A stretch of 64,000 bases of DNA from positions 48,928-112,927 of IMG/VR virus record IMGVR_UViG_2974620381_000001; one strand, 5' to 3'. The position numbers and the translations under genes are program-made. Positions within the stretch are counted from its first letter, which is position 1; every line of letters begins with the position of its first letter. Under the pieces are notes generated by a model, which made no database searches, was not told where the DNA came from, and worked only from the letters and a program-made list of their open reading frames with translations. Origin of the DNA: a virus. Its lineage: Duplodnaviria; Heunggongvirae; Uroviricota; Caudoviricetes; Demerecviridae. Positions 1-64,000 of this stretch are shown here, piece after piece.

Positions 1-1191
1 ATCTTTCTCTAACTGAACGACTTCTGGGTAAGTATACAGCTTTTCACGAGCTTTATTCAGATTATGAGTTAACTGGTACTGAGCTTCTTTTAAACGATCA
101 ATAGAAATAGGTACACCACGATCCTCAACACGTTGCAAGAATACGCAACCAGGCATCAAAACATCATAGTACAGACTGCAAAGTTTTTCATTCTTCTCAA
201 TTTTTGGTAAGAAGAAGTTGTGCAAACGTATGGTGGCATCTGTATCTTTCGCAGCGTAAGGCCACATAATATCAAACGGAATTAAATCATAGGTGAAATC
301 TTCTTTCTTGATTTTATGTGCTTTGCAGTAATCATCTTTGAACTTATCTAGTTCGAAGTCATAGTCACCCATATCGGTATACTTCATTGCTAGAGATTTC
401 AAGCCATGAGTACCACGACGTTCATCCAGAACATAATGCTGCAGCATAGTATCATGGAGCCTACGTTCTTTATGTGCTTTATCAAAAGTAAGTCCCAGAT
501 GGTACTTATAAAAGTGCATATCAAACTTCAGGTTGTGAAAAACAATAATGTGATTTTCACTATCCAGAATTTTCTGGAGATAATATACTGCAACCTCTGT
601 AAGACAATCAGAATCGATATATACACCCTGATACTCTTGGTGAGACATAGAAACACCGAGCAGATAACCATCTCGACAGTATAGTGCTGAGGTTTCGGAG
701 TCGAATGCGACAGGTCCGATAACCATATTATACACCATCTTGATATACTCTTCCGCCTCATCCGGGTCAGTAATAGGACGGTAATCACCAGCTTTTGCAA
801 TCTTCTCACGACCATTGATAATATCGTGGATATTCTCTACTGTTGCATCAAAAACTGGTTTCATTTCAGGCTTAAAGTGTAACTGGGCTGGGCTGATACT
901 CGCAATCCAGTTAGCATATCCATTATACTCTACACGTTTACCAGTATAGTCACCAATGCCTTTCTTACCTGCGAAATACAGGAAAGGTTCAGCACCTACT
1001 AGTATAACAAAATCATAATCATTCGGATCAAATGGGTTTTCTGGTGTTCCAATAGTAATGTGCTTTTTAAGCAAACGACCAGATAACTTCTCGTTACACA
1101 TATGGAATACATCAACTTCCTCGCCGTATAGCTGGAAATGTTTATCGTAACGAGTGTTATTTAGAGCTTTATCAACTACTGCGATTTTCAA
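1..1191 (-). CDS. DNA polymerase (family A), N-terminal 3'-5' exonuclease half; gene continues beyond window start
   Basis: Minus-strand reading frame open from 1191 to window edge; TTG start (complement 1189-1191) 7 nt after GAGGAG; translation MKIAVVDKALNN... contains DnaQ-like exo motifs FDSET, HNLKFD, YAAKDT typical of PolA 3'-5' exo domain. Confidence 0.85.
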   Translation of the reverse strand, partial: MKIAVVDKALNNTRYDKHFQLYGEEVDVFHMCNEKLSGRLLKKHITIGTPENPFDPNDYDFVILVGAEPFLYFAGKKGIGDYTGKRVEYNGYANWIASISPAQLHFKPEMKPVFDATVENIHDIINGREKIAKAGDYRPITDPDEAEEYIKMVYNMVIGPVAFDSETSALYCRDGYLLGVSMSHQEYQGVYIDSDCLTEVAVYYLQKILDSENHIIVFHNLKFDMHFYKYHLGLTFDKAHKERRLHDTMLQHYVLDERRGTHGLKSLAMKYTDMGDYDFELDKFKDDYCKAHKIKKEDFTYDLIPFDIMWPYAAKDTDATIRLHNFFLPKIEKNEKLCSLYYDVLMPGCVFLQRVEDRGVPISIDRLKEAQYQLTHNLNKAREKLYTYPEVVQLEKD

Positions 1192-1253
1192 ATTTAATCT
1201 CCTCTTGGTAAGTAAGTATAACTTCAGTGTTTCTTCTCTAACTTACCAATATA

Positions 1254-2144
1254 TTATACCAAATCTTTAAGCGATTCAGCAACTAAAATTTCAATACGTT
1301 TTGCTAACATATCAATTTCATCTTTGTTTAAATCACCTGGATCTTTGCCTTCAGGCAGGAGAAAGTTAGCAACTACAGGTGTTAAACGCGTTTTTGTACG
1401 AATTAGCTTAGCCAATGCTTGTGCAGCTTTATTACCAGAAGCATCATTATCTAGTAAGATAACAACAACTTTTACACCAGCAATAATATAAGGACTGAAC
1501 TTATCTGCAATGTTATCCGAAGTAAACTGATGTGTACCAAAGCAGCAAGAAGCATAGTCTATACCATTATCCTCTAGGTTCAGCATATCAAAGATACCTT
1601 CAACTAGAATAAGAACTGGAGTATTATATCGTACAGGGAAAATCGGTGGTGAAACTTGTTTTGGTTTTACTAAGTATTTAGGAGGGGCAGAACTGTTTAT
1701 AGAACGACCCAAAAATAGGATATTGCGTCCAACAGCATCTGTGATTGGGAATACAATTCTGCCTTCCCAGTCTGCTTGGTGTTGGAAAGCAAAATATTTC
1801 TTCAAGGTCTTAGAACTTATACCTCGGAAATCACCTTCGAAAAGGTAAGCAGATTCAGGAATTGCAAGATTCGTAGATCCATTCCTAATCTCTGAAATCT
1901 TTTTGCGTACTTGCGATAGCCTTGGGGACTGTCGGTACTGAGTCTCATTAAAATAATGGTAAATGCTCGGTATACCTTTACCGAAGCCACAACTCAAGCA
2001 GTGCATAATACCTGTTTCAGGATCAATACGCAAACTTGGGTGTTTATCGTCATGATCTGGATTGAGACAACAGATGAGGATGTCCCCACCTGTGTCTTTA
2101 TATTCAATGCCTTTCAGATCAAGTAGTTCTGTTATTCTACTCAT
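1254..2144 (-). CDS. DNA primase (DnaG-like: CHC2 zinc finger + TOPRIM)
   Basis: 296 aa; N-terminal CxxH...CLSCGFGKG zinc-binding motif; TOPRIM acidic motifs (VEGIFD, ILLDNDASG). Confidence 0.8.
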   Translation of the reverse strand: MSRITELLDLKGIEYKDTGGDILICCLNPDHDDKHPSLRIDPETGIMHCLSCGFGKGIPSIYHYFNETQYRQSPRLSQVRKKISEIRNGSTNLAIPESAYLFEGDFRGISSKTLKKYFAFQHQADWEGRIVFPITDAVGRNILFLGRSINSSAPPKYLVKPKQVSPPIFPVRYNTPVLILVEGIFDMLNLEDNGIDYASCCFGTHQFTSDNIADKFSPYIIAGVKVVVILLDNDASGNKAAQALAKLIRTKTRLTPVVANFLLPEGKDPGDLNKDEIDMLAKRIEILVAESLKDLV

Positions 2145-3613
2145 ATATCGCTGGCCTGTTCACCTGTTGAATTTTCAGTTTTGTCTTTCTTAGCACGTTT
2201 AGGTTGAGCCGGCTTATCCTTCTCAATAGGGATAACGAACTCAGCTTCCATTTGAGATATATCTTCCATTGCTAGGTTAGTTGTATTATCCATTCGCAGA
2301 GTTTCCCAGTTCATCTTAGGCATAAACTTCACGCTATCAGAAGAACGAGTCTTAACGAAGTCAAACATAATAGCACCTTGACCATTATCAGCTTTTGCAG
2401 CGTTAAGATTAGCAGCCATGTCAGCGGAATCAAGAATCCCCTTTGACATACGTGTTCTACCATCTTGATCGATCTGGTAAGGAGCTACACCAGCCACGTT
2501 ATGTTTCTGGCAGATAGATTTGAAAGACGAGCTAACAACCATCTGTTCTTTCCAGTCATACATATCAATGGTTTTAGAATCTGGAAGTCGGGTTTGGTTA
2601 ATATAGTCCAGTAAAGCTACTGTAACTTTATCACCATATCTAGCAACTAATTTATTTAATTCTACGTCAACTGTTGTAATGGACAGTTCAGGGTCATAAA
2701 CAATAATCATAGGAGTATGTAGCTCATACCCTTCTATTAGCTTACTTTCCATATCGTAGAAATCACTCATCTTAGCCATTGTGTACTGTTTAACAAAGTT
2801 ATCGAAAAGCTCTTCACCACCGTTAAACATCCTAGCTCTAGTTCTGGCTAATCTCAGCAGAGCTGCACCTTCTAGAGTATTATTACGCATTGCTAGTGCG
2901 GATACACCAGCTAACATGGCTAGATTACGTCTAAATACTTCATGTTCTTTCATCTCAATTGAGAAGTATGGAGCAATATCTCCATTCAAATATTGCTGAA
3001 CCTGTATGTTTGAACAGATAATGGATTTACCAGTACCACGCCAACCACCAAGCAGTAACGTTTCTGTGCGAGCTAAACCAATTTGAGCGTCGAACTCATT
3101 ACAAATACCAAGAGCGATTAAGTTCAGTTTGGTATCTTCTTCTCTCTGGAAAATACGCATGTTATCTGCGTTGAATACTTTTCCAGTATTCGTTACTTTC
3201 TCTTCTAATTTTAAGTGAAGGGAGGCAACTCGGTTGAGAATTTCTCCCTGATCCAGCATTGTTAAATCTTGAAGCACGTCTGTTTCTAGAAGCTTCAGGA
3301 ATAAATCCTGTGTATACTCGGCCTCTAGGACTTCAAGTGCCTGTTCCATGCTCACTTCTGGAATTTGAGTGTTAGCTAAGACGACTAGAGCTTGAGAAAG
3401 GCGGGCGTTCCTATTAGCTTCAAGCATAAGTGCGTCAATGGACGGCATTGTGTTATATTTTTTATAATAATTCTGGACGGCTTGGTAAATTGAGGAGAAA
3501 GCGTCATTAAAATGATCTTTATGCAGTTTTGAGAATGTTTCCAATGCTATTTGCTTCTGTTCGGAAGCTAGAAGCATCTTCAACACTACAGCTTGCACGT
3601 TAAACAAGGTCAT
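2141..3613 (-). CDS. replicative DNA helicase (DnaB-like)
   Basis: Walker A GGWRGTGKS; start moved to internal ATG (complement 3611-3613) preceded by AAGGAG; stop overlaps primase start (ATGA). Confidence 0.8.
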   Translation of the reverse strand: MTLFNVQAVVLKMLLASEQKQIALETFSKLHKDHFNDAFSSIYQAVQNYYKKYNTMPSIDALMLEANRNARLSQALVVLANTQIPEVSMEQALEVLEAEYTQDLFLKLLETDVLQDLTMLDQGEILNRVASLHLKLEEKVTNTGKVFNADNMRIFQREEDTKLNLIALGICNEFDAQIGLARTETLLLGGWRGTGKSIICSNIQVQQYLNGDIAPYFSIEMKEHEVFRRNLAMLAGVSALAMRNNTLEGAALLRLARTRARMFNGGEELFDNFVKQYTMAKMSDFYDMESKLIEGYELHTPMIIVYDPELSITTVDVELNKLVARYGDKVTVALLDYINQTRLPDSKTIDMYDWKEQMVVSSSFKSICQKHNVAGVAPYQIDQDGRTRMSKGILDSADMAANLNAAKADNGQGAIMFDFVKTRSSDSVKFMPKMNWETLRMDNTTNLAMEDISQMEAEFVIPIEKDKPAQPKRAKKDKTENSTGEQASDI

Positions 3614-3695
3614 TCTCCTTTGCACGCTTTCGTGCCTTCTAAATGCAAAAAGGGGAAGGAGCATAGCCCCCTCCCCTTAGGTTTAATTTACCAGA

Positions 3696-4463
3696 TTATT
3701 CAGCAGCCGCAGCTTTTGCATCCAGTTTAGCACGCTTAGCGGCACCATCATAGTCCTTAGCAACCAGACCACGACGAGACAGCATAGATTTAACACCGCG
3801 CTCAGATTTACCAGTTTTCTCAGCGATCTCAGCAACAGTCATGTTAACCAGATCCAGACCTTCTAACAGATCTTCACGAGTTTTAGCACTTGAGGTCTCC
3901 TGTACCGGCATAGCAGCGATACGACCTTCACGAAGCAGGCTCAGAGCTTTACCACGGATCTGCTTGATATTACGACCGAAGTGAGCAGCGATAGCTTCAA
4001 TAGTAGCACCAGCAACAACCTGATTAACAAAATCAGTTTCTTCATCCGGAGTGAAGGAACGAACAGCAGCAGCTTTTTCGGTTGGTTTAACAGAAGCGGT
4101 CATTTCCAGACTCAGGATCTTACCCTGTACCTGTTTAGCACCGAACTGACCACCAGCTACAGCAGCAGCGATTTCAGCATAGGTATACTGACCAGCATGA
4201 GCGTTTAGGAAATCAACCAGTTCAGCTTCCTGCTCAGGAGTCCACGGGGATTTCTGTACTTCGTTAGCTTTCTGTACTTCAAAACCTTCTTTACGCAGTT
4301 TAGAGCCAACAGAGCGAGCAGTAACATCTTTGCCAGTTTCAGCAGCCAGTTCAGCGGCGATAGCAGCTACTTGTTCTTGAGAGATTACAGAAACACCCAG
4401 AGCAGTGGCTTTTGCTTTCAGAGACTCGGTTACACCTTCTACGTTCCAGTTCAGTTTAGACAT
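3696..4463 (-). CDS. Ala-rich putative dsDNA-binding protein (possibly D5-like, ~29 kDa)
   Basis: 255 aa, three repeated K/R-rich helix-like motifs (SKLRKEGF, GKALSLLREG, KSMLSRRGL); size and position next to helicase/ligase fit T5 D5-type protein; function not provable from sequence. Confidence 0.45.
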   Translation of the reverse strand: MSKLNWNVEGVTESLKAKATALGVSVISQEQVAAIAAELAAETGKDVTARSVGSKLRKEGFEVQKANEVQKSPWTPEQEAELVDFLNAHAGQYTYAEIAAAVAGGQFGAKQVQGKILSLEMTASVKPTEKAAAVRSFTPDEETDFVNQVVAGATIEAIAAHFGRNIKQIRGKALSLLREGRIAAMPVQETSSAKTREDLLEGLDLVNMTVAEIAEKTGKSERGVKSMLSRRGLVAKDYDGAAKRAKLDAKAAAAE

Positions 4464-5238
4464 TATTATTTTTCTCCAATAGTTCTTTAATCGACAGGAT
4501 TTCTATCCCATTCGTTTCGGCTTTCTTATAAGATGAGGAAGAACGCTTCGATTCATCCTCACAGATTAGGTATTTGACGTCTTTGGTAACGGATTTCTTA
4601 ACCGTATATCCTAGACCTTCTAAATAGTTTGTTGCATCCGTTCGATTTGCAAAATCTTGCAAAGATCCGGTAATACATACCGCGATTCCATTTGGCTGGG
4701 CAACTAATTCATCTGTAATGATGACGTCAGCTTTAGTGCCCTTAATACCAGTTGAAAATTTCCACGGTAGTTCAATAACATCCTTGCCTTGTGGGGAATT
4801 TAGCCAGGCTTTGTAATTTTCTCCAGCCTTGCCGTCAGCCTTCACATTGTGAAAGCTAGTGCAATTTTGGGATAATTTCTTTGCTGCAACCTCTCCAATT
4901 AGAGGGATTCCTAAAGAACCGAGAACTGAACCAAAGTCAATGTCTCCGCGAACTTTAGTATTTAATTCGCTAATTAACTTAGCGGCAACCTTGCTACCCA
5001 CGGCTCTAACCAAATCTTCTTCGGTTAGGTAAAATAGTTCTGAAATCTTCGTCAGCTCCAGCTTCTCAATAGTTTTTGGGCCAAAGCCCTTTAACTTCAT
5101 TTTTGAACAGAAGTTCTCAATTAACTTACTTGATTGCGCTGGACAGTTGGACTTACTCCGACAGAATAATTGTCCGTTGACAAGATCTAGCTTAGAACCA
5201 CAAGAGGGACATTGTGTTGGAATTTCGATTTTCATCAA
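4456..5238 (-). CDS. NAD-dependent DNA ligase, subunit B (C4 zinc finger + HhH + BRCT-like C-terminal half)
   Basis: 260 aa; CPSCGSKL...C zinc finger, helix-hairpin-helix GFGPKTIEKL / LGIPLIG motifs; separate gene from adenylation half. Confidence 0.75.
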   Translation of the reverse strand: MMKIEIPTQCPSCGSKLDLVNGQLFCRSKSNCPAQSSKLIENFCSKMKLKGFGPKTIEKLELTKISELFYLTEEDLVRAVGSKVAAKLISELNTKVRGDIDFGSVLGSLGIPLIGEVAAKKLSQNCTSFHNVKADGKAGENYKAWLNSPQGKDVIELPWKFSTGIKGTKADVIITDELVAQPNGIAVCITGSLQDFANRTDATNYLEGLGYTVKKSVTKDVKYLICEDESKRSSSSYKKAETNGIEILSIKELLEKNNNV

Positions 5239-5265
5239 ATTTCTTCCTTATCAATTTATATAAAT

Positions 5266-5293
5266 ATTATAGCAAGTATTTAAGCATTTAGCA
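5266..5293 (-). promoter_or_regulatory. T5-type promoter (minus strand) for ligase subunit B, inside the gap between the two ligase genes
   Basis: Reverse complement reads TTGCTA-16-TATAAT. Confidence 0.55.
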
Positions 5294-5437
5294 ACTACAA
5301 TTTTAACTAACTTTGCTTACCCTCGCCATAACTTTCTATCCCTCAACTGAATGATAATAGTATATACCTAAGCGGCGAAAATGTCAATAACCACTTTATA
5401 ATTCCGATATGGTAGATGGGTAGCAAAGGGTTATGTA

Positions 5438-6409
5438 TTAATCGTATACTCGCTCTACTATACACGGGATTACACCACCAGCACGAATCACTCGAATCTG
5501 GCAACCGATCTCTAGATCAAGAGAGTTAATATAATCAACGTTATTAAGAGTCGCTTTAACAATTGTAGCATCATCAATAATTACCGGTTCGAAATAACCA
5601 ACTGGAGTTACTTTACCAGAAGCCCCTACCTGCCATTCAACTTTAGTAAGAGTTGTAATCTCGCCTTCTTCATCCTCTTTAATAGCGAATGCTCCACGAG
5701 GGAATTTATTAGTCCAGCCTTCCCGGAAGAATTTGTTGTTGTCATTAATACGAACAACTTTACCATCCGTCGGAATCCATTTAAAGAGGGAACGTACATT
5801 AACAACTGTTAAGAAGTTCTCATTCTCTAGCCAAAGCATATCTTTTAAATATGCTTCTGTAATACCTACAGATTCAGCAGAACACTGAATACCATATGCA
5901 ACGAAGATTAAACCACCTTCCCCGATACGCTGTACGAAATCATCACTATCTTTGAGGTTAATAGCACCAGAGGCAAAGTTACGTTTATTTTCTACTTCTT
6001 TTGTAATTAGAACTTCACCAGTGATTTGAGTAGGTACTTTTTGGGAAATCTTTTTAGGGATATTCAGCAATCTTACGTTGCTTGTGACATCATTCCCTAG
6101 AATACCATTACCACGAGTTAGTGCTTGAACAAATTCTCCATTAATATATAACAGAGAAATCGCACAACCATCTAACTTATCAGTTTCTACCTGACCTAAT
6201 GGGTTAAATGGAGGTTTATCCCCACGATTATAATAAACTTTCTGTAAAGAATACATACGATACAGATGTGGAATATCACCCCTAGGCCCGATCTCTTCTT
6301 CTAACGGAAATCTTTTAATCAGACGATCATATTCTTCGTCAGAGATTAAAGACATTCCCTGGTAATATGCTTCTTGGCAACGTTTAATAAAGTCTTTTAC
6401 ATTAGTCAT
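5438..6409 (-). CDS. NAD-dependent DNA ligase, subunit A (adenylation/OB half)
   Basis: 323 aa; KxDG adenylation motif (DKLDGCAIS), NAD-ligase N-terminal Ia-like region (CQEAYYQG). Confidence 0.75.
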   Translation of the reverse strand: MTNVKDFIKRCQEAYYQGMSLISDEEYDRLIKRFPLEEEIGPRGDIPHLYRMYSLQKVYYNRGDKPPFNPLGQVETDKLDGCAISLLYINGEFVQALTRGNGILGNDVTSNVRLLNIPKKISQKVPTQITGEVLITKEVENKRNFASGAINLKDSDDFVQRIGEGGLIFVAYGIQCSAESVGITEAYLKDMLWLENENFLTVVNVRSLFKWIPTDGKVVRINDNNKFFREGWTNKFPRGAFAIKEDEEGEITTLTKVEWQVGASGKVTPVGYFEPVIIDDATIVKATLNNVDYINSLDLEIGCQIRVIRAGGVIPCIVERVYD

Positions 6410-6424
6410 TTATTTATATCTCTC

Positions 6425-6470
6425 ATTAATTTATATAAATATTATATAACAAAACTGAGTTGAAAGCAAA
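6425..6470 (-). promoter_or_regulatory. T5-type promoter (minus strand) for ligase subunit A
   Basis: Reverse complement reads TTTGCTTTCAACTCAGTTTTGTTATATAATATTTAT. Confidence 0.5.
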
Positions 6471-6496
6471 TACATTTATAAAGAAAAAGCCAAGAA

Positions 6497-6805
6497 CTAG
6501 GCATTCTTGGCTTTGAGTTCTTCAGCTCGTTTCTGTACTTCATGTAAAACCTCAGATTCACTAAGAATCTGTGTAAACGCGTAGAAAAGCTGTGATGTTG
6601 TTTCTAGGGTGTAAGGAAAAGAGAAGCCAGATTTCGTTGGAAACCATTCATCATTAATATCAAGAAGCCAGTAACGAATACCCATGTATAGATTCCCACG
6701 AAATTCAGATACTGTTAATCTTACTTGTTCTCCCTCCTTCTCCCAAAGTATGATGGACTGGTCATCAACGTGTCCTTCATAGTTTTGATTTACCTGTTCG
6801 CTCAT
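6497..6805 (-). CDS. hypothetical protein
   Basis: 102-aa ORF in minus-strand gene array. Confidence 0.45.
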   Translation of the reverse strand: MSEQVNQNYEGHVDDQSIILWEKEGEQVRLTVSEFRGNLYMGIRYWLLDINDEWFPTKSGFSFPYTLETTSQLFYAFTQILSESEVLHEVQKRAEELKAKNA

Positions 6806-6855
6806 TTACATATCCCAAATACACAAAAAGCCCCATATAGGGGCTAATTGGTTTC

Positions 6856-7152
6856 TTATCGGCCTACTGGAGAAGCACGATCTAACTCTGATTGGAGGCT
6901 AGTCACACGACGGACTTTCTCAACAGGAATAAAACGGAAGCTATCATTAGTACGAGAGAAGACAAGGATCTCATCATCTTTCGCTTTACGAATACGTTCA
7001 CGTTTAATACGCTCAGCCAGATATTTATCTTGGGCTGGATCAAATTCCATTGTACCCTGAAGGTACGTGGTTCCTTTCTGACGAAGTTTCTCGTAATGAA
7101 GATAAAACTCACCAAATTTTTCGCACTGTGCAATAATTTCAGCTTTAGTCAT
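6856..7152 (-). CDS. hypothetical protein
   Basis: 98-aa ORF; co-oriented with neighbours. Confidence 0.45.
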   Translation of the reverse strand: MTKAEIIAQCEKFGEFYLHYEKLRQKGTTYLQGTMEFDPAQDKYLAERIKRERIRKAKDDEILVFSRTNDSFRFIPVEKVRRVTSLQSELDRASPVGR

Positions 7153-7189
7153 AGCTATAGTTCCTTTTGTTGGTGGATTTATCTAAATA

Positions 7190-7600
7190 TTACTTAGTAA
7201 TAGCTCGGATTGCTTCTGCCAGATGAGCAGCCGCTTTACCGGTCAGTTTGTCGATAATTGCATCATCCAGAAAATCTGGTGCTAAGCCAGCGTCAGAGAA
7301 TGCTGCGCGAAGGTCGGCATGGGCTTGAGCTTTGGAGGTACGAGAACCACCAGAAGCTTTTTCTCCAGTAGATGCGCTAGATTTAGAAGTAGAACCAGCA
7401 GCTTTCTTAATATACAAACCTGCTTTAGTCAGCTTCATACGAAAACCGTTCGGAGTTACACCGTTTTTCTGGGCAATTTCGCTAACAATTTCCATGCTAA
7501 CACCCGGACGTTCATCCTCTGGGAATTGCTCCATACGAGCAACGTATTCGGAAGACATTTTTTCGAACAGTTCATCAGTCCACTGAGTTGGAGTAGTCAT
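7190..7600 (-). CDS. hypothetical protein (S/A-rich linker)
   Basis: 136-aa ORF; T5-type promoter on minus strand at ~7625-7665. Confidence 0.5.
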   Translation of the reverse strand: MTTPTQWTDELFEKMSSEYVARMEQFPEDERPGVSMEIVSEIAQKNGVTPNGFRMKLTKAGLYIKKAAGSTSKSSASTGEKASGGSRTSKAQAHADLRAAFSDAGLAPDFLDDAIIDKLTGKAAAHLAEAIRAITK

Positions 7601-7703
7601 ATTTTATATTTCCTTAATTAAGAATTAAACAGAATAGTTCTTTCAAACTATGAGAATATTATATCAAGAATTGTAGGATTAAGCAACTGAAATTTTTAAG
7701 TAG

Positions 7704-7979
7704 TTACTCCACCAGGCCAACAGCGAGCATATCCTCGATGCTGGCAATCTCCCAATCATCTGCAATAGCTTCGCATACTGTTAATGAAACAACCTCGCTA
7801 TATGGATAGTTACCGGCTACCCAGGTATGCTGAGTAGCTACATCCGAGTCAGCATCTAAAGTTAGTAACACTAAGCCGTTATTATCGTTATCCCAGCTTC
7901 TACGATATAGTGTTTTTACTTCCCCATCTTTAAGTAAATCAGTTAGTCTACTCACGGCGTTTTCCTTTTTCTTTATCAA
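7704..7979 (-). CDS. hypothetical protein
   Basis: 91-aa ORF, overlaps upstream gene by 32 nt. Confidence 0.4.
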   Translation of the reverse strand: MIKKKENAVSRLTDLLKDGEVKTLYRRSWDNDNNGLVLLTLDADSDVATQHTWVAGNYPYSEVVSLTVCEAIADDWEIASIEDMLAVGLVE

Positions 7980-8652
7980 GTTTCAAGGCAGCCTTAACAG
8001 CTTCGTTAATCAACGTAATAACTTCTTCACGAGTCCACTTATACCCTAGAGATTTTACATCAACCCCTAGCTTTTCCAGATGTTTAACAGAAGCCAACTC
8101 ATAATTCATATAATGAACGTTCTGTTGTTTGCCTTCTGATAGAAGCCATACACGGTAACAACCAACAGGGTTATCCATTGCTTTTTTGATTTCACCGATA
8201 CACTGGTATCCAGGAACCCAAACAAGCTCACCTACCTCAAATTCTTCTGCTACAGCATCATCAGGAATAATTGGTGGGTTCAATGGGTCTACAATATCGT
8301 TCAAACGAAGCAGAGCACCATAGCGTTCCAGAACAGATTTAACCATTGCTACAGAGCGGTAATTACGATCGGCAATCTCTTCAAAAGAATCACCAGATAG
8401 ATACTGCTCAATAACGTTGGCTAACTCAATGCCTTCAATGAGTGTGCCACGTTTCTTTTTCTTCATTTCGGCAACTTGAATCTGGCGGTCTTGCCATTCT
8501 TCAATCATCCTTTCCATAGTTGGGTTGGATGATACCCCGAGCATTTCACATGCTGCTTTCTTAGTACCACCGTTCTCCAGATGCTCTATAACCTTTTTAA
8601 AGACTTCATCAGGGATTTCATGGATATGTTTCTTTCTGCGAGAACCAGCCAT
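7948..8652 (-). CDS. HTH DNA-binding protein (putative transcription regulator)
   Basis: 234 aa; N-terminal helix-turn-helix GGTKKAACEMLGVSSNPTMERMIEEW. Confidence 0.5.
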   Translation of the reverse strand: MAGSRRKKHIHEIPDEVFKKVIEHLENGGTKKAACEMLGVSSNPTMERMIEEWQDRQIQVAEMKKKKRGTLIEGIELANVIEQYLSGDSFEEIADRNYRSVAMVKSVLERYGALLRLNDIVDPLNPPIIPDDAVAEEFEVGELVWVPGYQCIGEIKKAMDNPVGCYRVWLLSEGKQQNVHYMNYELASVKHLEKLGVDVKSLGYKWTREEVITLINEAVKAALKLDKEKGKRRE

Positions 8653-8659
8653 ATTTAAA

Positions 8660-8715
8660 CTCCTCTCTCAAATTTATGAATCTATTATACAGAAAAATTT
8701 TCCTGAAAGCAAATA
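8660..8715 (-). promoter_or_regulatory. T5-type promoter (minus strand)
   Basis: Reverse complement reads TTTGCTTTCAGGAAAATTTTTCTGTATAATAGATTC. Confidence 0.5.
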
Positions 8716-8720
8716 AATTT

Positions 8721-8963
8721 TTACGATTCCTTGAGCAAAGAAGCAAGTTCAGCATAGACTTTATCTAACTCAAAGCCGATGCGAAGAGACACGTTTGTTT
8801 TCCGTTGTTTAAGTAACCACTCGGATATGTTAGGGATGCCAGCTAATCTGTGTGGTACCACCCTACATAGCTTTTCCGAAGTGTCGTAAACAGGAATTTT
8901 ACGTTCTTTTACTGGAAACTTCCTTGTTTCCCATTTTTTATTCTTCACTGTCATTTCTAGCAC
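8721..8963 (-). CDS. hypothetical protein
   Basis: 80-aa ORF. Confidence 0.4.
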   Translation of the reverse strand: MLEMTVKNKKWETRKFPVKERKIPVYDTSEKLCRVVPHRLAGIPNISEWLLKQRKTNVSLRIGFELDKVYAELASLLKES

Positions 8964-11592
8964 CTAGCTCTGACATTGCTTCATCATGCATATGTTTTTC
9001 CTCGTCAGTCATGAACTTATAAGGAATTGGCATACACTCGATTTTACAATAGGTTCTGTACCAGTCTACAATATTTTCAGTGTTCATATCCTTACCAATA
9101 CCCATCATACCAAGATACATTCTAGCATATTTTGGGTTAGCACTCTGACCTGTTTTAAGGAAGAAGTCTTTCTTCTTACCTTTCAGAGCCTCTATGAATG
9201 GTTTAATGGTCACATTTGAACACTTCTTAATATCTTCCCAGAACATCTCGTGCATTTTATGGAAGAATGCAGCTCGATCATTCGGTTTATCCTTAATATA
9301 CTGTTCAACATGCTCAACTGTTACATCTTTAATAGACTCAAGATGATAATAACGAACAAGAAGTAGTTTAGCTTCATACGCATCCGCATGACGTGGAGCA
9401 CAATAATCCGGAGTTGAATGTAGAATAGCTTTAATTCGCTCTTCTGTGTACTCTTTACCAGCACCTTCAATAGTTCCCCAGCTTTCGCTGAAAATATCAA
9501 TAGTTGCACCCTGATCAAGCAAGTAATAACGTAAAGTACTAGTATAGTTTCTAGATTCCAACTCTCTACGACGTGCGTATAATTGCTGTGCTAACTCCAG
9601 CCAACCTTCATCAATATTATATTGTTCAGAACCTGCGGAGAATCCACTAGTGGATTTATCAATAAAATAATAGATATTTTGAGCACCACGGTCGCGCCTG
9701 ATTGCTTGGAAACGCATGTTTGGCGCTTGATTACTGGTTCTAGTAATAACAAATACATTATCGAAATAGTTAAAGTCAACACCACTCGTTACGGATGGGC
9801 TACATAATAAGCAATCAATTTGTTGATCAATTAGCTCATTAGTTGTATAATCCAGAATACGTCGAATATCCACATCTGAGGTAGAGTTTGAATGGATTTC
9901 CTTAACTAACGCACCCGTATTACGACGCAGTGCCATACCCTTCTCATTCAGCTCATCAGGACCACAATCAGATACTAGAATAGATTTCTCACCCATCTCT
10001 AGAGAAGTCTGAAGTGCAACCCAAATACTGGATTCATCAGGGAACTCATAAGCATGAGCTTTTGACAGCATCTTACGATGATGATTATAAAATGCGACAG
10101 GTTTATCAAACTCAATCAAAGAACCATATGCTTCAATTGTTTCTGCACTAATATCACCATCAGATAATATAATTATTTTCGCAGTTGCAAGAATATCCCG
10201 AAGAACCTGAATACATTCGCGACGTTGCTTAACAACCGGGGCGAATAATAGGTCATTCATTACTGCATCACATTCATCGATAAAGATTGCATCAATTTGA
10301 CCAATAAAACTCTTGAATTTATGCAAAGAGTGAATAGTTGTGGACATACGGTCAATAGCACCGCGCTTAAAATTAAGCATATCTACAGACTTATCATATT
10401 GTCCTGCACTAAATTTCTTAGCATTTGAAGATACCAGTGCTCGAGTATTGGTAATTGCTAAGAAATTACCCTTAATAACTCCCGAATCTAACCAACGCAC
10501 AACCGCCGTAGTTTTACCTGTACCTAGACTTGCTTTTACAAAAGTCATATAACCTTCTGGTGGTACAGTATTTAATTTCAAGAAGTTATCAGTCTCTAGA
10601 GAGTTAGTTTCTAGCTTTTTAAGTGGAATACCTTTTAAAACATCCGGTATATCACGTTTAGAATTATTAACAAACGCTTTCAGAGCCTGCTTACGACCGT
10701 TGTTAAAGTAGTCTTGAATATTACGACTATTATCTTTAGTTGCAATATACTCTGATAAGGCTGGGCGGATTTCTTTTTCTAGCCATGCAAAATCAACACC
10801 ATCCTCTAAAGCCCTGTGATAGAGTTTAGGAATAATACGTAGATACACTCCATCCTCAGCTTCTTCTAGTTCGCTGATAGTTTCCTCTACTTTATCAGAG
10901 GCAGCCTTTTTACCTTTAATTTGATCGAGTAAGGAGTAAAATTCCTCTTTAAACTCTCCTCTAGTTGTTTCATAGTCAACTAGATTATTAGGTAAATTTA
11001 CCTTCGAACCTTTAACAAATACCAGACGTGAAGCACCCTCCGCCTTAAACGGATCGACTATACCATCAGTAAATAAAGGATCAGCAAAGTAATGGAGCTG
11101 TACGGAAGAGTAATAAGCTAAGTCGGCAATATCAAAGCCATACTTTTGTCTACTACTTTCGTTGATAGATGTAAATAAGAACTTGATTTGACCCTGAGTT
11201 ACTTTAACATTAGATTCTAGTATTAAGTGCATTCGGATACCTGGTTTTAGGCCAGCCGAAGATGATGCATGAGCGATAAACCCTGCATCAAGAGGAAACA
11301 TATCCTCACTAATACTATTTAACATTCTAATAATATGTCGAGCCATGCCAACAAGATCAAACTTGTTACAACCACCTGTATCTACAATACCATCCACGTC
11401 CATTGCAATTATATGACTTGGGTTAGATACATTAAAGTTGCCCTTCTTACGTCGCACATTATTTTTAGGTGCAAGACATCGACCTCGTACCGCAACGATA
11501 TGAGGGTCAGACGTTAAACGTCTCATAAGAGGGAGCATTTCTACTAGGGTTTGAGGATCAACTTCATCAATTACATCAAACTTGAAGGGCAT
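8938..11592 (-). CDS. SF2 helicase with N-terminal primase-polymerase-like region; putative replication origin-binding protein
   Basis: Walker A SLGTGKTTAV, Walker B/DExx FIDECD, N-terminal AMDVDG acidic motif; in-frame ORF extends upstream to 11925 but first ~110 codons atypical, so start set at MPFKFDV (complement 11590-11592). Confidence 0.6.
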   Translation of the reverse strand: MPFKFDVIDEVDPQTLVEMLPLMRRLTSDPHIVAVRGRCLAPKNNVRRKKGNFNVSNPSHIIAMDVDGIVDTGGCNKFDLVGMARHIIRMLNSISEDMFPLDAGFIAHASSSAGLKPGIRMHLILESNVKVTQGQIKFLFTSINESSRQKYGFDIADLAYYSSVQLHYFADPLFTDGIVDPFKAEGASRLVFVKGSKVNLPNNLVDYETTRGEFKEEFYSLLDQIKGKKAASDKVEETISELEEAEDGVYLRIIPKLYHRALEDGVDFAWLEKEIRPALSEYIATKDNSRNIQDYFNNGRKQALKAFVNNSKRDIPDVLKGIPLKKLETNSLETDNFLKLNTVPPEGYMTFVKASLGTGKTTAVVRWLDSGVIKGNFLAITNTRALVSSNAKKFSAGQYDKSVDMLNFKRGAIDRMSTTIHSLHKFKSFIGQIDAIFIDECDAVMNDLLFAPVVKQRRECIQVLRDILATAKIIILSDGDISAETIEAYGSLIEFDKPVAFYNHHRKMLSKAHAYEFPDESSIWVALQTSLEMGEKSILVSDCGPDELNEKGMALRRNTGALVKEIHSNSTSDVDIRRILDYTTNELIDQQIDCLLCSPSVTSGVDFNYFDNVFVITRTSNQAPNMRFQAIRRDRGAQNIYYFIDKSTSGFSAGSEQYNIDEGWLELAQQLYARRRELESRNYTSTLRYYLLDQGATIDIFSESWGTIEGAGKEYTEERIKAILHSTPDYCAPRHADAYEAKLLLVRYYHLESIKDVTVEHVEQYIKDKPNDRAAFFHKMHEMFWEDIKKCSNVTIKPFIEALKGKKKDFFLKTGQSANPKYARMYLGMMGIGKDMNTENIVDWYRTYCKIECMPIPYKFMTDEEKHMHDEAMSELGARNDSEE

Positions 11593-12194
11593 TGAAGCTG
11601 GTTTACCTTCAGGATGCTTTGAGGAAAATCTTTTAGCAAAAAGATAGTCTTCTGCTTTAACTTCTCGCCAATTGCCTGTGGCTAAATCGCGATGAAATCC
11701 TGCATGACCTTGTAGGATTGAAAACACAACAATACTCCTGTGTTGGAAATGAAATAAGTTTTCTTTAGGACTATTCAGAAAGAATAGAACAACTGTTACT
11801 GTCAATTTCTCAACAATTAATCGCAAATACTGAAGGGGGGTGGCAACTTCCCCTTTCACGCTACACTGCCGCTTCACTATACCGCACAAATCCTTGAGGA
11901 TGGCCGCTAAGCCAGATTTGCTCACCTAATGCTTCATGTACTAGCTCATACTAGATGTAGTATACCTTACGTCATCACTTCTCAGAGTTTTTCACTCTTC
12001 CCGTCTCACTTCACAACCACCTCACACTAGGTTGCTTCGAGGCCTTACCAGGGTTCCTACGGGATGTAGATCGCTAAGTATTCTATTAACTATTTGTTTA
12101 AAAACTAACACGTAACAGTTAAAACAACCCTTAATGGGGCAGCCTAACTGTTCCGTATCGCGGATTGTAAACAAGAAAAATTAGCAAAATCAAT

Positions 12195-12250
12195 TTTTAC
12201 TAATGTCTCTCAATTCAATATAAATATTATACCAAGATTTTGGGCATCAT
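12195..12250 (-). promoter_or_regulatory. T5-type promoter (minus strand) ~270-600 nt upstream of the SF2 helicase gene
   Basis: Reverse complement reads TTGCATGATGCCCAAAATCTTGGTATAATATTTAT. Confidence 0.5.
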
Positions 12251-12330
12251 GCAAGTAAAATTTTCCGGATGGTGCTATCATTGGTCTTGAGTACGGATAA
12301 AACCGAGCCAAAATGACTCGGTTATGTGGA

Positions 12331-12528
12331 TTAGACACTTAAAATACTTCTAATCTCTTCTATATACTTATCTACTTTTTTAGCATCTACTTTACTTAGT
12401 TTTCCTATATCAAAACTAGAATCAGTAAACATTCTAGCTATCTCTATCTCTAGAGACTTACTAATTTTCCCTGTAGTATTCCACTTAGAAATCTTACCTT
12501 TTATTTTCCAAAATTCCTTATTCATCAT
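12331..12528 (-). CDS. hypothetical protein
   Basis: 65-aa ORF. Confidence 0.35.
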   Translation of the reverse strand: MMNKEFWKIKGKISKWNTTGKISKSLEIEIARMFTDSSFDIGKLSKVDAKKVDKYIEEIRSILSV

Positions 12529-12910
12529 TTAATCCCGGAACATAAATCCCAACACGATTTAATTGTTCTTTAGCTTCTGTGAGAGTATCTGGAGTGTACT
12601 CCCAAATATCACCTTCCACCTGTAAAAGATGGGGCGAACAACCATCATCAGGCACACGACATATGGCCAAACCACGTGGATGGAACAAAGAGAAATTTAG
12701 TGCAACAATTAAACCCATAGCAGACAACTCATTCCAATCCAATTCCCATTCCCTAGCGTAGCCTGATAGGAAAACACCAATACAGGGATCGTCTATTTGC
12801 TGCTCCGGAAAAGTGAAGGAGGCTTGTCTTACCCCCAACCAACGTTGTAGCAGCTTCTCCGCACGCTTCACCAAACTAGGATCAATCTGACGCCAGTATA
12901 CTTGTTCCAT
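12518..12910 (-). CDS. hypothetical protein (paralog of 12920-13348)
   Basis: 130 aa; shares PCIG...MGL[IV][VF]ALN...PGL motifs with the adjacent gene. Confidence 0.5.
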   Translation of the reverse strand: MEQVYWRQIDPSLVKRAEKLLQRWLGVRQASFTFPEQQIDDPCIGVFLSGYAREWELDWNELSAMGLIVALNFSLFHPRGLAICRVPDDGCSPHLLQVEGDIWEYTPDTLTEAKEQLNRVGIYVPGLNDE

Positions 12911-12919
12911 TATGCCTCC

Positions 12920-13348
12920 TTAGGCAGTTAAACCTGGAATTTGATAACCAAAACGGCGAAGTTTTTGGATACCATCATTTACTTCTTCCGGTGAGTAAGA
13001 CCAACCATAACGTTCATTAACCTGAAAACCAGGAGATTCACTAGTTTTATAGTTAACAACGAGGCGATGCTTAGCAGGCATAAACAGCTTATAGTTTAAC
13101 GCAAAAACTAAGCCCATTTCATCTAACTCTTTCCAGCCGACAATTTCTTCAAGACCATCCTCTACCTGCACAATTAAACCAATACAGGGAGCCTCATCAA
13201 TATCATCTTTAAAAGCAAAGGAGATTTCGTTATTCTCACACCATATTTTCAAAGAGTTAATAGCCTCATTATACAGGCTGGCTGGGAGAGTACGCCAAAA
13301 GTTAACCAAAATTGGGTTAGCTTCTTTAGAGAGTACATTATTGAACAT
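12920..13348 (-). CDS. hypothetical protein (paralog of 12518-12910)
   Basis: 142 aa; tandem duplicate. Confidence 0.5.
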   Translation of the reverse strand: MFNNVLSKEANPILVNFWRTLPASLYNEAINSLKIWCENNEISFAFKDDIDEAPCIGLIVQVEDGLEEIVGWKELDEMGLVFALNYKLFMPAKHRLVVNYKTSESPGFQVNERYGWSYSPEEVNDGIQKLRRFGYQIPGLTA

Positions 13349-13350
13349 AT

Positions 13351-13857
13351 TTACACCTTAAATTGTTGTAAGGATTTACACATTTCAAGATCTGGGCTAA
13401 ATTCTAGCATATAGCTAACAGCTTTTAAATCTTGAAGATTTATCCCAGTCCTACCGTTGACTATAACTGTTGGATACTGATACATCATAGCACCCGCATC
13501 ATCAAGTACACACCAATGTTTGAGCTTATACTTTTCAACGAAACGAAGAACAGAATTACCCCTAGATAATCCACCTCCAGTAAAATCCGTTGTACCAAGA
13601 AAACGATCGATAAGACCTAATCTGGTCATAATCTGAACGTTCTCCATCTCATTTCTAACAGAGAACCAAGATGATACTCCAACAATCATTATCGGAGAAG
13701 GATGAATAAAGTCCTGAAAAGCTTTGAGAAGCGGTTTGAAAACCCAGTCACTTCCAAAGAAAATCTTTTCATCGTCAGGTGCATGGTGGTGGGAGATGCT
13801 CGAATTGAGCACCCCATCAATGTCTAGAAAAATAATCGGAGTATTACTTATTTCCAC
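13351..13857 (-). CDS. HAD-superfamily phosphatase
   Basis: 168 aa; HAD motif I IIFLDIDGVLN at N-terminus. Confidence 0.55.
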   Translation of the reverse strand: MEISNTPIIFLDIDGVLNSSISHHHAPDDEKIFFGSDWVFKPLLKAFQDFIHPSPIMIVGVSSWFSVRNEMENVQIMTRLGLIDRFLGTTDFTGGGLSRGNSVLRFVEKYKLKHWCVLDDAGAMMYQYPTVIVNGRTGINLQDLKAVSYMLEFSPDLEMCKSLQQFKV

Positions 13858-14026
13858 TTTTGTCCCTTTCTAAGAACGTATCATACTCAACCGTATCAAC
13901 ATATATGACACCATAGTCATCGGATTTATAGTCCATTTCCCACAGCTCACAGCGATAGCACCAACTACCGTCCGCCCATACAAATATATCATCGGGGTGT
14001 GTATATACAGATTTAACTATGGACAT
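13844..14026 (-). CDS. hypothetical protein
   Basis: 60-aa ORF. Confidence 0.35.
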   Translation of the reverse strand: MSIVKSVYTHPDDIFVWADGSWCYRCELWEMDYKSDDYGVIYVDTVEYDTFLERDKSGNK

Positions 14027-14841
14027 ATTTGTTTCCCCGGCATATAAGGCCTACCCTCTAGATGAGCTTCTACACGAGCAATAAAATCAGGGTCACTGAA
14101 GGCATCTACAGCCCCTTTACTCCAGTAAGGGATACCACGTTCTTCCAACTGGTACATCTCACTACGAGTCATGCCTTGATAGCCCGGTTCCGCTGCTAGG
14201 GCACTATCATAGTAGTTAACAACCATTAGCTTGGCAGCAGTACGGTTAAGAATAGGAAATAGTTCCCAGTAGAAGTTAATTACTTGGTTAGAGCAACCAA
14301 CCACAATGATCATATCTTGACTGGTAATACCATCAAAAACATTGTACATTTCTGCATACTCTGGAGCATGTTCCCCAAAGAAGATTACATTAGGTTTAAC
14401 CCATTTATAATCATCTGGGTCAATAGAATTGTACCCTACATCAATAACTCGTTTATTGCTACTATTGTAGCTGTCAGCTACAACAACCTCTTTTAAATAT
14501 CCGTGAATGTGCAGAATGTCACTATGTGAAACGCCAGCACGCTCAATAAGGTCATCAACGTTGGTAGTCAAATTTACTACCTGACCGGGGTATTGTTTAT
14601 ACCACTCACCAATACGAAGATGCGCAAGATTGGGTTCAACAGTTTTTAGCTCTTCACGTCGCTTGTTGTAAAACATATGGGTTTTATGATAAAAATTACC
14701 ACGAAAGGCATGAATATTACATACTTCTTCTAGATCATAATCATCCCACAATGCTTTACCACTAGCAGTATCAGTACGAAAGGCTCGTACACCACTTTCA
14801 ACGCTCAAACCCGCACCGCTAATAATAATTAATCTACGCAT
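14017..14841 (-). CDS. Sir2-family (sirtuin-like) NAD-dependent protein
   Basis: 274 aa; GAGLSVESGVRAFR (GAGIS-ESGIP-FR), TNVDDL (TQNID-L), HG and FFGE motifs of sirtuin catalytic core; no obvious Zn tetrad. Confidence 0.65.
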   Translation of the reverse strand: MRRLIIISGAGLSVESGVRAFRTDTASGKALWDDYDLEEVCNIHAFRGNFYHKTHMFYNKRREELKTVEPNLAHLRIGEWYKQYPGQVVNLTTNVDDLIERAGVSHSDILHIHGYLKEVVVADSYNSSNKRVIDVGYNSIDPDDYKWVKPNVIFFGEHAPEYAEMYNVFDGITSQDMIIVVGCSNQVINFYWELFPILNRTAAKLMVVNYYDSALAAEPGYQGMTRSEMYQLEERGIPYWSKGAVDAFSDPDFIARVEAHLEGRPYMPGKQICP

Positions 14842-15055
14842 TTTTCACCTGTTCTCTGAAGTTTTGCCCAATACTGTCTAATAACTCAGCTAATTCTTTA
14901 TTGCCTTTCTCCATTAAGGTATTAGCAATAACTTCTAGCATAGTAGCGCAGGATTCAACACCATTCTTATAGCCAGTTTCCCAATGCTGCATTAATGCGT
15001 TTTCCAAAGCGGAGTTTAAACCCTTATCTGGTAGCATCGGCTTCGAGAATACCAT
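14834..15055 (-). CDS. hypothetical protein
   Basis: 73-aa ORF. Confidence 0.4.
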   Translation of the reverse strand: MVFSKPMLPDKGLNSALENALMQHWETGYKNGVESCATMLEVIANTLMEKGNKELAELLDSIGQNFREQVKNA

Positions 15056-15248
15056 AAAGTTTCTCCTCTAATTCCATAACACGATTTTCATAAGAAGCAC
15101 GCAACTTTTCAATTGCCAGCGCACGCACCGTAACCTCATTAGAATTAATAGCTAATTGGGCCAGATCTTCTGTTTCCATACGTCCGTTGTAAATTAAGCG
15201 ATATTTAAGGTGTTTCACATTCTTAGTCATTATTAAACTCCACTGCAA
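15024..15248 (-). CDS. hypothetical protein
   Basis: 74-aa ORF. Confidence 0.4.
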   Translation of the reverse strand: MQWSLIMTKNVKHLKYRLIYNGRMETEDLAQLAINSNEVTVRALAIEKLRASYENRVMELEEKLYGILEADATR

Positions 15249-15603
15249 CGGTTTCTAGGTCTTCGTCAGAAAAACTAGAGTATATATCTTTAAGATACTG
15301 TTTAATACTCCAAGTAATATCTTCGTACCCATTGGGGCTACGTTGGTATACTTTTAACACTCTATTATACACAAATTCAAGATTACATTTTACTTCATCT
15401 CTGTCTTCATCAAACAAGCAATATGGGTTATAAGGCGATACATCTAGATTTGTTCCCACCCAATCGCCAATAATGGTAGGGTATGCAACACCCTCTATAT
15501 GCGAGTAATCACCTGTGGCAGCAAAGACAGCCTCAGCAATATCATCCACACCCAGATGGAAATCACCACATGTAGATTCAACTATATAGGGCTTTAATTC
15601 CAT
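15223..15603 (-). CDS. hypothetical protein
   Basis: 126-aa ORF; T5-type promoter on minus strand at ~15615-15660. Confidence 0.45.
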   Translation of the reverse strand: MELKPYIVESTCGDFHLGVDDIAEAVFAATGDYSHIEGVAYPTIIGDWVGTNLDVSPYNPYCLFDEDRDEVKCNLEFVYNRVLKVYQRSPNGYEDITWSIKQYLKDIYSSFSDEDLETVAVEFNND

Positions 15604-15702
15604 ATCTTTCTCCTCTCAAATTTATAAATCTATTATATATAAATTTTTGGCTGAAAGCAAATAAAATAAAAGCCAGGTCGACTAGCAACCCGGCTGATTA
15701 GC

Positions 15703-17577
15703 TTACTTAGCTCGAATATCCTGATGCTTCACTCTACCCATCACCTCGTGCTGTTTGCCAGGGTTAAATGGACGAGCACCCGGATTTCCAAGATACCCAC
15801 AAACTCGACGAGTTACTTCAAGAGTTTCGGGGTCATGGTTACCACAGATAGGGCACTTAAACCCATCTTCGGATGCTATTGTTTCGCCTAAGAATCCACA
15901 TTTACCACAAGAATCCACTGGAGTATTAATACCGAAGTAATGAACTTTACTAGCAGCATAATTAATAACCCATTCCAGTGCATCTGGGAATCGTTTCATA
16001 TCTGGTAGTTCTACATAGGAAATGCACCCACCAGAAGCAATAGGCGTAAAGTTAGATTCATAATCAAATTTCACATTGGGAGCAACCTTACGTTCTACAT
16101 CAAGGTGGTGCGAGTTAGTGTAGTATCCTTTAGACAGAATATCTTCATGCTCAGGGAAATATTCGCGGTCTAGACGACAAAAACGGTCACATAGGGATTC
16201 TGATGGTGTAGCATACAGGCTATAACCTAACTTAGTTTCTTCCTTCTTCTGATCGACTCTATCCCGCATGTACTGCAATACACGCTGAACAAACTTGATG
16301 CAGGTCTCGGACATTGTGTCTACATCTTTGCCAAACATGAACTGTAGCATTTCATGGCAACCAATATACCCTAGAGATACAGAAGCACGGTTATAGAAAT
16401 GATCGAATACATATTCATCAGGTCCTAAGCGTAATCCAAAGGCTCCTGACATATAGAGGATGGGCGCGGCTTTAGCTTGAATGTATTTTAAGCGATCAAC
16501 TCTCCACTCCAATGCTTTTAACGCTGTATCCACACGTAGCTCAAGCAAATCAAAGAATAGATCAATATTCCCTTCAGCTTCGATAGCAATTCTAGGCAAG
16601 TTTACAGAAACAACACCTAAGTTATTACGACCTGCAGTTTCACCATCTTCTGTAGCAGCTAGGAATGAACGGCAGCCCATAGAAACTTTGTAGTCTCCAG
16701 TAACTTCTACAACTTTGTCATAGCTGATATAATCTGGATACATACGTTCAGCAGTACATTTCATAGCTAACTTCTTGATGTCATAATTAACATCTCCTGG
16801 TTTCATATTTACTCCATCACGAAGTACAAATACCAGTTTCGGGAAGATAGCTGTACGTTTATTGATACCTAAACCATCCATACGTACTTTCAGTATTGCT
16901 TTCTGTACTAGACGAGCTTCCCAAGAAGTTCCTAGACCAAAACCAAAGGTAATAAATGGACTCTGGCCATTAGAGTTGAACATCGTATTGATCTCATACT
17001 CTAGACCCTGACAAGCATCATAGACTTCTTTTTCAGTCATCTCCGTAGCCATTACGGATGCTTTGGCCTCATCCTTAGTCCAACGTTTTGCAAACGCATG
17101 ATTTTTGTCATAGGATTTACGAACATAAGGGGCTAATACTTCATCTAATCGGTCTACAGAAGTACCACCATACTGATGGGAGCTAACCTGAGTGATAATC
17201 TGAGCAGTAATAGCCGCCGCAGTAGTGATAGAGTTTGGAGTGCTAATTTCAGCATTACCAACCTTCATACCATTCTTCAACATATCTTCCAGAGCTACCA
17301 GGCAACAGTTAGTCATGCCTAATGCAGCATAATCAGCATCATGGAAATGAATATCTCCAATCATATGAGCATTTCGAATCTGAATTGGCATTTCTTCTAG
17401 AATTAGATACTTACTCAATTCACCTGCAAGCATATCCCTTTGTGTAGGGAAACGTTCTGAGGGTTTATTAGCATTATTGAACAGCAGCTCTTCATCTGCT
17501 GACCCTTCGATAATCTCTTTGCAGTTTCTAATTAACGCCTGCATTTCTTTATATTTTAGTTCTTCATTACGATTCAT
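15703..17577 (-). CDS. nrdD: anaerobic ribonucleoside-triphosphate reductase (class III RNR)
   Basis: 624 aa; C-terminal glycyl-radical motif RVCGYLG, Zn-ribbon CGKCGF...CPICG; consensus sigma70 promoter TTGACA-17-TATAAT on minus strand at 17607-17635. Confidence 0.9.
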   Translation of the reverse strand: MNRNEELKYKEMQALIRNCKEIIEGSADEELLFNNANKPSERFPTQRDMLAGELSKYLILEEMPIQIRNAHMIGDIHFHDADYAALGMTNCCLVALEDMLKNGMKVGNAEISTPNSITTAAAITAQIITQVSSHQYGGTSVDRLDEVLAPYVRKSYDKNHAFAKRWTKDEAKASVMATEMTEKEVYDACQGLEYEINTMFNSNGQSPFITFGFGLGTSWEARLVQKAILKVRMDGLGINKRTAIFPKLVFVLRDGVNMKPGDVNYDIKKLAMKCTAERMYPDYISYDKVVEVTGDYKVSMGCRSFLAATEDGETAGRNNLGVVSVNLPRIAIEAEGNIDLFFDLLELRVDTALKALEWRVDRLKYIQAKAAPILYMSGAFGLRLGPDEYVFDHFYNRASVSLGYIGCHEMLQFMFGKDVDTMSETCIKFVQRVLQYMRDRVDQKKEETKLGYSLYATPSESLCDRFCRLDREYFPEHEDILSKGYYTNSHHLDVERKVAPNVKFDYESNFTPIASGGCISYVELPDMKRFPDALEWVINYAASKVHYFGINTPVDSCGKCGFLGETIASEDGFKCPICGNHDPETLEVTRRVCGYLGNPGARPFNPGKQHEVMGRVKHQDIRAK

Positions 17578-17606
17578 TACACCCTCCTTCTCTAACTAAG
17601 ACTACT

Positions 17607-17635
17607 ATTATAACTCATTCGAGGGCGGATGTCAA
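17607..17635 (-). promoter_or_regulatory. consensus sigma70 promoter TTGACA-17-TATAAT for nrdD
   Basis: Perfect hexamers on minus strand 30-60 nt upstream of nrdD start. Confidence 0.65.
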
Positions 17636-17827
17636 CAATATTTTACTATAAAGTTCTGTAACATGATCTGAGTCAAAAAATTTTATTTGCCAATCTCTAT
17701 TAAAAATTGTATAATCACGCACTCGTGCACGCGATATAAAATGATTATCTAGTATCACACATCTCACGTTAAAAGCAAGCAAATTTTTTATTTAAATGCA
17801 ATATCATAGGCTTATTTAAAATTGTAG

Positions 17828-17856
17828 TTGCTTTTTACTGTATATATTGGTATAAT
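17828..17856 (+). promoter_or_regulatory. T5-type early promoter (TTGCTT-17-TATAAT) upstream of phoH
   Basis: Exact -35/-10 with 17-bp spacer and TATAATAtATT extended -10; a second copy TTGCCA-17-TATAAT at ~17675-17703. Confidence 0.65.
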
Positions 17857-17929
17857 ATATTTGTAAGTTGATAAACAAGATCTTTTTGTTGATCCTCTGT
17901 TAGCGAAGTACACTATAGGAGTGTTATTT

Positions 17930-18682
17930 ATGGGAAAAGCACGTCAAAAAAGAGAGAACCGCAATGGTTCAAGAAAGCGTGGCAACAAATATGAGAATAA
18001 CGTAATTCAGGCTGATTTTTCTAATGATTACGCTAACCCAGTTGCTAAATCCCTAGTAGGTAAAAACCGCGAGCAAAAATCATATATCAATATGATCAAG
18101 AACAACACAGTGACTGTGGGTATCGGTGAGCCAGGTACTGGTAAAACCTTTATTCCGTCCGTTCTTGCAGCTCAGGAACTCGTAGACATTCACTCAGATA
18201 TTGAGCAAGTGATTCTCGTACGTCCTAATGAACCTCTAGGTAAGTCTCTTGGTATGCTTCCTGGTGATCTAGCGGAAAAGCTAGAGCCTTGGTTGGAGCC
18301 AATAGCTGATGGTATGAAATGGGCCATTGGTGATCATGCATATAAAGGATATGTCGAACGTCAGAAAATTAAATTTTTGGCTGTCGAACATGCTCGTGGC
18401 AGAACTTTCAACAACTCCTATGTAATTGTCGATGAAGCTCAGAATATTTCCGTTGAGGCAATGATTTGTCTCCTAACCCGTGTAGGACAAGACTGCCGTT
18501 TAATTATCTGCGGAGATATAGCTCAGAAAGACATTAAAGGTGACTCAGGTCTAGCACTCCTTATGGAAGTCTATGAGAAATACGAAAATGCCCCATTCTC
18601 AATGATTGAATTGATTGATAATGTTCGTTCTGTTGAGTCTAAAGCATTCTATGATATTTTTAAAGACATGGGGAAGGTGTAA
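17930..18682 (+). CDS. phoH: PhoH-like ATPase
   Basis: Walker A GEPGTGKT, Walker B VIVDEAQN; start moved to ATG 17930 after TAGGAG. Confidence 0.85.
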   Translation: MGKARQKRENRNGSRKRGNKYENNVIQADFSNDYANPVAKSLVGKNREQKSYINMIKNNTVTVGIGEPGTGKTFIPSVLAAQELVDIHSDIEQVILVRPNEPLGKSLGMLPGDLAEKLEPWLEPIADGMKWAIGDHAYKGYVERQKIKFLAVEHARGRTFNNSYVIVDEAQNISVEAMICLLTRVGQDCRLIICGDIAQKDIKGDSGLALLMEVYEKYENAPFSMIELIDNVRSVESKAFYDIFKDMGKV

Positions 18683-18683
18683 T

Positions 18684-18905
18684 ATGGGAAACGTCGTTCA
18701 TCTGAGCCGTAAAACTAAAATACATCGTACCTCACTGAGTGCTGCTAATATGATTACACGTAAGGAAGGGGAAGAAAGTCCTAAGACAACCCTAGCGTGG
18801 AAAATTGTAACCTCAAACCCAAATAAACCATTCAATTATAACGAGCTGAGCACCTCCATAGATATTCTATTAAAAGAAGTAGCTAAAGCTAAAGTAATTG
18901 AATAA
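18684..18905 (+). CDS. hypothetical protein
   Basis: 73 aa; ATG 4 nt after phoH stop with AAGGTG SD. Confidence 0.45.
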   Translation: MGNVVHLSRKTKIHRTSLSAANMITRKEGEESPKTTLAWKIVTSNPNKPFNYNELSTSIDILLKEVAKAKVIE

Positions 18906-19046
18906 GCTAAAAAGCTAGACTGGTAATATACAGGCCTGGGTATGAAAATACTCGGGCCTTTTCTATCAGAAAATTTTATTTGCCTAATGACCGATAATAA
19001 AGTAGAATATTCCTTAAATCCTGATAACTATAAAAAGGAAAGCCAA

Positions 19047-21377
19047 ATGAGCCATCGCATTGAAAAAGTAATTAAACGTGACGGTACTATAGAAGACTTT
19101 GCTCCTGAAAAACTCAATGGTTGGGCAGAGTATGGTTGCAAAACAGTTGATGTAAGTTGGTCAGCCATTACTATGGCTGCTCAAAAAACTCTACCTAAAG
19201 GGGTTGTAGATTCCGACACTCTGATGGACGCATTAATTAAAGCTGCTGAAAGTCTTATCAAAGATAACCCAGCATACGATGTGCCAGCAAAGGAATTACG
19301 TCTTGCGCAAATGCGTAAGCGCCTTTATGACTCTTTCGAACCACCTTCTCTACGCTTCTTCCATGACCACATGGTTAGCGTAGGTGCATGGGAAGACATG
19401 AGTGCATGGATTACCGATGAGCAATTTGAAGCTCTGAATCAGGTTATCGACCATGATCGTGACCGTCTTTTTACTAGTGGTGGGCTGAAGCAGTTCTTTG
19501 ATAAGTATTCCCGTCGTAACATAGCCACTGGTGAAATTTACGAAACCCCGCAGTTTGCCTACATGGGTATGGCAATGGCGATGTTATCTCAACCTAACTG
19601 GACAATTCTAGATGCAATCGACCTCTACAACGCAATGTCGCTCCACAAAATCAACGTTCCTACGCCGCCACTGGTTGGTCTGCGCTCTAGTGACCGTGGA
19701 TTTGCTAGTTGCTGCCTCGTGGATTCCACTGACACGTTGGATTCAATCGACACCGCCGAGCACATCGTCTTCAAAATGGTCGCAGCCAGAGCGGGAATCG
19801 GGTATCATCTTGAAAGCCGATCAATTGCTGATCCGGTGCGAAATGGGGCATTCCCGCATTCCGGAAAACTGCCATATTATCGACACATTGACCGCTCAGT
19901 AAAGGCCAATACTCAGCAAACTCGTGGTGGTTCTGCTACAGTGTCTTATCCATACTTCGACCCTGAAATCATTCAATTGATGCAGGTTAAGCAACAACGT
20001 GCTACAGATGAGAATAAAATCGATAAGATGGATTATTCTCTGAGCTTCAACAATCTTTTGTTAAAACGTTATCTGAAAAATGAAGATATTACGCTAATGT
20101 CATACTTCTATGCTCCAGAAGTTCATGAAGCGTTTTATAGTGATGACGAGGCTAAATTTGAAGAAATCTATGTGGCAGCGGAGAAACGTGTGGCATCTCT
20201 TACAAAGATCGACCACGAAGGAAAAACAGTTCCAGCAGCTCCTAAAGTCTCTGCAAAAGAAATCCTAGATACTTGGCTACGTATCCGAATGGAAACAGGA
20301 CGTATGTATGCTCATCACATTGGGGAATCTAATCGTCATGGTAATTTCCTTGATCCGATCCGTATGACAAACCTTTGTGTTGAGATTACTCAGCCTACTC
20401 GCCCGTTCCATCATATCACAGAGCTGTATAAGACAAAAGAGCAGCTTGATCAAATGAAGCCGGAGGATATTGGTGAAGTATCTCTGTGTAACTTAGGTGG
20501 TGTTGTACTTGGACGCATGGAATCTCTAGCTGAGTGGGAAAAAACTTGCTACATCCTCCTGAAATTCGTTGATACAATTATTGAAATTCAGGATTATCCG
20601 TTCCCAACTATGGAATATACGGCTAAGAAACGTCGTAATGTTGGTATTGGCCTAATGAACGCAGCAGGTGCAATGGCAGCAGAAGGTCTGGCTTACGAAG
20701 GTATTGAAGCCCGTAACTGGATTCACCGTGAGGCTGAAAAACTGTCCTACTTCCTGCATAAAGCCTCTGTACGCCTAGCTAAAGAACAGGGTGCATGTGA
20801 GTGGTTTGATCGTACTAAACCATCTAAAGGAATTCTAGTAACCGACACGTACAAGAAAACTGTTGATGAACTGGTATCCGTAGGCCTAGAAATGGATTGG
20901 GAGTCTCTACGTGCAGATATTCTGAAATATGGTATGCGTAACTCTGTTCTGACTGCTCAGATGCCGGGAGAAAGTTCCTCTGTTCTGCTAGGAGTTACTA
21001 ACTCTATTGAACCACCTCGTAAGATTGTATCTATCAAGGGTAGTGCAGTAAATAAAGTAATTGCAATTGCTCCAGGTGCAACCGATTGGGAAACGTTAAT
21101 GAGCTATAAATTGGCTTATGATGTAGATCGTATCGAGTGGATCAAATGGGTAGCAACTATGCAGAAATTCTTCAGCCAGTCTATCAGTACTAATATGTAC
21201 TACGACTACACCAAGTTTGAGAATGAAATTATTCCTGGCCCAGTAGTAGTTCGTGATTTCATGACTGCTGTTAAGTATGGGTGGAAGACTTTCTACTACG
21301 CAAACTTCAACACCGCAAATGGTGGGGGTGCTGGAGAAGAAGCAGCCGGTTGTGCATCAGGCGGTTGTACTATTTAA
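19047..21377 (+). CDS. nrdA: ribonucleoside-diphosphate reductase alpha subunit (class Ia)
   Basis: 776 aa; ATP-cone VIKRDG, active-site NLCVEI, C-terminal CASGGC redox tail; start at ATG 19047 after AAAGGAAAG. Confidence 0.9.
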   Translation: MSHRIEKVIKRDGTIEDFAPEKLNGWAEYGCKTVDVSWSAITMAAQKTLPKGVVDSDTLMDALIKAAESLIKDNPAYDVPAKELRLAQMRKRLYDSFEPPSLRFFHDHMVSVGAWEDMSAWITDEQFEALNQVIDHDRDRLFTSGGLKQFFDKYSRRNIATGEIYETPQFAYMGMAMAMLSQPNWTILDAIDLYNAMSLHKINVPTPPLVGLRSSDRGFASCCLVDSTDTLDSIDTAEHIVFKMVAARAGIGYHLESRSIADPVRNGAFPHSGKLPYYRHIDRSVKANTQQTRGGSATVSYPYFDPEIIQLMQVKQQRATDENKIDKMDYSLSFNNLLLKRYLKNEDITLMSYFYAPEVHEAFYSDDEAKFEEIYVAAEKRVASLTKIDHEGKTVPAAPKVSAKEILDTWLRIRMETGRMYAHHIGESNRHGNFLDPIRMTNLCVEITQPTRPFHHITELYKTKEQLDQMKPEDIGEVSLCNLGGVVLGRMESLAEWEKTCYILLKFVDTIIEIQDYPFPTMEYTAKKRRNVGIGLMNAAGAMAAEGLAYEGIEARNWIHREAEKLSYFLHKASVRLAKEQGACEWFDRTKPSKGILVTDTYKKTVDELVSVGLEMDWESLRADILKYGMRNSVLTAQMPGESSSVLLGVTNSIEPPRKIVSIKGSAVNKVIAIAPGATDWETLMSYKLAYDVDRIEWIKWVATMQKFFSQSISTNMYYDYTKFENEIIPGPVVVRDFMTAVKYGWKTFYYANFNTANGGGAGEEAAGCASGGCTI

Positions 21378-21388
21378 TAAAAACAAGG

Positions 21389-21420
21389 AGATCTTCGGGT
21401 CTCCTTTTTCTTTGAAATTT
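21389..21420 (+). terminator. rho-independent terminator after nrdA
   Basis: AGGAGA...TCTCCT hairpin followed by TTTTCTTTG. Confidence 0.5.
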
Positions 21421-21423
21421 TAC

Positions 21424-21452
21424 TTGCTAATCGCTACCAGATTTGCTATAAT
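21424..21452 (+). promoter_or_regulatory. T5-type promoter upstream of nrdB
   Basis: TTGCTA-17-TATAAT. Confidence 0.6.
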
Positions 21453-21483
21453 ATTCCTGAAATAGTGAGAAAGAGGAAAATCA

Positions 21484-22629
21484 ATGACTACTTTACTAAA
21501 CCTGAATTGGGATCATACTAACGCTGACCTTTTCCTGGGAGATTCTCTAGGTATCGCAGATTATGTACGTGTAGCACATCCAGAACTAGAACGTCTGGCA
21601 CTTCTGCAACGCTCTCAATTTTGGACTGAAACTGAAATCAGTCTGGAAGCAGATAAGAAACAATGGCCTAATCTCCCGCGTGAAATTCAGGAAATTACAC
21701 TCCTGAACTTAGCATGGCAGACTCAAACTGATTCCTTTATCAGTCGTGCCCCTGAAGCAGCTATTATGCCGCTTGTAAGTCGTCCAGAATTGGAAGGTAT
21801 GCTCAAACAGTGGAGCTATTTTGAAGACCTGCATAGTCGTGCTTATAGCAATATTATTCGTAATGTTCTGACTGATCCAGCAGAATTTATTGATTCTGTA
21901 ACCAAAAACCAAGAAGCATTCGCACGAATCGCTGATTCTGTTGAACTATTCGATGAACTGTACCAGTTAGGTCAGTATTTCATCGCAGTACGCGATCATC
22001 GTGGCGACAATACATATCCAGAAACTGAGTTCCCTGAAGTTAAACGTGAAACTCAGGCTAAACTATTAGACGCTTACTTTGCTATCTATGGTCTGGAAGC
22101 AATGCAGTTTTACGCATCCTTTGCATGTACCTTTGCATTAGCAGAGAACGATATTCTGCAAGGTATTGCTAAAAATCTGCAATTAATCGCTAAAGATGAA
22201 GCTCTGCACACTCAGATGTCTAAAGCAATCATCCAGATTATGTTCCAGCAGTTTGACAAAGATCTGGTAGATGAAGCAGTGGCTAAAGCACCAGCACAGC
22301 TCCTGAAAACTCTGAAAACTGAAATTGAATGGGGTCATTTCATTTTCAAAGGTCGTAGTCTGATTGGCTTGAATGCAGAACTTCTAGAAGAATATCTGTA
22401 CTTTGTGGGGCGTAATGCATTTATGCACATCGGTGTAGAATGGCCTAGTCACTTACCAGTAATCACCAAAAACCCTATTCCATGGATCATGAACTGGTTG
22501 GATACTACTTCTCTACAGCCTGCTCCGCAAGAAATCCAGATTGGTGCAGCTTACCGTGTAGGTCAGGTAACTGAGACCTCTGCTGATACTCTGAAAGATC
22601 TAGGTAATGAATTTGGAGATTTCTTATGA
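21484..22629 (+). CDS. nrdB: ribonucleoside-diphosphate reductase beta subunit
   Basis: 381 aa; ferritin-like di-iron/tyrosyl radical fold (E..H motifs, FACTFALAE). Confidence 0.9.
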   Translation: MTTLLNLNWDHTNADLFLGDSLGIADYVRVAHPELERLALLQRSQFWTETEISLEADKKQWPNLPREIQEITLLNLAWQTQTDSFISRAPEAAIMPLVSRPELEGMLKQWSYFEDLHSRAYSNIIRNVLTDPAEFIDSVTKNQEAFARIADSVELFDELYQLGQYFIAVRDHRGDNTYPETEFPEVKRETQAKLLDAYFAIYGLEAMQFYASFACTFALAENDILQGIAKNLQLIAKDEALHTQMSKAIIQIMFQQFDKDLVDEAVAKAPAQLLKTLKTEIEWGHFIFKGRSLIGLNAELLEEYLYFVGRNAFMHIGVEWPSHLPVITKNPIPWIMNWLDTTSLQPAPQEIQIGAAYRVGQVTETSADTLKDLGNEFGDFL

Positions 22630-23159
22630 TTACAGCAATGTATGCAGTTGGGCCGAATGGGGAGTTCGGCCTCCGAGGTAAACTTCCCTGGGGCTCCTTC
22701 AAAGAAGAACTAGATGCTTTCTATTCTCAACTGGACGTGTTGAATCCAGATAACATCATCATTGGTGCGGGTACTTATTTAGCTCTTCCATACGCCGTTA
22801 GAGAACGTATGATTGGAGCTTCTGACCTATTTATTCGTGCTGATCGTCCACTGCCAGACGATATTACACATGATATTTACACTCCCATATCAATGATAGG
22901 TGATACATTACCTACTTTTCTAAAAGATCAGCAAACAGTAGTTCTAGGTGGAGCTAATCTTCTTCTAGAAATGTACCAACATGGGCATATTGAAAGTGCT
23001 TTTGTATCCACAATCTTTAGTGATCAAAAACTAGAGGCAGATGTACATCTGGATAATACGATTCTAGATTACAACTATGAATCTACTCGCTTAGTTTATG
23101 CAACCGGCGCAAACAGTGATAACAGCCTGAGATTTGTACAGGAATTGGTTACTTATTAA
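22626..23159 (+). CDS. frd: dihydrofolate reductase
   Basis: 177 aa; MITAMYAVGPNGEFG...LPW N-terminal DHFR signature; overlaps nrdB stop (ATGA). Confidence 0.8.
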   Translation: MITAMYAVGPNGEFGLRGKLPWGSFKEELDAFYSQLDVLNPDNIIIGAGTYLALPYAVRERMIGASDLFIRADRPLPDDITHDIYTPISMIGDTLPTFLKDQQTVVLGGANLLLEMYQHGHIESAFVSTIFSDQKLEADVHLDNTILDYNYESTRLVYATGANSDNSLRFVQELVTY

Positions 23160-23998
23160 TGCAACAATATTTAAAAATTCTAACAGATGTAATTTTACTA
23201 GGTGAACCACGTAACGATCGTACAGGAACAGGCACAGTTTCGATTTTTGATTCCTATGCTAAGTTCGACCTACGTGAGGGATTCCCGGCTGTAACTACTA
23301 AACGCCTGGCCTGGAAATCAGTAGTAGGAGAACTCTTATGGTTCTTGTCTGGTTCCACAAACCTCCATGATCTACGTGTATTCACATTTGGTCGTGACGA
23401 AGGACAGTGGACCATCTGGACTCCAAATTATGAAGACCAAGCTATAAGTATGGGGTATGATAAGGGTAATCTAGGACCAGTATATGGTAAACAGTGGCGC
23501 AACTTTGGTGGGAGAGATCAGATTATAGAACTTATTGAAGGACTCAAGAATAATCCTCATGGCCGCAGACATCTAGTTTCTGCATGGAACGTAGCTGAAC
23601 TTGATAAAATGGCATTACCACCATGTCACTACGGCTTCCAGTGCTATGTAAGTAACGATGGATACCTAGATCTTAAATGGACCCAACGTTCTGTAGATTG
23701 TTTCCTCGGTTTACCTTTCAATATTGCTAGTTATGCTTTATTAACGCACATATTAGCAAAACTGACAGGATTAAAACCTCGCTACCTTATCTTTAGTGGC
23801 GGTGATACTCATATCTATAATGACCATATGGAACAGGTAGAAGAACAGGTAAAACGTAAACCTCGTTCTTTACCAACTCTAGTAATGCCAGAATTTGTAG
23901 ATCTCTACGATTTACTGGAGAATAATACTGCAGCTTGGTCATTCCATTTAGAGGGGTACGATCCTCACCCAGCTCTTAAAGCTAAGATGTCTTCTTAA
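23159..23998 (+). CDS. thyA: thymidylate synthase
   Basis: 279 aa; catalytic PPCH motif (ALPPCHYGFQCYV), R..R..W; followed by hairpin terminator 24006-24030. Confidence 0.9.
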   Translation: MQQYLKILTDVILLGEPRNDRTGTGTVSIFDSYAKFDLREGFPAVTTKRLAWKSVVGELLWFLSGSTNLHDLRVFTFGRDEGQWTIWTPNYEDQAISMGYDKGNLGPVYGKQWRNFGGRDQIIELIEGLKNNPHGRRHLVSAWNVAELDKMALPPCHYGFQCYVSNDGYLDLKWTQRSVDCFLGLPFNIASYALLTHILAKLTGLKPRYLIFSGGDTHIYNDHMEQVEEQVKRKPRSLPTLVMPEFVDLYDLLENNTAAWSFHLEGYDPHPALKAKMSS

Positions 23999-24005
23999 CT
24001 CAAAT

Positions 24006-24035
24006 AGCCCTTCGGGGCTATTATATTTGAAATTG
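24006..24035 (+). terminator. rho-independent terminator after thyA
   Basis: AGCCC-TTCG-GGGCT followed by ATTATATTT. Confidence 0.55.
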
Positions 24036-24098
24036 TATTTGCTTATTAAGTACAATTTCAAATATAATATACTCAATAAGTACAAAAAGGATAATAAA

Positions 24099-24482
24099 AT
24101 GAGTAAAGAAATTGAATTAGAACAAGCCCTTCTGAGTTACTCCAATTACTTGCAGAGTGATAAAGAAACTATTACTAAGGAACAGGTATTATTAATACTA
24201 GACTCTATCACTTCTAAATTCAGGACTTTAGAAGACTACTACTCTGTAGGCAATGGAGATGAGAAGGTAGAGTTACGTCTAAATCTTCTAGAAGATATGG
24301 GTTGGGACGAGGGAGATCAATTAGGATATTTAGGTATATCTACAGAAATTCTAGAAAATACAGAGCATGAAAATATACTTGAAGTAAAGAGCAGAAGTGC
24401 TATTCGATATAATACTTATGGTACAGGTATTACAGGAATAAAAGCATTACTTAGTATAGACATAGGATGGTTAGATGAGTAA
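24099..24482 (+). CDS. hypothetical protein
   Basis: 127 aa; start moved to MSKEIELEQ (ATG 24099) after AAAAGGA; track start lies inside AT-rich leader. Confidence 0.45.
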   Translation: MSKEIELEQALLSYSNYLQSDKETITKEQVLLILDSITSKFRTLEDYYSVGNGDEKVELRLNLLEDMGWDEGDQLGYLGISTEILENTEHENILEVKSRSAIRYNTYGTGITGIKALLSIDIGWLDE

Positions 24483-25023
24483 AAAGTTACCTAGCCAAGA
24501 AAGATTAAAAGAAATACTAATCTATGATCCAGATACTGGTATATTTACTAATAAGGTAAGTCGTGGTAGGGGAGGAAAAGCAGGTTCGCCAGCTGGATAC
24601 CTAAGAAAAGACGGCTATATAACTATTAAGATAGATAAAATAGATTATTTAGCGCATAGGTTAGCCTTTCTATACATGACAGGATCAATACCTGATTTAA
24701 TAGACCACAAAAATAGAATTAGGTCAGATAATAGGTGGATAAATCTAAGAGAAGCTACAAGCCAGTCTAATAACAGAAATTGTACCGCATCGAGTAAATC
24801 TGGATATCTAGGTGTACACTGGAACAAACAACTACAGAAATGGCAAGTACAGGTGATTGATAATAATGGTAAAAATATTTACGGGGGTGTTTTTGACTAC
24901 TTAGACCTAGAAAGTGCGGTCATAAAGGCTAATGAACTAAGAAAAACACTTCATGGTAACGAAGCAGTTATAGAAGATTTCTATACCAACTATTACCCAC
25001 CAATAGAGGAACTTAATAAGTGA
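24475..25023 (+). CDS. HNH homing endonuclease
   Basis: 182 aa; IDHKNRIRSDNRWINLREAT HNH motif; sits between thyA and rnh. Confidence 0.7.
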   Translation: MSKKLPSQERLKEILIYDPDTGIFTNKVSRGRGGKAGSPAGYLRKDGYITIKIDKIDYLAHRLAFLYMTGSIPDLIDHKNRIRSDNRWINLREATSQSNNRNCTASSKSGYLGVHWNKQLQKWQVQVIDNNGKNIYGGVFDYLDLESAVIKANELRKTLHGNEAVIEDFYTNYYPPIEELNK

Positions 25024-25496
25024 GCGTTTTCCACATTTACACAGATGGTGCTTGTAAGTCTAACCCAGGTCCAGGTGCTTGGGGTTTTATTGTCTATGAT
25101 GATAACGACGATCGTTTAGGTTCTAAATCTGGATATAGTCCTAAAACTACAAATAATGAGATGGAACTCACGGCTATTGTAGAGGCTCTACGTTGGTCAG
25201 TTAAAAAAGATAATAGACCAATTGTTATCTATACTGATTCTGCTTATTGCAAAAATGGTATGGAAAGTTGGATGTTTTCTTGGCAAAGGAAAGGCTGGAA
25301 GAAAGCAGATGGTGAAGTCCCTCTTAATCTAGAACTTTGGCAGGAAGCATTTAAATTAACACAGCAGTATATCAACTTTCACAATACTAATCCTACCTTT
25401 ATTAAGGTTAAAGGACATTCTGGTATTAGTGGTAATGAAGCTGTAGATGCATTGTGTAACACAGTTATTACTGAAGCTGAAATGGCCGAGATGTGA
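25020..25496 (+). CDS. rnhA: ribonuclease H
   Basis: 158 aa; IYTDGAC...E...D...GHSG..GNE.D RNase HI catalytic residues. Confidence 0.85.
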   Translation: MSVFHIYTDGACKSNPGPGAWGFIVYDDNDDRLGSKSGYSPKTTNNEMELTAIVEALRWSVKKDNRPIVIYTDSAYCKNGMESWMFSWQRKGWKKADGEVPLNLELWQEAFKLTQQYINFHNTNPTFIKVKGHSGISGNEAVDALCNTVITEAEMAEM

Positions 25497-25516
25497 TAAA
25501 TAAATTAAAAATCTTC

Positions 25517-25545
25517 TTGCTTAAAGCCCTCTAATTTAGTATAAT
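25517..25545 (+). promoter_or_regulatory. T5-type promoter
   Basis: TTGCTT-17-TATAAT. Confidence 0.6.
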
Positions 25546-25572
25546 ATTCGTATTGAAAGTGGGGAGGGCTTT

Positions 25573-25851
25573 ATGCGAATTTATAACTCAAATTCATTAG
25601 GATTTAAACCGTTGAGAAAACGTGCACAATCACCTCGTCAAATAAGAAAGGCTAATATTGGTGAGCCAGAAACACGTCTTCCACCTCCTCCAGAACAACG
25701 TTTAGTTTATCTGGATGAAGAGTTAGCTGAACGCGAAAGAAAAGCTCAAGAAGAGATTGAGCGTAAGAAAATGTGTACTGCTCCAGCGTATAATAAAGGA
25801 GCGTATCAATATGTTTCCGATGCAGAACAAGCCAAGATGGTTGGTAGATAA
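25573..25851 (+). CDS. hypothetical protein
   Basis: 92-aa ORF downstream of T5-type promoter 25517-25545. Confidence 0.45.
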   Translation: MRIYNSNSLGFKPLRKRAQSPRQIRKANIGEPETRLPPPPEQRLVYLDEELAERERKAQEEIERKKMCTAPAYNKGAYQYVSDAEQAKMVGR

Positions 25852-25867
25852 TTTTTAAAAAATTCAT

Positions 25868-25896
25868 TTGCTAAACTCTTCAAATTACCGTATAAT
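25868..25896 (+). promoter_or_regulatory. T5-type promoter
   Basis: TTGCTA-17-TATAAT. Confidence 0.6.
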
Positions 25897-25934
25897 ATAC
25901 TTCATAAATTGATAAACAAAAAGGAAAACAAATA

Positions 25935-26450
25935 ATGGCTAAGCAGAAAAACGCAAAAACTCAAGCAGCTACTACAGTTAAAACTTTCCCTCAGACTGAG
26001 GCTAACCGCAAAGCTCGTCTGGAACGCCACCTGCGCAAGCACCCTACTGATGCTCAAGCTGCACAGGCACTGAATCGTCCGGCTCCGATTCGTCAAAAGC
26101 CGAAGGCTAAGAACGCAACTCGTTCTGTAGCCCGCCTTGTGACCTATGTACAGGGTTACGGTCACAAATCTGTTCCAGTAGCACTGAGTTTCAATGCTGG
26201 AGCAGAATTGTTCCCTCGTAATGGCATGGCCATGAAAGATTACGAGAAAGCAGTTAACCAGAAACGCAAACCAACGGCAGATGTATTGCGTGATACTCGT
26301 GGACAGTTTGGTTCTGTTAAGCCAAATATCTTCGGTGTAGAGTATAGCAAAGATAACGTTCGTGCTCTGTGTTACGGTGTAGGCATTAAGTTCACGGGTG
26401 ATTCTGCTCGTAAATCTGCTAAACCAGCTCGCAAGCGTAAAGCGAAGTAA
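25935..26450 (+). CDS. basic (K/R-rich) hypothetical protein, possibly nucleic-acid binding
   Basis: 171 aa; highly basic; promoter 25868-25896; terminator hairpin 26459-26476. Confidence 0.5.
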   Translation: MAKQKNAKTQAATTVKTFPQTEANRKARLERHLRKHPTDAQAAQALNRPAPIRQKPKAKNATRSVARLVTYVQGYGHKSVPVALSFNAGAELFPRNGMAMKDYEKAVNQKRKPTADVLRDTRGQFGSVKPNIFGVEYSKDNVRALCYGVGIKFTGDSARKSAKPARKRKAK

Positions 26451-26513
26451 TAGATAAATAGGGGCAGAAGCCCCTACAATCTACTAATTCTCTAACTAAT
26501 CAAGGATATTTTT

Positions 26514-26729
26514 ATGTTCTCTAAGAAACCACGTTCTGTTACTGAAATCGTTGCTTCCTTTACCACTATCACTGATGAGCTTCAAGCTCGTATTGAGGCT
26601 GATCAAAAAATTGCTGCGGATATTCAGAAACAGCAGGAAGAACTCGCTTTAAAGTTGGCTGAAACCAACAAGAGTGAAAAATCTGCCCAAACTATTATGG
26701 AAAATATCCTTAAACTGCTGGGCAAGTGA
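26514..26729 (+). CDS. hypothetical protein (coiled-coil)
   Basis: 71 aa; terminator 26738-26765. Confidence 0.45.
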   Translation: MFSKKPRSVTEIVASFTTITDELQARIEADQKIAADIQKQQEELALKLAETNKSEKSAQTIMENILKLLGK

Positions 26730-26737
26730 TTTAAATC

Positions 26738-26765
26738 AGGGGGCGAAAGCCCCTCTTATTTGGAG
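26738..26765 (+). terminator. rho-independent terminator
   Basis: GGGGGC-GAAA-GCCCCT then CTTATTTGG. Confidence 0.5.
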
Positions 26766-26770
26766 AAACT

Positions 26771-27007
26771 ATGCGTAATTTTGTAGCAAAGAATGATTTT
26801 AACCGTGCTAGCACCCATAAGTCAGCTAGGGATTATACACGACTTTCTAGTCATGAGGTAATGGATGCCTGTTATGAAGAGCTGGAAGGTAGCTGGAATG
26901 AATGGCCCGACTTCTCTATGGAAGAGAACTGGGATGTCAGTGAGGATATGCTTCCTGGTTTTAAAGACCCCAAGAAGTGGGAGTCTATTAAAGAGACAGC
27001 TCTTTAA
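26771..27007 (+). CDS. hypothetical protein
   Basis: 78-aa ORF. Confidence 0.4.
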   Translation: MRNFVAKNDFNRASTHKSARDYTRLSSHEVMDACYEELEGSWNEWPDFSMEENWDVSEDMLPGFKDPKKWESIKETAL

Positions 27008-27035
27008 TAGTTTTCTACACAATAAAGGATAAGTT

Positions 27036-27737
27036 ATGAAAGTAAAACCATTTGGTATGCTAGATATTGAATCTCTAGGAACTCCAGGAGATTGTGGTAC
27101 TACTCATATCGCAATGCCTTCTTTCGCTTTTGTGGCTATGCATGGGATTGACAAAGACCCTGACTTAGTATTTGTTACTTTGGATGTGCAGGATCAGCTT
27201 AATTCTGGTGCCAAAGTTACAGCATCTACTCTAGCATTCTGGATGGATCAAGCTAAAAATAGCCCCTCTGCTATTCACATAATGGAAGCTATGAAGGAAC
27301 GTAATCCAAAACTGATTGCCTTCCAAAATGGTAAACATCACTGTACTAATAAGCTCGGCTCTAACTATGCTGCCTTCTCTATGGCTCAAAATATTATGGA
27401 GTTGGCTCTAGGCGAAAATGCTTTGTATTATGGCAATGGCCCAGAGTTTGATATGACTATCTACTCTGCAAACACGTTCCATGCTGGAACCAATGAAGAG
27501 GTAGTCCCGTGGAAATTCTGGAATTTGGGTAATGTTCGATCTCTTCGTAATCTCTGGATGCAAGCTGGATACAGTTATAAGGCTCTAGAGACCGAAGCTA
27601 TTAGCTGGGCAATAGCTAAAATGGAGAGGATGGACACTATTCGTTATGGGATCTATCCGGTTAAGCATGATCCTGCATTTGATGCCTTAGTTGAAAGCTA
27701 TTGTGTTGCAGCTATGATCGAAAAAATGAAAATTTGA
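27036..27737 (+). CDS. 3'-5' exonuclease, DEDDh family (putative)
   Basis: 233 aa; Exo I-like FGMLDIESLG and Exo III-like KHDPAFDA motifs. Confidence 0.5.
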   Translation: MKVKPFGMLDIESLGTPGDCGTTHIAMPSFAFVAMHGIDKDPDLVFVTLDVQDQLNSGAKVTASTLAFWMDQAKNSPSAIHIMEAMKERNPKLIAFQNGKHHCTNKLGSNYAAFSMAQNIMELALGENALYYGNGPEFDMTIYSANTFHAGTNEEVVPWKFWNLGNVRSLRNLWMQAGYSYKALETEAISWAIAKMERMDTIRYGIYPVKHDPAFDALVESYCVAAMIEKMKI

Positions 27738-27738
27738 T

Positions 27739-27767
27739 TTGCTTCCGGCCCCAAAATTCTGTATAAT
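27739..27767 (+). promoter_or_regulatory. T5-type promoter
   Basis: TTGCTT-17-TATAAT. Confidence 0.6.
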
Positions 27768-27807
27768 ATATTCATAAATTTGAGAAAACAATAAAAGGAA
27801 AACAAAT

Positions 27808-27990
27808 ATGCCAGTATCTAAAAATGTTCGTAAAAATGGTAAGAAAGCTACTCGTAATCTGGGTATCCGTCGTATGGCTGAACGTCAATCAGGTGTCCAG
27901 AAAATCTTTGATCTGCTAAATCGTGCTAATCCTAAAATTGATAACAGTAACGATACTGTTCTGCGCACTCTGCTGGCAATTGGTCTGTAA
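27808..27990 (+). CDS. hypothetical protein
   Basis: 60-aa ORF after T5-type promoter 27739-27767. Confidence 0.4.
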   Translation: MPVSKNVRKNGKKATRNLGIRRMAERQSGVQKIFDLLNRANPKIDNSNDTVLRTLLAIGL

Positions 27991-28043
27991 TAGACCAACT
28001 TTAAACAAATTCAAATCTCAAACTTCATATAAGGAAGCAAATA

Positions 28044-28682
28044 ATGACTACTCGTATCTCTAAAACTCGCGCTCTGGCAACTATCAAATCTCTGGAAGCT
28101 AAAATCCGTAAAGCTACTGAACAACAGCTTCTGATCGCTGTTGGTGAAGGTAAGGATAAAAATAAGGTTGTAGTTGGCGCTGCAATCGAAGTAGACGATC
28201 TATCTGCTCGTATTAAGGCAGATTTCCAGTCTCTGCTGGATATGATGTCCCAGCGTGATCGTATCAAAGCTGCTCTGATTAAGAGCAATGCGGAAACAAT
28301 CGTTGAGATTGGCTCTCGTAAGATGACTGTTGCGGAAGCAATTGAAGCTAAGCGTTCTATGGAACTTAAAGCTCAACTGCTGGCTAACATGCGTAAGCAG
28401 TTCCATGCTGCTACGGTTAAGTTTAACACGCAGAAAGCACAGTTTGATGCTAAATATGAGCGTTTGCAGGATAGCATGGCTACCCGCGATAAGAAAACTT
28501 CCGAAGATGAAGTTAAAATGCAGCTCAACCTGCTGGAACTCAAGAATACTCCATTCTTGATTGATCCGCTGGAACTGGAGAAGCTGATTAAGCAGCATGA
28601 CGAGGAATATCAGGACTTTGCAACAAATGTTGACTTTGTTCTGTCCGAGTCTAACGCCTCTACCTTCATTGAAGTAGAGTAA
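28044..28682 (+). CDS. hypothetical coiled-coil protein
   Basis: 212-aa ORF. Confidence 0.5.
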   Translation: MTTRISKTRALATIKSLEAKIRKATEQQLLIAVGEGKDKNKVVVGAAIEVDDLSARIKADFQSLLDMMSQRDRIKAALIKSNAETIVEIGSRKMTVAEAIEAKRSMELKAQLLANMRKQFHAATVKFNTQKAQFDAKYERLQDSMATRDKKTSEDEVKMQLNLLELKNTPFLIDPLELEKLIKQHDEEYQDFATNVDFVLSESNASTFIEVE

Positions 28683-29065
28683 TAATTTAAAAGCTAGTAA
28701 ATCGGTAGACGAAAGCCCAAGCATCTTACCTCGCAGCAGCGGTTGAAATACGAGGTTAAATAAGACCGCTGACCATACTATAAAGTATAATCTATTGGAG
28801 ATTATGTTTATTACATCAGACATTTAATCTGACACGTAAAAACAAAGCGTCGTTGATATTACCGACACAACTTCAAAGATCAACATTTAAGTATGAAAGC
28901 TGAAAAGTTTAAAGAACTCAAACTTCTAAACTTCTAAAGCTAAAAGATGCAAAGTATTCGTTGATGATTCAAACCCTAGATCAAAGGTACATGGCTCATA
29001 AGATATGGCCTGTGGCGCCTCTAGGCTGTTTATCGGTTTACTAGTTTCACAATTTAAAAATGTAT

Positions 29066-29094
29066 TTGCTAATTTACTAAATTATGTGTATAAT
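29066..29094 (+). promoter_or_regulatory. T5-type promoter
   Basis: TTGCTA-17-TATAAT. Confidence 0.6.
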
Positions 29095-29124
29095 ATATTT
29101 TTAAATTGATGAAACGAGGCTATT

Positions 29125-29442
29125 ATGACTTTTCATATTTTGATTGATGATGTGCGTAATCTTCACGGAATGGACATTATCATTCGAACCCCAGAAGCCG
29201 CTGTAGAGTTTCTGAATAAAACTGATACCACAGGCCATTTCGTTTATATGGATAATGACTTGGCTGTAGATGGTATGGAAGGTTATCAAATTCTTCGTTT
29301 ACTCTTAGAATTTGGGCAGAGACCAAAGAAAGTGGTACTAGTAACCTCGAACCCAGTAGCTAAGCAAAATATGCGTAATGATTTGCTTGACTTAGGGTAT
29401 AAAGAAAATCCCAATCGTGTTGAATATGATTGGCAGGAGTAA
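29125..29442 (+). CDS. hypothetical protein (CheY-like receiver-fold resemblance, weak)
   Basis: 105 aa; pattern of acidic residues (YMDNDL...GMEGYQILRLL) resembling receiver domain; promoter 29066-29094. Confidence 0.4.
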   Translation: MTFHILIDDVRNLHGMDIIIRTPEAAVEFLNKTDTTGHFVYMDNDLAVDGMEGYQILRLLLEFGQRPKKVVLVTSNPVAKQNMRNDLLDLGYKENPNRVEYDWQE

Positions 29443-29447
29443 AAAGA

Positions 29448-29897
29448 ATGAAGGCAGCTTTGCTTTTAGTAGCTGCCCTTACCTTCAGCTTTAGTAGTCA
29501 GGCATCGCACGATGCAAAAGAAATAGATTGCATTGCTAAAAATATCTATTTCGAAAGTCGTGGTGAGGGCATAAAGGGAATGACGGCGATTGCACATGTT
29601 ACTAAAAACCGTGTAAACTCCGGTAAATTCCCAGATTCCTACTGTAAAGTAGTATATCAGTCTAACCAGTTCTCTTGGGTATCTAAGAGACCAAAAGTTG
29701 ATAAAACTGATGAGGCTTGGCAAACCGCTAAGAATTTAGCTAGAGTGATATACTACGTTGATTTACCACAAGATCCTACATATGGAGCACTATACTTCCA
29801 TAGTGGTAAAGATAAACCTTACTGGACAAAGAAGTTTAAGAAAACAACTAAGATTAAGGGACATACATTTTATAAACCTGTTGTCACTAAAACTTAA
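29448..29897 (+). CDS. secreted cell-wall hydrolase, SleB-like
   Basis: N-terminal signal peptide MKAALLLVAALTFSFSSQA; IYFESRGE, AIAHVTKNRV, QFSW motifs of SleB/cell wall hydrolase family; start at ATG 29448 after GGCAGGAG. Confidence 0.55.
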   Translation: MKAALLLVAALTFSFSSQASHDAKEIDCIAKNIYFESRGEGIKGMTAIAHVTKNRVNSGKFPDSYCKVVYQSNQFSWVSKRPKVDKTDEAWQTAKNLARVIYYVDLPQDPTYGALYFHSGKDKPYWTKKFKKTTKIKGHTFYKPVVTKT

Positions 29898-29905
29898 AAA
29901 TTTAC

Positions 29906-29934
29906 TTGCTTAAATACTTAAATTTCCGTATAAT
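29906..29934 (+). promoter_or_regulatory. T5-type promoter
   Basis: TTGCTT-17-TATAAT. Confidence 0.6.
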
Positions 29935-29965
29935 ACTTCCATAAATTAATGAGAGGAAGCGAAAT

Positions 29966-30136
29966 ATGAAATCAGTTGTAATTATTGGTGTTAACACTCG
30001 CGGTATTCGTACTACGAAAACTGTTAAAACTTCTAACGTTGCTGAAATCACTACGAACCCTAAAAAGTTTGATTTCGCCAAAGTCTCAGCAGTTATGACA
30101 GAACAATCTTTTAACCAAGCGTTAGGAATGAAATAA
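29966..30136 (+). CDS. hypothetical small protein
   Basis: 56-aa ORF (below ORF-track cutoff) after T5-type promoter 29906-29934 and GAGAGGAAG SD. Confidence 0.4.
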   Translation: MKSVVIIGVNTRGIRTTKTVKTSNVAEITTNPKKFDFAKVSAVMTEQSFNQALGMK

Positions 30137-30579
30137 TGGAAGAGAATATTTTAGATGTTTTGCGTAGAGCTTTGCAGGATTCTAAGTTTAATGGTTCTGA
30201 TAAAGAAGTCGCTAAAAGCTATCAGACTATAATCGGGGATCTTCAGCGTATTGATAAAGATTTCATCACTTCTGAACAATTTGTGTCTTATCTCAAAGCT
30301 CAACTAAAAAGCATTAACCAGATGAAAGCTAAACTTCATGGTCAAGATCTTGATAGTTATAGCTTGCAGTCCGCTCAGTATGAATACATTCTAAATAAGT
30401 GGTTGCAGGAGTATCTGCCTCCTCAGTTATCTGATACTGAGATTCGTAAATACTTTGCAGAATTAGTTAAGCTAAACCCTGGAATTACAAAAGGTATGCT
30501 GATGAAAGCGATTAAGGAAGAATTTCCTGGGCGTTATGATGGTGGTACTGCTGCTCAGATTGCTGGCGAATTTAATTAA
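30136..30579 (+). CDS. hypothetical protein
   Basis: 147-aa ORF, start overlaps previous stop. Confidence 0.5.
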   Translation: MEENILDVLRRALQDSKFNGSDKEVAKSYQTIIGDLQRIDKDFITSEQFVSYLKAQLKSINQMKAKLHGQDLDSYSLQSAQYEYILNKWLQEYLPPQLSDTEIRKYFAELVKLNPGITKGMLMKAIKEEFPGRYDGGTAAQIAGEFN

Positions 30580-30587
30580 AAATTTAT

Positions 30588-30616
30588 TTGCTAAATGCTT
30601 ATAAATTCTGTATAAT
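30588..30616 (+). promoter_or_regulatory. T5-type promoter driving non-coding leader and tRNA cluster
   Basis: TTGCTA-17-TATAAT. Confidence 0.6.
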
Positions 30617-30622
30617 ATATTC

Positions 30623-30850
30623 ATAAATTAGAGAACAGCGAGCCGATTACGCTGAACTTGTCTTAATGTAAGATGCGTCGAGCACTAAGATTCGTTGAAT
30701 AGAGTCGGTGGGTTAGTTGTAAAACTAGTACACAGGGGGCGGCAATCCCGGTTAGTGGCTAGAACGTGTAAAATGAGGCGTCTGAAACCTCTCCCCTAAA
30801 CTCTTCTCTAATTTATAAATAGTGGGGTGTGGAAATCACTTATGTAGTAA
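30623..30850 (+). ncRNA. promoter-driven untranslated leader / candidate small RNA preceding the tRNA cluster
   Basis: Strong T5-type promoter 30588-30616 followed by ~230 nt without credible ORF (longest 9 codons). Confidence 0.35.
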
Positions 30851-30854
30851 CACT

Positions 30855-30926
30855 GCCGTCCTAGTATAATTGGTATTATCAAGCCGTAACTGGTGGAAGA
30901 TGTAGGTTCGAATCCTACGGTCGGTA
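30855..30926 (+). tRNA. tRNA-like element; canonical T-arm, anticodon arm not resolvable
   Basis: T-arm GTAGG-TTCGAAT-CCTAC at 30902-30918; acceptor GCCGTCC/GGTCGGT with one U-U mismatch; no encoded CCA. Confidence 0.3.
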
Positions 30927-31428
30927 AGAACTGGATAACTGATGCTTTTAACGTAAAAGCTTCCGAGGTTAGTTGCGCACTGCCTAAACCACGCGGTAGT
31001 TGGTTCCAGACTAACCAACCAGTCTGCTGAATAGTTTTATTACGATTTAACTATGTCCAGACTAAAGAAGAACTTTAGAAGGTATTCTAGGATAGTGAAG
31101 TTCTTTCTCCATATCGGAGTAGTTTTTCAGGCTATCCATAAAGTGGGAAATGCTGACATGAGAGATGTCACTAATGGTGCACAATAGCACAGGTAATTCG
31201 CGATAACTCCTGTTGAGTAGCAGCAAAAGGCGGGAAGTCATGACCCCAAGCCTAACCGAGTCCTCAATATACCGCAGGACATAACCACTAAGTCACCCTG
31301 ACTTAAACTGGAAAATAATAGACGTTACTGTATTTTGTCTTGAAATACTTAATGAGTGAGACTTATGACTCTCCCGGTATCGTCTGTATTTTTAAGAGTT
31401 TTTACGAGAGTTCTTAAAAATACTTAAA

Positions 31429-31500
31429 CGGGGTGTAGTCTAAGGGAGAGGCAGGAGTCTTCTAAATTCCTTTATGCAGGTTCGAATCCTGTCACCTCGG
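31429..31500 (+). tRNA. tRNA-Arg (anticodon TCT)
   Basis: Hand-folded cloverleaf: acceptor CGGGGTG/CACCTCG, anticodon loop CTTCTAA, T-loop TTCGAAT, encoded CCA 31501-31503. Confidence 0.7.
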
Positions 31501-31537
31501 CCAATTTTATTAACTGTAACTAAAACAAAGGAAATAT

Positions 31538-32485
31538 ATGTTTGCTACTAAAAATATGAAAGAACTGACTTCTGAGCAGAAAGTAATTCGTACTATTAAA
31601 CGTTGGGGTATTGGTGCTGTAGTTGGTTTAGCAGGTTTAATCCTAGCTCTTAATTCATATACTATTGTTTCTGATGGTACGGTTAAAACCCAAACATTCC
31701 TGGGTAAAGTAGACCCTAATCCAGTATTGCCGGGTTTCCATCTTGTAAACCCGTTTGCATCTTTCGATACTTTTAGTACAAAAGATATTGCTGTAAAATT
31801 AGATAAACTTCAGGTTCCTAGTCAGGATAAATTTAAATCCACTGTTGACCTGACTGTTATGTTGCAGTTTGATGGTTCTAAGGCACCAATTAACCGTATT
31901 AACGCAGGTACTCAGGATCAGGCGCTAGACAAGTATGTAACTGAAAAATTACTGTCTACTATTCGTGAGTTTGGTAAGTCTGTACCTAAAGCACAAGATT
32001 TGTTTGATGCTAAAATTCAGGCTCAATTGCAAACTGCAATTCAACAGGAAGTTGAAGAGTATGCACGCCCATATGGTTATACAGTTAAGCAGGTATTCCT
32101 TCAGGATATTACTTTGCCACCAGTAATCATGGAACAGGTACAGAATACCAAAGTTCGTGAAGAGCAAGTTAATGCTGCGAAAGCTGAACTGGTTCGTGTT
32201 GAACAAGAAGCACAGCAGAAGGTTAAACAAGCAGAAGCAGATCGCGAAGCTCGTAATAACCAAGCTATTGCTAACGAACGTGACGCAGATGCTAAACTAT
32301 ATGCAGCTAAGAAAGAAGCTGAAGCTAACGCCGCATTGCAACGTACCATTACTCCTGAGATGATTCGCTGGAAGCAACTGGAAGTTGAAATGATTCGTGC
32401 TCAGAAATACCAAGGTGGTGTACCTCAAACTGTGGTTGGTACTGGCTACGATGGCCAAATGATCATGGATATGCGTAATAAATAA
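31538..32485 (+). CDS. SPFH/band-7 (prohibitin/HflC-like) membrane protein
   Basis: 315 aa; N-terminal TM helix, SPFH domain, long E/Q/A-rich coiled coil; tandem terminators 32508-32545 and 32562-32600. Confidence 0.65.
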   Translation: MFATKNMKELTSEQKVIRTIKRWGIGAVVGLAGLILALNSYTIVSDGTVKTQTFLGKVDPNPVLPGFHLVNPFASFDTFSTKDIAVKLDKLQVPSQDKFKSTVDLTVMLQFDGSKAPINRINAGTQDQALDKYVTEKLLSTIREFGKSVPKAQDLFDAKIQAQLQTAIQQEVEEYARPYGYTVKQVFLQDITLPPVIMEQVQNTKVREEQVNAAKAELVRVEQEAQQKVKQAEADREARNNQAIANERDADAKLYAAKKEAEANAALQRTITPEMIRWKQLEVEMIRAQKYQGGVPQTVVGTGYDGQMIMDMRNK

Positions 32486-32507
32486 TATCCGTACGTAACA
32501 TCTGAAG

Positions 32508-32600
32508 TAAGCCCTGCGTTCCCTGGAGAGCGCAGGGCTTTTCTGTATTTAAGATAAAAGAAAAGCCCCTAAGTCTTTCGACTAGGGGCTTTATTGTTTG
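32508..32600. terminator. two tandem hairpin terminators between convergent SPFH and Q-rich genes (second one bidirectional)
   Basis: GCCCTGCG...CGCAGGGC+TTTTCTG and GCCCCTAG...CTAGGGGC flanked by T-runs on both strands. Confidence 0.6.
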
Positions 32601-32809
32601 GTTCCTTAGAACCATATACTCTTGTTACAGCAACCACCCATACGGGAGGCCAATCTTGACTGAAAATCTACTCTAGGGGGCAGGATAAGAGTAGGCTTAA
32701 AGGCAAACGGATTGAACGCCGGTATTTGCGTAAACATTGCTGGAGAGCAACAACGTGCTACAGGCATTGGGCAGCACGAAACAGATTTTCTGCAACACAT
32801 AATTTCTCC

Positions 32810-33238
32810 TTAGGAGTTATTACCACCATTTTGAGCTTTTGCAACTTGGCTTTGGCAGAAGCTATTAAACTTACCCATAAGTGATACAAGCTGTTTCCCA
32901 TCCTCTGTCTTTGCGAAGTCTTCGAAAAGGGCTAGTACTGCCTGTCCTTCCGCAGAAACCTGCGGTTGTTGGGTTTGCTGCTGAACTTGCTGCTGAACTT
33001 GCTGCTGCGGCATCTGTTGCTGCATTTGTTGAGGCATTTGCGACTGCCCGCTCATTTGCTGCACCATTTGCATAGGACTCACACTCCCAGGGTTTTGCTG
33101 GAGTTGTTGCTGCATCTGTTGCGCTTCTGCTAAACGCTGTTGCAATTGTTGTAGGTAGGGGTTATCCAGACCAGGCATGGGCTGCTGGGAGCCCATGCTT
33201 TGATTAAGTCCGTTATTTACAAAACCATATTTACTCAT
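32810..33238 (-). CDS. Gln-rich low-complexity protein
   Basis: 142 aa; >35% Q; GGGGAGGA SD right after upstream stop; GC-richer codon usage than flanks. Confidence 0.5.
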   Translation of the reverse strand: MSKYGFVNNGLNQSMGSQQPMPGLDNPYLQQLQQRLAEAQQMQQQLQQNPGSVSPMQMVQQMSGQSQMPQQMQQQMPQQQVQQQVQQQTQQPQVSAEGQAVLALFEDFAKTEDGKQLVSLMGKFNSFCQSQVAKAQNGGNNS

Positions 33239-33259
33239 AATGGGCTCCTCCCCTTAATA

Positions 33260-34255
33260 TTAAGCCGGCAGTTTAGCCTGCAGACCAGCCAGAGTCTGAG
33301 TGATAGCACCAAGACTTACAGCGATTTGATTAATTACCTGACCGTTAGCACCGTTACCCGCAGCGATTGCTTCACGTAGACGACATGCATCTAACTCATC
33401 CTGAATACGAGCAGTAGTTACACCAGCGATCGCAGTCTGAAGTTCACAGCAACATTCAGCGATCTGACGTTCCAGAGAGTTCTGGTTAGCACACATCTGA
33501 GCCTGAACAGCGGCAAACTGATTATTAGTTTGTAAAGTCTGCTGGAAAGCGATCTGTGCAGAATCAAACTTATCTTGTGCACGAGCTATCTGATTAGCTG
33601 CGAAAGATTGATCAATCTGGCGAGAAAGATCGAACTGACCCTGAATAACATTGCGAGTTTCCTGGCAGATCTGATTAGACAGATTAGCACCTGTACCATA
33701 GATCGTAGTTAGTACAGACTGAGTATCACGGCTCTGGTTTTGGGATGTCTGGCTAAAACCATTGTTAACTGCGCTTAAAACAGCTCCAGTACCCTGGTTA
33801 GCTTCTGTACGAGTAGTGTTAATAGCTGCTAGAATACTAGCGGTATCTTGGTTCTGAAGTACTGCATCAACTGCGGTACCATCACCAACTACACCACGTC
33901 CACCGAATCCACCGAATCCACCGAATCCGCCTGTTAGTAGAGCACCGATTAGGATAGCTCCGAATAGTCCCATACCTTCACCACCGAAAGCACCTGCGTT
34001 TGCTGGGTAACCACCCAGTAGGCCAGGGAAGCCACTAGTGAATACGTTTACTGGTTCTTGCATTTTATGTTTTCCATATTTATGACAATGTTCATCATCA
34101 TCTTCTTCTTCATCATCGTGTTCACGATGTTTCTCTTCGTAGGCTCTGACCTTCTCCCACTTTTTCTTATCTGATTCCTCGTGACGGTGCAGTTCTGCTG
34201 CAACGCTAGCGACGGTCTCAGGACTCTTAGCTACTTCTTCTGTCATTTTTGACAC
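33260..34255 (-). CDS. low-complexity protein: acidic/His N-terminus, Gly-rich hydrophobic segment (GGFGGFGGFGG), Q/N/T-rich C-terminal region
   Basis: 331 aa; own sigma70-like promoter TTGACA-17-TAAAGT on minus strand (34308-34336), AGGAGGTG SD. Confidence 0.55.
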   Translation of the reverse strand: MSKMTEEVAKSPETVASVAAELHRHEESDKKKWEKVRAYEEKHREHDDEEEDDDEHCHKYGKHKMQEPVNVFTSGFPGLLGGYPANAGAFGGEGMGLFGAILIGALLTGGFGGFGGFGGRGVVGDGTAVDAVLQNQDTASILAAINTTRTEANQGTGAVLSAVNNGFSQTSQNQSRDTQSVLTTIYGTGANLSNQICQETRNVIQGQFDLSRQIDQSFAANQIARAQDKFDSAQIAFQQTLQTNNQFAAVQAQMCANQNSLERQIAECCCELQTAIAGVTTARIQDELDACRLREAIAAGNGANGQVINQIAVSLGAITQTLAGLQAKLPA

Positions 34256-34307
34256 CTCCTAGTATGTAGAAAATGTGTGTCTCTTTGATCACTCATCCAT
34301 AACATAT

Positions 34308-34336
34308 ACTTTATACTACTCCAGCGAAAATGTCAA
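34308..34336 (-). promoter_or_regulatory. sigma70-like promoter TTGACA-17-TAAAGT for the 331-aa low-complexity protein gene
   Basis: Hexamers on minus strand; differs from the T5 early-promoter style used elsewhere. Confidence 0.5.
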
Positions 34337-34452
34337 GGGGTCTTTAAAAATTGCCCCCGGATTTTTAGTGGGGTCACAAATTTTGGTCCTCACCACTTAT
34401 CTGCTACCCTTAAGCGCCCTATGATTTTCCTCTAAAAAGTTAAAAAATTTGA

Positions 34453-34481
34453 TTGCTTGAATGCTAAATTCTCTGTATAAT
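34453..34481 (+). promoter_or_regulatory. T5-type promoter
   Basis: TTGCTT-17-TATAAT. Confidence 0.6.
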
Positions 34482-34511
34482 ATATCTATAAATTTGAGAG
34501 AGGAACCAAAT

Positions 34512-35030
34512 ATGAATGTTGATGAGCTAACACAGCACCTCTTATCTATGGGATTTGATACTGATAAATATCATTGCTGGTTAAGTCCGGAAGGATGGCT
34601 AACAGTCCCGTTGTATGATTTCTCTGGGATGTTGAGGGGCTATCAAACTTATAATCCTTCTGCTCCAAAAGGTCATGGTAAGTGCCCCTTTGAAGCTAAA
34701 TACTTTACTTATTCTACCACCCAGTGTGTATGGGGACTAGAAACTCTCAATGGAGATGAAAAAGTAGTATTGATCGCTGAATCTGTATTTAAGGCAGTTG
34801 CGTTACATAACGCTGGGTATCCAGCCCTGGCAATGTTGGGTTCTTCTCCAGGAAAAGCGTTATTAAAGCAACTGAAATTACTACCTTTTAAATTGGTAGC
34901 TGTCGGAGATAATGATCCTGCGGGTGAAAAATTTGCTAGAAAATTAAACGGCTTTGTTTCTCCTGTAGATGTGGATGAGATGTCTACCGAAAACTTGAAA
35001 AATTTTCTTGCTATGAAGCTAAATTTCTAA
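34512..35030 (+). CDS. Toprim-domain protein (primase-like)
   Basis: 172 aa; VVLIAESVFKAVAL (E) ... LVAVGDNDPAGEKFARKL (DxD) Toprim motifs; start moved to ATG 34512 after GAGAGGAACC (track start is inside promoter). Confidence 0.5.
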   Translation: MNVDELTQHLLSMGFDTDKYHCWLSPEGWLTVPLYDFSGMLRGYQTYNPSAPKGHGKCPFEAKYFTYSTTQCVWGLETLNGDEKVVLIAESVFKAVALHNAGYPALAMLGSSPGKALLKQLKLLPFKLVAVGDNDPAGEKFARKLNGFVSPVDVDEMSTENLKNFLAMKLNF

Positions 35031-35036
35031 TATAAT
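35008..35036 (+). promoter_or_regulatory. T5-type promoter driving tRNA-Ser/tRNA-Met
   Basis: TTGCTA-17-TATAAT overlapping 3' end of the Toprim gene. Confidence 0.6.
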
Positions 35037-35051
35037 ATATCTTATAAATTC

Positions 35052-35137
35052 GGAAGAATAGCATAACGGTATTGCAGCAGATTGCTAATCTGTCGGTTTG
35101 AAATATAGCCTTGTGGGTTCGATTCCCACTTCTTCCG
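35052..35137 (+). tRNA. tRNA-Ser (anticodon GCT)
   Basis: Acceptor GGAAGAA/TTCTTCC, anticodon loop TTGCTAA, long variable arm, T-loop TTCGATT, CCA encoded. Confidence 0.7.
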
Positions 35138-35146
35138 CCAGATTTT

Positions 35147-35221
35147 GGTTCTCAAGCTCATATGGTATGAGCACCCGGCTCATAACCGGAAGGTACGTAG
35201 GTTCGAATCCTCGGGGAGCCA
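35147..35221 (+). tRNA. tRNA-Met (anticodon CAT; fMet, Met or Ile2 not distinguishable)
   Basis: Acceptor GGTTCTC/GGGAGCC (2 G-U), anticodon loop CTCATAA, T-loop TTCGAAT, CCA encoded. Confidence 0.6.
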
Positions 35222-35243
35222 CCAAATTAAATAAGGACAATTA

Positions 35244-35432
35244 ATGGAATTATTCATAGTTTCTGTTAAATTTGCACAAGATAGAGAACGTTCGGACGAG
35301 TTTAAACAAGGGTACAGACTAGTAAAGGCTACATCCGAACTCCATGCTATGGACAAAGTAGTAGACTATATGTATAATGTAGAAGATGTTTACTACGTCA
35401 ATGCTTTAGAAGCCTCAAAAGTAATTGACTAA
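35244..35432 (+). CDS. hypothetical protein
   Basis: 62-aa ORF after tRNA pair. Confidence 0.4.
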   Translation: MELFIVSVKFAQDRERSDEFKQGYRLVKATSELHAMDKVVDYMYNVEDVYYVNALEASKVID

Positions 35433-35441
35433 GGAGACTAT

Positions 35442-35627
35442 ATGTCCAAGTTTCAAGAACTCAAGCAAGAGCTAGAAGAGTGTGCCTGCCCTGAGTGTAG
35501 GGGAATTGGTGAAAGTTCTGATGCAGAAGCAGGAGATACTTTTTGCAATATCTGGGTTTGCCCAAATTGCAATGGTACAGGTATTAATCCTAACTGTGGT
35601 ATTTCTCTAGATATTGAAAGAGGATAA
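35442..35627 (+). CDS. small zinc-finger protein with DnaJ-type CxxCxGxG repeats
   Basis: 61 aa; CPECRGIG and CPNCNGTG motifs. Confidence 0.45.
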   Translation: MSKFQELKQELEECACPECRGIGESSDAEAGDTFCNIWVCPNCNGTGINPNCGISLDIERG

Positions 35628-35727
35628 TACCTGTGAAACTAAAAGATTATTATATTGGTTGGTTTGTGGGACTAGTAGTAGGATTTTCACTAGGCTATAA
35701 TATGTATCAACTAATAAACTGATTACA

Positions 35728-35801
35728 CGGGGGGTGTAATCGAATTGGCATAGGTACTGGACTTAAAATTCAGGTTTTGTGGGTTCGAATCCCACCACCC
35801 C
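35728..35801 (+). tRNA. tRNA with anticodon TAA (Leu-type anticodon) but short variable arm
   Basis: Acceptor GGGGGTG/CACCCCT, anticodon stem CTGGA/TTCAG with loop CTTAAAA, T-arm GTGGG-TTCGAAT-CCCAC, CCA encoded; D-arm poorly paired. Confidence 0.5.
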
Positions 35802-35821
35802 TACCAAATTAAGGAAATAAG

Positions 35822-35989
35822 ATGTATAGACATCCACCTCCGCCAACACGTCGTTCTAGGGAAGTCATCCTTATGGAATTGACTAAAAACTTCAAGGCAA
35901 CTCTTGAAGATAGAGATCTAGGCACGGATGAAGATATTGATTTTATTTGTAGACTATTAAAGATGAAACTGGAGAAACAACATGGCTAA
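35822..35989 (+). CDS. hypothetical small protein
   Basis: 55-aa ORF with AAGGA SD, overlaps next ORF start. Confidence 0.35.
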   Translation: MYRHPPPPTRRSREVILMELTKNFKATLEDRDLGTDEDIDFICRLLKMKLEKQHG

Positions 35990-36188
35990 TCCTGAAATTA
36001 CCGCACAACGTTTCATGCTTAAAGGCATGATTGCTGAGGCAGGTATAACTCAAGAGGTTGCAGATTTTCATAAGCAATTTCTTGACATTATAACTCTAGC
36101 TAAAGAGACTGGAGAAAAAGAACATGGAGCGGCAATTATGGCTATATCTCTTATTAGTCTAGACTTGGCTGAAGAATCTGGAGTTTAG
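35982..36188 (+). CDS. hypothetical protein
   Basis: 68-aa ORF. Confidence 0.4.
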   Translation: MANPEITAQRFMLKGMIAEAGITQEVADFHKQFLDIITLAKETGEKEHGAAIMAISLISLDLAEESGV

Positions 36189-36278
36189 CTCCTCCAAACA
36201 GAATTTTTAAAAATGTACTTGCCTTTTGCTTTAAATTTCTGATATAATAGTTATATAAATTGATGAAGGAGTTAACTA

Positions 36279-36554
36279 ATGCAAAATCGTGTTATAGCAG
36301 CTGGTATTGAAAGTGCAATCTGTAAATCCTGGGAAGGCTGGGAAGGTGAGATTGAATGGCTTTATTTCTATGATGTAGAACTTCTGCCGGAAGTTAAAGC
36401 TAAATGTGTTGAAGCTGGCATGGCTCCGGATGCAAAAGCTGATATTGATATTTCAATGTCTGAACTTAAAGGTCGTGTAGTTACCGTTAGTAATGAGGGG
36501 GAAGAAGTTTTCGAACTTCCATTCTCCTTAACTGTCACTCCTAAGTTCGACTAA
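36279..36554 (+). CDS. hypothetical protein
   Basis: 91-aa ORF after promoter ~36219-36249. Confidence 0.45.
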   Translation: MQNRVIAAGIESAICKSWEGWEGEIEWLYFYDVELLPEVKAKCVEAGMAPDAKADIDISMSELKGRVVTVSNEGEEVFELPFSLTVTPKFD

Positions 36555-36590
36555 CTAATACAGCACTGAGCAAGTTCTTTAAAATTTGAC

Positions 36591-36619
36591 TTGCTCAGTG
36601 CCTTAAAACTTGGTATAAT
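36591..36619 (+). promoter_or_regulatory. T5-type promoter driving tRNA-Tyr/Glu/Trp/Phe block
   Basis: TTGCTC-17-TATAAT. Confidence 0.55.
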
Positions 36620-36685
36620 AGTTATCTAATTTGGAAACATATTTAAAAGTGTTTAAATTAGAATATTTTGAATACTTCTAAATAT

Positions 36686-36770
36686 GGGGAAATATTCTGT
36701 AAGTGGTAGCAGAGCTGACTGTAAATCAGTTGTCATTGCGACTCGGGTGGTTCGACTCCATCTTTCCCCA
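36686..36770 (+). tRNA. tRNA-Tyr (anticodon GTA)
   Basis: Acceptor GGGGAAA/TTTCCCC, anticodon loop CTGTAAA, 15-nt variable arm, T-loop TTCGACT, CCA encoded. Confidence 0.7.
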
Positions 36771-36779
36771 CCAATTTAA

Positions 36780-36853
36780 GTCCTGTTAGACAAACTGGTA
36801 AAGTCACTACCCTTTCAAGGTAGGATTTGCGGGTTCGATCCCCGCACAGGACG
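36780..36853 (+). tRNA. tRNA-Glu (anticodon TTC)
   Basis: Acceptor GTCCTGT/ACAGGAC, anticodon stem-loop CTACC-CTTTCAA-GGTAG, T-loop TTCGATC, CCA encoded. Confidence 0.75.
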
Positions 36854-36864
36854 CCAATTCCTGC

Positions 36865-36938
36865 ATTCCTAGAGTGTTACTGGACAGCATGTCGGTCTCC
36901 AAAACCGTACGGTCTAGGTTCGAGTCCTAGTAGGTTTG
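36865..36938 (+). tRNA. tRNA-Trp (anticodon CCA), acceptor stem with two U-U mismatches
   Basis: D-stem GTGT/GCAT, anticodon loop CTCCAAA, T-arm CTAGG-TTCGAGT-CCTAG, CCA encoded; acceptor ATTCCTA/TAGGTTT pairs 5/7. Confidence 0.5.
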
Positions 36939-36948
36939 CCAAAAATTT

Positions 36949-37020
36949 GCACCTTTAGCTGAGATGGATTAGCGCTTGCCTGAAGAGCTTGAGAGGTTCG
37001 TTCGATACGAACAGGGTGCA
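36949..37020 (+). tRNA. tRNA-Phe (anticodon GAA)
   Basis: Acceptor GCACCTT/AGGGTGC, anticodon loop CTGAAGA (stem has two U-U mismatches), T-arm GTTCG-TTCGATA-CGAAC, CCA encoded. Confidence 0.55.
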
Positions 37021-37039
37021 CCAAATTGAAGGAGCTGCT

Positions 37040-37304
37040 GATGCATCCTGAAAACTTCTTTATTTACTGCGCGGATAAGTCGCTGAAACGTAGAATTAAC
37101 AAAGTCTATCATTATCGTGCTAGTCAACAGCCTTATGTATATGCTTTTGATGATGATCACATTCCACTAGAACAATTATCTTGTGATTACATGATATTGA
37201 AGAACTTTGACGAGACAAAGATCTCAAGCGTTCATAATCGACAGAATCCATTAACGTGGAAATATAAGAAGAAAAAGAAAGGCATCAAATTTTTAAAAAT
37301 GTAG
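37040..37304 (+). CDS. hypothetical protein
   Basis: 88 aa; start at ATG 37040 after AAGGAG. Confidence 0.45.
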
Positions 37305-37333
37305 TTGCTTAGTTTCCAAAAGTTCTGTATAAT
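37305..37333 (+). promoter_or_regulatory. T5-type promoter
   Basis: TTGCTT-17-TATAAT. Confidence 0.6.
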
Positions 37334-37362
37334 AATTACATAAATTGAACTGGAGAAGCAAC

Positions 37363-37587
37363 ATGACAGAACAAGAGTTGAATGAACGTAAGCTGGTAAT
37401 GCTTCGCTTACTAAATATTTTCTCTGGTATGGACGGTGGAATTGACTTTGTTCATCTACGTTCCTTCGTAGAAGAAGCTGAAGGCGAATCTATCACTAAA
37501 ATCCTTAAACACATGGGATTACTTTTAGATGCTGCTAATGTGGCTACTGAATATAAACTAGAAGATCTACCGGAGCGTGTTAAATGA
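37363..37587 (+). CDS. hypothetical protein
   Basis: 74 aa; start at ATG 37363 (MTEQEL) after CTGGAGAAG; promoter 37305-37333. Confidence 0.45.
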   Translation: MTEQELNERKLVMLRLLNIFSGMDGGIDFVHLRSFVEEAEGESITKILKHMGLLLDAANVATEYKLEDLPERVK

Positions 37588-37775
37588 AACGTTTAGTTAG
37601 ATTTAAGTGTTGTGGTTCTGAACATGTTTTCACACATCTTCGTGAATTTAAAATGTGTGATTGTGGTAAATCAGGCTATGACTTAGGAGATGGGTTCTAC
37701 ACCCGTACTCTAGGGAACTTCAATGATCTAGAATTTGAAGATCTCGAAAAACAAGATAAATCGACCGTTGGCTGA
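37584..37775 (+). CDS. Cys-rich small protein (putative zinc-binding)
   Basis: 63 aa; CCGSEH...CDCGKSG. Confidence 0.4.
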   Translation: MKRLVRFKCCGSEHVFTHLREFKMCDCGKSGYDLGDGFYTRTLGNFNDLEFEDLEKQDKSTVG

Positions 37776-37834
37776 ATGGCTTAGGCGAAGGATTGCAAAT
37801 CCTTTTTATGTGAGTTCAAATCTCATGCGGTCGT
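37762..37834 (+). tRNA. tRNA-Cys (anticodon GCA)
   Basis: Acceptor CGACCGT/GCGGTCG, anticodon stem-loop AAGGA-TTGCAAA-TCCTT, T-loop TTCAAAT, CCA encoded. Confidence 0.75.
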
Positions 37835-37840
37835 CCAATT

Positions 37841-37987
37841 TGCTGAAAGAATTGTTAAATCAATTCAGGCACGCGTAGGAACACTGTCTCCGTAATTGAA
37901 AGATGAGGCACGGTTTGGAGAGGTATGCCGCTACACGCTACGGTGCTAACTCCGTCTAGGTGAAAATCCTAGTCAGCAATATAAATT
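37841..37987 (+). ncRNA. structured tRNA-like/ncRNA element
   Basis: TTGCTGA (37841-47) complementary to TCAGCAA (37976-82) flanking a T-arm-like hairpin CTAGG-TGAAAAT-CCTAG (37959-75) with non-canonical loop. Confidence 0.25.
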
Positions 37988-37989
37988 TA

Positions 37990-38069
37990 GGGTCGTTAGC
38001 CAAGCGGTTTGGCGGTGGACTGTTAATCCATGTCGAAAGACAACGTAGGTTCGAATCCTACACGGCCCG
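37990..38069 (+). tRNA. tRNA-Asn (anticodon GTT) with extended variable arm
   Basis: Acceptor GGGTCGT/ACGGCCC, anticodon loop CTGTTAA, 13-nt variable arm, T-loop TTCGAAT, CCA encoded. Confidence 0.65.
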
Positions 38070-38174
38070 CCAAATTCTGTGTAGAGTTAAGTAAACCGGT
38101 AGCCAACCAGCTATCATTGCTGATATCGAATTCAGCCACAGATACCATTTTCATTAATAACTGAGGAAACAAGC

Positions 38175-38360
38175 ATGTCCAAGAATGTAATTGCGCAGCT
38201 AGAAGTTCATCGTGATAGCACTATCAACAATATTGAAGTTGAGAAGAAATACATCGAAGAACTTAAACATGATATACTAGTAAGTCTTAATCGTCTTAAT
38301 GTACGAAAAGAGTTTCTTAAGGAACTTAATGCAGCTATTGAAAAACTCAAAGCTGAGTAA
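38175..38360 (+). CDS. hypothetical coiled-coil protein
   Basis: 61-aa ORF. Confidence 0.4.
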   Translation: MSKNVIAQLEVHRDSTINNIEVEKKYIEELKHDILVSLNRLNVRKEFLKELNAAIEKLKAE

Positions 38361-38369
38361 ATGAATTAT

Positions 38370-38443
38370 GCGACCGGGGCTGGCTTGGTAATGGTACTCC
38401 CCTGTCACGGGAGAGAATGTGGGTTCGAATCCCATCGGTCGCG
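38370..38443 (+). tRNA. tRNA-Asp (anticodon GTC)
   Basis: Acceptor GCGACCG/CGGTCGC, anticodon stem-loop CTCCC-CTGTCAC-GGGAG, T-loop TTCGAAT, CCA encoded. Confidence 0.75.
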
Positions 38444-38629
38444 CCAAACAATTAGGGTACAGAGTAGGTAAAGGTAGGGGAGGTCACATATGGTCTTTAG
38501 ACGGATATGCTCTGGGGCTTCCGACTAGAAAGCTGCTTTACCGCGCCCTAGCCACAATAATTAAGCAAATCCCTCTTTTTCACAGGAGAGGGTATTTGAA
38601 GAAATTCTTACGAGAGATTCTTCAAATAT

Positions 38630-38702
38630 ACATCCATAGCTCAATGGTTAGAGCTACCGCCTCTTAAGCGGAGGGTTCTAGGTTCAAGTCCTAGTGGGTG
38701 TA
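38630..38702 (+). tRNA. tRNA-Lys (anticodon CTT)
   Basis: Acceptor ACATCCA/TGGGTGT, D-stem GCTC/GAGC, anticodon loop CTCTTAA, T-loop TTCAAGT, CCA encoded. Confidence 0.65.
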
Positions 38703-38731
38703 CCAAACTAAACTAGTACGAGAAATACGCT

Positions 38732-39079
38732 ATGATTAATGCTAAAGAAGAGTTGTTACTTGCCCTAAAGAATACTAAGTCTGAAGTTAAGTGTATTAAG
38801 ATAGAATTCGGTTATTATGGGGACAAAGAAGTCTGGGTATTACCAGTAGGTTATACAGAAAAAGATATTGAAGATTTTCTAAATAATCTAGACTTTAAAT
38901 ATGATTCTGGTTTCGGTGGACAATTGCTTTATGGTAACGTATGGTTTACTGATGGAACTTGGTTAGAACGTGGTGAATATGATGGTTCTGAATGGTGGGA
39001 ATATAAGACTACACCAGCAATCCCTGAGGAATGCCGAACAATTAATGGTGAAGTAGATAATACTTTACGGTTAAACTAA
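38732..39079 (+). CDS. hypothetical protein
   Basis: 115-aa ORF. Confidence 0.45.
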   Translation: MINAKEELLLALKNTKSEVKCIKIEFGYYGDKEVWVLPVGYTEKDIEDFLNNLDFKYDSGFGGQLLYGNVWFTDGTWLERGEYDGSEWWEYKTTPAIPEECRTINGEVDNTLRLN

Positions 39080-39201
39080 TAAAATTTCAGTGCAGAACAC
39101 GGAGCTAGCAATTCGGAAGTGCTGACTCATGATAAGCTGCCTATGTACTTGCGAAGCGGTCGTGTCCAAGACTCGGACTCTTGCACTGAAAACAATCAAA
39201 C

Positions 39202-39322
39202 ATTCTAGCGTGGTTGATGGGGAAACCAGCTTGGCGAGGGCAGAAGCTCGTTCGATTCGAGTGAAAGAATGGTTCTCGTAAGTCCGCACAAGTGATAACA
39301 GGTTCGAGTCCTGTCTAGAATG
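39202..39322 (+). ncRNA. tRNA-like element with ~48-nt insertion (121 nt between matching acceptor strands)
   Basis: 5' ATTCTAG (39202-08) is exact complement of 3' CTAGAAT (39315-21) flanking T-arm ACAGG-TTCGAGT-CCTGT (39298-39314); D-arm TGGT/ACCA present; contains a second T-arm-like hairpin GCTCG-TTCGATT-CGAGT at 39246-62. Confidence 0.3.
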
Positions 39323-39471
39323 ACACTATAAAGTTTACTTATTATGTAGGTTCCGGTAGACCGGCGGGTCTATTCTGGCATTTAAGAGAGGTCTCGCAAG
39401 CCTCTTTGTCAGCCGTGGGGTTCATAGCCTCCAGGTGGCCTACACAATAAGTAAATTTATTAAAAATTCAT

Positions 39472-39500
39472 TTGCTATTCTGCTTAATTCTCTGTATAAT
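39472..39500 (+). promoter_or_regulatory. T5-type promoter
   Basis: TTGCTA-17-TATAAT. Confidence 0.6.
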
Positions 39501-39532
39501 ATATCTTATAAAGTGAAGAGAAGGAAAGCTAA

Positions 39533-39730
39533 ATGAAGAAAGTTTTATTACTATCTGTATTCCTACTTACTGGTTGTTTTAAATTTGACTCAACCATTAA
39601 TAAAGAGTATGAATTTGCTAAAAATTTCTGTGGCGGGGAGAGTAATATAAAGAATTTCTACATATATAGTACAATTCCTAGTACCGTTTATTGTGTAGAC
39701 GGACGAATTATTAATATTCCTCCACAATAA
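39533..39730 (+). CDS. small lipoprotein
   Basis: 65 aa; signal peptide with lipobox LLTGC; promoter 39472-39500. Confidence 0.45.
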   Translation: MKKVLLLSVFLLTGCFKFDSTINKEYEFAKNFCGGESNIKNFYIYSTIPSTVYCVDGRIINIPPQ

Positions 39731-39739
39731 AAGAATTAA

Positions 39740-39812
39740 CAGTGCGTAGCGCAGTTGGTAGCGTGGGAGCTTTGGATGCTTCGGGTCGCAGGTTCGAGTC
39801 CTGCCGCACTGA
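39740..39812 (+). tRNA. tRNA-Pro (anticodon TGG)
   Basis: Acceptor CAGTGCG/CGCACTG, anticodon loop TTTGGAT, T-loop TTCGAGT, CCA encoded. Confidence 0.75.
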
Positions 39813-39821
39813 CCAAACAAT

Positions 39822-39896
39822 TGCGGGTTAGATCTCTGGTAGAGATCACTAGTCTCATAAGCTAGAAAGAGGTAGGTTCGATTCCTGCACCCGCTT
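39822..39896 (+). tRNA. tRNA with anticodon CAT (Met or Ile2)
   Basis: D-arm GATC-TCTGGTAGA-GATC, anticodon stem-loop CTAGT-CTCATAA-GCTAG, T-loop TTCGATT, CCA encoded; terminal acceptor pair mismatched. Confidence 0.6.
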
Positions 39897-39919
39897 CCAT
39901 TTTAATAGAGGATTTCGAA

Positions 39920-40087
39920 ATGAAAGTATTTCGATTAGTAGTAAGTGACAAACGTTTAGGTAAGAATACATCAAAATCCTTACTTGCTCATTACGGTAAA
40001 AATTGGGATGAAGTAATGGTAGAGTTTAGTACTAATCACCCCTACTTAAAAGTCCACTCTATTAAAGAAGTATACAATGGTTACTAA
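39920..40087 (+). CDS. hypothetical small protein
   Basis: 55-aa ORF with GAGGA SD. Confidence 0.35.
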   Translation: MKVFRLVVSDKRLGKNTSKSLLAHYGKNWDEVMVEFSTNHPYLKVHSIKEVYNGY

Positions 40088-40088
40088 T

Positions 40089-40164
40089 AGATCGCTAGCT
40101 CAATAGGTTTAGTAGCATCCGACTTTTAATCGGAAGGTTCTGGGTTCGAGTCCCAGGCGATCTA
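40089..40164 (+). tRNA. tRNA-Lys (anticodon TTT)
   Basis: Acceptor AGATCGC/GCGATCT, anticodon stem-loop TCCGA-CTTTTAA-TCGGA, T-loop TTCGAGT, CCA encoded. Confidence 0.7.
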
Positions 40165-40185
40165 CCAATTTCAAGAAAAATGCAG

Positions 40186-40215
40186 TTGCTTAATGCTTAA
40201 TTTCTTGTTATAATA
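40186..40215 (+). promoter_or_regulatory. T5-type promoter upstream of HNH-endonuclease leader
   Basis: TTGCTT-18-TATAAT. Confidence 0.55.
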
Positions 40216-40459
40216 TTTATATAAATTGATGAGAAGAGATCCTCATCATAGTTCACTAAGGTATTAGCTCGACCTAGGACTGGCTGCCAAAAAGCACGAT
40301 CCCTACGATTCGGGAGAAGTTCTAGATTAGTCCACTAGATTCAGCGGCAACTGAATAGTGTATCGGGTTTGCGAGATGACGCGGTTCCTTCCGCTTGAAG
40401 CGAAGGTGCTGTAGTTACGCCGAGCTAATAGCCTTAGTAAACTTACAGGGGTTAACGCA

Positions 40460-40846
40460 GTGTGTACAAAAACATGTAGAGCCTGTGGGAATGAATATCC
40501 GTTAACAACCGAATATTTTTATTCGAATGGATTTACTCCTAATGGCACAAAGAAGTGGAAGCCAACATGTAAAGCATGTGAAAAAGCTGAACGAGTAGCT
40601 GGACATGAAGAATTAATTAAAGAAGTATTTCCTGTATTAGAATGTAGTATTTGTGGATATAATAGGTGTAAACAAGCCCTAGATTTCCACCATACTAATC
40701 CAGAAGAAAAGGAATACTCCATTGCAAGGTTTAGAACTTCTCGTAGAAACAGAGAAGTAGTAATAGCAGAACTTAAAAAGTGCGTACTATTATGCTCTAA
40801 CTGCCATAGAGAAGTACATGCTGGATTAATAAATTTGGGCGAATAG
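40460..40846 (+). CDS. HNH endonuclease
   Basis: 128 aa, GTG start; Cys-rich N-terminus and HNH motif DFHHTNPEEK...NCHREVH. Confidence 0.65.
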   Translation: MCTKTCRACGNEYPLTTEYFYSNGFTPNGTKKWKPTCKACEKAERVAGHEELIKEVFPVLECSICGYNRCKQALDFHHTNPEEKEYSIARFRTSRRNREVVIAELKKCVLLCSNCHREVHAGLINLGE

Positions 40847-40908
40847 TGTCAGCGGGAGCACACCAGACTTGCAATCTGGTAGGGAGGGTTCGAGTCCCTC
40901 TTTGTCCA
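40837..40908 (+). tRNA. tRNA-Ala (anticodon TGC)
   Basis: Acceptor GGGCGAA/TTTGTCC (G-U pairs), anticodon stem-loop CCAGA-CTTGCAA-TCTGG, T-loop TTCGAGT, CCA encoded. Confidence 0.7.
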
Positions 40909-40916
40909 CCAAACAT

Positions 40917-40990
40917 GCGTGATTGATGGAATTGGCATACATACCGTCCTTAGAAGTCGGGTTTTGAGGGTTCGAATCCCTTGTCACGCA
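40917..40990 (+). tRNA. tRNA with anticodon TAG (Leu-type anticodon) but short variable arm
   Basis: Acceptor GCGTGAT/GTCACGC, anticodon loop CTTAGAA (stem 4/5), T-loop TTCGAAT, CCA encoded. Confidence 0.5.
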
Positions 40991-40995
40991 CCAAA

Positions 40996-41069
40996 TTTGA
41001 TGGTCAGAGTAAATTAAACCTACTATCTCGGTTGAGCTGTTTTAATGGGTTCGAATCCCAGCGAGGCGT
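40996..41069 (+). tRNA. tRNA-like element, not foldable (possible pseudogene)
   Basis: Canonical T-arm TGGG-TTCGAAT-CCCA at 41046-41060 but no matching acceptor strand or anticodon arm; no CCA. Confidence 0.3.
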
Positions 41070-41105
41070 AACTGCCTGGCGTGATAGAGGCATCATCTTA
41101 TTATT

Positions 41106-41193
41106 GGAAGAGCAAATCGAATTGGCGACGAAAACCGCTTGGAAAGTGGCTGACTGGTAAAACGGCTTGAGAGTTCAAATCTCTCCTCTTCCG
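41106..41193 (+). tRNA. tRNA-Ser (anticodon GGA)
   Basis: Acceptor GGAAGAG/CTCTTCC, 3-bp D-stem, anticodon loop TTGGAAA, long variable arm, T-loop TTCAAAT, CCA encoded. Confidence 0.6.
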
Positions 41194-41203
41194 CCAAACA
41201 AAT

Positions 41204-41290
41204 GGAAGGTAGGGCGTAGTGGTACGCAACTAGTCTTGAAAACTAGCCCGCTGTAGTGATACGGTGATGGTTCGACTCCATTACCTTCCT
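41204..41290 (+). tRNA. tRNA-Ser (anticodon TGA)
   Basis: Acceptor GGAAGGT/ACCTTCC, D-stem GCG/CGC, anticodon stem-loop CTAGT-CTTGAAA-ACTAG, 19-nt variable arm, T-loop TTCGACT, CCA encoded. Confidence 0.7.
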
Positions 41291-41312
41291 CCAATTAACT
41301 ATAAGGAATCAT

Positions 41313-41486
41313 TATGAGCAAAACAGTTACTGTAACAATGAAGGACGGTAAAAAATTTAAAGCATGCCTTCATGAAACAGATAAGGGATGGATGGCTTAT
41401 TTGCCACACCTAGATTCCACTGGGTATGGAATGACCCAACGTGAAGCTATTGTTGATGCTTTAAATGAGGCTTCTGCTGGTTTATA
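41313..41486 (+). CDS. hypothetical small protein
   Basis: 57-aa ORF, AAGGAA SD. Confidence 0.35.
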
Positions 41487-41855
41487 AAAATTCTTGAAGT
41501 ATGCCGGAATCGGTAGACGGGGCTGCCTAAAAGGTTTATAGGGAACATCCACTCCCTGCAATATACCTCATAAAGCGGCTGAGATAAATGGTCTATCTCG
41601 TGAAGGTTCAAGTCCTTCTGCTTCTTGATATATCTATGGCTCAAAGTGTAACGGTGCTATTTGATGCTCTTAGTAAGACTTTCCCGACATGCGTTCGGGA
41701 GTAAGCTGCTAAGACTAGAGTAGAAGAGTTTCTGAGAGCCGCCACAATTGAAAATTCGTACTCGTCTTGAGCTGCGTGCAACAGGAGATAACTTGATTAG
41801 TATTCTAGAACATGCTAATTGAGGATGGTTTCGCTAACCCTGCGAGTTTTCAATT

Positions 41856-41929
41856 GTGGCTATATCATAATTGGTTAATGATCCTGATTGTGAATCAGGC
41901 CTATGTGGATTCGAATTCCACTAGCCACC
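41856..41929 (+). tRNA. tRNA-His (anticodon GTG)
   Basis: Acceptor GTGGCTA/TAGCCAC, D-stem TCAT/ATGA, anticodon stem-loop CCTGA-TTGTGAA-TCAGG, T-loop TTCGAAT, CCA encoded. Confidence 0.75.
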
Positions 41930-41957
41930 CCAGATTAACTTAAATAGGAAATAAAAT

Positions 41958-42155
41958 ATGGCTGAGTTCTGCAAACAATGCTCCATTGATATGTGGGGCA
42001 GAGATACTGGTGACTTATCTGGTTTGATTACAGAAGCTGAGGTCAAAGAAGGTTATGGTGCAGTTGTGGTTTGCGAAGGATGCGGAGTTATTCGAGTAGA
42101 TCATGAAGGCAAACGTTTAGAAGAACCGGAAAACTTAGGAGAAACAAATGAGTAA
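41958..42155 (+). CDS. hypothetical Cys-containing protein
   Basis: 65 aa; CKQC...CEGCG. Confidence 0.4.
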   Translation: MAEFCKQCSIDMWGRDTGDLSGLITEAEVKEGYGAVVVCEGCGVIRVDHEGKRLEEPENLGETNE

Positions 42156-42384
42156 TGCTTTAATTAGTGAAATTATGTTAACACGTCTTGCAGAACTGCA
42201 AACTCTTCGAGATGAATCTCAGAATAACTTATCCTACCATAAACAGATGGTAGATACTCTTACTACTCGTATTGAAACTTACGAGCGTGATATTGCAGCA
42301 TTACAAGCTCTTTTCTCTGTATCAGCACCAGATACACTAGAACAGCCTGTCGTATCTCAGCCGGTAGAAACAGCATCTAGTTAA
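42148..42384 (+). CDS. hypothetical coiled-coil protein
   Basis: 78-aa ORF overlapping previous stop. Confidence 0.4.
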   Translation: MSNALISEIMLTRLAELQTLRDESQNNLSYHKQMVDTLTTRIETYERDIAALQALFSVSAPDTLEQPVVSQPVETASS

Positions 42385-42393
42385 TAGCATTCT

Positions 42394-42466
42394 TGGGGTG
42401 TAGATCAATTGGCAGATCGTCGGCCTCTGACTCCGAAGGTTCCTGGTTCGATCCCAGGCACTCCAG
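42394..42466 (+). tRNA. tRNA-Gln (anticodon CTG)
   Basis: Acceptor TGGGGTG/CACTCCA, D-stem GATC/GATC, anticodon loop CTCTGAC, T-loop TTCGATC, CCA encoded. Confidence 0.6.
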
Positions 42467-42475
42467 CCAAACAAT

Positions 42476-42548
42476 TGGAGAGTAGTGTAACGGTTAGCAC
42501 AACGGCCTTTGACTCCGTTAATGGTAGGTTCGATTCCTCCTTCTCCAG
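42476..42548 (+). tRNA. tRNA-Gln (anticodon TTG)
   Basis: Acceptor TGGAGAG/TTCTCCA, D-stem GTGT/GCAC, anticodon loop CTTTGAC, T-loop TTCGATT, CCA encoded. Confidence 0.6.
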
Positions 42549-42558
42549 CCAAATAATA

Positions 42559-42632
42559 AGCGGTTAAGCACACGGGTTGTGTCGCAGGCCTTCCAAGCCT
42601 CGCTGAGTAGGGTTCGATTCCCTCTAGCCGCT
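42559..42632 (+). tRNA. tRNA-Gly (anticodon TCC)
   Basis: Acceptor GCGGTTA/TAGCCGC, anticodon loop CTTCCAA, T-loop TTCGATT, CCA encoded. Confidence 0.6.
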
Positions 42633-42651
42633 CCAACTTTAAGGAAACATT

Positions 42652-42903
42652 ATGCACGTTTTTGAGTTTCGTAATAAAAGTACCGATAAACGAGTTATTG
42701 TTATTGGAGAAACATACCGAGCATACGAACAAACTGACGGCTCTGTTATCCTGAATGATGAGAAAGGAGGTTTTAGCTTTTATCCAGAAGAACCTTATGA
42801 AGAGTTTCGAAAACAATTTAACCTAGACTGGAGAAAGCATTTAAACACTGTTGCTTCATCTGTAGTATTGCCAACTACCAGTACTGTACTCTCTAATGGC
42901 TGA
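42652..42903 (+). CDS. hypothetical protein
   Basis: 83-aa ORF. Confidence 0.4.
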   Translation: MHVFEFRNKSTDKRVIVIGETYRAYEQTDGSVILNDEKGGFSFYPEEPYEEFRKQFNLDWRKHLNTVASSVVLPTTSTVLSNG

Positions 42904-43060
42904 CAACCTAAAAGTCAAGATTGATAAACAAAAGAAACGTGTAGAAGTAGAGATTGGTGAAGAACGTGTAGCCTTCACCTTTGAATTTCTTCAGCAGTTG
43001 GCAATGGCAGTTATGACTGATAAGTCTCCTGTTATTGAAAAAGAAATCCCGTTAAAATAA
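42896..43060 (+). CDS. hypothetical small protein
   Basis: 54-aa ORF; ATG overlaps previous stop (ATGGCTGA). Confidence 0.35.
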   Translation: MADNLKVKIDKQKKRVEVEIGEERVAFTFEFLQQLAMAVMTDKSPVIEKEIPLK

Positions 43061-43070
43061 CGGGATCATC

Positions 43071-43141
43071 GCTCCTAAAGCATTGCTGGCGATGCAGTTG
43101 CCTTGTAAGCATCTGAACCGGGTTCGATTCCTGGTGGGAGC
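43071..43141 (+). tRNA. tRNA-Thr (anticodon TGT)
   Basis: Acceptor GCTCCTA/TGGGAGC, D-stem GCAT/ATGC, anticodon loop CTTGTAA, T-loop TTCGATT, CCA encoded. Confidence 0.7.
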
Positions 43142-43160
43142 ACCAAATTTAAAAATTCAT

Positions 43161-43189
43161 TTGCCTTCTCTCTTATTTCTTGTTATAAT
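43161..43189 (+). promoter_or_regulatory. T5-type promoter
   Basis: TTGCCT-17-TATAAT. Confidence 0.55.
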
Positions 43190-43219
43190 ATCTAATTAAA
43201 TTAATGAGAGGGAAACCAA

Positions 43220-43510
43220 ATGAAACGTTATCTTTCTATTGTATTCCAAACTGGTGGCCAAAGATATACCTATGAATTTCCATCTTCTTGGAAAATCAAA
43301 GAAGGTGATCAAGTAGTTGTGCTAACTCCGCGTGAGGGATATAAAGTAGTAACGGTTAAACAAGTATTTCCAAAAGATCATGAGCCTGCTAGAGGCATCC
43401 GATATAAGATGATTCATGGTGTGGTTCGTCAAGTACCACGAACTGAGGTAGAAGTAGGTAAGAATGGAGAAACTAAATTCCATTATACTTCTTACCTAGA
43501 TAGTGTGTGA
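43220..43510 (+). CDS. hypothetical protein
   Basis: 96 aa; promoter 43161-43189. Confidence 0.45.
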   Translation: MKRYLSIVFQTGGQRYTYEFPSSWKIKEGDQVVVLTPREGYKVVTVKQVFPKDHEPARGIRYKMIHGVVRQVPRTEVEVGKNGETKFHYTSYLDSV

Positions 43511-43525
43511 TGTAAATATTTTAAT

Positions 43526-43599
43526 GCTTCGGTAGCTTAGCGATCTAAAGCACTCGGCTGATAACCGAGAGATCGGGGGTTTAAATCCCTCCCGGAGTA
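43526..43599 (+). tRNA. tRNA-Ile (anticodon GAT)
   Basis: Acceptor GCTTCGG/CCGGAGT, D-stem GCTT/AAGC, anticodon stem-loop CTCGG-CTGATAA-CCGAG, T-loop TTTAAAT, CCA encoded. Confidence 0.7.
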
Positions 43600-43698
43600 C
43601 CAAATTTAGGAATTAAGACTATGCGTCCAGGAAAGTTTAAAAAAGCTAATTGGTCTAAAGAGTATAAAGAATACTTACTTAGTCTAGTAAAATATAGC

Positions 43699-43770
43699 AG
43701 TTAGTTGGCAGAGTGGTTATGCACCTCCTTCATACGGAGCGACTACAGTGGTTCAAATCCACTACTAACT
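43699..43770 (+). tRNA. tRNA with anticodon CAT (Met or Ile2), third CAT copy
   Basis: Acceptor AGTTAGT/ACTAACT, anticodon loop TTCATAC, T-loop TTCAAAT, CCA encoded. Confidence 0.6.
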
Positions 43771-43797
43771 ACCAAATTCTAACATCGGGGAGATCTA

Positions 43798-44166
43798 ATG
43801 AAAGCATATCAAAATCTTAAATCTGGAGTAATTAACCTTGTTCATGAAAATCAGATTATTCAGCTATACTCCGACAACGGTGAACTTAAACAGAAAGTTC
43901 TAGTTGAAGATCTAGAAGGTATTACACCACAATTCGATCCCGAAGCCTTCCGTGAAGTTAAGGTGGAAGTCGCCCCTCAAATCGAAGGTGGTCAGCACCT
44001 AAATGTCAATGTATTAAGCCGTGATCAGCTTTTGGATGCGCAGAAACATCCTGAAAAATATCCTCAGTTGACCATCCGTGTCTCTGGCTACGCTGTTCGA
44101 TTTAATGCACTGACTCGTGAACAACAGAACGACGTTATTAGTCGTACATTTACTCAGGCGATGTAA
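43798..44166 (+). CDS. autonomous glycyl-radical cofactor (GrcA/YfiD-like spare part)
   Basis: 122 aa; C-terminal [11 protein letters not shown]...[29 protein letters not shown] matches YfiD/GrcA and PFL C-terminal glycyl-radical domain. Confidence 0.7.
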
Positions 44167-44247
44167 TGGGGTTTGGATACGATTTCTCCCAGCTACGCAA
44201 GGTAGTCGAGCAAACTCCGTTTATCTCCCAAGTTTTAGGAGAAATGT

Positions 44248-44562
44248 GTGGATCGAGCATTAAGACGCCATCACCGGCAACGTGTGAAGAACAACCGCAA
44301 GAAGTATTGGACAGTCTTTCCACATGAAGAAAGCCCTAAGCGGTTAGGTATTATCACTACTACTCCTTGCATCTGTTCTTGCTGGATGTGTGGGAACCCT
44401 CGCAAATATTATAAGAATAGTAAAGCAGGTATGAAAACCTCGGAGATCAGAAAAATGGAAGCAATGATTATGGGCATCTCAAATGATGAATTTGATGGCT
44501 TTGTAGGATTCGGAGAAGGAATCAGCTCAGGCTGTTTCGAAGATGAACGCCCCGATCTGTAA
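44248..44562 (+). CDS. hypothetical Cys-rich protein
   Basis: 104 aa; CICSCWMCGNP. Confidence 0.4.
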   Translation: MDRALRRHHRQRVKNNRKKYWTVFPHEESPKRLGIITTTPCICSCWMCGNPRKYYKNSKAGMKTSEIRKMEAMIMGISNDEFDGFVGFGEGISSGCFEDERPDL

Positions 44563-44683
44563 TTAATAACAAACCCCAGCTATTGAATAAGTAGTCTGGG
44601 GTTTTTCTGTATAAAGGTACATAATATATGTATAATAAAATTCATCCACATTAGGTTAATTTAAAAGACTTAATGGAGGTAAT

Positions 44684-45031
44684 ATGAGCCGTACTTATCG
44701 TAAACAATCTGGTGATCAGTGGTGGAAGTCTAAAGAACAATTCTCCCAAGAATATTCTTTCCTCAAAGAAAATGGCTACTGGATTCGTGTTATTTATGCC
44801 AAATCCTGGGACGACATCAAAAAAGAAATGAAGGAAGCAACCATTCGTAATGAGAAAAAGGATGGTTATAACTGGAATTCTATTAGTAAGAATGTTAAGT
44901 GGCATTCTAATAAAATGGTTCGTCAAGGGAATCGTCAAGAACTCCACCGCGTGATGAAAGATCCAGAAAATTATGATTATAATCGCGATCATGACATGCG
45001 TAAACGTGGGTTATGGTGGTGCTATGACTAA
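44684..45031 (+). CDS. hypothetical protein (W/K-rich)
   Basis: 115 aa; preferred over overlapping minus-strand ORF 44651-44992 because co-oriented with the operon and preceded by GGAGGT SD. Confidence 0.45.
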   Translation: MSRTYRKQSGDQWWKSKEQFSQEYSFLKENGYWIRVIYAKSWDDIKKEMKEATIRNEKKDGYNWNSISKNVKWHSNKMVRQGNRQELHRVMKDPENYDYNRDHDMRKRGLWWCYD

Positions 45032-45048
45032 ATTCTGAAATAATTCAT

Positions 45049-45077
45049 TTGCTAAACCTCTCTTTTCTTGCTATAAT
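45049..45077 (+). promoter_or_regulatory. T5-type promoter
   Basis: TTGCTA-17-TATAAT. Confidence 0.6.
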
Positions 45078-45107
45078 ATGTTTATAAATTGATGAGAGAG
45101 GTTTGAA

Positions 45108-45389
45108 ATGAAAACTCGTCTAGACTGTGCTGTTCATGTTCTTGAACACGATGTTGAGGGAACCTGTATGTCTTACCACGAAGCAGGTCGTTTAATTAAA
45201 GAACGTGTGGCAGATGTGTGCGGATTGAAGATTACTGCTGAGGAGGCTGACGATCTTTTAGGTCAAGCACTGGAGAAAACCGAAATGTTTCTCTGCGATT
45301 CTTGTTCTTGGTGGTGTGAAGCCCACGAACGTTCTTTCAACGATTATGATGTATGTCGTGATTGTAGTGGGGAGGATGAAGATGAATAA
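45108..45389 (+). CDS. hypothetical Cys-rich protein
   Basis: 93 aa; promoter 45049-45077. Confidence 0.45.
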   Translation: MKTRLDCAVHVLEHDVEGTCMSYHEAGRLIKERVADVCGLKITAEEADDLLGQALEKTEMFLCDSCSWWCEAHERSFNDYDVCRDCSGEDEDE

Positions 45390-45681
45390 GTTTATTATTG
45401 CACTGATGATCTCCGCAGTTAGTTTCGGTTCTCTGGCATCTACCAAAGTTTCAATGAAAAATGGTAATGTTAAAGTCCAACAGAACGGCATTATTACCGA
45501 GTATGGTAAAGTTCGTGATGTTAAGGAACGTAATGGTAAAGTAGAAATATATACTAATAAAAACTTCTCTACTCCAGCCGTTACTATTAGCAAACATGGT
45601 GAAATAACCACTCAACGTACTAATAGTTCTGATTCTTTTACTTGTCGTTATGATTGCGACTTTGAAGGTGAAGATGAATAA
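45382..45681 (+). CDS. secreted hypothetical protein
   Basis: 99 aa; signal peptide MNKFIIALMISAVSFGSLAS; GGGGAGGA SD. Confidence 0.45.
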   Translation: MNKFIIALMISAVSFGSLASTKVSMKNGNVKVQQNGIITEYGKVRDVKERNGKVEIYTNKNFSTPAVTISKHGEITTQRTNSSDSFTCRYDCDFEGEDE

Positions 45682-46093
45682 TTTAGACCCTAGAATTAAA
45701 TTTGCAATTACAGAAATCCAAGATCAAATTGACGAGGACTTCACCGTTTGGTCAAGGTCTGGTAATGGAGAATATTGCCAGCTTTATAGCATGAAAATGG
45801 GTATCTCAATTGAGCTTAATATCAACCCTGAGGGTAGAGTAGAAGCTCAACCCATGTTCAGTGTTCCAGGCTTCTCTGGATTTGTTGCAGGTATAAAATT
45901 GTGTCTACCAAATAACCATCTTCATCGAGTTATTTGTCAGCTAGAAACTATTAAGCATTTCTTGCCAGAAGATAACATTAATGACTACTACCATGAAGTT
46001 GTAGCAGCTCATATGATGAAAGAAAGTAAACGTCGGAGAGAAGAACGTGAAAAGACTAAACATCAACAGCACGGTGCAGATTCCAGCAACTAA
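45674..46093 (+). CDS. hypothetical protein
   Basis: 139 aa; start ATG 45674 after GAAGGTGAAG. Confidence 0.45.
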   Translation: MNNLDPRIKFAITEIQDQIDEDFTVWSRSGNGEYCQLYSMKMGISIELNINPEGRVEAQPMFSVPGFSGFVAGIKLCLPNNHLHRVICQLETIKHFLPEDNINDYYHEVVAAHMMKESKRRREEREKTKHQQHGADSSN

Positions 46094-46343
46094 GGATGTT
46101 TTAACCTTCCTACGTAGTGAGAATACCCAGTTTTGGCATGACTATATTCAGGAAAATAAAAATAATCCAGACATAGTTGCTTTTGCCAAAAAACGTATTG
46201 GGGAATATAAAGATCCAGAGATTAAAGATGGGATGATTACTATGCAGTTATGGATAGCTATGAAAACCTTTGGACCCACTATGAGTCTAGGATTTACTCC
46301 ACTGTTTACTAATATTCTAGTCAATGAAAAGGATCTGAAATGA
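46047..46343 (+). CDS. hypothetical protein (start uncertain)
   Basis: 98-aa ORF overlapping previous gene by 47 nt. Confidence 0.35.
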   Translation: MKRLNINSTVQIPATKDVLTFLRSENTQFWHDYIQENKNNPDIVAFAKKRIGEYKDPEIKDGMITMQLWIAMKTFGPTMSLGFTPLFTNILVNEKDLK

Positions 46344-46624
46344 TTATCTCTCCATTTGCTCTTTGGTTCGTCATAGGATCTGTGGTTGCTATTTATAGCC
46401 TGGTTGATGATCTGTATATTTCTAAGAATAAAGATGTGATCTTATATGTTGTACATAAAACACGTCCATCAGACCTAGCACCTCTTGATGATAAAACGTT
46501 GCTCAGGTGTGCTAGATCTGCAATATTTATTATAGACATTCTTCTAGGCCCAACATCTGTATTTTTCTATTACCGAAAAACTCGTAATATGAAAAAATTT
46601 AAAGCAGAAATGCAGAATAATTAA
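46340..46624 (+). CDS. small membrane protein
   Basis: 94 aa, two hydrophobic segments. Confidence 0.4.
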   Translation: MIISPFALWFVIGSVVAIYSLVDDLYISKNKDVILYVVHKTRPSDLAPLDDKTLLRCARSAIFIIDILLGPTSVFFYYRKTRNMKKFKAEMQNN

Positions 46625-46734
46625 AGAACTCGCGTAGGACCGAGTTGCGTCACCTGCAACTGTTACGGATAAGGGAGTCGTGCCCCTTAGTGCGGTAAGT
46701 GGTGAGTTGGTCGCTGACCTTAACTGGAGATTAT

Positions 46735-47079
46735 ATGACTATAGTACTAATTCTTGTTACCACTTGGTTTTTAATTGGCGCTGGGTATGCAGTAGCTATA
46801 CTTAGACACTTAGATGAATACTCTGCTGAATGGTTCATTAAACACCTTCGTATAGACAACAAGGAGCACGAGTTTGAAAACGAAAAACAAAGAAAAGCAG
46901 TTGAAGAAATGACAGGCGAAGAATGCTTATTCTATATGCGTGCAATAGGATTCTTAGGGTTATTTAGTGCTGGTCCACTAGGTTTTACCATAGCTCCTTA
47001 TAAAGAAACAGTAGACGATATTAAGTTATGGAGAAATGCAGGGGTACTACGCAAAGCTAGAGAAACTAAAATTACATAA
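46735..47079 (+). CDS. membrane protein
   Basis: 114 aa; start ATG 46735 after CTGGAGA. Confidence 0.4.
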   Translation: MTIVLILVTTWFLIGAGYAVAILRHLDEYSAEWFIKHLRIDNKEHEFENEKQRKAVEEMTGEECLFYMRAIGFLGLFSAGPLGFTIAPYKETVDDIKLWRNAGVLRKARETKIT

Positions 47080-47172
47080 GATTGACACTAAGTTAGCTTA
47101 CTAGCAAAAGCAAATAATGACAAAGCCCAGCCTGCACTTTTGCGACTGGGCTATTTTTATAATAAAATTTTA

Positions 47173-47201
47173 GTTGCTTAGATGCCCAAACTTTTGTATA
47201 A
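47173..47201 (+). promoter_or_regulatory. T5-type promoter
   Basis: TTGCTT-17-TATAAT. Confidence 0.6.
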
Positions 47202-47233
47202 TATGTTTATAGATTGAGGCAAGAGGATTAAAT

Positions 47234-47932
47234 ATGAGGATTATTTCTAAGTTCGCCGATGTGTATGATTTGCAGAACAGTTTGTTCGACCCAGATCGTG
47301 TGTGGGAACGTAAAACTGAGGAGTTGCTGGTTAAAGTAACCGATGATGCAGAAAAGAACATTGTGCATACTCGCCAGGTATTTCGTGATGGTTCGCTATC
47401 TTTCCGGGGTGATTTCGAATATTTTGTAAACCCACTATTTGTTGCAGGTGAAGTTTACTGGTTACACGAGCTGTACTGCTGGCATCCAGCATTTAGCTTC
47501 AAAACGTTCAACCTAGACACTATGTTTGATAAAATGGAAGAGATGGGATTACATGCTCGCTCTTACTTAATGGATAAGAGTCGCGGAGATGTTCGTGAAA
47601 CAATGCGTGATTTGCTCGCTGAAGCAAAACCTAAAGCAGAACGTATCTTATCCGAACTGCGTGTACCTATTGCATATGTGAAAGGTATTAAAAAGAACGA
47701 TAACGATGATGTTCGTAACTTCGTGATTCAGACTAACATTCGTTTCCATCAGTCAGGTATTCCGTGGCAGGAAATTGAAAGTAACTTATACCGTTTACAC
47801 CAAGTTCTCGAACAGTATATCTTCGGTGTACTAGGAACTGGTGAGCCTGATATGATTAAAGTATCAGATAAAGACAGGTTAGCAGCGCATGGATTTGATA
47901 CAAAAACTTCTTTCAGGAATATGGCACGGTAA
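47234..47932 (+). CDS. hypothetical protein
   Basis: 232 aa; promoter 47173-47201. Confidence 0.5.
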   Translation: MRIISKFADVYDLQNSLFDPDRVWERKTEELLVKVTDDAEKNIVHTRQVFRDGSLSFRGDFEYFVNPLFVAGEVYWLHELYCWHPAFSFKTFNLDTMFDKMEEMGLHARSYLMDKSRGDVRETMRDLLAEAKPKAERILSELRVPIAYVKGIKKNDNDDVRNFVIQTNIRFHQSGIPWQEIESNLYRLHQVLEQYIFGVLGTGEPDMIKVSDKDRLAAHGFDTKTSFRNMAR

Positions 47933-48338
47933 GTGGTACATCCTGGGAGCAGGTCTAGCGATAGGCATCGGGTTCGGTGCTTATCACTTAGTAGATAAAG
48001 TGGAGACTTTAGCAGGAGATCTTGCGGTAGCTACTAAAAAGATTTCTTCTCTAGAGACTTCCCTTAATAAGGTGAAAGCTGAAAGCGAACTTCGTGAGAC
48101 TAGAATGAATCAGTATTTCACAATGAATAATATTTCGCAAGCAGATCTAGACAAAAAGATTAAGCAGTTAGATAAAGCTCTTAGTCGCCAAGATATTATA
48201 GCTGCAAAGCCTGGATTGGTAACATTAATTGCTAAAAAGCAGAGTAAAGAGTTCGAGGAAAGATTAGCGTGTTTAACTGGAAACTTGGAATACTGCTCGC
48301 AGCCACAATCACAATCACAGGCTGTGCAGAAGAAATAA
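47889..48338 (+). CDS. membrane-anchored coiled-coil protein (i-spanin-like, putative)
   Basis: 149 aa; N-terminal TM helix then periplasmic coiled coil. Confidence 0.4.
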   Translation: MDLIQKLLSGIWHGKWYILGAGLAIGIGFGAYHLVDKVETLAGDLAVATKKISSLETSLNKVKAESELRETRMNQYFTMNNISQADLDKKIKQLDKALSRQDIIAAKPGLVTLIAKKQSKEFEERLACLTGNLEYCSQPQSQSQAVQKK

Positions 48339-48622
48339 AACCAGAGCCATCCCATGAGTTAAAGCAAGCTCATGTAGACTGGCCTAAAGGACTTCAACCT
48401 TGTAGCTTTGACTTTAAGTTTGAAAAGAAATTAGCTACAAATGGAGAAGATGGCGTAGTAGTTGTTGTACCATATAAAGATTGGAATGCAAAAGCAAAAT
48501 GTGAGGAAGCAGTTTACTCTTACATTTCACGACTGACTGGTATGGTTTGCTTCTATCGCCAAGATTTACAAGAAAAACGTTGCTTAGTTTACTATCCACC
48601 AATTAACAATAGGAAAGATTAA
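48269..48622 (+). CDS. lipoprotein (o-spanin-like, putative)
   Basis: 117 aa; lipobox ITITGC; start overlaps 3' end of preceding gene. Confidence 0.4.
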   Translation: MFNWKLGILLAATITITGCAEEIKPEPSHELKQAHVDWPKGLQPCSFDFKFEKKLATNGEDGVVVVVPYKDWNAKAKCEEAVYSYISRLTGMVCFYRQDLQEKRCLVYYPPINNRKD

Positions 48623-49374
48623 TGTCAGTATTAGTCGGTTTACATGGTGAAGCTGGTTCGGGAAAAGATACCGTTGCAAAATTAATTATCGATTGGTGTA
48701 ATGACACGTATCCAACGTGTTTATCCAGTCGTTATAGTTTTGCTAAGCCCGTTTATGAACTTGCATCCGTAATCCTCGGTGTAACTCCAGAGTTTCTAGG
48801 AGAGCGCAGAGGAAAAGAGATTGACCAATGGTTTACGGTCACACAATCTCAATTGGAGCGAGCCAGAGATGTGTGGTTTAAGTACGGTATCGATAAGTTT
48901 GAAGACTTCTCGTACGTTTGGCCTATTTTTGAGGAAAAATATCTTAATCCTCAACAACTTATCTCAGAGAATAAAGAAGACGGACTTTATAGTTTATTTA
49001 TTTCTCCGAGAAAAATGTTACAGCTCGTAGGGACAGAGCTAGGAAGGCAGCTGGTGCATGAACGCATTTGGCTCATAATTCTGGAGCAATCCATCGCTAA
49101 AGACGACCCAGATGTCGCCGTAATAACAGATGTTAGATTCCCCAATGAAGGAGAGTTACTCAGAGAAACAAATCATTTAGATATGGATTCTTTGATAGTA
49201 AATGTAGTACCCGCTGAGCAGAAGTTCACTATTAAATCAGATCATCCATCTGAAAGTGGTATTCCTGCAAAATATATTACTCACGAATTAGTTAATAAAT
49301 TCGATGGTATCAATAACCTTAAACTAGAAGTTTATAACTTCTGTGACTTAGAGCTAGAACCACTAGTTGGATAA
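48622..49374 (+). CDS. deoxynucleoside monophosphate kinase
   Basis: 250 aa; N-terminal P-loop GLHGEAGSGKDT like T4 gp1 dNMP kinase. Confidence 0.6.
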   Translation: MSVLVGLHGEAGSGKDTVAKLIIDWCNDTYPTCLSSRYSFAKPVYELASVILGVTPEFLGERRGKEIDQWFTVTQSQLERARDVWFKYGIDKFEDFSYVWPIFEEKYLNPQQLISENKEDGLYSLFISPRKMLQLVGTELGRQLVHERIWLIILEQSIAKDDPDVAVITDVRFPNEGELLRETNHLDMDSLIVNVVPAEQKFTIKSDHPSESGIPAKYITHELVNKFDGINNLKLEVYNFCDLELEPLVG

Positions 49375-49386
49375 TCAAGGATCGCT

Positions 49387-49986
49387 ATGACTAATAAAAA
49401 AGAAGAAAAGACTAACCTGTTTCACTCCATTCACCAATCTAACGAGTATACCTTTTTCTTTGATGAAGAATTAGGCCCGCCAGATGAATACCGTGATTTA
49501 TCAATGGTACTTATGCAGGCAAATGAGGACGACGAAATTAATCTGATGATTAATGGTCCAGGTGGTTATGTTGATACTGCTGCACAGTTATCTAACTTAA
49601 TTGCTAATTGCCGTGGAACAGTTATAGGGCATCTGATTGGTCCTAGTGCTTCTGCTTACTGTACAATTTTCCTATCCTGTCATGGATGGGTAGTACATCC
49701 ACATGCTACGCTAATGGGACACACGTTCTCTGGTGGATTCTGTGAGAAAGGTCAAGAAATCAAGAAAGCCTATGAATCTTACAACAAGTTCGTAGAAGAT
49801 ATGATGCTAGACGTCTACTATCCGTTCTTCTCAATAGACGAAATCGACGAGATGGTAAAAGACAACAAAAATATCTATCTAGATAGCAAAGAAATCCATA
49901 AGCGTATTGAAATCTTGGCAAAATATCGGTCTGAGCAATATAATAAAGCCCAGTTACCTCAATCCAAGGAGCATAACGAAGAGTAA
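49387..49986 (+). CDS. ClpP-like serine protease
   Basis: 199 aa; INGPGG (ClpP INSPGG), candidate Ser (GPSASAY) and His (HPHATL). Confidence 0.55.
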   Translation: MTNKKEEKTNLFHSIHQSNEYTFFFDEELGPPDEYRDLSMVLMQANEDDEINLMINGPGGYVDTAAQLSNLIANCRGTVIGHLIGPSASAYCTIFLSCHGWVVHPHATLMGHTFSGGFCEKGQEIKKAYESYNKFVEDMMLDVYYPFFSIDEIDEMVKDNKNIYLDSKEIHKRIEILAKYRSEQYNKAQLPQSKEHNEE

Positions 49987-50142
49987 GTAATTTTAAGCCA
50001 GGGTTTAACGACCCTGGCTTTTCTTTTATCTAAAATTCTTCTTGACAACGACAAAATTTTATGCTCCAGAAGTGATCTTTAAAAACACATTGTAATTTTC
50101 CTCCAAAATTAGTATAATGGTACTGGTTAGAGGAGGTTACAA

Positions 50143-50799
50143 TTGGAAAAGTTCTTACAATTATTAACGGTACTGCTCCAAGAAGCGAAAGATCCAGCAT
50201 CGCTTCTTAAACGTCTGCTAACTATCTTAGTTGCTGTCATTATTTTCTTATTTGTTAGTAATACTAGCGAGGTGATGTCATTCTTAAAGACTTTCTCCAC
50301 GTCTGCGGTTCTACAAGATGTTCAAACTCAAAGGATAGATAACTTTCCTAATGTAGCTAGAGAAAAGAGCATGGTACTCTTTTCTCAAACGGGTGCGGAT
50401 GCTGTTTTTGTCGTCAAGTATAAACCCGATGCCATTAATGATTATTCTAACATTATTGCATGGGAAAGCAATGCGCAATTAGATAGGGCTGACTTGGCCG
50501 ATAAAGCGGTAAATAAAACGTCTGAGCTATATAGACGTCACTTGGAAGGCTTTAACTACGCATCGGATTTAAGTGTAAAAGTAAATAAATACATGGGGTT
50601 AAATATACCTGCGTTTAAGAACGTTACTTTTAATTACATATACACTTGTCCGTATTTCAATCTAAACAATATCTATGCTGGGTATATTGGTATTGCTTGG
50701 AAAGATAATCCTGTAGATGCAGCCGATTCTGAGAAATTTAAGGAATATTTAACAAAGCTCTGTTCACCACAACAGAGATCTTTAGGTAGATCAATATGA
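50143..50799 (+). CDS. holin (putative, class III, single TM)
   Basis: 218 aa, TTG start after GAGGAGGT; one N-terminal TM; immediately upstream of and overlapping the endolysin gene. Confidence 0.55.
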   Translation: MEKFLQLLTVLLQEAKDPASLLKRLLTILVAVIIFLFVSNTSEVMSFLKTFSTSAVLQDVQTQRIDNFPNVAREKSMVLFSQTGADAVFVVKYKPDAINDYSNIIAWESNAQLDRADLADKAVNKTSELYRRHLEGFNYASDLSVKVNKYMGLNIPAFKNVTFNYIYTCPYFNLNNIYAGYIGIAWKDNPVDAADSEKFKEYLTKLCSPQQRSLGRSI

Positions 50800-51209
50800 G
50801 TTTTAAATTTGGTAAAAATAGTGAAAAACAATTAGCTACCGTTAAGCCAGAGCTACAAAAAGTAGCTCGTAGAGCTTTAGAATTATCTCCATATGATTTC
50901 ACGATCGTACAGGGTATTCGTACAGTAGCACAAAGTGCCCAGAATATTGCTAATGGTACTTCATTTTTAAAAGATCCTAGTAAAAGCAAGCATATTACTG
51001 GGGATGCTCTTGATTTTGCTCCATACATTAATGGTAAGATTGATTGGAATGATTTAGAAGCATTTTGGGCAGTTAAAAAGGCTTTTGAACAAGCAGGTAA
51101 AGAACTAGGCATTAAACTTCGTTTTGGTGCTGATTGGAATGCTTCGGGAGACTATCACGATGAAATAAAACGTGGTACCTATGATGGCGGTCATGTCGAA
51201 CTAGTTTAA
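50796..51209 (+). CDS. endolysin, L-alanyl-D-glutamate peptidase (peptidase M15 family)
   Basis: 137 aa; Zn-ligand motifs SKHITGDALDFAP (H..D) and GGHVE. Confidence 0.75.
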   Translation: MSFKFGKNSEKQLATVKPELQKVARRALELSPYDFTIVQGIRTVAQSAQNIANGTSFLKDPSKSKHITGDALDFAPYINGKIDWNDLEAFWAVKKAFEQAGKELGIKLRFGADWNASGDYHDEIKRGTYDGGHVELV

Positions 51210-51286
51210 TTAATAACTTAGGCGGGAATATTCCCGCCTTTTTAGGCAAAGGGGGCTTTAATAATTTTTGAAGATAGGAGAAAGCC

Positions 51287-51703
51287 ATGTTTGCAGAACT
51301 ATTCACTATGATGCTGCTAGGTATCTGGAAAATAAGTCTAGTAGTATTCGTTTTAATGATAGTCTTTACTATCATTGCACTAACTACCCGAAATAGCTTA
51401 TTAATAAAGGTTATTCACGGACTAGAGTATATAATTATGGGCTCATTCGGCGTTTGTAAATGCAATTGCCATAGAGATACGAAATATTGTTGGTTATGGA
51501 TGGAACTAGAGAATCCTATATCCGTAGCTTTGGCTGTTTCATTCGGCATGATTCTTATGGCCCTTACTCTAGCATTAATACCTTTGATGTTAGCTGGGGG
51601 AGTTACAGCGTATTTCACCCTTTTCTCCCCGATACTTATGTACTCAATTTACCCAATAACTATGTATCTAGTTAGGAAAAGATTTATACATGCAGTAGAT
51701 TAA
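51287..51703 (+). CDS. membrane protein
   Basis: 138 aa, multiple TM segments. Confidence 0.45.
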   Translation: MFAELFTMMLLGIWKISLVVFVLMIVFTIIALTTRNSLLIKVIHGLEYIIMGSFGVCKCNCHRDTKYCWLWMELENPISVALAVSFGMILMALTLALIPLMLAGGVTAYFTLFSPILMYSIYPITMYLVRKRFIHAVD

Positions 51704-51778
51704 GATAAAAAAGTAGTTGACTTTTAGCCCTAGTTATTATATAATATATACATAAATTAGTTAAGAGAGGTATATATT

Positions 51779-52210
51779 ATGTCTGATCGTTTCTATACTC
51801 AAATGGCGGAACATTTTCGTATACCACATTACGAGCTAAACATTGCACTCCGTGATCATGACTCTCCTGAGTACAAAAAGCTCGAAAAGAAAGCGGAAAA
51901 ATCTATTGATACAAAGGTAGGTGCATCTATGTCTAAGGGCAAAAAGTTAACTCGTCTTGATCTTAATAAAATTTTAACTGAACTTTTGGGTACTGATATT
52001 GAAGGTGCTAAATTACCACTTCTTGTACTAGAGACTATGATTAAAAAGGTCAAAAATAAAGAATATAAGAAGGTAGAAGTCCCAGAAGGCAGATTAAAGG
52101 CTCCTTATCAGGAAGCATTAACCGAGTGTTTGGGTGTAAATCTTGATCTGAGCACCGCAACCGTAAAAACTATGAAAAACTTCTTAGAGGCCATTAATAA
52201 CTATGAGTAA
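51779..52210 (+). CDS. hypothetical protein
   Basis: 143-aa ORF after TTGACT promoter-like sequence ~51717-51755. Confidence 0.45.
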   Translation: MSDRFYTQMAEHFRIPHYELNIALRDHDSPEYKKLEKKAEKSIDTKVGASMSKGKKLTRLDLNKILTELLGTDIEGAKLPLLVLETMIKKVKNKEYKKVEVPEGRLKAPYQEALTECLGVNLDLSTATVKTMKNFLEAINNYE

Positions 52211-52493
52211 ATTAGTATATCTATTAAAAGGTTCCACTTGCAACCCGTGTAAACTTTTCGAACCAGTATTTGATAAAGTAGTCAATGAATATAATTTGGA
52301 AGTCCATAAAGAGACTGATAATACAGAATTAATGCAGAAATTTGGCGTACGCCAAGTTCCTGTAGTAGTTCTAGCGGATCGCTTACCTAATGGTCGAGTA
52401 GAAGCTAATCATATTTTGATTGGACGTCAGCTTCGTAAAGAAACTATGCACGAAGCTATTAAAAATTTCCTGGATGATAATCCAGAGGATTAA
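52203..52493 (+). CDS. thioredoxin-like protein
   Basis: 96 aa; CNPC redox motif near N-terminus in thioredoxin-fold context; terminator 52498-52530. Confidence 0.55.
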   Translation: MSKLVYLLKGSTCNPCKLFEPVFDKVVNEYNLEVHKETDNTELMQKFGVRQVPVVVLADRLPNGRVEANHILIGRQLRKETMHEAIKNFLDDNPED

Positions 52494-52497
52494 TAAA

Positions 52498-52530
52498 CCA
52501 AGCCTGATCTTAGCGGATCAGGCTTTTATT
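52498..52530 (+). terminator. rho-independent terminator after thioredoxin gene
   Basis: AGCCTGATC...GATCAGGCT + TTTTATTTT. Confidence 0.6.
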
Positions 52531-52534
52531 TTAC

Positions 52535-52563
52535 TTGCTTTTTGCTAAAAATTTTGGTATAAT
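52535..52563 (+). promoter_or_regulatory. T5-type promoter
   Basis: TTGCTT-17-TATAAT. Confidence 0.6.
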
Positions 52564-52590
52564 ATTTATATAGATTGATAGGAGGATTAA

Positions 52591-52836
52591 ATGTTAGCAG
52601 AGCAAGCAAAACGTTTAGCTAGAGTTAATAGAGCTGCTCTTCTCAAGGGCAGAAAGAAGCCGTATAGATACGTTAAAAGACGGATTCTAGCCTCTGTAGA
52701 GGCTGGGGGTTCTTTTATACAATTTAATCGTGATGAAATTAGTTATGAAGCTATAAAAGCCCTCTATAAAGATGGTTATACTCTAAAACTATCAAATAAT
52801 TATGGTACAACTATTTTAAATGTTATTTGGGAATAA
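52591..52836 (+). CDS. hypothetical protein
   Basis: 81 aa; promoter 52535-52563. Confidence 0.45.
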   Translation: MLAEQAKRLARVNRAALLKGRKKPYRYVKRRILASVEAGGSFIQFNRDEISYEAIKALYKDGYTLKLSNNYGTTILNVIWE

Positions 52837-52838
52837 TT

Positions 52839-53702
52839 ATGAAAAAAGAATTTAATGTGCATAAAACACTAGTAGTACCTGATGATGTTAACTTATTCTT
52901 TGTTGGTGATATTCATGGATGCAACGATTTACTAGAAGATGCACTACAATTAGCTGGCTATAACGGCAAGAAAGACTGCGTTGTATGCGTGGGGGATTTA
53001 ATTGATCGAGGCACGCAGAACCTACAAGTTTTAGCCAAATTCCTGTATAATCCACGCTTTATCAGTGTCCGTGGTAATCATGACCAATTTATGATTGTGG
53101 GAGATTGGACTAACTGGATGTATAACGGTGGTATGTGGGCCATGAATGAACTAGATGCAGATACCATTAAAAATATTGCTGAAGACATGGCTGAAAAAAT
53201 GCCAGTATTTCTGACTGTATTGCATCGTGGTAAAAAGTATGGTGTTGTTCATGGTGGTGTACCTTTTATGTACAAAGAATGTGGTAACGAAGTAGAAACC
53301 CCAGTATGGGATAACCTTATTGCACAAGTAGAAGCAGCTAAGGAAGACCCACATGACCATCCTGGATACCATGTTGAGCCATACTTATGGGATCGAGATG
53401 TAATCCAAGAAATAGGTTTTCACTTATCTAAAAATGGTGAAGAACACTCATATTTCCAGCGTTATGCAGGGTTTAAAGAGAAATACATGGTAGAAGTACC
53501 TCCAGTTAATGGAGTAGACTTTGTATTTCATGGGCATACTGGAGTGCCTTACCCGATTTTACACCAGAACCGTGTTTACCTAGATACTGGCGGTGTTTTC
53601 AACGGGCAGTTGACGGTTGCGCAGGTTAACGATGAAACGGGCAAAATCACCACATTTACCACAGACAAAAATGATAGCTGCGGTGTACAGAGGATCCTTT
53701 AA
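52839..53702 (+). CDS. Ser/Thr protein phosphatase (calcineurin-like metallophosphatase)
   Basis: 287 aa; GDIHGC, GDLIDRG, GNHD motifs. Confidence 0.7.
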   Translation: MKKEFNVHKTLVVPDDVNLFFVGDIHGCNDLLEDALQLAGYNGKKDCVVCVGDLIDRGTQNLQVLAKFLYNPRFISVRGNHDQFMIVGDWTNWMYNGGMWAMNELDADTIKNIAEDMAEKMPVFLTVLHRGKKYGVVHGGVPFMYKECGNEVETPVWDNLIAQVEAAKEDPHDHPGYHVEPYLWDRDVIQEIGFHLSKNGEEHSYFQRYAGFKEKYMVEVPPVNGVDFVFHGHTGVPYPILHQNRVYLDTGGVFNGQLTVAQVNDETGKITTFTTDKNDSCGVQRIL

Positions 53703-53989
53703 TGAATGATAGAATGAAAGAAGTACAAGAAGAATTACGAGCAATGCGTATTGATGCCCTTCGTTGGAGGGCATTAGTTAATGCTTTCGTCAAAGGAGAC
53801 ACCGGAGTAATATATTCTGGAATAGCAGTCAATTTTTGTTTTAATTCTCCTGCTGAAATAGAGATAGAAACAAGGCTTACTACCTACCTTAATGAGGTAG
53901 ACCTTAAGGAAGGAGAGACTCCCGAGGAGTTTAAAACTAGAGTATTAACTACCTGGGTTGATAATTTAATACAAAAAAGGAGTAAGTGA
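53702..53989 (+). CDS. hypothetical protein
   Basis: 95-aa ORF, ATGA overlap with previous. Confidence 0.4.
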   Translation: MNDRMKEVQEELRAMRIDALRWRALVNAFVKGDTGVIYSGIAVNFCFNSPAEIEIETRLTTYLNEVDLKEGETPEEFKTRVLTTWVDNLIQKRSK

Positions 53990-54579
53990 TGAAGGTTAAA
54001 TTCTGGTCAGACTTGCACTTAGACCACCCTGGAGCACTACGTTTCCGTCCGTGGTTTAAGAACATGAAAGAGCACGATGAGTATATTCTAGATACTTTGT
54101 CCAAGCATATTGGTAAACGAACAAAACTTATTTTGCTAGGAGATATTGCAGTAGGTCGTGAAGGTCTGGCCAAATTAAAGTCGGTTATCCACAATGTCCC
54201 TAATCAACTCATTATGGGTAATCATGATGCGGAGCGTCAAGGACTGAGTATTAAGGACTTAGCGGAAGTTTATGATGATATTCAGGCTCTAGGTAGACAG
54301 ACTGGAGGTGGCAAAAAGTTTTGGCTATCTCACTGCCCTTTGCATCCCAATGAACTTCGTGGTAAACTAAATATTCACGGACACGTACATACTACTTCTT
54401 TACGTGATCCACGTTATATTAATGTCTCATTTGAAATGAGTAAAACTCCAATTCCGCTAGAGGATATTGTGTCTGGTAAGTTTACTAGCTATGATAGGGT
54501 AGTTAATTGTACTACCGGCGAGGTATTACAAATAGGAGAAGACGTAGCTGCTGTATTACGTGGTGATATAAATGTCTAA
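53989..54579 (+). CDS. metallophosphoesterase
   Basis: 196 aa; D.H, GDIAVGREG, GNHD, GHVH motifs. Confidence 0.6.
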   Translation: MKVKFWSDLHLDHPGALRFRPWFKNMKEHDEYILDTLSKHIGKRTKLILLGDIAVGREGLAKLKSVIHNVPNQLIMGNHDAERQGLSIKDLAEVYDDIQALGRQTGGGKKFWLSHCPLHPNELRGKLNIHGHVHTTSLRDPRYINVSFEMSKTPIPLEDIVSGKFTSYDRVVNCTTGEVLQIGEDVAAVLRGDINV

Positions 54580-54687
54580 GTATATAGCTGAGGTTATTAT
54601 TAAACGAATCATACAGGCGATAGCAATACTTATAATCATTTGTATTGCTATTGGCACAGGATTAGGCATTTTAATTGAAAGTTTTAT

Positions 54688-54716
54688 TTGCTAAAATGCT
54701 TAAGTTTCTGTATAAT
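54688..54716 (+). promoter_or_regulatory. T5-type promoter
   Basis: TTGCTA-17-TATAAT. Confidence 0.6.
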
Positions 54717-54746
54717 TACTTTATAAATTGATGAGAAGGAATCAAA

Positions 54747-55178
54747 ATGAACAAAGTTGATAAAGCTCTAGTTTTCGCAGCAGCAGATAAGTTTGAACAA
54801 GTTAAGGCAACTTTCCGAACCCTGTTTCAGTCTTACGTACAGGATAAGTCTAATCCTATTTCTGAACGCTTGATGGTTTGGGAGTGTCATGCTTGCAATG
54901 CCCTGCTAATTGCTGATTACCGTAGTGATATAGATAAAGATCTTTGTGAAATCCTTATCCCCGAGGAAGCAGAACGTTATCAGTTAATCTCTTTCCAAGA
55001 TTTGGCGGAGCACATCATTCCTGATGATCTTTGGGACAAATATTACGGTGATCCTGAAGATGAAGGAATGACTCCAGAAGCCTGTATTGAGCTGATCTGC
55101 AAAGATCATCCTGAAATTGCAGAGAAATTTGAAAAAGTTTTTGCTTCTGAGTTCTCCGGCGTTGTTAACGATTGGTAA
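54747..55178 (+). CDS. hypothetical acidic protein
   Basis: 143 aa; promoter 54688-54716. Confidence 0.45.
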   Translation: MNKVDKALVFAAADKFEQVKATFRTLFQSYVQDKSNPISERLMVWECHACNALLIADYRSDIDKDLCEILIPEEAERYQLISFQDLAEHIIPDDLWDKYYGDPEDEGMTPEACIELICKDHPEIAEKFEKVFASEFSGVVNDW

Positions 55179-55195
55179 GTAATTAAAAAATTCAG

Positions 55196-55224
55196 TTGCT
55201 TTAAGCCTTAAAATTCTGTATAAT
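55196..55224 (+). promoter_or_regulatory. T5-type promoter
   Basis: TTGCTT-17-TATAAT. Confidence 0.6.
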
Positions 55225-55256
55225 AAGTTCATAAATTAATGAGAGAGGAAATTCTA

Positions 55257-55508
55257 ATGGAAAACATGACTAAAAACGAAATGGCTAACGTTCTGGCAAT
55301 TCTCCTCGACATGCAGGGTTTTGAGGGTCAGCTCATGAAGATGTCTATTCCGGCAATGAAAAAGATGTATGATTCTCTGAATAAGAACGCTATGGCGTTC
55401 AACCTTGCAAAACAGGAAGCACGTTTTGCTAAAGAGCATCAAGCGACTGCTGAACGTCGAGCAGCATCTTTTGAGCGTGAAGTTAAGCAACTGAAAGGTA
55501 AGAAATAA
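55257..55508 (+). CDS. hypothetical protein
   Basis: 83 aa; start ATG 55257 after GAGAGGAAA; promoter 55196-55224. Confidence 0.45.
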   Translation: MENMTKNEMANVLAILLDMQGFEGQLMKMSIPAMKKMYDSLNKNAMAFNLAKQEARFAKEHQATAERRAASFEREVKQLKGKK

Positions 55509-55672
55509 TGGAAAGAGTATCAATTTCAATACTGTCATTCCTTATAGGAATACTAATATATAATATAGTTGCTCTTAATGTACACTTAACTGAGGTAGAC
55601 AAATCTCTCCATGAGTTAAATGTAGAAATGTGTAAATTAGTCCCGGATAACGAAAAATGTAGGGGTATTTAA
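55508..55672 (+). CDS. small membrane peptide
   Basis: 54-aa hydrophobic ORF, ATGG overlap. Confidence 0.3.
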   Translation: MERVSISILSFLIGILIYNIVALNVHLTEVDKSLHELNVEMCKLVPDNEKCRGI

Positions 55673-55953
55673 TGTTAATTGAAATTCTCATTGGACTACT
55701 AGTTCTTATGACACTAGCAGCGATTGGTGGGGTTATTGGTATTGTAAGCATGCGAAAAAATATAGAGAGTATGCTTACTACTAATAGTGGACTTCACTGC
55801 CGCTTAATAGAACAAGAACAAGATATTGAACTAGCACAGAGACGCTCAGATATTCTAAAAGAAAAACTAAATAATATTGAAGCAATAGTTGGGAATAATA
55901 AATTACCTGCTAAAGTAATGCGTACACAGATAATCACGGAGATTAAAAAATGA
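55672..55953 (+). CDS. small membrane protein
   Basis: 93 aa, N-terminal TM. Confidence 0.4.
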   Translation: MLIEILIGLLVLMTLAAIGGVIGIVSMRKNIESMLTTNSGLHCRLIEQEQDIELAQRRSDILKEKLNNIEAIVGNNKLPAKVMRTQIITEIKK

Positions 55954-56195
55954 TGATGTTTATTCTAGCATTTTATATAATCGTGGTAGGGGTTCTAGTT
56001 ACTAAGTATCATACATGGGCACCAAAGAATGTAGGTAAGGTAGCACTGTTTGTTATCCCAGTTCCACTTATCATACTTTCTATGTTACTGGTGATGTTAA
56101 TAGGTAAAGTAACAAAAACCGATATTAAACGTATTGCTGATGAATTGCAACAGTCTTGTGATATGGTAGAGGATATTCTTAAAGATGAAGCTTAA
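55950..56195 (+). CDS. small membrane protein
   Basis: 81 aa, two TM. Confidence 0.4.
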   Translation: MMMFILAFYIIVVGVLVTKYHTWAPKNVGKVALFVIPVPLIILSMLLVMLIGKVTKTDIKRIADELQQSCDMVEDILKDEA

Positions 56196-56511
56196 TTTTA
56201 ATGAATTAAATACCTTACATGAGATATTACAGTTTGTGAATAATAATATTAGTATTCCAGATGATACACTAGAAGTTCTCACGGTAATCGAGAAAAAGGT
56301 AGGAATTGAGATTGAGGACTCCTGGAAACCGCTTTCTGTATTAACACCTCTTAATATGAAAGTGATAGTTAAAAATATCGATACTGGTGAAGAATGTAAG
56401 ATGATTCGTAAAGAACTAGCTGATAGTTATTCACCAAAGTCTGTAGTAATGTATCATGATGACACACCTAAGGTTCTACAGACAGCTAATTATGTATGGC
56501 GTCTCCCATGA
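56185..56511 (+). CDS. hypothetical protein
   Basis: 108-aa ORF. Confidence 0.4.
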   Translation: MKLNFNELNTLHEILQFVNNNISIPDDTLEVLTVIEKKVGIEIEDSWKPLSVLTPLNMKVIVKNIDTGEECKMIRKELADSYSPKSVVMYHDDTPKVLQTANYVWRLP

Positions 56512-56610
56512 TTGATTTAGTACCAATTACTGCGGGGCTAATAGCACTATTAGTGCTCGCAGTTTTCATTATTGTGGAGCAGGCCAAAGTAATAAGGAGA
56601 CTTAAAAACA

Positions 56611-56811
56611 ATGATAAAACGTCTTGTTTATCAGGCACCAAAGATTGTAACTGAGTATTTTGTATTACTGCCTCAGATTGTATTTCTAACAGCATTATTT
56701 AATATACTTTTTCGACATCTAGGAATAACGGAAAATATCTTCTACACTTCTGAACTACTTCCTTTTATGTACGAAGGCATCATCGTGGCAATTAACGGAG
56801 TTCGTAAATGA
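56611..56811 (+). CDS. small membrane protein
   Basis: 66 aa hydrophobic. Confidence 0.35.
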   Translation: MIKRLVYQAPKIVTEYFVLLPQIVFLTALFNILFRHLGITENIFYTSELLPFMYEGIIVAINGVRK

Positions 56812-57269
56812 CAGCACTACAACAACTACAGAATTACTGGTTTGATAACCAATTTAACGATCTCTTTATCCAGTTATTTGTCGAAACGAACGGACGCTTC
56901 AACTACCGATTCTTTAATAAGTTTCACGAAACAAAATTCTCCCATACAGAAATTAATGCAGCGATCCAAGACCTAACTGGTTCTAAAGTAATTCAGTATC
57001 GTGAAGTAGACTTTACGCCGGATTGTTTTGGGTTTGAATTGTTTAAGAAAGCGTATAAATTTGGTAAGTTTGAAGATGCTCGTCAATGGGTTCATGATTT
57101 CTGGTATAATACCGATATTGTCCCTAGTCGTGTGCTGATTCTTAACTGGATTGCTAAACAACATCCACCTAAAGCTCAATCGTCCTTCTTACCAACTGAC
57201 ACAGGAAACCTCTACCATGACAGAAAAGAAAAATCCATTGCTGGAGCAGATGAAGGAATGGGAGAGTAA
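56808..57269 (+). CDS. hypothetical protein
   Basis: 153-aa ORF. Confidence 0.45.
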   Translation: MTALQQLQNYWFDNQFNDLFIQLFVETNGRFNYRFFNKFHETKFSHTEINAAIQDLTGSKVIQYREVDFTPDCFGFELFKKAYKFGKFEDARQWVHDFWYNTDIVPSRVLILNWIAKQHPPKAQSSFLPTDTGNLYHDRKEKSIAGADEGMGE

Positions 57270-57588
57270 TATTGAATCTGGTCTAGTAGACGGAGAAGAT
57301 ATTGTTAACTCTATGCTAGAAGTAACAGTAGATAATATTAATCCTATTTTGGCCAAAGAAACCTCCGATCTTATAGGACTCTCTAGCACATTTGATTCTT
57401 TGGCTAAATTAGCTTTAGACGATGAAGAGATAACCAAAGAAGATCTCGCCTCAGCTATGAATATGGCTATTAACGCTTACATTGGTAAACGTACCGATGA
57501 ACTTGGTAAACAGATCAATAAGCGTGATACTACGCTAGGTCTTATGGAAATGGCCACTATGTTACGAAGTGGTAAACAACTTCATTAA
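57217..57588 (+). CDS. hypothetical acidic protein (start uncertain)
   Basis: 123 aa from ATG 57217; terminator hairpin 57597-57630 downstream. Confidence 0.4.
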   Translation: MTEKKNPLLEQMKEWESNIESGLVDGEDIVNSMLEVTVDNINPILAKETSDLIGLSSTFDSLAKLALDDEEITKEDLASAMNMAINAYIGKRTDELGKQINKRDTTLGLMEMATMLRSGKQLH

Positions 57589-57596
57589 TTCTAGAG

Positions 57597-57630
57597 GCCA
57601 GGACTTAATTGTTCTGGCCTTTTATGTTTT
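57597..57630 (+). terminator. rho-independent terminator
   Basis: GGCCAGGAC...GTTCTGGCC + TTTTATGTTTT. Confidence 0.55.
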
Positions 57631-57643
57631 CAAGGAACTTCAA

Positions 57644-57847
57644 ATGCAAGTATATGTCCTTACCAGAGATATAAATGAGTATAATCAGGATGGTGAGTAT
57701 TTTGTAAAAGTATTCGCTGAAAATCCAAGTAAACAACAATTATTAGATGCTGGAGTACCGGAAGACCAAGCTAAGTGTTTACTACAAGATAAAGAGTTTA
57801 CTGGAGATGCTTACGAATGTTTCTACCTTAACTGTGAGACTATTTAA
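57644..57847 (+). CDS. hypothetical small protein
   Basis: 67 aa from ATG 57644. Confidence 0.35.
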   Translation: MQVYVLTRDINEYNQDGEYFVKVFAENPSKQQLLDAGVPEDQAKCLLQDKEFTGDAYECFYLNCETI

Positions 57848-57848
57848 T

Positions 57849-58295
57849 ATGAGAGAGAAAGTAAATGAATTATTAATCGAGGAAGCTAACAACTTTCCAA
57901 TAAATAGATTCATTAAATCGGATGGATCTATTAATAGAACTAAGATTAAGCAGCTACATCCCGACTTCCAGCAAGAAGCACTAAACCTTATATTTATCAA
58001 GAAAGCCGTTGCAGCTCACGGGGCTTTCTTCGGATATGAGCGTGTAAATTATAAGACAATGCAACAGCAAGTCGAGATTTATTGTCCAGATCATGATGGT
58101 TATTACTGGCAGACTGCTAGATCTCATTTAGAAGGGCATGGTTGTCGACTGTGTGCACACAAGGTTGTGCAGCGTGTCACGGATTATGGAACTTATACCG
58201 TACCAGCATGTTACCATAAATTTGTAATTGACGATAATCATATAGTTTGGTATAATAAGTTTTCAAAGCTAAGAATGGAGATAAGTAGTGAGTAG
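57849..58295 (+). CDS. hypothetical protein with CxxH...HxxC...C..C cluster (possible Zn site)
   Basis: 148 aa from ATG 57849. Confidence 0.4.
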   Translation: MREKVNELLIEEANNFPINRFIKSDGSINRTKIKQLHPDFQQEALNLIFIKKAVAAHGAFFGYERVNYKTMQQQVEIYCPDHDGYYWQTARSHLEGHGCRLCAHKVVQRVTDYGTYTVPACYHKFVIDDNHIVWYNKFSKLRMEISSE

Positions 58296-58578
58296 CTATA
58301 TTGTATGGTCAAACCCACTAGCAGCACTTAGTAACAAACTATTTAAAACAACGTGGGGGTATAATGAGATAGACTTAGGTAGTCGTCCAATACCAAATAA
58401 ACACCCTTTAGTTCCAGAGCTGTATAGGGTAGTGATAAATGGCACAGAGTATTTGGTTGATAAATTTGACAGAAAACGTTTACTAGAGGGTATCTACGAT
58501 AATTCTACATCGATAAATGAATTAGTAGAACATGCCCAAATATATGATAAAAGCTGGATGTTAATATGGAGATCATAG
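58288..58578 (+). CDS. hypothetical protein
   Basis: 96-aa ORF. Confidence 0.4.
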   Translation: MSSYIVWSNPLAALSNKLFKTTWGYNEIDLGSRPIPNKHPLVPELYRVVINGTEYLVDKFDRKRLLEGIYDNSTSINELVEHAQIYDKSWMLIWRS

Positions 58579-58799
58579 TAATTATTTTAGCAGTTATGTT
58601 ATTTATTGTAACATTTGTATCATTTGCTATTATGCGCAGAGCTAGAGAACTAGCGGAAGATATAACAAAATTACGTGGTGAGTTGGCTGCTCTTAAATTA
58701 CAGCGTGAGGCTTTAAAGTTGTTTGTGATTCAGGGTAGCGTAGAACATACAGCAGAAGACTTCATCACGTATCTCAAACGTTACATGGGAATTAAATAA
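58566..58799 (+). CDS. small membrane protein
   Basis: 77 aa, N-terminal TM + coiled coil. Confidence 0.35.
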   Translation: MEIIVIILAVMLFIVTFVSFAIMRRARELAEDITKLRGELAALKLQREALKLFVIQGSVEHTAEDFITYLKRYMGIK

Positions 58800-58984
58800 T
58801 GGAAACTCTTTTTCTTTTAATGCTCGTAGGTTCGTTAGTAGTTATATTAGCACTTCTACTAATCTGCAATATTCTTAATAATAAGAATTTAGAGTTAAAG
58901 TGTGAGAACCAAATCCTTAATCGTGAACTTAAACAATATAACCTAGCAGCGCACAAGCTACTAGACAAATTGGAGAATAAGTAA
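58799..58984 (+). CDS. small membrane protein
   Basis: 61 aa, N-terminal TM + coiled coil. Confidence 0.35.
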   Translation: METLFLLMLVGSLVVILALLLICNILNNKNLELKCENQILNRELKQYNLAAHKLLDKLENK

Positions 58985-59589
58985 TGACTTTATATGCACA
59001 ACAACCTGTTCAAGTAGTACCAGACCATGAGTTAAATACATGGGATTATGATTTTAAAGACTTAACTGCCACTGTACAGTTCAAATCTATGAAATTAACC
59101 TTTGCACACACTGATATTAAAGCCTGTAAAGATCTTGAGCATAAATTAAAAGAAGCTCGTAAGATTTTTGGAAAAGCCCGTATCCCCGCTGATAATCTAA
59201 TTAATACATTAATCGATGCTGGTTATAAACTCGTGAAGACTGAGGTGAACCGTCCTAGTACTCCTGTGACTGTTGGAGGTTCCTGGACCAAAAGTGGTAT
59301 CGCATTTAATCCTAAAATAACGTCGGAAATGCACAATGTTCCATGTGGTGGCACTATAGAAAATAGTTCCACATATCGAGTTGGTGAAGATTATGGGCCT
59401 TCTGTACAGCTGAAACATACCCAAGAAGCTTTTGAATCTGATATGAAAAGCGTAGCGCCTGCGGATGCTGAAGGTTTTAAAAGTCCCATCTATGTTACTC
59501 ACTTTAATAATCTTAGACCTGGGAGTATAAATGATGCTATTCTTGAAGCGTTGGGAGCTGCTCTTAATGAAGATAAAAGAGGTAATTAA
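58984..59589 (+). CDS. hypothetical protein
   Basis: 201-aa ORF. Confidence 0.5.
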   Translation: MTLYAQQPVQVVPDHELNTWDYDFKDLTATVQFKSMKLTFAHTDIKACKDLEHKLKEARKIFGKARIPADNLINTLIDAGYKLVKTEVNRPSTPVTVGGSWTKSGIAFNPKITSEMHNVPCGGTIENSSTYRVGEDYGPSVQLKHTQEAFESDMKSVAPADAEGFKSPIYVTHFNNLRPGSINDAILEALGAALNEDKRGN

Positions 59590-59936
59590 TGATACTTGGT
59601 AAAACAAAAATAACTTCTGCTGGTGACGATTTAATTACTCTTAGTCTTTACTATAAAGATGAAAATGTAGAAATAGAAACACTAGAGTATATTCTAATAA
59701 CTACTAATAAGCCCAAAATAGGAGAGTTATTTGATATAATATCTAGAGTCTCTGCTAGGGAAGATGTTCCAAGTATAACACCAAAGAATATAGCTCACTT
59801 AGCACAACAACTAGGAATCCTGTGGTATAAAGTAGATCTTCCAGCTAAAGAAAGAACCAAAGGAACCTTTGCAGAGGTTGCAAGAAAACCTAAGACAGAA
59901 AATAAAGAAACAGGGGAGCAAGCGTCTGATATATGA
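59589..59936 (+). CDS. hypothetical protein carrying helicase-like C-terminal tail ...ETGEQASDI
   Basis: 115 aa; last 8 residues identical to C-terminus of the DnaB-like helicase (2141-3613). Confidence 0.5.
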   Translation: MILGKTKITSAGDDLITLSLYYKDENVEIETLEYILITTNKPKIGELFDIISRVSAREDVPSITPKNIAHLAQQLGILWYKVDLPAKERTKGTFAEVARKPKTENKETGEQASDI

Positions 59937-60646
59937 TTAAAGAAGCCGAAAAATTAAAACGTCTCATTCAGTTAGCGCGTGGTGCTACACAAAAGAGCCT
60001 TTCTCAGCTAACTGATGAAGAAAAATATGCAGTAATGTTTTTAGGAGATCATTATCCTGCTAAGTGGGATAAAGGTAAGATCAAATATGATCGTGATGCA
60101 AAACGAGTAGTTTGGTCAGGCTCATATGTGGAGGTGAATAAAGCGTTGAAAGCTTTAGATCCTGAAGCAAAGGGTTTCTCTTCTAATGCTATTCATATTC
60201 TAATCGATGAAGATCTCCCAAGATTTAAGGAAGCATCATTTAAAGAAGCATTAGCTAGCGAAGATCTTATCCCTTTCAAACATGGCAAATATGCCCACCT
60301 TCCTCCACTAGAAAAAGAGAAACCAACTCTAGTTAAAGATGAAGTTTATCGTGGGATTGGCACGATGTTAGCGAGTTTGACTGTAGCTCTCCATAAAGAT
60401 CTAGAGTTAACGCCCTTAGAAAATGCTGTGCATTTCATGTGTCATAAATACGAAGATACATTTAAAGAGCTATGTAAGTCGCTAGGAATGCCAAGTTACA
60501 CGATATTAAACTACGCTCCTGAGTATACTAGAGCAGCTCGCGGAACTATGGATTACGATGATACAGGATCCACTGCTTCCTATTTAGCAACTTATATCTA
60601 CTTCGCATCCTTAGGTATCAAACTCAAATCCAAGAAGGAGGAATAA
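59933..60646 (+). CDS. hypothetical protein
   Basis: 237-aa ORF; last gene before the 1.7-kb repeat region. Confidence 0.5.
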   Translation: MIKEAEKLKRLIQLARGATQKSLSQLTDEEKYAVMFLGDHYPAKWDKGKIKYDRDAKRVVWSGSYVEVNKALKALDPEAKGFSSNAIHILIDEDLPRFKEASFKEALASEDLIPFKHGKYAHLPPLEKEKPTLVKDEVYRGIGTMLASLTVALHKDLELTPLENAVHFMCHKYEDTFKELCKSLGMPSYTILNYAPEYTRAARGTMDYDDTGSTASYLATYIYFASLGIKLKSKKEE

Positions 60647-60696
60647 AAGTTAACAAAAAGTTCTTGCATTCTCATACCCAAACATGTTATAATAAT

Positions 60697-60866
60697 CTCA
60701 TAGATTAACAACTACTCTAGTTGATTAACTCTAGGGGCGATGATTATTACACGAATGTCTCGTATAGCTTGCGGCCTAGCAACAGCGGTATGACGGCATG
60801 AGTACTCACGTAATTAATCACGCGCCCCCAGGAGAGACTCTCATGAAATTGGGGGTCTCTTTTTCT
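60697..60866 (+). ncRNA. candidate small RNA (promoter-to-terminator unit, ~170 nt, no ORF)
   Basis: Promoter TTGCAT-18-TATAAT (60664-60693); downstream GC hairpin (CCCCCAGGAGAGAC...GGGGGTCTCT) plus TTTTTCTTTAT at 60815-60866. Confidence 0.4.
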
Positions 60867-61020
60867 TTATATTATTTAAATATTTTTAATGGCAATATCT
60901 GTGTTCAAGATGATACACCTGTTGCCGTTCATCTGCTAGGATGGCACAACACTTTCTTCTAGACTCCTAAGTTTCTAGGAATAGTTGAGCACAAATTCTA
61001 GAGATCACACTAAAATATTC

Positions 61021-61757
61021 ATCGGATTTGCACATATTCTAGGGCAGTTTTCTTCTCATATTATATTCTTTAGGCCGGTTTTCCTATATAGGGCGGTTTT
61101 AGGGAGGGCGGTTATTTCTAGAAGACATTTTTCGAAAACACATTTCCAGAAATTACTGTCGGATTTGCACACTGATATTCTAGAAATTTATGGTCGGATT
61201 TGCACAAACGCCTAAGTTTTTAGGAACTCTTACTCTCCTGAAAATAGCAGCATTATTTCGGGCCGAAGGCCCATGATTGCCTGAGTTTTTAGAGCCACAG
61301 AAATTTTCACTTGTCAAGCTATTTTGCCCCATTTTGCTAATAAAATTTTACTTTATCTGCACCTATCCCAAATCTTCCCAAATTATCTCAACTCTTCCCC
61401 AAAATCCCCGCAAATCAGGTGCTCCGCACCAAACATGCGCCCCATCCTTCTAGCCCCCAAATTTCTCTCGCTCTCTCATCTTCTCCTCAAACCCACACAA
61501 TCACACACCCTCCAATCGAAGTCACAAAAATCTTGTCGGATTCGCACAAATAAACTCATGTCGGATCTGCTCATACTCTAGCTAATTCCACAGGATTGAT
61601 GCGCAGCATCGGATTGCTGGAGTTTTTAGGAAAATTCATTGTCGGATTTGCACACTATAAAAATTTTTCGGGTCGGATTTGCACACTACCAAAAATTGTC
61701 GGATTCGCACATACATGCCCGCACGTAACACCCGTGGAGCAATGTCGGATTTGCACA
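61021..61757. repeat. nine dispersed 14-bp iterons GTCGGATTTGCACA (two with 1-2 mismatches)
   Basis: Copies at 61021, 61158, 61193, 61535, 61560 (degenerate), 61641, 61672, 61698, 61744; all same orientation. Confidence 0.8.
61360..61530 (+). other. G-poor polypyrimidine (C/T/A) tract of ~170 nt
   Basis: Plus strand contains almost no G between 61360 and 61530 (ccc/ctc/tcc runs). Confidence 0.7.
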
Positions 61758-61789
61758 AAAGCGCAGGGCAATTGCCCTGCGCTAAATAC

Positions 61790-61990
61790 GAATGATAATA
61801 AGAATCATTCTCATTTAAAAAGCGGAATGAGAATGATAATAATTCGCATTTAGAAAGTGAAATGAGAATCAATCTCATTTAAGAAAGGGAATGAGAACTA
61901 TTCAAAAAGTGAAATGATTATCGGTTAGATAGTGGAATGTGAATGATAATAATTCGCATCTAAGAATGGAAGTGAGAAACACTGTTATTT
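61790..61990. repeat. array of GRAATGAGAA(T) repeats with internal palindromes
   Basis: At least six copies (cGGAATGAGAATg, tGAAATGAGAATc, gGGAATGAGAACt, tGAAATGATTATc, tGGAATGTGAATg, GGAAGTGAGAAAc); perfect palindrome AAATGAGAAT-c-ATTCTCATTT at 62298-62318. Confidence 0.7.
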
Positions 61991-61993
61991 AAG

Positions 61994-62086
61994 TTATCCA
62001 CAGACTTATCAACAGCACGATTTGATTTGACAGAATCCTAGCCATTTTGAAGCGTTATTAACAGACTTATCCACAGCTTATCCTAC
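61994..62086 (+). promoter_or_regulatory. DnaA-box cluster (2 perfect TTATCCACA + 3 one-mismatch variants) embedded in 18-bp direct repeat ACAGACTTATC[CA]ACAGC
   Basis: TTATCCACA at 61994-62002 and 62067-62075; TTATCAACA 62007-62015; TTATTAACA ~62055; TTATCCTAC 62078-62086. Confidence 0.65.
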
Positions 62087-62359
62087 TGTATAAATATACA
62101 GTATTCCTATGCAGTGAATAATTCTAATATACCGCTAAAACGTCCTGAATCGCATTCTAACGCGTTTAATTTTGGTGGGGATACTAAAACAAGGGCAAAA
62201 TTGGAGGAGGCTTAAAAATTAGTTAGCCCGCTAACGATCACACAAGGCGACACGTAACACCCTAATCATTAGCAGGCTAACCATCGCGAGCGCGGTCAAA
62301 TGAGAATCATTCTCATTTGAGAATTGGGGGCACTCCCTGGTAGTTGCGCCCCGTGATTA

Positions 62360-62554
62360 TTAGTCTGGTAGTCGATGCGTGATTTTTTCCTCCTCCCCGT
62401 AGGAATCCACCAAATGCTGATAATAACCATCGTGATCATAAATCACTTTATCATACTCGCCACGCTCGACCGCTTGCCGGTTTTCCGGCGTATCGGGCAC
62501 ATAAAAAACGTCAACCATTGTGGTAGTTTTGGTTACAACAATTTTATTGCTCAT
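62360..62554 (-). CDS. hypothetical protein
   Basis: 64-aa ORF, first gene after the repeat region, opposite orientation to early genes. Confidence 0.4.
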   Translation of the reverse strand: MSNKIVVTKTTTMVDVFYVPDTPENRQAVERGEYDKVIYDHDGYYQHLVDSYGEEEKITHRLPD

Positions 62555-62570
62555 AATAACCCCCGTTATT

Positions 62571-62732
62571 AATTATTTGCGTAAATATACGCTTGCCAAT
62601 AGTCCAGCTAGAAAGCCCGCCGGTACACCAAATGAAGCCACACCGGGAACACTAGCACCATGAGCATATAAAGCCCAGCAAATTACATAAGGCAACAACG
62701 GAAACATGCCAGCTATTAAAAACTTTTTCATT
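62571..62732 (-). CDS. small membrane peptide
   Basis: 53-aa hydrophobic ORF with GGTGG SD. Confidence 0.3.
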
Positions 62733-63087
62733 GCGCCACCTTTCGAAACGCTGTTTCAATACTATCCGCAGTGGATTGAATATACGCGCCTTTCATTATC
62801 AGGCGCTCGGTGCATATCTTGCGGAAAATATTAATAAAATCATCTTCATTTTCTGCAATTAACGCTTCACCCATGACCTGAATATCACAAGATGCGAAAG
62901 TCAAAAATTGAAACGCTAGTTCACGGGCAACGACCGCATTGATTTTATAATGCGCGTTGCCTTCATAAATATTAATAACGCCCTTATAAGCTGGGGAAAG
63001 CTGGTTTAAATAGTTTGCTAATAATGCCGGACGGCAATTAGCAACAAAGCGATTGCCTTCATAAATTATCATTTGCATAGCTCCCAA
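62728..63087 (-). CDS. hypothetical protein
   Basis: 119-aa ORF; start ATG overlaps stop of an upstream 39-aa hydrophobic ORF (63077-63196). Confidence 0.45.
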   Translation of the reverse strand: MGAMQMIIYEGNRFVANCRPALLANYLNQLSPAYKGVINIYEGNAHYKINAVVARELAFQFLTFASCDIQVMGEALIAENEDDFINIFRKICTERLIMKGAYIQSTADSIETAFRKVAQ

Positions 63088-63726
63088 ATAGTTCCGCCGA
63101 TGATCATTAGCTGACTAATAATTATCAGAATAAAACCAATTGAAGGCAGGACGCCCCAAAAACGAAAAGCCGTTTTAATTTGCTGAATCATTTGACAGCC
63201 TCCCGATTAGATAGCCAGATAAAAGCATAAAAATCCCCAGTAAAAGGGGATCATTCTTAAATAGGGTGGCGGTAAAACCGCCCACCATTGCAAGGAGAAT
63301 AACAATAACGCTTTTCATAGTACCCCACGAAACGCAGCGTAAAAGGTGGCAAAATGTTTAACCGTTTCAGCGATCACGTTGCCACGCTTATCAAATTTCT
63401 TTTCTGTAACACGGAAGGCGTTTTTATTCCGCGCTACATAATTCGATTTTACAATCAGGACGCTCAAACGTGTTTACATCCACCAGCTTAAAGCCTTTCG
63501 AACGAGCAAGAGAAACGTTGCGGATCATTTTTATTCTCCTTTACTAGTCATGCAGCCCAGCAGATAAGAAAAAACGGCGATACCCGCGCCGACAATAACG
63601 GCGTGAACACCGAAAGCTATTGCAAACAACGATAAAATAGCGCCCAAGATACCCGCTAAAATAGCTCTAAAAATAACCATTTTCATCCTCCTAGTTAGCG
63701 GGGCGAAAATAACGCCCCGTTATTAA

Positions 63727-63958
63727 TTACATTAAAACAATTTTAGCGGCTTGTTTTTTGGTGCAATGTTCCGCCTTCAGGGTATCCAGCAAAAAGCCAG
63801 CCGTTTGCTGATCGATTTTATCGGCGTTATACAATTCTTGGATGGTATTATAAGTTTTAGCAATGCCGTATTCTTGCACCATTTCGTGAATAATAACGCG
63901 ATTAGATACCCAGCCTTGAGCGGTAAACAGATGACTAGCAGAAGAATAAGCAACCATT
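63727..63958 (-). CDS. hypothetical protein
   Basis: 77 aa from ATG after GGAGGC SD (track start further upstream). Confidence 0.4.
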
Positions 63959-64000
63959 TTAAGCCTCCAAATTTTTGGGAAAATTTTCAACCGCCCTCAA

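Follow-up and report, generated by a model that had tools for sequence, protein, structure and literature searches.

A T5-like phage carries a GrcA/YfiD-type glycyl-radical protein that probably serves host pyruvate formate-lyase

The stretch of 64,000 nucleotides analysed here (the window) matches the T5-like Phage NBSal005 (MN994504.1; Tequintavirus, Demerecviridae) at 100% identity, a window position being the MN994504.1 position minus 48,927. The initial annotation had placed a GrcA/YfiD-like ORF at 43798-44166, and this holds exactly: the frame runs on the + strand from an ATG at 43798 to a TAA at 44164-44166 and encodes a product of 122 aa and 13.9 kDa, and in the same interval the longest ORF on the opposite strand reaches 36 aa. 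The ORF listing and the Pfam, PHROG and PDB profile matches together describe a gene for an autonomous glycyl-radical cofactor of the GrcA/YfiD type. A Shine-Dalgarno-like GGGGAG (43787-43792, + strand) can be read from the sequence 5 nt before the ATG, and at the equivalent place a ribosome-binding site is annotated in phage Seabear. The GrcA-like protein is 100% identical to the NBSal005 CDS QIN93191.1, which the record names 'pyruvate formate-lyase'.

The gene follows a cluster of 23 tRNA genes detected by ARAGORN (31429-43774, all on the + strand), the last of which, tRNA-Met (CAT; 43699-43774), ends 23 nt upstream. The first description of the location as tRNA-distal therefore needs amending, as the gene sits at the distal edge of the cluster and is not remote from the tRNAs. 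Small function-unassigned ORFs are interspersed in the cluster, and several of its tRNAs appear as 'tRNA-OTHER' in the GenBank record. In a promoter/terminator scan, the sole + strand promoter-like site upstream of the GrcA-like gene was found at 43161-43189, ahead of a tRNA-Ile (43526-43602, + strand, ARAGORN), and no + strand terminator-like site was found between it and the gene. The scan thus suggests that the gene is probably co-transcribed with tRNA-Ile and tRNA-Met, a tentative operon structure, since the counts of the scan were not above the shuffled expectation (12 vs 9.4). Because it follows a phage tRNA cluster, the gene is presumably free of the regulation that host grcA has on its own chromosome. 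Downstream, a 53-aa ORF (window 44166-44327, + strand; PHROG 31464) begins with an ATG that overlaps the GrcA-like stop (TAATG), and a 104-aa ORF with a GTG start and a CxCxCxxC cluster (window 44248-44562, + strand; PHROG 4499) overlaps it by 80 nt in a different frame. The two are annotated inconsistently among T5-like genomes, and among six genomes the substitutions in their overlap are silent in the 104-aa frame, which points to this frame as the coding one there.

The initial annotation assigned the C-terminal 60 residues to the glycyl-radical domain of YfiD and pyruvate formate-lyase (PFL), and the profile searches bear this out. The only Pfam domain in the protein is Gly_radical (residues 62-103, E 3.7e-18, 66 bits against a cutoff of 22), and the best match in the PDB is E. 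coli YfiD/GrcA (6owr, E 1.4e-30), with residues 698-759 of PFL (1h16) matched at E 5e-27 and glycyl-radical enzymes other than YfiD/PFL at E 1e-12 or weaker. The match of the C-terminal ~60 residues to the PFL-type domain is far beyond chance. Identity to PflB, TdcE and GrcA and the Foldseek matches place the domain at residues 61-122 (43978-44163, + strand), equivalent to PflB 698-759. Over the last 62 residues, 49 are identical in PflB (79%), 51 in TdcE (82%), 48 in GrcA (77%) and 49 in Vs.6 of phage RB14. The radical glycine, on which the initial assignment depended, is present: sequence and alignment place the Gly loop RVSGYAV at residues 94-100 (44077-44097, + strand), and in a four-way alignment with E. 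coli GrcA, PflB and T4-type Vs.6 its G97 (RVSG97YAVRFN; codon GGC at 44086-44088) shares a column with GrcA G102 and PflB G734 (codon 735). The columns of the loop are invariant in an alignment of 46 homologs, and the protein keeps all 40 columns of the domain that do not vary among 20 diverse homologs from phages and bacteria. No Cys occurs near the loop in the sequence of the protein. An AlphaFold model (mean pLDDT 70.8) predicts a helix at residues 75-83, then a beta-hairpin (92-95/98-101) whose tip is formed by G97, and a further helix at 107-117, and the top Foldseek matches of the model in the PDB were YfiD 6owr (3e-5) and then PFL 2pfl (7.5e-4, rmsd 2.7 A over 50 columns).

Judged by its sequence, the product is a small stand-alone protein with a PFL-type glycyl-radical domain, of the GrcA/YfiD spare-part type. 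Its best NCBIfam match is GrcA (TIGR04365, E 3.5e-35), over residues 50-122 only and at 121 bits, below the equivalog cutoff of 170 bits, a shortfall due to the lineage-specific N-terminal half. In control searches E. coli GrcA scored 234 bits and the RB14 vs.6 product, the ortholog of the biochemically validated T4 protein Y06I, 155.7 bits; since this T4-group ortholog is also below the cutoff, which excludes phage versions generally, the low score is no argument against function. The phage family phrog_1209 is matched over its full length (E 8e-48; residues 1-122 cover positions 1-121 of the 121 in the profile). Of TIGR01255, the profile of the full-length PFL enzyme of ~760 aa, only positions 683-744 are matched, with 85.9 bits against a cutoff of 994. 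Several GenBank records of T5-like phages name the gene 'autonomous glycyl radical cofactor', and the same domain is also misleadingly labelled 'ribonucleotide reductase subunit', 'acetyltransferase' or 'pyruvate formate-lyase' (among the variants, Salmonella phage SE20, H105), names that the present assignment corrects.

The N-terminal half (residues 1-60; 43798-43977, + strand) is lineage-specific according to hhalign and BLASTP. The part common to it and the other phage GrcAs is limited to the initial MKAYQ and residues ~31-60, the latter aligning with the N-halves of jumbo and T4-like phages at a probability of 41% in hhalign, and residues 50-60 are the only part that hhalign aligns with bacterial GrcA; the N-halves of the other phages match those of bacterial GrcA at 92%. 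BLASTP of this half gave no match to the N-half of T4-type Vs.6, and against GrcA it matched only REVxVEVxP. AlphaFold predicts four beta strands here with moderate confidence (pLDDT ~75). The N-half of YfiD is disordered by NMR, and YfiD needs its N-terminal region in order to bind cleaved PFL measurably and to be activated efficiently (PMC8683613). By analogy with residues 1-60 of YfiD, docking on cleaved PFL and assistance in activation are presumed to be the tasks of residues 1-60 of the phage protein. As the N-terminal ~45 residues are barely alignable and are predicted to be beta-structured instead of disordered, the docking behaviour or the partner of the T5-type protein could differ from those of GrcA and T4 vs.6, and as a naturally occurring variant in this region the protein could help to probe what the N-terminus of YfiD does.

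A tblastn search found the GrcA-like protein in 1585 phage records, comprising ~430 T5-like ones at an amino acid identity of at least 90% and ~1000 T4-like and others at <60%. In six T5-like genomes (dS up to ~0.7) the gene as a whole had a dN/dS of 0.04-0.17, with 0.05-0.15 for the N-half and 0-0.17 for the C-half, low values that indicate maintenance of both halves by selection. The record name 'pyruvate formate-lyase' might suggest a different origin, namely a captured and non-functional 3'-end fragment of host pflB or tdcE, and the best nucleotide match in E. coli genomes is indeed the 3' end of pflB (77% over nt 184-369). The ORF is intact, however, and preceded by the Shine-Dalgarno motif in every T5-like genome examined, the PHROG family is matched over its full length, and the strong purifying selection includes the non-PFL N-half, so that dN/dS refutes a pseudogene or fragment and we regard this origin as extremely unlikely. 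A recent capture from the host was rejected as well: the DNA of the C-domain is about equidistant from grcA, pflB and tdcE (70-75% nucleotide identity to each), and the GC content of the gene (41.3%) has ameliorated to the level of the phage (window, 39.1%) and away from the ~48-49% of E. coli grcA and pflB. The phage-like GC content and the equal distance to the host genes argue for an old resident of phage genomes.

Exchange with host genes may have occurred elsewhere in the family. The C-terminal 186 nt of RB14 vs.6 (L003:3175-3360) are 95.7% identical (178/186; third positions 58/62) to those of E. coli K-12 grcA (L004:3070-3255), despite an N-half of the phage type, and T4-group vs.6 thus looks like the product of a recent recombination of a T-even phage with host grcA; the T5-type gene carries no grcA recombination signal of this kind. 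In one bacterial GrcA (P0107, a cluster of 900 member sequences) the N-half is of the E. coli type, but the C-terminal tail, LTKEQQQDVITRTFTQSM, is identical to PflB and not to GrcA, which suggests gene conversion between grcA and pflB in some enterobacteria. The architecture varies too: Providencia phage PSTCR5 (L014:1168-1689) has a 173-aa version with another and longer N-terminus, and the 67-aa annotation in Citrobacter phage YZU-L1 (P0033) covers the C-domain only. A match to the glycyl-radical domain at 2087-2252 (73.8% nucleotide identity) of OR849994.1, a 3457-bp record labelled 'Staphylococcus phage SA 1298 Kay' (H128), points to an unexpected host, and this contig is probably mis-assigned or a contaminant.

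For the function of such proteins, YfiD and T4 Y06I are the guides, being the only two spare parts validated biochemically (Andorfer et al. 2021, PMC8683613). According to Wagner et al. 2001, as related in PMC8683613, PFL-AE radicalises YfiD and Y06I, and the activated proteins form a complex with oxygen-cleaved PFL, whose activity is thereby restored; the radical is carried by the C-half of YfiD, residues 61-127 (PMC8683613). A strain with full-length PflB G734A also makes formate thanks to GrcA, that is, radical-less PflB is rescued in vivo (Sawers' group, PMC12338860). The T5-type protein is 52% identical to Y06I over its full length, and given the biochemical validation of the latter, the repair of host PFL that the initial annotation proposed as one of two possible targets is a well-founded reading. 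We consider it probable that the protein is a phage spare part for host pyruvate formate-lyase, in which PflA radicalises G97 and the C-domain replaces a lost or radical-less radical domain of PFL.

The activating enzyme would come from the host. When E. coli PflA and NrdG were used as tblastn queries against all 121,040 bp of the genome, no credible homolog was returned (best E 2.7), and a CX3CX2C scan of the same sequence found no plausible activase, hitting only the 104-aa ORF just downstream of the GrcA-like gene and an ORF of the HNH type (CSNCH motif). A phage-encoded activase was rejected on these grounds, and since no phage homolog of PflA or NrdG was found, the radical must be installed by a host enzyme. 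During infection of an enterobacterium, the host's radical-SAM activase PflA would abstract a hydrogen from Gly97 in RVSGYAV, and residues 61-122 would then insert into host PflB, probably also into its isozyme TdcE. The recipient PflB would be one whose own C-terminal radical domain had been lost through cleavage by oxygen at Gly734, or one that is radical-less; the glycyl radical would be handed to Cys419 of PflB and pyruvate would again be converted into acetyl-CoA and formate. The N-terminal half would aid docking and activation, and existing host PFL would be kept working under microaerobic or fluctuating-oxygen conditions. T5 breaks down the DNA of its host and halts host gene expression. 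The host could then not replace damaged PFL or GrcA, which would make a spare part brought by the phage useful. What the analysis itself shows is homology, an intact motif, conservation under purifying selection and a phage genome in which no activase was found; the benefit to the phage, the activation by PflA and the binding to PFL we infer.

The same contacts could in principle be used against the host, the protein sequestering PflA or filling PFL unproductively so that host fermentation is shut down. The divergent N-half could alter the binding behaviour, and a decoy for PflA would likewise have to retain the RVSGYAV loop. Against this reading, all 40 of the 40 invariant columns of the radical domain are kept, among them positions outside the loop where the domain packs into PFL, and the dN/dS of the C-domain is near 0; moreover, the homologous T4 protein restores PFL and does not inhibit it, as far as the account in PMC8683613 goes. 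Inhibition is thus very unlikely, and a productive spare part for PFL remains the preferred reading.

The second target named in the initial annotation, the phage's own NrdD, did not stand up. The window does encode a class III ribonucleotide reductase (RNR), NrdD (15703-17577, - strand; Pfam NRDD, 4.4e-172), which is likewise a glycyl-radical enzyme and whose oxygen-cleaved glycyl-radical tail a spare part would replace, and both GrcA-like and NrdD genes occur in those groups of T4-like, T5-like and jumbo phages that were sampled. In the phage NrdD, however, the loop reads RRVCGYLG and follows a stretch rich in Cys, CGKC...CPIC; the GrcA-like protein lacks both, its loop being RVSGYAV and not the RVCGYLG with CxxC...CxxC of a class III RNR tail, the substrate of NrdG. 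BLASTP found no similarity between the two phage proteins (E 5.7), and the 79-82% identity of the domain to PflB and TdcE implies that its contact surface is that of PFL. E. coli PFL-AE is reported to generate the glycyl radical on the heptapeptide RVSGYAV and not on the class III RNR loop RVCGYLG (PMC13450708), formate lyases are the only enzymes with known spare parts according to a 2026 review, and the two genes lie 26 kb apart on opposite strands. NrdD as the direct target was rejected on the loop sequence, the absent similarity and the reported specificity of the activase, and repair of this enzyme is highly improbable. The strand of nrdD also carries, ~0.9 kb downstream of it, an ORF of 274 aa annotated in the record as SIR2-family NAD-dependent deacetylase-like (window 14017-14841, - strand), with three small function-unassigned ORFs in between.

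An indirect link between the two proteins is possible, with PFL as the source of formate. In the anaerobic RNR of E. coli, formate serves as the hydrogen donor, as credited to Mulliez 1995 in the reference list of PMC13450708, and the phage NrdD is 48-49% identical to NrdD of the T4 group. The biochemistry would be that of the spare part, with another selective reason: a high flux through PFL and TdcE would supply formate, the reductant of the class III RNR of the E. coli/T4 type, together with acetyl-CoA and ATP for anaerobic phage DNA synthesis, the connection to NrdD being metabolic and not physical. The service of GrcA to uncleaved, radical-less PflB (PMC12338860) fits such a boost, and the groups of GrcA-carrying phages (T5-like, T4-like, V5-like, 121Q-type jumbo and Vibrio/Aeromonas phages) also occur among the 2909 NrdD-positive phage records, a co-occurrence seen in sampled rows. 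These 2909 records outnumber the 1585 with a GrcA-like gene, however, from which it follows that NrdD does not require a GrcA-like gene. A metabolic booster of this kind seems to us unlikely as the main reason for keeping the gene.

The phage encodes NrdD without an NrdG activase anywhere in the 121-kb genome MN994504.1, and in T4-like phages nrdG lies next to nrdD. Like the GrcA-like protein, the T5-type NrdD would have to depend on a host radical-SAM activase. The T5-type protein may also be imagined as something other than a plain GrcA copy, with a selected and possibly folded N-module for another docking mode or partner (e.g., TdcE or intact radical-less PFL) and with its value in coupling host PFL to the activase-less phage NrdD via formate, a two-gene strategy for anaerobic dNTP supply that we offer as a speculation with some small chance of being right. 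Repair of host PFL remains the reading that we prefer.

The kind of protein described here is already known: the work on T4 Y06I dates from 2001, and T4 vs.6, which is the gene of the protein called Y06I, is annotated as GrcA in NC_000866. With orthologs in hundreds of public T5-like genomes, the finding carries little weight as a discovery. The literature searched yielded no paper devoted to the T5-type protein, and its description adds a second major group of coliphages that keeps a spare part for an oxygen-sensitive host enzyme and relies on the host for its activation.

Compared with PFL itself, the T5-type protein has the C-domain (PflB residues 698-759 and its TdcE counterpart) with an identical loop, and this accounts for its naming in GenBank as 'pyruvate formate-lyase / 2-ketobutyrate formate-lyase', but it lacks the catalytic barrel of ~700 residues with Cys418/Cys419 and is no enzyme on its own. 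With E. coli GrcA (YfiD; 6OWR; TIGR04365) it shares the stand-alone format of ~14 kDa, 74% identity over residues 51-122, the aligned radical glycine and the fold of the C-domain, whereas the N-terminal ~45 residues show no clear relation by BLAST and hhalign, and the N-half disordered in GrcA is predicted, with moderate confidence, to be beta-structured in the T5-type protein. A phage parallel is T4 Vs.6/Y06I (T4p117), the function of which was validated in vitro and which at 120 aa is nearly as long as the T5-type protein (122 aa), starts with the same MKAYQ and has the same glycyl-radical domain and RVSGYAV loop; both phages are lytic on enterobacteria, and both also carry NrdD. The two differ in genomic context, T4 vs.6 being located between regB and denV and the T5-type gene at the end of a tRNA cluster, and in the activase, as T4 has its own nrdG and the T5-like phage does not. 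They also differ in the history of the C-domain, which in the T4 group is nearly that of host grcA (60/62 aa and 95.7% nucleotide identity in the RB14 ortholog), whereas the T5-type domain represents an older, ameliorated lineage with signature residues (S74, Q77, Q82, N111 and S115) common to the copies of jumbo phages.

Follow-up and report, generated by a model that had tools for sequence, protein, structure and literature searches.

With 8% of its genome injected, phage T5 pauses and then restarts, a behaviour that has stood as a question since the 1960s and for which the region known as Repeat Region 3 (RR3) is the only candidate cis element. The description of RR3 is reportedly to be credited to Heusterspreute et al. 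in 1987, and also to Wang et al. in 2005 and Davison in 2015. Here we ask what the corresponding locus holds in a 64,000-nt stretch of phage DNA (the window), in which a gene-free gap at 60647–62359 separates convergent pre-early and early genes and spans the inner end of the terminal repeat. A region of this type, with many repeats and DnaA boxes and with conservation across 25 T5-like phages, is the presumed injection-stop signal, iss (Davison 2020, bioRxiv 10.1101/866236), and is treated as such also in a T5 preprint (10.64898/2026.04.02.716235) and in a paper on BF23 (PMC10644984).

The window matches phage NBSal005 (Tequintavirus; a Salmonella phage) at 100% and many Tequintaviruses at 87–93%. 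In pairwise alignment with the T5 reference (AY587007, RR3 at about 9194–10409) the block is collinear with RR3, and each annotated T5 repeat, palindrome, nick and LTR end has a one-to-one counterpart in it, with the order kept (Table 1). Position, order and orientation are equal for palD, for IRD'-spacer-IRC' with its paired DnaA boxes, for the DRC/palE-I array, for palJ with the nick site, and for DRD1-6, DRA2/3, the LTR end and DRD7-9; both phages also have a 51-bp spacer between the inverted-repeat arms (62010–62060 here) and an inverted partner in Repeat Region 2. They differ in that T5 palC, a G+C-rich terminator, corresponds to a AATGAGAATCATTCTCATT palindrome in NBSal005, in that 60647–60900 on the early-gene side is unalignable with T5 except for the promoter and a 3' motif, and in the number of DnaA-type boxes (4 in NBSal005 vs 3 in T5, counted with one and the same pattern). 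BF23, compared through its published description, has at its FST/SST border (8.6–10.3 kb) a similarly long non-coding stretch that abounds in direct and inverted repeats and DnaA boxes (PMC10644984). As judged from the alignment, NBSal005 carries its orthologue of T5 RR3 here; the block is already known and not new, and the finding as first written adds nothing to the published record on T5, BF23 and 25 relatives. The original prediction, which had read the block as an injection-stop region at a terminal-repeat boundary and had proposed aligning it with the T5 LTR end and iss, is borne out by the assignment to Tequintavirus, by the base-for-base alignment onto which all T5 features could be mapped, by the boundary found inside the block and by the literature.

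Table 1. Features of the gene-free block and its borders (window coordinates; strand left empty where none applies).
Feature	Position	Strand	Basis and remarks
Last early (second-step-transfer) gene, 237 aa	59933..60646	+	ORF list, QIN93228.1; left border of gap
Sigma-70-type promoter, TTGCAT-N18-TGtTATAAT (extended -10)	60664..60693	+	Read by eye from sequence
Candidate structured small RNA, ~170 nt; 5' hairpin, long central hairpin, terminator	60700..60870	+	Folding
Terminator hairpin, 14 pairs, then T-run	60830-60863	+	Terminator scan
Conserved non-coding segment GATACACCTGTTGCC...TGGCACAACAC	60912..60971		Alignment
Three iterons outside terminal repeat (T5 DRD9, DRD8, DRD7)	61021-61034, 61158-61171, 61193-61206	+	T5 map
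Terminal-repeat junction, TTTTTA/GAGCCACAG (slash, boundary), then CTTGTCAAG at 61310-61318	61286..61318		Repeat mapping
G-poor, C-rich tract (G-rich on T5 top strand); T5 DRA2/DRA3 at 61367-61405	61320..61533	+	Composition, T5 map
Six iterons inside terminal repeat (T5 DRD6 to DRD1)	61535..61757	+	T5 map
Perfect 24-bp palindrome (12+12) AGCGCAGGGCAATTGCCCTGCGCT (T5 palJ)	61760..61783	-	Inverted-repeat listing
AATGAGAA repeat and imperfect palindrome array (T5 DRC1-4 and palE-I)	61790..61995		Repeat listing, T5 map
131-bp module (T5 IRD'-spacer-IRC'), two same-strand DnaA-box pairs	61971..62101	+	T5 map
DnaA pair TTATCCACA-gac-TTATCAACA	61994-62014	+	Variant TTATCAACA at 62006
DnaA pair TTATTAACA-gac-TTATCCACA	62055-62075	+	Variant TTATTAACA at 62055, consensus at 62067
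Palindrome TACTGTATAAATATACAGTA (T5 palD), LexA-like	62084..62103		Consensus comparison
Perfect 12-1-12 palindrome TCAAATGAGAATCATTCTCATTTGA, array-unit family	62296..62320		Just downstream of last pre-early ORF
Last pre-early (first-step-transfer) small ORF, 64 aa	62360..62554	-	ORF list, QIN93229.1; right border of gap

The exact terminal repeat of NBSal005 (10,822 bp, vs 10,139 bp in T5) starts at 61292, so that a terminal-repeat boundary, which had been named beforehand as the feature whose absence would count against the prediction, lies inside the block between 61291 and 61292. This is the same base as the T5 boundary between 10139 and 10140, the Spc35 cut point is identical, and K38, HdH2, Stitch, Sugarland and IME260 share the junction motif, which makes eight phages in total. 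In the right-hand copy of the repeat the junction is the physical right end of virion DNA, and therefore terminase must recognise and cut there; the TTGACA at the junction was considered as a promoter and rejected, as My1 and VF16 have no conserved -10. The exact junction helps to correct the annotation of genome ends in the T5-like group; the annotated Sugarland boundary seems to fall at the nick-site equivalent. Beside the junction, the tract that had been called a G-free pyrimidine tract is indeed compositionally skewed (6.5% G vs 19.9% overall; GC skew down to -0.71) but not G-free, with 14 G in 214 nt and a longest G-free run of 50 nt, the third longest in the window.

The predicted nine same-orientation 14-bp iterons are found as T5 DRD1-9. 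The copies of GTCGGATTTGCACA, all on the same strand, start at 61021, 61158, 61193, 61535, 61560, 61641, 61672, 61698 and 61744, five of them perfect, three with 1 mismatch and one with 2; the spacings (137, 35, 342, 25, 81, 31, 26 and 46 bp) are irregular and out of helical phase. A tenth copy, at 59322, lies within a gene, which brings the matches in 64 kb to 10 vs 0.23 expected, a count that 0/100 shuffles reach. A logo of 80 copies from 9 phages reads (G/a)TCGGATT(T/c)GCACA, with flanks sharply lower in information. Several identities for the iteron were tried and rejected: as a weak DnaA box (ATTTGCACA is 1 mismatch from TTWTNCACA) it would leave the invariant GTCGGA half unexplained, and the likeness drops in TTC variants and in the Vibrio phage; as a sigma-54 site it has the wrong GG/GC spacing. 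An association with nicks was likewise dropped, for the 7.9% nick lies 4 bp from DRD1, but the 64.7% nick lies 368 bp from a further iteron pair found mid-genome within the exonuclease gene, and no annotated DRD copy lies near the remaining major nicks.

On the pre-early side of the array, consensus DnaA boxes number two only (TTATCCACA at 61994 and 62067), each 3 bp from a one-off variant, and the resulting pairs belong to a direct repeat of 24 nt, present in two copies at a distance of 61 bp. Window-wide, TTWTNCACA occurs 12 times vs 7.7 expected, which is no enrichment; the signal is the local pairing. Of the tight DnaA-box cluster originally described, the paired boxes in a direct repeat hold, while the number of boxes was overstated and the repeat is 24 nt rather than 18 bp long. 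The inverted partner of the module, in Repeat Region 2, lies on the opposite strand at 114828–114958 of the record with 85–98% identity, 3.8 kb deeper in the repeat and past the end of the window. Paired boxes occur at an equal relative position in Stitch, Sugarland, IME260, My1, VF16, Athena and a Proteus phage. A blastn search with the module gave no match among 5,426 E. coli genomes and 72,556 plasmids, and a host or plasmid origin of the module was accordingly rejected.

Next to the DnaA pairs, palD agrees at 19/20 positions with the LexA (SOS-box) consensus of E. coli, TACTGTATATATATACAGTA, as CTGT-N8-ACAG with an AT-rich spacer, and is the only match to it in 64 kb with up to 3 mismatches allowed (0.00 expected); genome-wide, high LexA-like scores are confined to the palD copy and the Repeat Region 2 copy. 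Across 8 phages from 3 genera (Tequintavirus, Epseptimavirus, Sugarlandvirus) the palindrome varies only by a flip of its central AA/TT. Beside DnaA boxes, CTGT-N8-ACAG is found in VF16, Athena and the Proteus phage, with a one-base variant in My1 (Myunavirus); a LexA-like box in this setting persists in T5-like phages of Klebsiella, Pectobacterium, Proteus and Vibrio. Paired DnaA boxes together with CTGT-N8-ACAG stand at one and the same gap edge in Tequintavirus, Epseptimavirus and Sugarlandvirus and also in Novosibvirus and Vibrio T5-likes. The A1 protein is about 31–34% identical in the Vibrio phages and about 45%, over a partial match, in the Proteus phage. In its agreement with the consensus palD, a candidate operator, resembles the LexA operators of Gammaproteobacteria; it differs from them in being part of a long inverted repeat of a virulent phage and in having no clear overlapping promoter, the only promoter-like match nearby being weak (TATACA-16-AATAAT, 9/12, 62095–62122, plus strand), starting inside palD and reading away from it. 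As palD is an arm of the long inverted repeat, it could owe some of its conservation to this second function. LexA is absent from Davison 2020 (bioRxiv 10.1101/866236), and no link between T5 FST and LexA was found in the literature searched, the older accounts of 1987 and 2015 aside.

The predicted 200-bp AATGAGAA array is present, but the perfect palindromes ascribed to it are not inside it: its internal palindromes are imperfect (71–90%), and the perfect or near-perfect ones adjoin it, at 61760–61783 (12+12), 62084–62103 and 62296–62320 (12-1-12). A copy related to TCAAATGAGAATCATTCTCATTTGA lies at position 121006 of the record, about 35 bp from the opposite end of the repeat. The array units bear a moderate likeness to Fur boxes, at 13–16/19 positions, a motif chosen post hoc among many. 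The best match of the window to the 19-bp Fur consensus GATAATGATAATCATTATC (16/19) is at 61794, and matches of 14–16/19 occur at four positions in 61794–62296 and at about five elsewhere in 63.5 kb; simulations gave a mean of 5.2 strand-counted matches, and the comparison with Fur was made after the fact. For the 7-1-7 consensus TGATAATnATTATCA, 7/18 of the matches in the window fall within 61793–62315, with 2–3 mismatches in every unit and 2 in TCAAATGAGAATCATTCTCATTTGA. In the Vibrio phage the likeness is weak at best. No IHF consensus occurs within the block. Fur is not mentioned in Davison 2020 (bioRxiv 10.1101/866236), nor was the Fur-box likeness found in the literature searched.

At the opposite, early-gene edge, the block has a promoter and a terminator of its own, as had been claimed. 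The promoter, as TTGACA/TTGCAT-N17-18-TGTTATAAT, is kept at an equal position in K38, HdH2, Spc35, Stitch, Sugarland, IME260, My1 and the Proteus phage; with a -35 hexamer that agrees at 3/6 positions only, it escaped the consensus scan. Downstream of it, 60700–60870 would encode a structured small RNA, with a minimum free energy of -63.2 kcal/mol vs -39.0 for shuffles (z = -5.9). Its 5' hairpin and closing stem CTAGG...CCTAG are conserved among relatives, the body varies (30–60% identity), and the HdH2 annotation places a terminator at the equivalent of 60830–60863. Rfam and tRNA scans of 58000–64000 returned nothing meaningful, and this RNA is not mentioned in Davison 2020 (bioRxiv 10.1101/866236), nor was it found, with its conserved promoter, in the literature searched. 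The adjoining non-coding segment at 60912–60971 is 93–100% identical in T5, K38, HdH2 and Spc35 and 70–93% in Stitch. On the other strand, the palJ equivalent is followed by TTTTG and so forms an intrinsic terminator for pre-early transcription, and the HdH2 annotation has a same-strand terminator of -16.7 kcal/mol there. Both converging transcription units thus terminate in the block, the plus-strand one at 60830–60863 and the minus-strand one at 61760–61783.

These terminators invite the explanation that the block is a transcriptional buffer only, in which hairpins stop converging transcription and the palindromes serve as terminators or 3' UTR RNA elements without any function at the DNA level. 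Terminator-like hairpins on both strands, the promoter, RNA and terminator unit at 60664–60870 and the folding of a minus-strand transcript of 61740–62110, far better than that of shuffles (z = -6.8), would fit it. However, strong RNA folds follow automatically from palindrome-rich DNA, the AT-rich palindromes lack T-runs, the block is more conserved than the neighbouring genes, and 1.7 kb with nine oriented iterons, paired DnaA boxes and a LexA consensus would be superfluous for terminators, which makes this explanation highly improbable. More remote still is a degraded or mis-annotated coding region, which we consider barely credible. ORFs of 40–45 aa are annotated here (K38_016, K38_017, HdH2rev_00018) and an open frame of 85–114 aa covers the G-poor tract in 6/8 phages, but the mini-ORF annotations disagree from record to record, and the recurring frame (85 aa here) has a TTG/GTG start, is interrupted in K38 and Spc35 and runs on a G-poor strand, where 2/3 stop codons cannot occur. 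Open frames in the gap are 54–85 aa at the longest and mostly start with TTG, the five longest have no Pfam match, and none is conserved in position across eight relatives, in agreement with the claim that there is no credible ORF between 60646 (where the plus-strand genes stop) and 62360 (where the minus-strand ones do); a coding region conserved in relatives, which had been named as contrary evidence, was thus not seen among the eight. Identity to T5, Spc35 and Stitch is 90–100% in the core (30-nt windows) vs 30–60% in the flanking genes (the gene at 59933–60646, by nucleotide alignment, among them), and the conservation peaks coincide with repeats and with no reading frame. Given this contrast, and with no conserved ORF and no Pfam match, the block is, by the evidence of its sequence, cis-acting rather than coding.

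Two further explanations grant the block a function in cis and centre on the iterons. In an iteron origin an initiator would bind the nine iterons and DnaA its boxes, and a skewed or AT-rich stretch would unwind, as in plasmid theta origins. Same-orientation short repeats near DnaA boxes (the nearest iteron is 237 bp from the boxes) are indeed shared with P1, F, pSC101, R6K and lambda ori, a skewed tract lies between the iteron groups, and the extra iteron pair in the exonuclease gene is mid-genome. A 979-aa phage protein scores above the Pfam threshold for Herpes_ori_bp (PF02399), and an iteron variant, ATTCGCAC, resembles the herpes UL9 box, GTTCGCAC. This herpes link was rejected as support, however, since the match is confined to helicase motifs (aa 444–583 vs profile 51–197), neither terminus matches the DNA-binding part of UL9 and the remainder of the protein matches nothing. 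Unlike those origins, the block has iterons spaced irregularly at 25–342 bp instead of about two helical turns in tandem, has no known adjacent initiator gene and no similarity among the 72,556 plasmids, and its iterons straddle the terminase cut site; the Proteus relative, moreover, lacks T5-type iterons although it keeps the DnaA and LexA-like sites. Three electron-microscopy studies put T5 origins near the genome centre, and the replication genes are absent during first-step transfer (both cited from Davison, bioRxiv 10.1101/866236). The alternative of an iteron-type origin, which the original prediction had also offered, is hence not supported, and we judge it highly improbable. A site serving chiefly packaging and end formation, where the small terminase subunit would bind the iterons, the large one would cut TTTTTA/GAGCC, and pausing would be caused elsewhere or otherwise, deserves more weight, although as the chief function we still think it unlikely. 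The right-end cut falls mid-block at a conserved motif, and NBSal005, T5 and Spc35 share its exact base; iterons lie 100–450 bp off on both sides of the repeat end in the T5-group phages, IME260, My1 and VF16; and across subfamilies, T5, My1 and VF16 included, TTGACAA stands 21–31 nt in from the end of the repeat. T5 ejects its left end first, from which, by a last-in-first-out rule, packaging would start at the right end, here. Packaging sites with repeats flanking the cut are familiar from SPP1 (pacL/pacC/pacR) and lambda (the R sites of cosB); the block shares with them a specific terminase cut flanked by short repeats, but its flanking distances are much larger, its nine copies have one orientation, and terminase binding of the T5 repeats is putative only. 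Against this explanation, the other repeat end, which also needs a cut, has no iterons nearby, and the DnaA/LexA/Fur-like module 500–800 bp away, with its inverted partner, is left unexplained. It is compatible with, rather than exclusive of, the reading that we prefer.

We therefore favour the reading that the block, as the RR3 orthologue, is a non-coding, multi-part cis control region straddling the inner edge of the LTR, including a pause mechanism based on a host complex, with a probability of roughly 0.8. By homology with T5, the end of first-step-transfer DNA and the 7.9% nick would fall at about 61760–61810: the T5 major nick (annotated 9661–9668) maps to 61761–61768, in the palJ equivalent, and the first-step-transfer shear point, estimated at 9618 in T5 (Davison, bioRxiv 10.1101/866236), to ~61809. 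The injection-stop function is presumed from where the T5 shear point lies, a position that is itself approximate. With the 64000 side entering first, the last elements in before the pause would be the LexA-like box, both DnaA pairs and the Fur-like array (62103 to 61790). Because the pause would need no phage protein synthesis, and because sites for abundant pre-existing host proteins, for which the elements of the block are candidates, are conserved family-wide, we infer a host nucleoprotein complex, which could comprise DnaA (as Davison proposed), LexA and possibly Fur, and which would hold or mark the DNA at the envelope until phage A1 and A2 release it. Some factor would bind the nine iterons, most likely in end formation or packaging or in the restart of transfer, and not in replication initiation; that iterons, in every relative possessing them, flank the terminase cut site on both sides suggests a role in end formation, not in the stop.

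A more specific form of this proposal is tentative, and we lean somewhat against it: the block may be a landing pad for host proteins beyond DnaA, with palD, always next to paired DnaA boxes, a high-affinity LexA operator and the array bound by Fur or a Fur-like protein, all helping to hold the first-step DNA till A1/A2 act, and with a small RNA gene at 60664–60870, its promoter conserved throughout the family, marking the second-step edge. The host-complex mechanism has points against it, in that proteins bound to intracellular DNA are not obviously able to stop DNA that is still outside, only DnaA being membrane-linked, and in that the Proteus phage does without T5-type iterons. As recA laboratory strains support plating of T5, restart cannot depend on LexA cleavage through RecA. 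Cleavage of LexA, following A1-driven host DNA breakdown, was for this reason rejected as the restart trigger, and also because A2 mutants degrade host DNA while A2 is required for second-step transfer. The elements kept from Escherichia phages to those of Vibrio and Proteus are the paired DnaA boxes and the consensus LexA box, and the survival of both points to specific, genetically removable host proteins. A viable T5 mutant has a deletion from hegG to 017; if the deleted stretch is contiguous, T5 can do without the partner module in Repeat Region 2.

A megablast search with 60600-62400 returned a 100% match to positions 109527-111327 of NBSal005 (MN994504.1, Tequintavirus, Demerecviridae; record position minus 48927 gives the window position) and matches of 87-93% in >100 T5-like phages, in which the matching sequence overlaps the annotated terminal repeats, at a distance of 8.5-10.8 kb from the left end. 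In a pairwise alignment with T5 (AY587007) the gene-free block was collinear with T5 ~9240 to ~10560 and, when the T5 annotation was carried over through this alignment, a counterpart was found for every element transferred, including the end of the long terminal repeat (LTR). The 131-bp DnaA-box module is, in addition, matched by an inverted partner that lies 3.8 kb further into the repeat and corresponds to Repeat Region 2 of T5. This region has been described as 'Repeat Region 3' in T5 and 24 relatives (Davison, bioRxiv 10.1101/866236), where it is untranslated, runs beyond the LTR end and contains palC/D, IRD'-spacer-IRC', DRE/DRC repeats, palE-J, nine DRD repeats and DnaA boxes in pairs, 3 bp apart. 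The same non-coding region was noted in the BF23 genome paper (PMC10644984), in which experiments on it are said to be lacking, and a 2026 T5 preprint (10.64898/2026.04.02.716235) simply names it the injection stop signal. The original prediction, which read the block as an injection stop at the terminal-repeat boundary, is upheld by the collinearity with Repeat Region 3, by the repeat boundary inside the block and by this literature. The block is an already known feature, published for T5 and its relatives; what still makes it interesting is the question of its mechanism, along with the leads on LexA, Fur-like units and a small RNA.

Features of the block and its borders (window positions unless a phage is named)
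Feature	Position	Strand
Last early gene, left border of the gap	59933-60646	+
Promoter TTGCAT-N18-TGtTATAAT	60664-60693	+
Strong terminator hairpin	60830-60863	
T5 LTR end (T5 10139/10140)	61292/61291	
TTGACAA motif	61310-61318; My1 ~12824-12830; VF16 ~7406-7412; Proteus phage ~5349	
T5 DRA2/3	61367-61405	
T5 palJ and '7.9% major nick'	61760-61783	
T5 DRC1-4 and palE-I	61790-61965	
Fur-like units (resemblance)	61793-61958 and 62296-62320	
T5 IRD'/DRB/IRC'	61971-62101	
T5 DRD1-9	nine iterons in the gap, one-to-one	
Last small pre-early ORF, right border of the gap	62360-62554	-

The block is non-coding and more strongly constrained than its neighbour genes. In an eight-phage alignment, identity to T5, Spc35 and Stitch was 90-100% over the core (~60900-62200) and 30-60% over the flanking early gene, and the pre-early ORFs past 62560 were essentially unrelated. 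A coding region is unlikely, as no open frame in the gap is conserved among the eight relatives and none matches Pfam, in agreement with the earlier statement that no credible ORF is present. The block does terminate both converging transcription units; that it should be a terminator only is unlikely, given that conservation of the core exceeds that of the flanking genes. Conservation reaches Klebsiella Sugarlandvirus for the junction (61272-61361), for some of the iterons, for part of the array and for the DnaA-pair/palD segment (62052-62111). Distant relatives have a 1.4-2.1-kb gap of the same architecture between convergent genes, with an annotated repeat end within it in Pectobacterium phage My1 and in Vibrio phage VF16 (A1 protein ~31% identical); in Proteus phage VTCCBPA139 the gap is present, the repeat end is not annotated and the record has a single copy of the A1 region. 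The element order in My1 is as here, namely LexA-like palindrome, DnaA pairs 61 bp apart, AATGAGAA array and iterons. A CTGT-N8-ACAG palindrome with paired or neighbouring DnaA boxes beside it is kept in VF16, Vibrio phage Athena and the Proteus phage, although nothing else aligns.

The NBSal005 record starts with a 10,822-bp segment identical, with zero mismatches, to the segment from window 61292, and the inner terminal-repeat boundary therefore lies mid-block. The boundary sequence is TTTTTA/GAGCCACAG, at the same base in T5 and Spc35, and the junction motif is also present in K38, HdH2, Stitch, Sugarland and IME260. The block contains the site at which terminase cuts to form the right end of the genome. 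A TTGACAA motif (CTTGWCAAG), preceded by a GGGGGCAAAA-like sequence, is found 21-31 nt inside the right repeat end in T5-group phages, My1 and VF16, with a similar motif in the Proteus phage gap, and may contribute to recognition by terminase. In Klebsiella phage Sugarland (2001-2357, compared with IME260 1987-2015), the repeat boundary predicted by PhageTerm and the conserved junction motif TTTTTAGAGCCACAG are ~350 bp apart; the predicted boundary directly follows the last iteron and falls on a GCGCAGG site that corresponds to the nick site of T5. This annotated boundary may reflect the nick and not the true end.

Nine same-strand copies of the 14-bp iteron GTCGGATTTGCACA were counted in the gap, exactly as first proposed, and a tenth at 59322 brings the window to 10 vs. 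0.23 expected. The iterons are reduced to the core GTGCAAAT in the Vibrio phages and absent from the Proteus phage. Wherever they occur, they lie on both sides of the junction and would therefore act where the junction is intact, i.e. in the left repeat or a concatemer; a role in end formation or packaging, or in restart of transfer, fits. That the block is a packaging site only is plausible for the iterons and junction, but leaves the host-factor module unexplained. An iteron-type replication origin, the alternative offered alongside the injection stop, is not supported: it is weakened by the irregular iteron spacing, by the lack of any plasmid similarity in the block and by the electron-microscopy studies cited by Davison (bioRxiv 10.1101/866236), which put the origins near the genome centre. 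The phage match to Herpes_ori_bp, too, is confined to the helicase core: a 979-aa 'hypothetical' protein (window 8941-11877, minus strand) scores above the Pfam threshold through helicase motifs only (aa 444-583), and no Pfam family is matched by its first 400 or its last 250 aa. The tenth iteron (59322-59335) lies within coding sequence, two genes upstream of the gap, and corresponds to T5 DRD10; an adjacent pair in the gene for an SbcC-like exonuclease subunit (NBSal005 record 42252-42280, outside the window) corresponds to T5 DRD11/12 and is separated by 368 bp from the 64.7% nick of T5.

Three details of the original prediction needed correction. DnaA boxes are indeed clustered in a direct repeat, but only two are consensus (61994 and 62067), each with a one-off variant 3 bp away, and the repeat enclosing these pairs is 24 nt, not 18, its copies 61 bp apart. 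The AATGAGAA array (61790-61995) is real, but the palindromes inside it are imperfect; those that are perfect adjoin it. The tract called 'G-free' has 14 G in 214 nt (GC skew -0.71) and is better described as G-poor.

The LexA-like palindrome palD (62084-62103, TACTGTATAAATATACAGTA) matches the E. coli LexA/SOS-box consensus at 19/20 positions. No other LexA-box match occurs in the window even at 3 mismatches (0.00 expected), and genome-wide only palD and its Repeat Region 2 partner (17/20, NBSal005 record 114826-114845) score high. In eight phages of three genera palD is invariant except for its central bases, which flip between AA and TT in close relatives, so that both orientations of the palindrome are found, which would fit an exchange between the inverted copies in Repeat Regions 3 and 2. 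Palindromes of this type stand beside DnaA boxes in Tequinta-, Epseptima-, Sugarland- and Novosibvirus and Vibrio T5-likes; that of Myunavirus My1 differs by one base. The words 'LexA' and 'SOS' are absent from the text of Davison 2020 (bioRxiv 10.1101/866236), and the searchable literature, to which Davison 2015 and the 1987 paper do not belong, yielded no relevant T5-LexA link.

The AATGAGAA/DRC repeats resemble Fur boxes (13-16/19; 7-1-7 pattern with 2-3 mismatches), and the best Fur 19-mer match of the window (16/19) is at 61794. With up to 3 mismatches, TGATAATnATTATCA has 18 window matches vs. 8.9 expected, 7/18 of them within 61793-62315. The motif is AT-rich and was picked post hoc, so that the resemblance is suggestive only. 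Near the opposite end of the terminal repeat, dmp contains a perfect 7-1-7 Fur consensus, TGATAATGATTATCA (record 120808, outside the window).

The estimated first-step shear point, T5 9618 (Davison, bioRxiv 10.1101/866236), maps to window ~61809, and by homology with T5 experiments the end of the first-step DNA and the 7.9% nick would fall at ~61760-61810. In Davison's proposal (bioRxiv 10.1101/866236), membrane-bound DnaA holds the DNA and the phage proteins A1/A2 cut it free. The pause appears to happen without phage protein synthesis, and the last DNA to enter would be a conserved cluster of putative sites for abundant host proteins (LexA-like, DnaA and Fur-like); a host nucleoprotein complex would therefore be the most economical brake or marker, extending the DnaA idea. 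This model has its weak points: binding within the cell does not alone halt DNA still outside, and recA strains support T5 growth, so that LexA cleavage cannot be the release. A further one is that a T5 mutant without hegG-017 is viable and can therefore probably do without the partner module in Repeat Region 2.

The promoter and terminator claimed for the block were both located, and they delimit a plus-strand unit (60664-60870) encoding a structured RNA of ~170 nt (fold z = -5.9), a candidate small RNA. Its promoter, TTGACA/TTGCAT-N17-18-TGTTATAAT, and the 5' hairpin of the RNA are kept over the whole range from T5 to My1 and a Proteus phage; the closing stem is conserved as well, and the RNA body is variable. 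It has no Rfam match, and neither it nor the Fur-like units were found in the searchable literature. Adjoining the RNA body, which is not alignable across Tequintaviruses, is a non-coding 60-bp segment (60912-60971, GATACACCTGTTGCC...TGGCACAACAC) that is 93-100% identical across this genus.

Follow-up and report, generated by a model that had tools for sequence, protein, structure and literature searches.

The RNA unit described here occupies positions 60664-60869 (+) of the window, by which we mean the whole 64-kb stretch of DNA that was analysed, and it consists of a promoter, a folded region of ~168 nt and an intrinsic terminator. The 301 bases around the unit match Salmonella phage vB_Sen_I1 with 100% identity and both BF23 and HdH2 with 99% identity, and we assign the window to a BF23/T5-like phage (Tequintavirus), with its + strand reversed relative to the conventional T5 orientation. 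Immediately upstream lies the coding sequence 59933-60646, which is the last gene of the leftmost early operon; searches of the neighbouring proteins against Pfam and PHROGs return only families of unknown function. The GC content over the RNA is 0.48-0.50, compared with 0.28-0.38 in the flanks. Elsewhere in the window, 23 tRNA genes are clustered at 31429-43774, all on the + strand, an arrangement typical of T5-like phages.

The position of the unit relative to the ends of the phage genome can be derived from the database records of BF23 and T5, in which the left terminal repeat is annotated at 1-9743 and 1-10219, respectively. On these annotations, the repeat boundary in the window is at about 61250-61300, and the unit lies outside the left terminal repeat at a distance of about 400 bp. 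The T5 record also places an "injection stop signal" (iss) at 9140-10149 and the major nick at 9748/9749, and it describes the terminal repeat as the DNA that enters the cell first. Since its slot lies just beyond the terminal repeat, the unit would lead the transcription units that enter the cell when transfer resumes in the second step, and we infer that it is the first to be expressed after second-step transfer.

This fixed slot is common to Tequintavirus, Epseptimavirus and Sugarlandvirus (223 and 168 phage records matched). Nearly all records contain a single copy of the unit, including a 120-kb record with both terminal repeats, and a few have it in two places or lying within the annotated repeat. 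Public annotation at the locus consists at most of a terminator (one HdH2 record) or of short hypothetical ORFs, and the RNA unit is missing from the T5 and BF23 annotations that were examined and from Rfam. In many T5-like relatives a 118-aa GIY-YIG gene, annotated as "homing endonuclease P-TflXVII", separates the last early gene from the RNA promoter (2658-3014 in locus L002, 1065-1421 in L013, 165-521 in L014-L017 and 170-529 in L025). This gene is not found in the window and its occurrence is independent of the class of the RNA; where it separates the cassette from the operon, both the RNA cassette and its promoter are undisturbed.

Promoter and predicted ends of the transcript

An A-rich, UP-element-like stretch (60646..60663, +) follows the stop codon of the coding sequence 59933-60646 and precedes the -35 hexamer, and it presumably functions as an UP element; the block (A)AACGTTAACAAAA..TTCTTG upstream of the -35 is kept in relatives, including those with the endonuclease insertion. 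The -35 hexamer itself, TTGCAT (60664..60669, +), is of the T5-type TTGC form, and an 18-nt spacer separates it from an extended -10, TGtTATAAT (60685..60693, +), with the TG at 60685-60686 and TATAAT at 60688-60693. The earlier note had described a TTGCAT-18-TATAAT promoter, and the element lies where it was described, with the addition of the extended -10 TG. The -10 lies in a 25-nt block, ATGTTATAATAATCTCATAGATTAA, in which one T/A position varies and which is otherwise invariant, with T5 wild type differing. The invariant block ATGTTATAATAATC(T/A)CATAGATTAA takes in the TG-extended -10, the discriminator and the initial nine bases of the transcript, and among the classes only T5 wild type departs from the otherwise invariant -10, discriminator and positions +1..+9. 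Transcription is predicted to start at A60700, 7 nt after the -10.

Most relatives have a -35 of TTGACA or TTGACG, and their equivalent promoter obtains a scanner score of 12/12 with the TG. Across more than 40 loci (alignments of 15-30 distinct loci), the hexamers are conserved and the spacer varies freely, and conserved hexamers with a drifting spacer are the pattern that would be expected of a working promoter. The generic promoter scanner does not list this promoter in the window, because TTGCAT agrees with TTGACA at only three of six positions. The motif TTGCWW-N16-18-TATAAT, however, occurs in 26 copies in the window, where shuffles predict 0.35 and none of them contains as many as 26, and TTGCAT-18-TATAAT belongs to this promoter class of the phage's own. 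The 26 TTGC(T/A)(T/A)-N16-18-TATAAT promoters can also be used directly as a map of promoters in this half of the genome, and one of them, at 8684-8712 (-), matches what we take to be the classical T5 P_N25 sequence.

At the other end of the unit, the terminator scan identifies an intrinsic terminator hairpin of 14 pairs (60830..60863, +), which contains CAUGAAAUUGGGGG and is followed by TCTTTATATT, with the U-run at 60860-60868; the hairpin and T-run that the earlier note had seen downstream of the promoter are thus recovered as a 14-pair stem with its U-run. The hairpin works only on the + strand because many of its pairs are G-U. The U-tract UUUUUCUUU (60860..60869, +) opens an almost pure A/T tract of ~30 nt that extends to about 60890. 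With the 3' end placed by prediction in the U-run after the hairpin, the predicted primary transcript spans 60700..60868 (+) and is ~165-170 nt in length, both of its ends being predicted. Within the 3' hairpin, no class departs from the G-run at 60851-60855, T5 wild type and Sugarland included.

The terminators of relatives are weaker: the scan finds one in T5_ev219 and none in HildyBeyeler, those of several classes are weak by standard criteria, and the 3' hairpin of the N5 type is short of two pairs, so that read-through may be common. In the window, the scan finds no terminator between the stop codon at 60646 and position 60830. The upstream operon therefore shares the terminator of the unit, and the unit could equally be a 3'-UTR element.

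Sequence classes and predicted fold of the RNA

The homologous slot was gathered from 47 loci drawn from GenBank phages, IMG/VR and metagenomes. Downstream of the promoter block, the sequences fall into at least nine classes, plus a truncated tenth type. Class A1 contains the window, BF23 and HdH2; class A2, N5 and VEc33; class A3, DT57C, T5_ev219, S124 and OSYSP; and class A4, LVR16A, fuchur, Th1 and SSP1. Class B is represented by chee24 and Klebsiella phage 150049, class C by UTK0009, and class D by HildyBeyeler, GSW6, Ob_P and many metagenome contigs. Class E is T5 wild type, which has its own promoter and 5'-end variant, and class F is Klebsiella phage Sugarland. The class D RNA of HildyBeyeler (Tequintavirus Bas33, MZ501074) is located on the + strand at about 97,028-97,221 of that record, and in T5 the unit is found at about 10,650-10,880, on the minus strand. 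All classes are 167-215 nt in length and have one layout, in which a 5' hairpin at +8..+28 is followed by a closed long domain and then by the 3' hairpin/terminator. The long domain is closed by (C)UCUAGG.../...CCUAGAG-type pairing and by a GAUUAU/AUAAUC helix with an asymmetric internal loop, the 3' side of which is CACGCG in several classes, and the 3' hairpin contains in all classes an invariant (A/U)GGGGG followed by A/U-rich sequence.

In the window, the RNA begins with the invariant 5' end AUAGAUUAA and the 5' hairpin (60700..60733, +), the core of which is CAACUA/UAGUUG (60709-60714 / 60718-60723). Seven sequence versions of this hairpin occur at the same position with pairing kept (for example, AAAACAA/UUGUUUU and ACAAUAA/UUAUUGU), and GSW6 of class D has an A-U to G-C double change in it. 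The 5' strand of the basal helix, GGGGCGAUGAUUAUUACA (60734..60751, +), with CUCUAG before it, is identical in all A-class phages, and other classes have an analogous CUCUAGG..GAUUAU in this place. The variable distal domain of class A1 (60752..60808, +) is a long irregular hairpin with an apical UUGC-GGCCUA-GCAA, and it is followed by the 3' strand of the basal helix, CGUAAUUAAUCACGCGCCCC (60809..60828, +), with the CACGCG(CC) internal-loop segment that is common to several classes.

Among A1-A4 the basal strands are identical and the distal parts, of ~57-61 nt, differ. Pairwise alignment of the distal parts is clear for A1/A2 (z 7.8) and weak for A2/A3, A3/A4, A3/E and E/F (z 2.9-4.1), and for all other pairs of classes it is no better than for shuffled sequence. 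Judged from these comparisons, the distal domain is replaced between phage lineages on a constant scaffold. As a separate observation, the short motif U(U/A)GCG(G/A) seems to recur in six classes (A1-A4, E and F; 60777-60782 in the window), placed apically or nearly so in distal domains that are otherwise unrelated, and it may constitute a common recognition element. The distal domains of T5 wild type and Sugarland also have GUAGCG..GGAG..CG.AGCGA in common.

The + strand of 60700-60870 folds with a minimum free energy of -63.2 kcal/mol and a z-score of -6.1 to -6.6, with none of 200 shuffles folding as well, and the z-score of the opposite (-) strand is -4.1. In all nine classes the fold beats dinucleotide shuffles, with z from -2.7 to -6.9, and in eight of the nine the greater stability is that of the + strand. 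A column-wise count of covariation across classes is not meaningful because the distal domains are not alignable; the tests of structure used were per-class folding, a per-module comparison and a within-class comparison of paired and unpaired positions. Compensatory changes are seen in the stems of the 5' hairpin and the terminator. Within classes, 2.9% of paired positions are variable versus 7.9% of unpaired positions (odds ratio 0.35, Fisher p = 6e-4), and several within-class changes lie in the apical loops of otherwise identical RNAs. The compensatory and loop-biased substitutions support the proposal that selection acts on the structure of the RNA, loop-biased variation by itself being explained equally well by a simple structural constraint and by specificity switching.

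Coding potential, similarity searches and the downstream repeats

The earlier note had reported that no ORF lies between the promoter and the terminator. Two mechanical ORFs do exist here, one of 26 aa at 60721-60801 and one of 54 aa at 60798-60962, and what stands of that statement is that neither is conserved. In BF23 and VSe12, at otherwise ~99% identity, indels of 1 nt break the frame of the 54-aa ORF, and neither frame can carry over to the other classes because the central sequence is different there. On comparison with the relatives, then, no ORF at the unit is conserved.

Searches for known RNAs gave no match to the unit. With permissive thresholds, the best Rfam match over it, to a Plasmodium RNA (E = 0.48), reaches 22.8 bits where the threshold is 70, nothing in Rfam matches on the RNA in seven other classes, and neither in the window nor in 10 relatives does ARAGORN call a tRNA or tmRNA at the locus. 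A BLAST search with the RNA of nine classes against 5,426 complete E. coli genomes returned no match at E <= 10. Examined as a possible mimic of a host RNA (an antitoxin RNA, a CRISPR repeat or a retron ncRNA), the unit has no sequence similarity in the E. coli genomes at the sensitivity of BLAST, a search that short or wholly structural mimicry would escape. Sites complementary to the RNA, to its invariant 5' end or to the G-run occur only at chance level in the 64-kb window, as assessed by short-word BLAST and motif search. The literature on T5 promoters and primer extension, on the T5 RNAP-binding protein, on the iss comparison and on the BF23 genome describes no RNA here; the Bas33 transcriptome and anti-retron papers are likewise silent on an RNA at this locus, and no discrete transcript at the locus is reported in the T5, BF23 or Bas33 literature examined. 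RNA-seq data for Bas33 taken 20 min after infection are available (PMC13250531).

Several specific identities were considered and rejected. One was the T5 anti-retron factor "Rad", which is a protein of 189 aa with its gene at another location. A K-turn or C/D-box reading of GAUGAU fails because the opposite strand is without the required GA, and mimicry of the CRISPR I-E repeat fails on strand polarity. The T5 nick-site motif is not present in the unit, the nick sequence AAAA^GCGCAGGG being different. A 6S-like RNA or a Y RNA was rejected on the grounds that no model matches and that the topology is inconsistent between classes, and a T7-type class II pause signal in the downstream block was rejected because T5 has no T7-like polymerase.

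Downstream of the terminator, the A/T tract of ~30 nt is followed by a block of ~90 nt and then by families of repeats. The ~90-nt block, GGCAATATCTGTGTTCAAGATGATACACCTGTTGCCG..CTAGGATGGCACAACACTTTC..CCTAAGTTTCTAGGAA (60891-60981), folds into an imperfect hairpin (z -2.3). It hardly varies across Tequintavirus and Epseptimavirus, where its conservation exceeds that of the adjacent genes and the RNA, and it is missing in Sugarland. Nine 24-mers of the GTCGGATTTGCACA type (61013-61759), three outside and six inside the terminal repeat, are the "iterons" of the earlier note. The AATGAGAATGATAATAATTCGCAT / TGATAATAAGAATCATTCTCAT repeat units, Fur-box-like and of the GATAATGATAAT type, lie at 61793-61995, 62295-62323 and 62418-62439 (span 61793-62439), and their arrays resemble what we take to be the Fur box, GATAATGATAATCATTATC; binding sites for an iron regulator in first-step-transfer DNA would be worth a look. 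A C-rich tract at 61330-61510, just inside the terminal repeat, has a GC skew of -0.6 to -0.87 on the + strand and contains CCCCCAAATTT, which is roughly complementary to GAAAUUGGGGG of the RNA, a complementarity that is probably due to chance. Two perfect DnaA boxes, TTATCCACA (61994-62002 and 62067-62075), are situated inside 24-nt direct repeats, which is consistent with the DnaA boxes that Davison describes for the iss region (bioRxiv 10.1101/866236). A perfect palindrome, GCGCAGGGCAATTGCCCTGCGC, with AAAA before it (61761-61783), is homologous to the T5 major single-strand interruption, at which the nick leaves 5'-GCGC. The "iteron" region corresponds to DNA that the T5 record annotates as the injection stop signal, and it is not a known or demonstrated origin.

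Interpretation and comparison with known systems

The discrete, non-coding promoter-to-terminator unit of ~170 nt proposed in the earlier note is backed by its conservation, by the structure statistics and by the comparative data, and we consider it highly probable that the unit is a real non-coding RNA gene. As the best explanation overall, and one that we hold with modest confidence, the unit is a structured ncRNA gene with its own promoter and with a constant scaffold bearing an interchangeable domain, the product of which is an early RNA that acts in trans. A discrete and abundant early RNA is presumably made from it. According to this model, an RNA family would fill one fixed slot after the leftmost early operon in T5-like phages, and the host sigma-70 RNA polymerase would transcribe the unit from its own strong T5-type promoter, so that the RNA would be made fast, in quantity and early in infection, and would act in trans as a folded molecule. 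The constant scaffold, made up of the invariant 5' end, the 5' hairpin, the basal helix with its asymmetric internal loop and the 3' hairpin with GGGGG, would give stability or a common handle, and recognition of a particular host or phage factor would fall to the variable distal domain, perhaps with the RNA serving host takeover or counter-defence as a decoy, sponge or adaptor. The searches for complementarity in the window and for similarity in E. coli identified no partner or target, and the specific trans-acting scaffold/decoy mechanism is a tentative proposal that we regard as possible yet doubtful. An extension of it is that the locus is a cassette in which a fixed expression and scaffold module displays a domain exchanged by recombination in the conserved flanks, providing a fast and abundant RNA decoy or inhibitor of variable host factors such as immune effectors or RNases. 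This is an unlikely reading in our estimation; if true, it would be an RNA counterpart of the hypervariable protein loci of anti-defence.

One alternative is that the unit encodes a base-pairing sRNA of the Hfq/ProQ type, in which the 5' end AUAGAUUAA or the G-run is the seed and the body serves only for stability. Its own promoter and an intrinsic terminator with a U-tail constitute the usual layout of an enterobacterial sRNA, the first ~9 nt are invariant and the first six of them are unpaired in the predicted folds of classes B, C and D, and the G-run is invariant while its pairing partner changes between classes. However, the 64-kb window contains no site complementary to the 5' end or to the G-run beyond chance, the 5' end is different in T5 wild type, and its invariance elsewhere may reflect only the constraints of the promoter and the initial transcribed region. 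The large conserved architecture also exceeds the needs of a seed carrier, and since the helical architecture is conserved and a whole structured domain varies, the scaffold/decoy mechanism is favoured over a seed-type sRNA. This preference is a weak one, and we regard a base-pairing role as unlikely. A second alternative is that the element is mainly the 3' end of the operon, either as a terminator with a protective structured 3' UTR or as an insulator for the injection-stop and terminal-repeat DNA, with the promoter being secondary. Operon transcripts must cross the element and stop at the same hairpin, since no terminator is found before 60830, and any stable structure would serve such a purpose, which would explain free change of sequence with stability kept. 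It is difficult to reconcile with a consensus extended -10 promoter that has hexamers conserved across genera, lies directly before the element and drives nothing else. Moreover, the basal helix, CACGCG and GGGGG are conserved as sequence, which stability alone would not need, and the cassette stays with the promoter when the endonuclease gene parts it from the operon. We regard a mainly 3'-end function as quite unlikely.

A further possibility is that the unit acts in cis on the neighbouring DNA, for example in origin activation or priming, in R-loop formation, in repeat duplication, or in packaging or second-step transfer. Transcription is directed toward the boundary of the terminal repeat, and the ~30-bp A/T tract, the near-invariant 90-bp block and the repeat families with their DnaA boxes all follow the unit. 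The invariant G-run before the A/T tract is also reminiscent of primer RNAs that form persistent hybrids, such as ColE1 RNA II and the T4 origin transcripts, and the terminators are weak in some classes. The earlier note had suggested a transcript that reads into the iteron region and activates or blocks an origin-like element. In the window, however, the first repeat copy is at 61013, about 150 nt beyond the strong terminator of the unit, and since this terminator would stop the transcript before the repeats, which are annotated in T5 as the injection stop signal and not as an origin, the idea of origin activation loses its support. Sugarland, furthermore, keeps the cassette although the adjacent conserved block is missing and part of the downstream DNA is different, and a role in transcription only would leave both the selection on the RNA fold and the swapping of the distal domain unexplained. 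Indeed, conserved structure together with a swappable domain points to a function of the RNA molecule itself and not of transcription through neighbouring DNA, and we therefore judge cis action to be improbable. Finally, an AUG inside the 3' hairpin (window 60843-60962), with AGGAG upstream, opens the reading frame MKWG(Y/T/I/L)..F*, of 8 codons in many relatives, and could encode a micro-peptide or leader peptide, the translation of which could modulate termination. Here CAUGAAAUGGGGG is nearly invariant, and a Shine-Dalgarno-like AGGAG or GAGGA lies 8 nt upstream in the window and in DT57C. Against this, the frame is not kept, being AUG UAA in the N5/VEc33 type, AUA in UTK0009 and 39 codons in the window versus 8 elsewhere; chee24 and Sugarland have no AUG, and there is no downstream gene on the + strand for a leader to regulate. 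A peptide product is thus a very remote prospect. The reading that we prefer continues to be the trans-acting structured RNA.

T5 and BF23 are classical model phages in which the switch from pre-early to early expression and the two-step entry of DNA are still poorly understood. The unit has a consensus-strength promoter, is conserved in at least three genera and would be the first to be expressed after second-step transfer, and, if expressed as predicted, the RNA would add a non-coding player to early T5 infection. The same promoter features, namely a TTGC-type -35, a 17-18-nt spacer, TATAAT, A/T-rich upstream sequence and an A start in a CATA context, are found in T5 early promoters such as P_N25. 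The promoter of the unit differs from the P_N25-type early promoters in that it drives a non-coding unit and not an operon, and in that its relatives carry the full TTGACA consensus with an extended -10.

Small RNAs with their own transcription are known from other phages and prophages, including lambda OOP, P22 Sar, the T4 species 1/2 "RNA C/D", DicF and IpeX. The unit resembles these in being short, non-coding and early and in having its own sigma-70 promoter for the host polymerase and an intrinsic terminator. It differs from them in having no sequence or covariance-model match to a curated family and in not being antisense to a neighbouring gene. Compared with typical seed-type sRNAs, it is much more structured and has an interchangeable, lineage-specific domain. 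Putative sRNAs have also been mapped in PhiKZ/LUZ7 (PMC10884466).

The unit can also be compared with the transcripts that prime or activate origins. Such transcripts include ColE1 RNA II and the R-loop transcripts of T4 ori(uvsY) and ori(34). Like these, the unit has a strong promoter and a structured RNA with a G-run ahead of an A/T-rich tract, and it lies close to repeat-rich DNA. In contrast to them, its canonical terminator precedes the repeats, no origin is known at the site, and the scan finds no promoter for an antisense regulator on the opposite strand of the unit.

A working analogy for the organisation of the RNA is provided by RNAs that combine a scaffold with a variable module, such as Y RNA/YrlA and 6S RNA, in which, as here, the 5' and 3' parts pair in a basal helix with an internal loop, the distal part is lineage-specific and the length is similar, at 170-200 nt. 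The unit is not matched by the Rfam models of these RNAs, however, and neither a conserved Ro-binding bulge nor a 6S central bubble is evident in it. Its distal topology varies between classes from a hairpin to a multi-branch fold and is therefore a poor fit to one conserved protein ligand. If expressed as predicted, the unit and its relatives would constitute a natural series of RNAs that share a scaffold and bear different distal domains. Set beside these systems, the unit is an unannotated and uncurated family of structured phage RNA with an unusual organisation, in which a scaffold is combined with a swappable domain.
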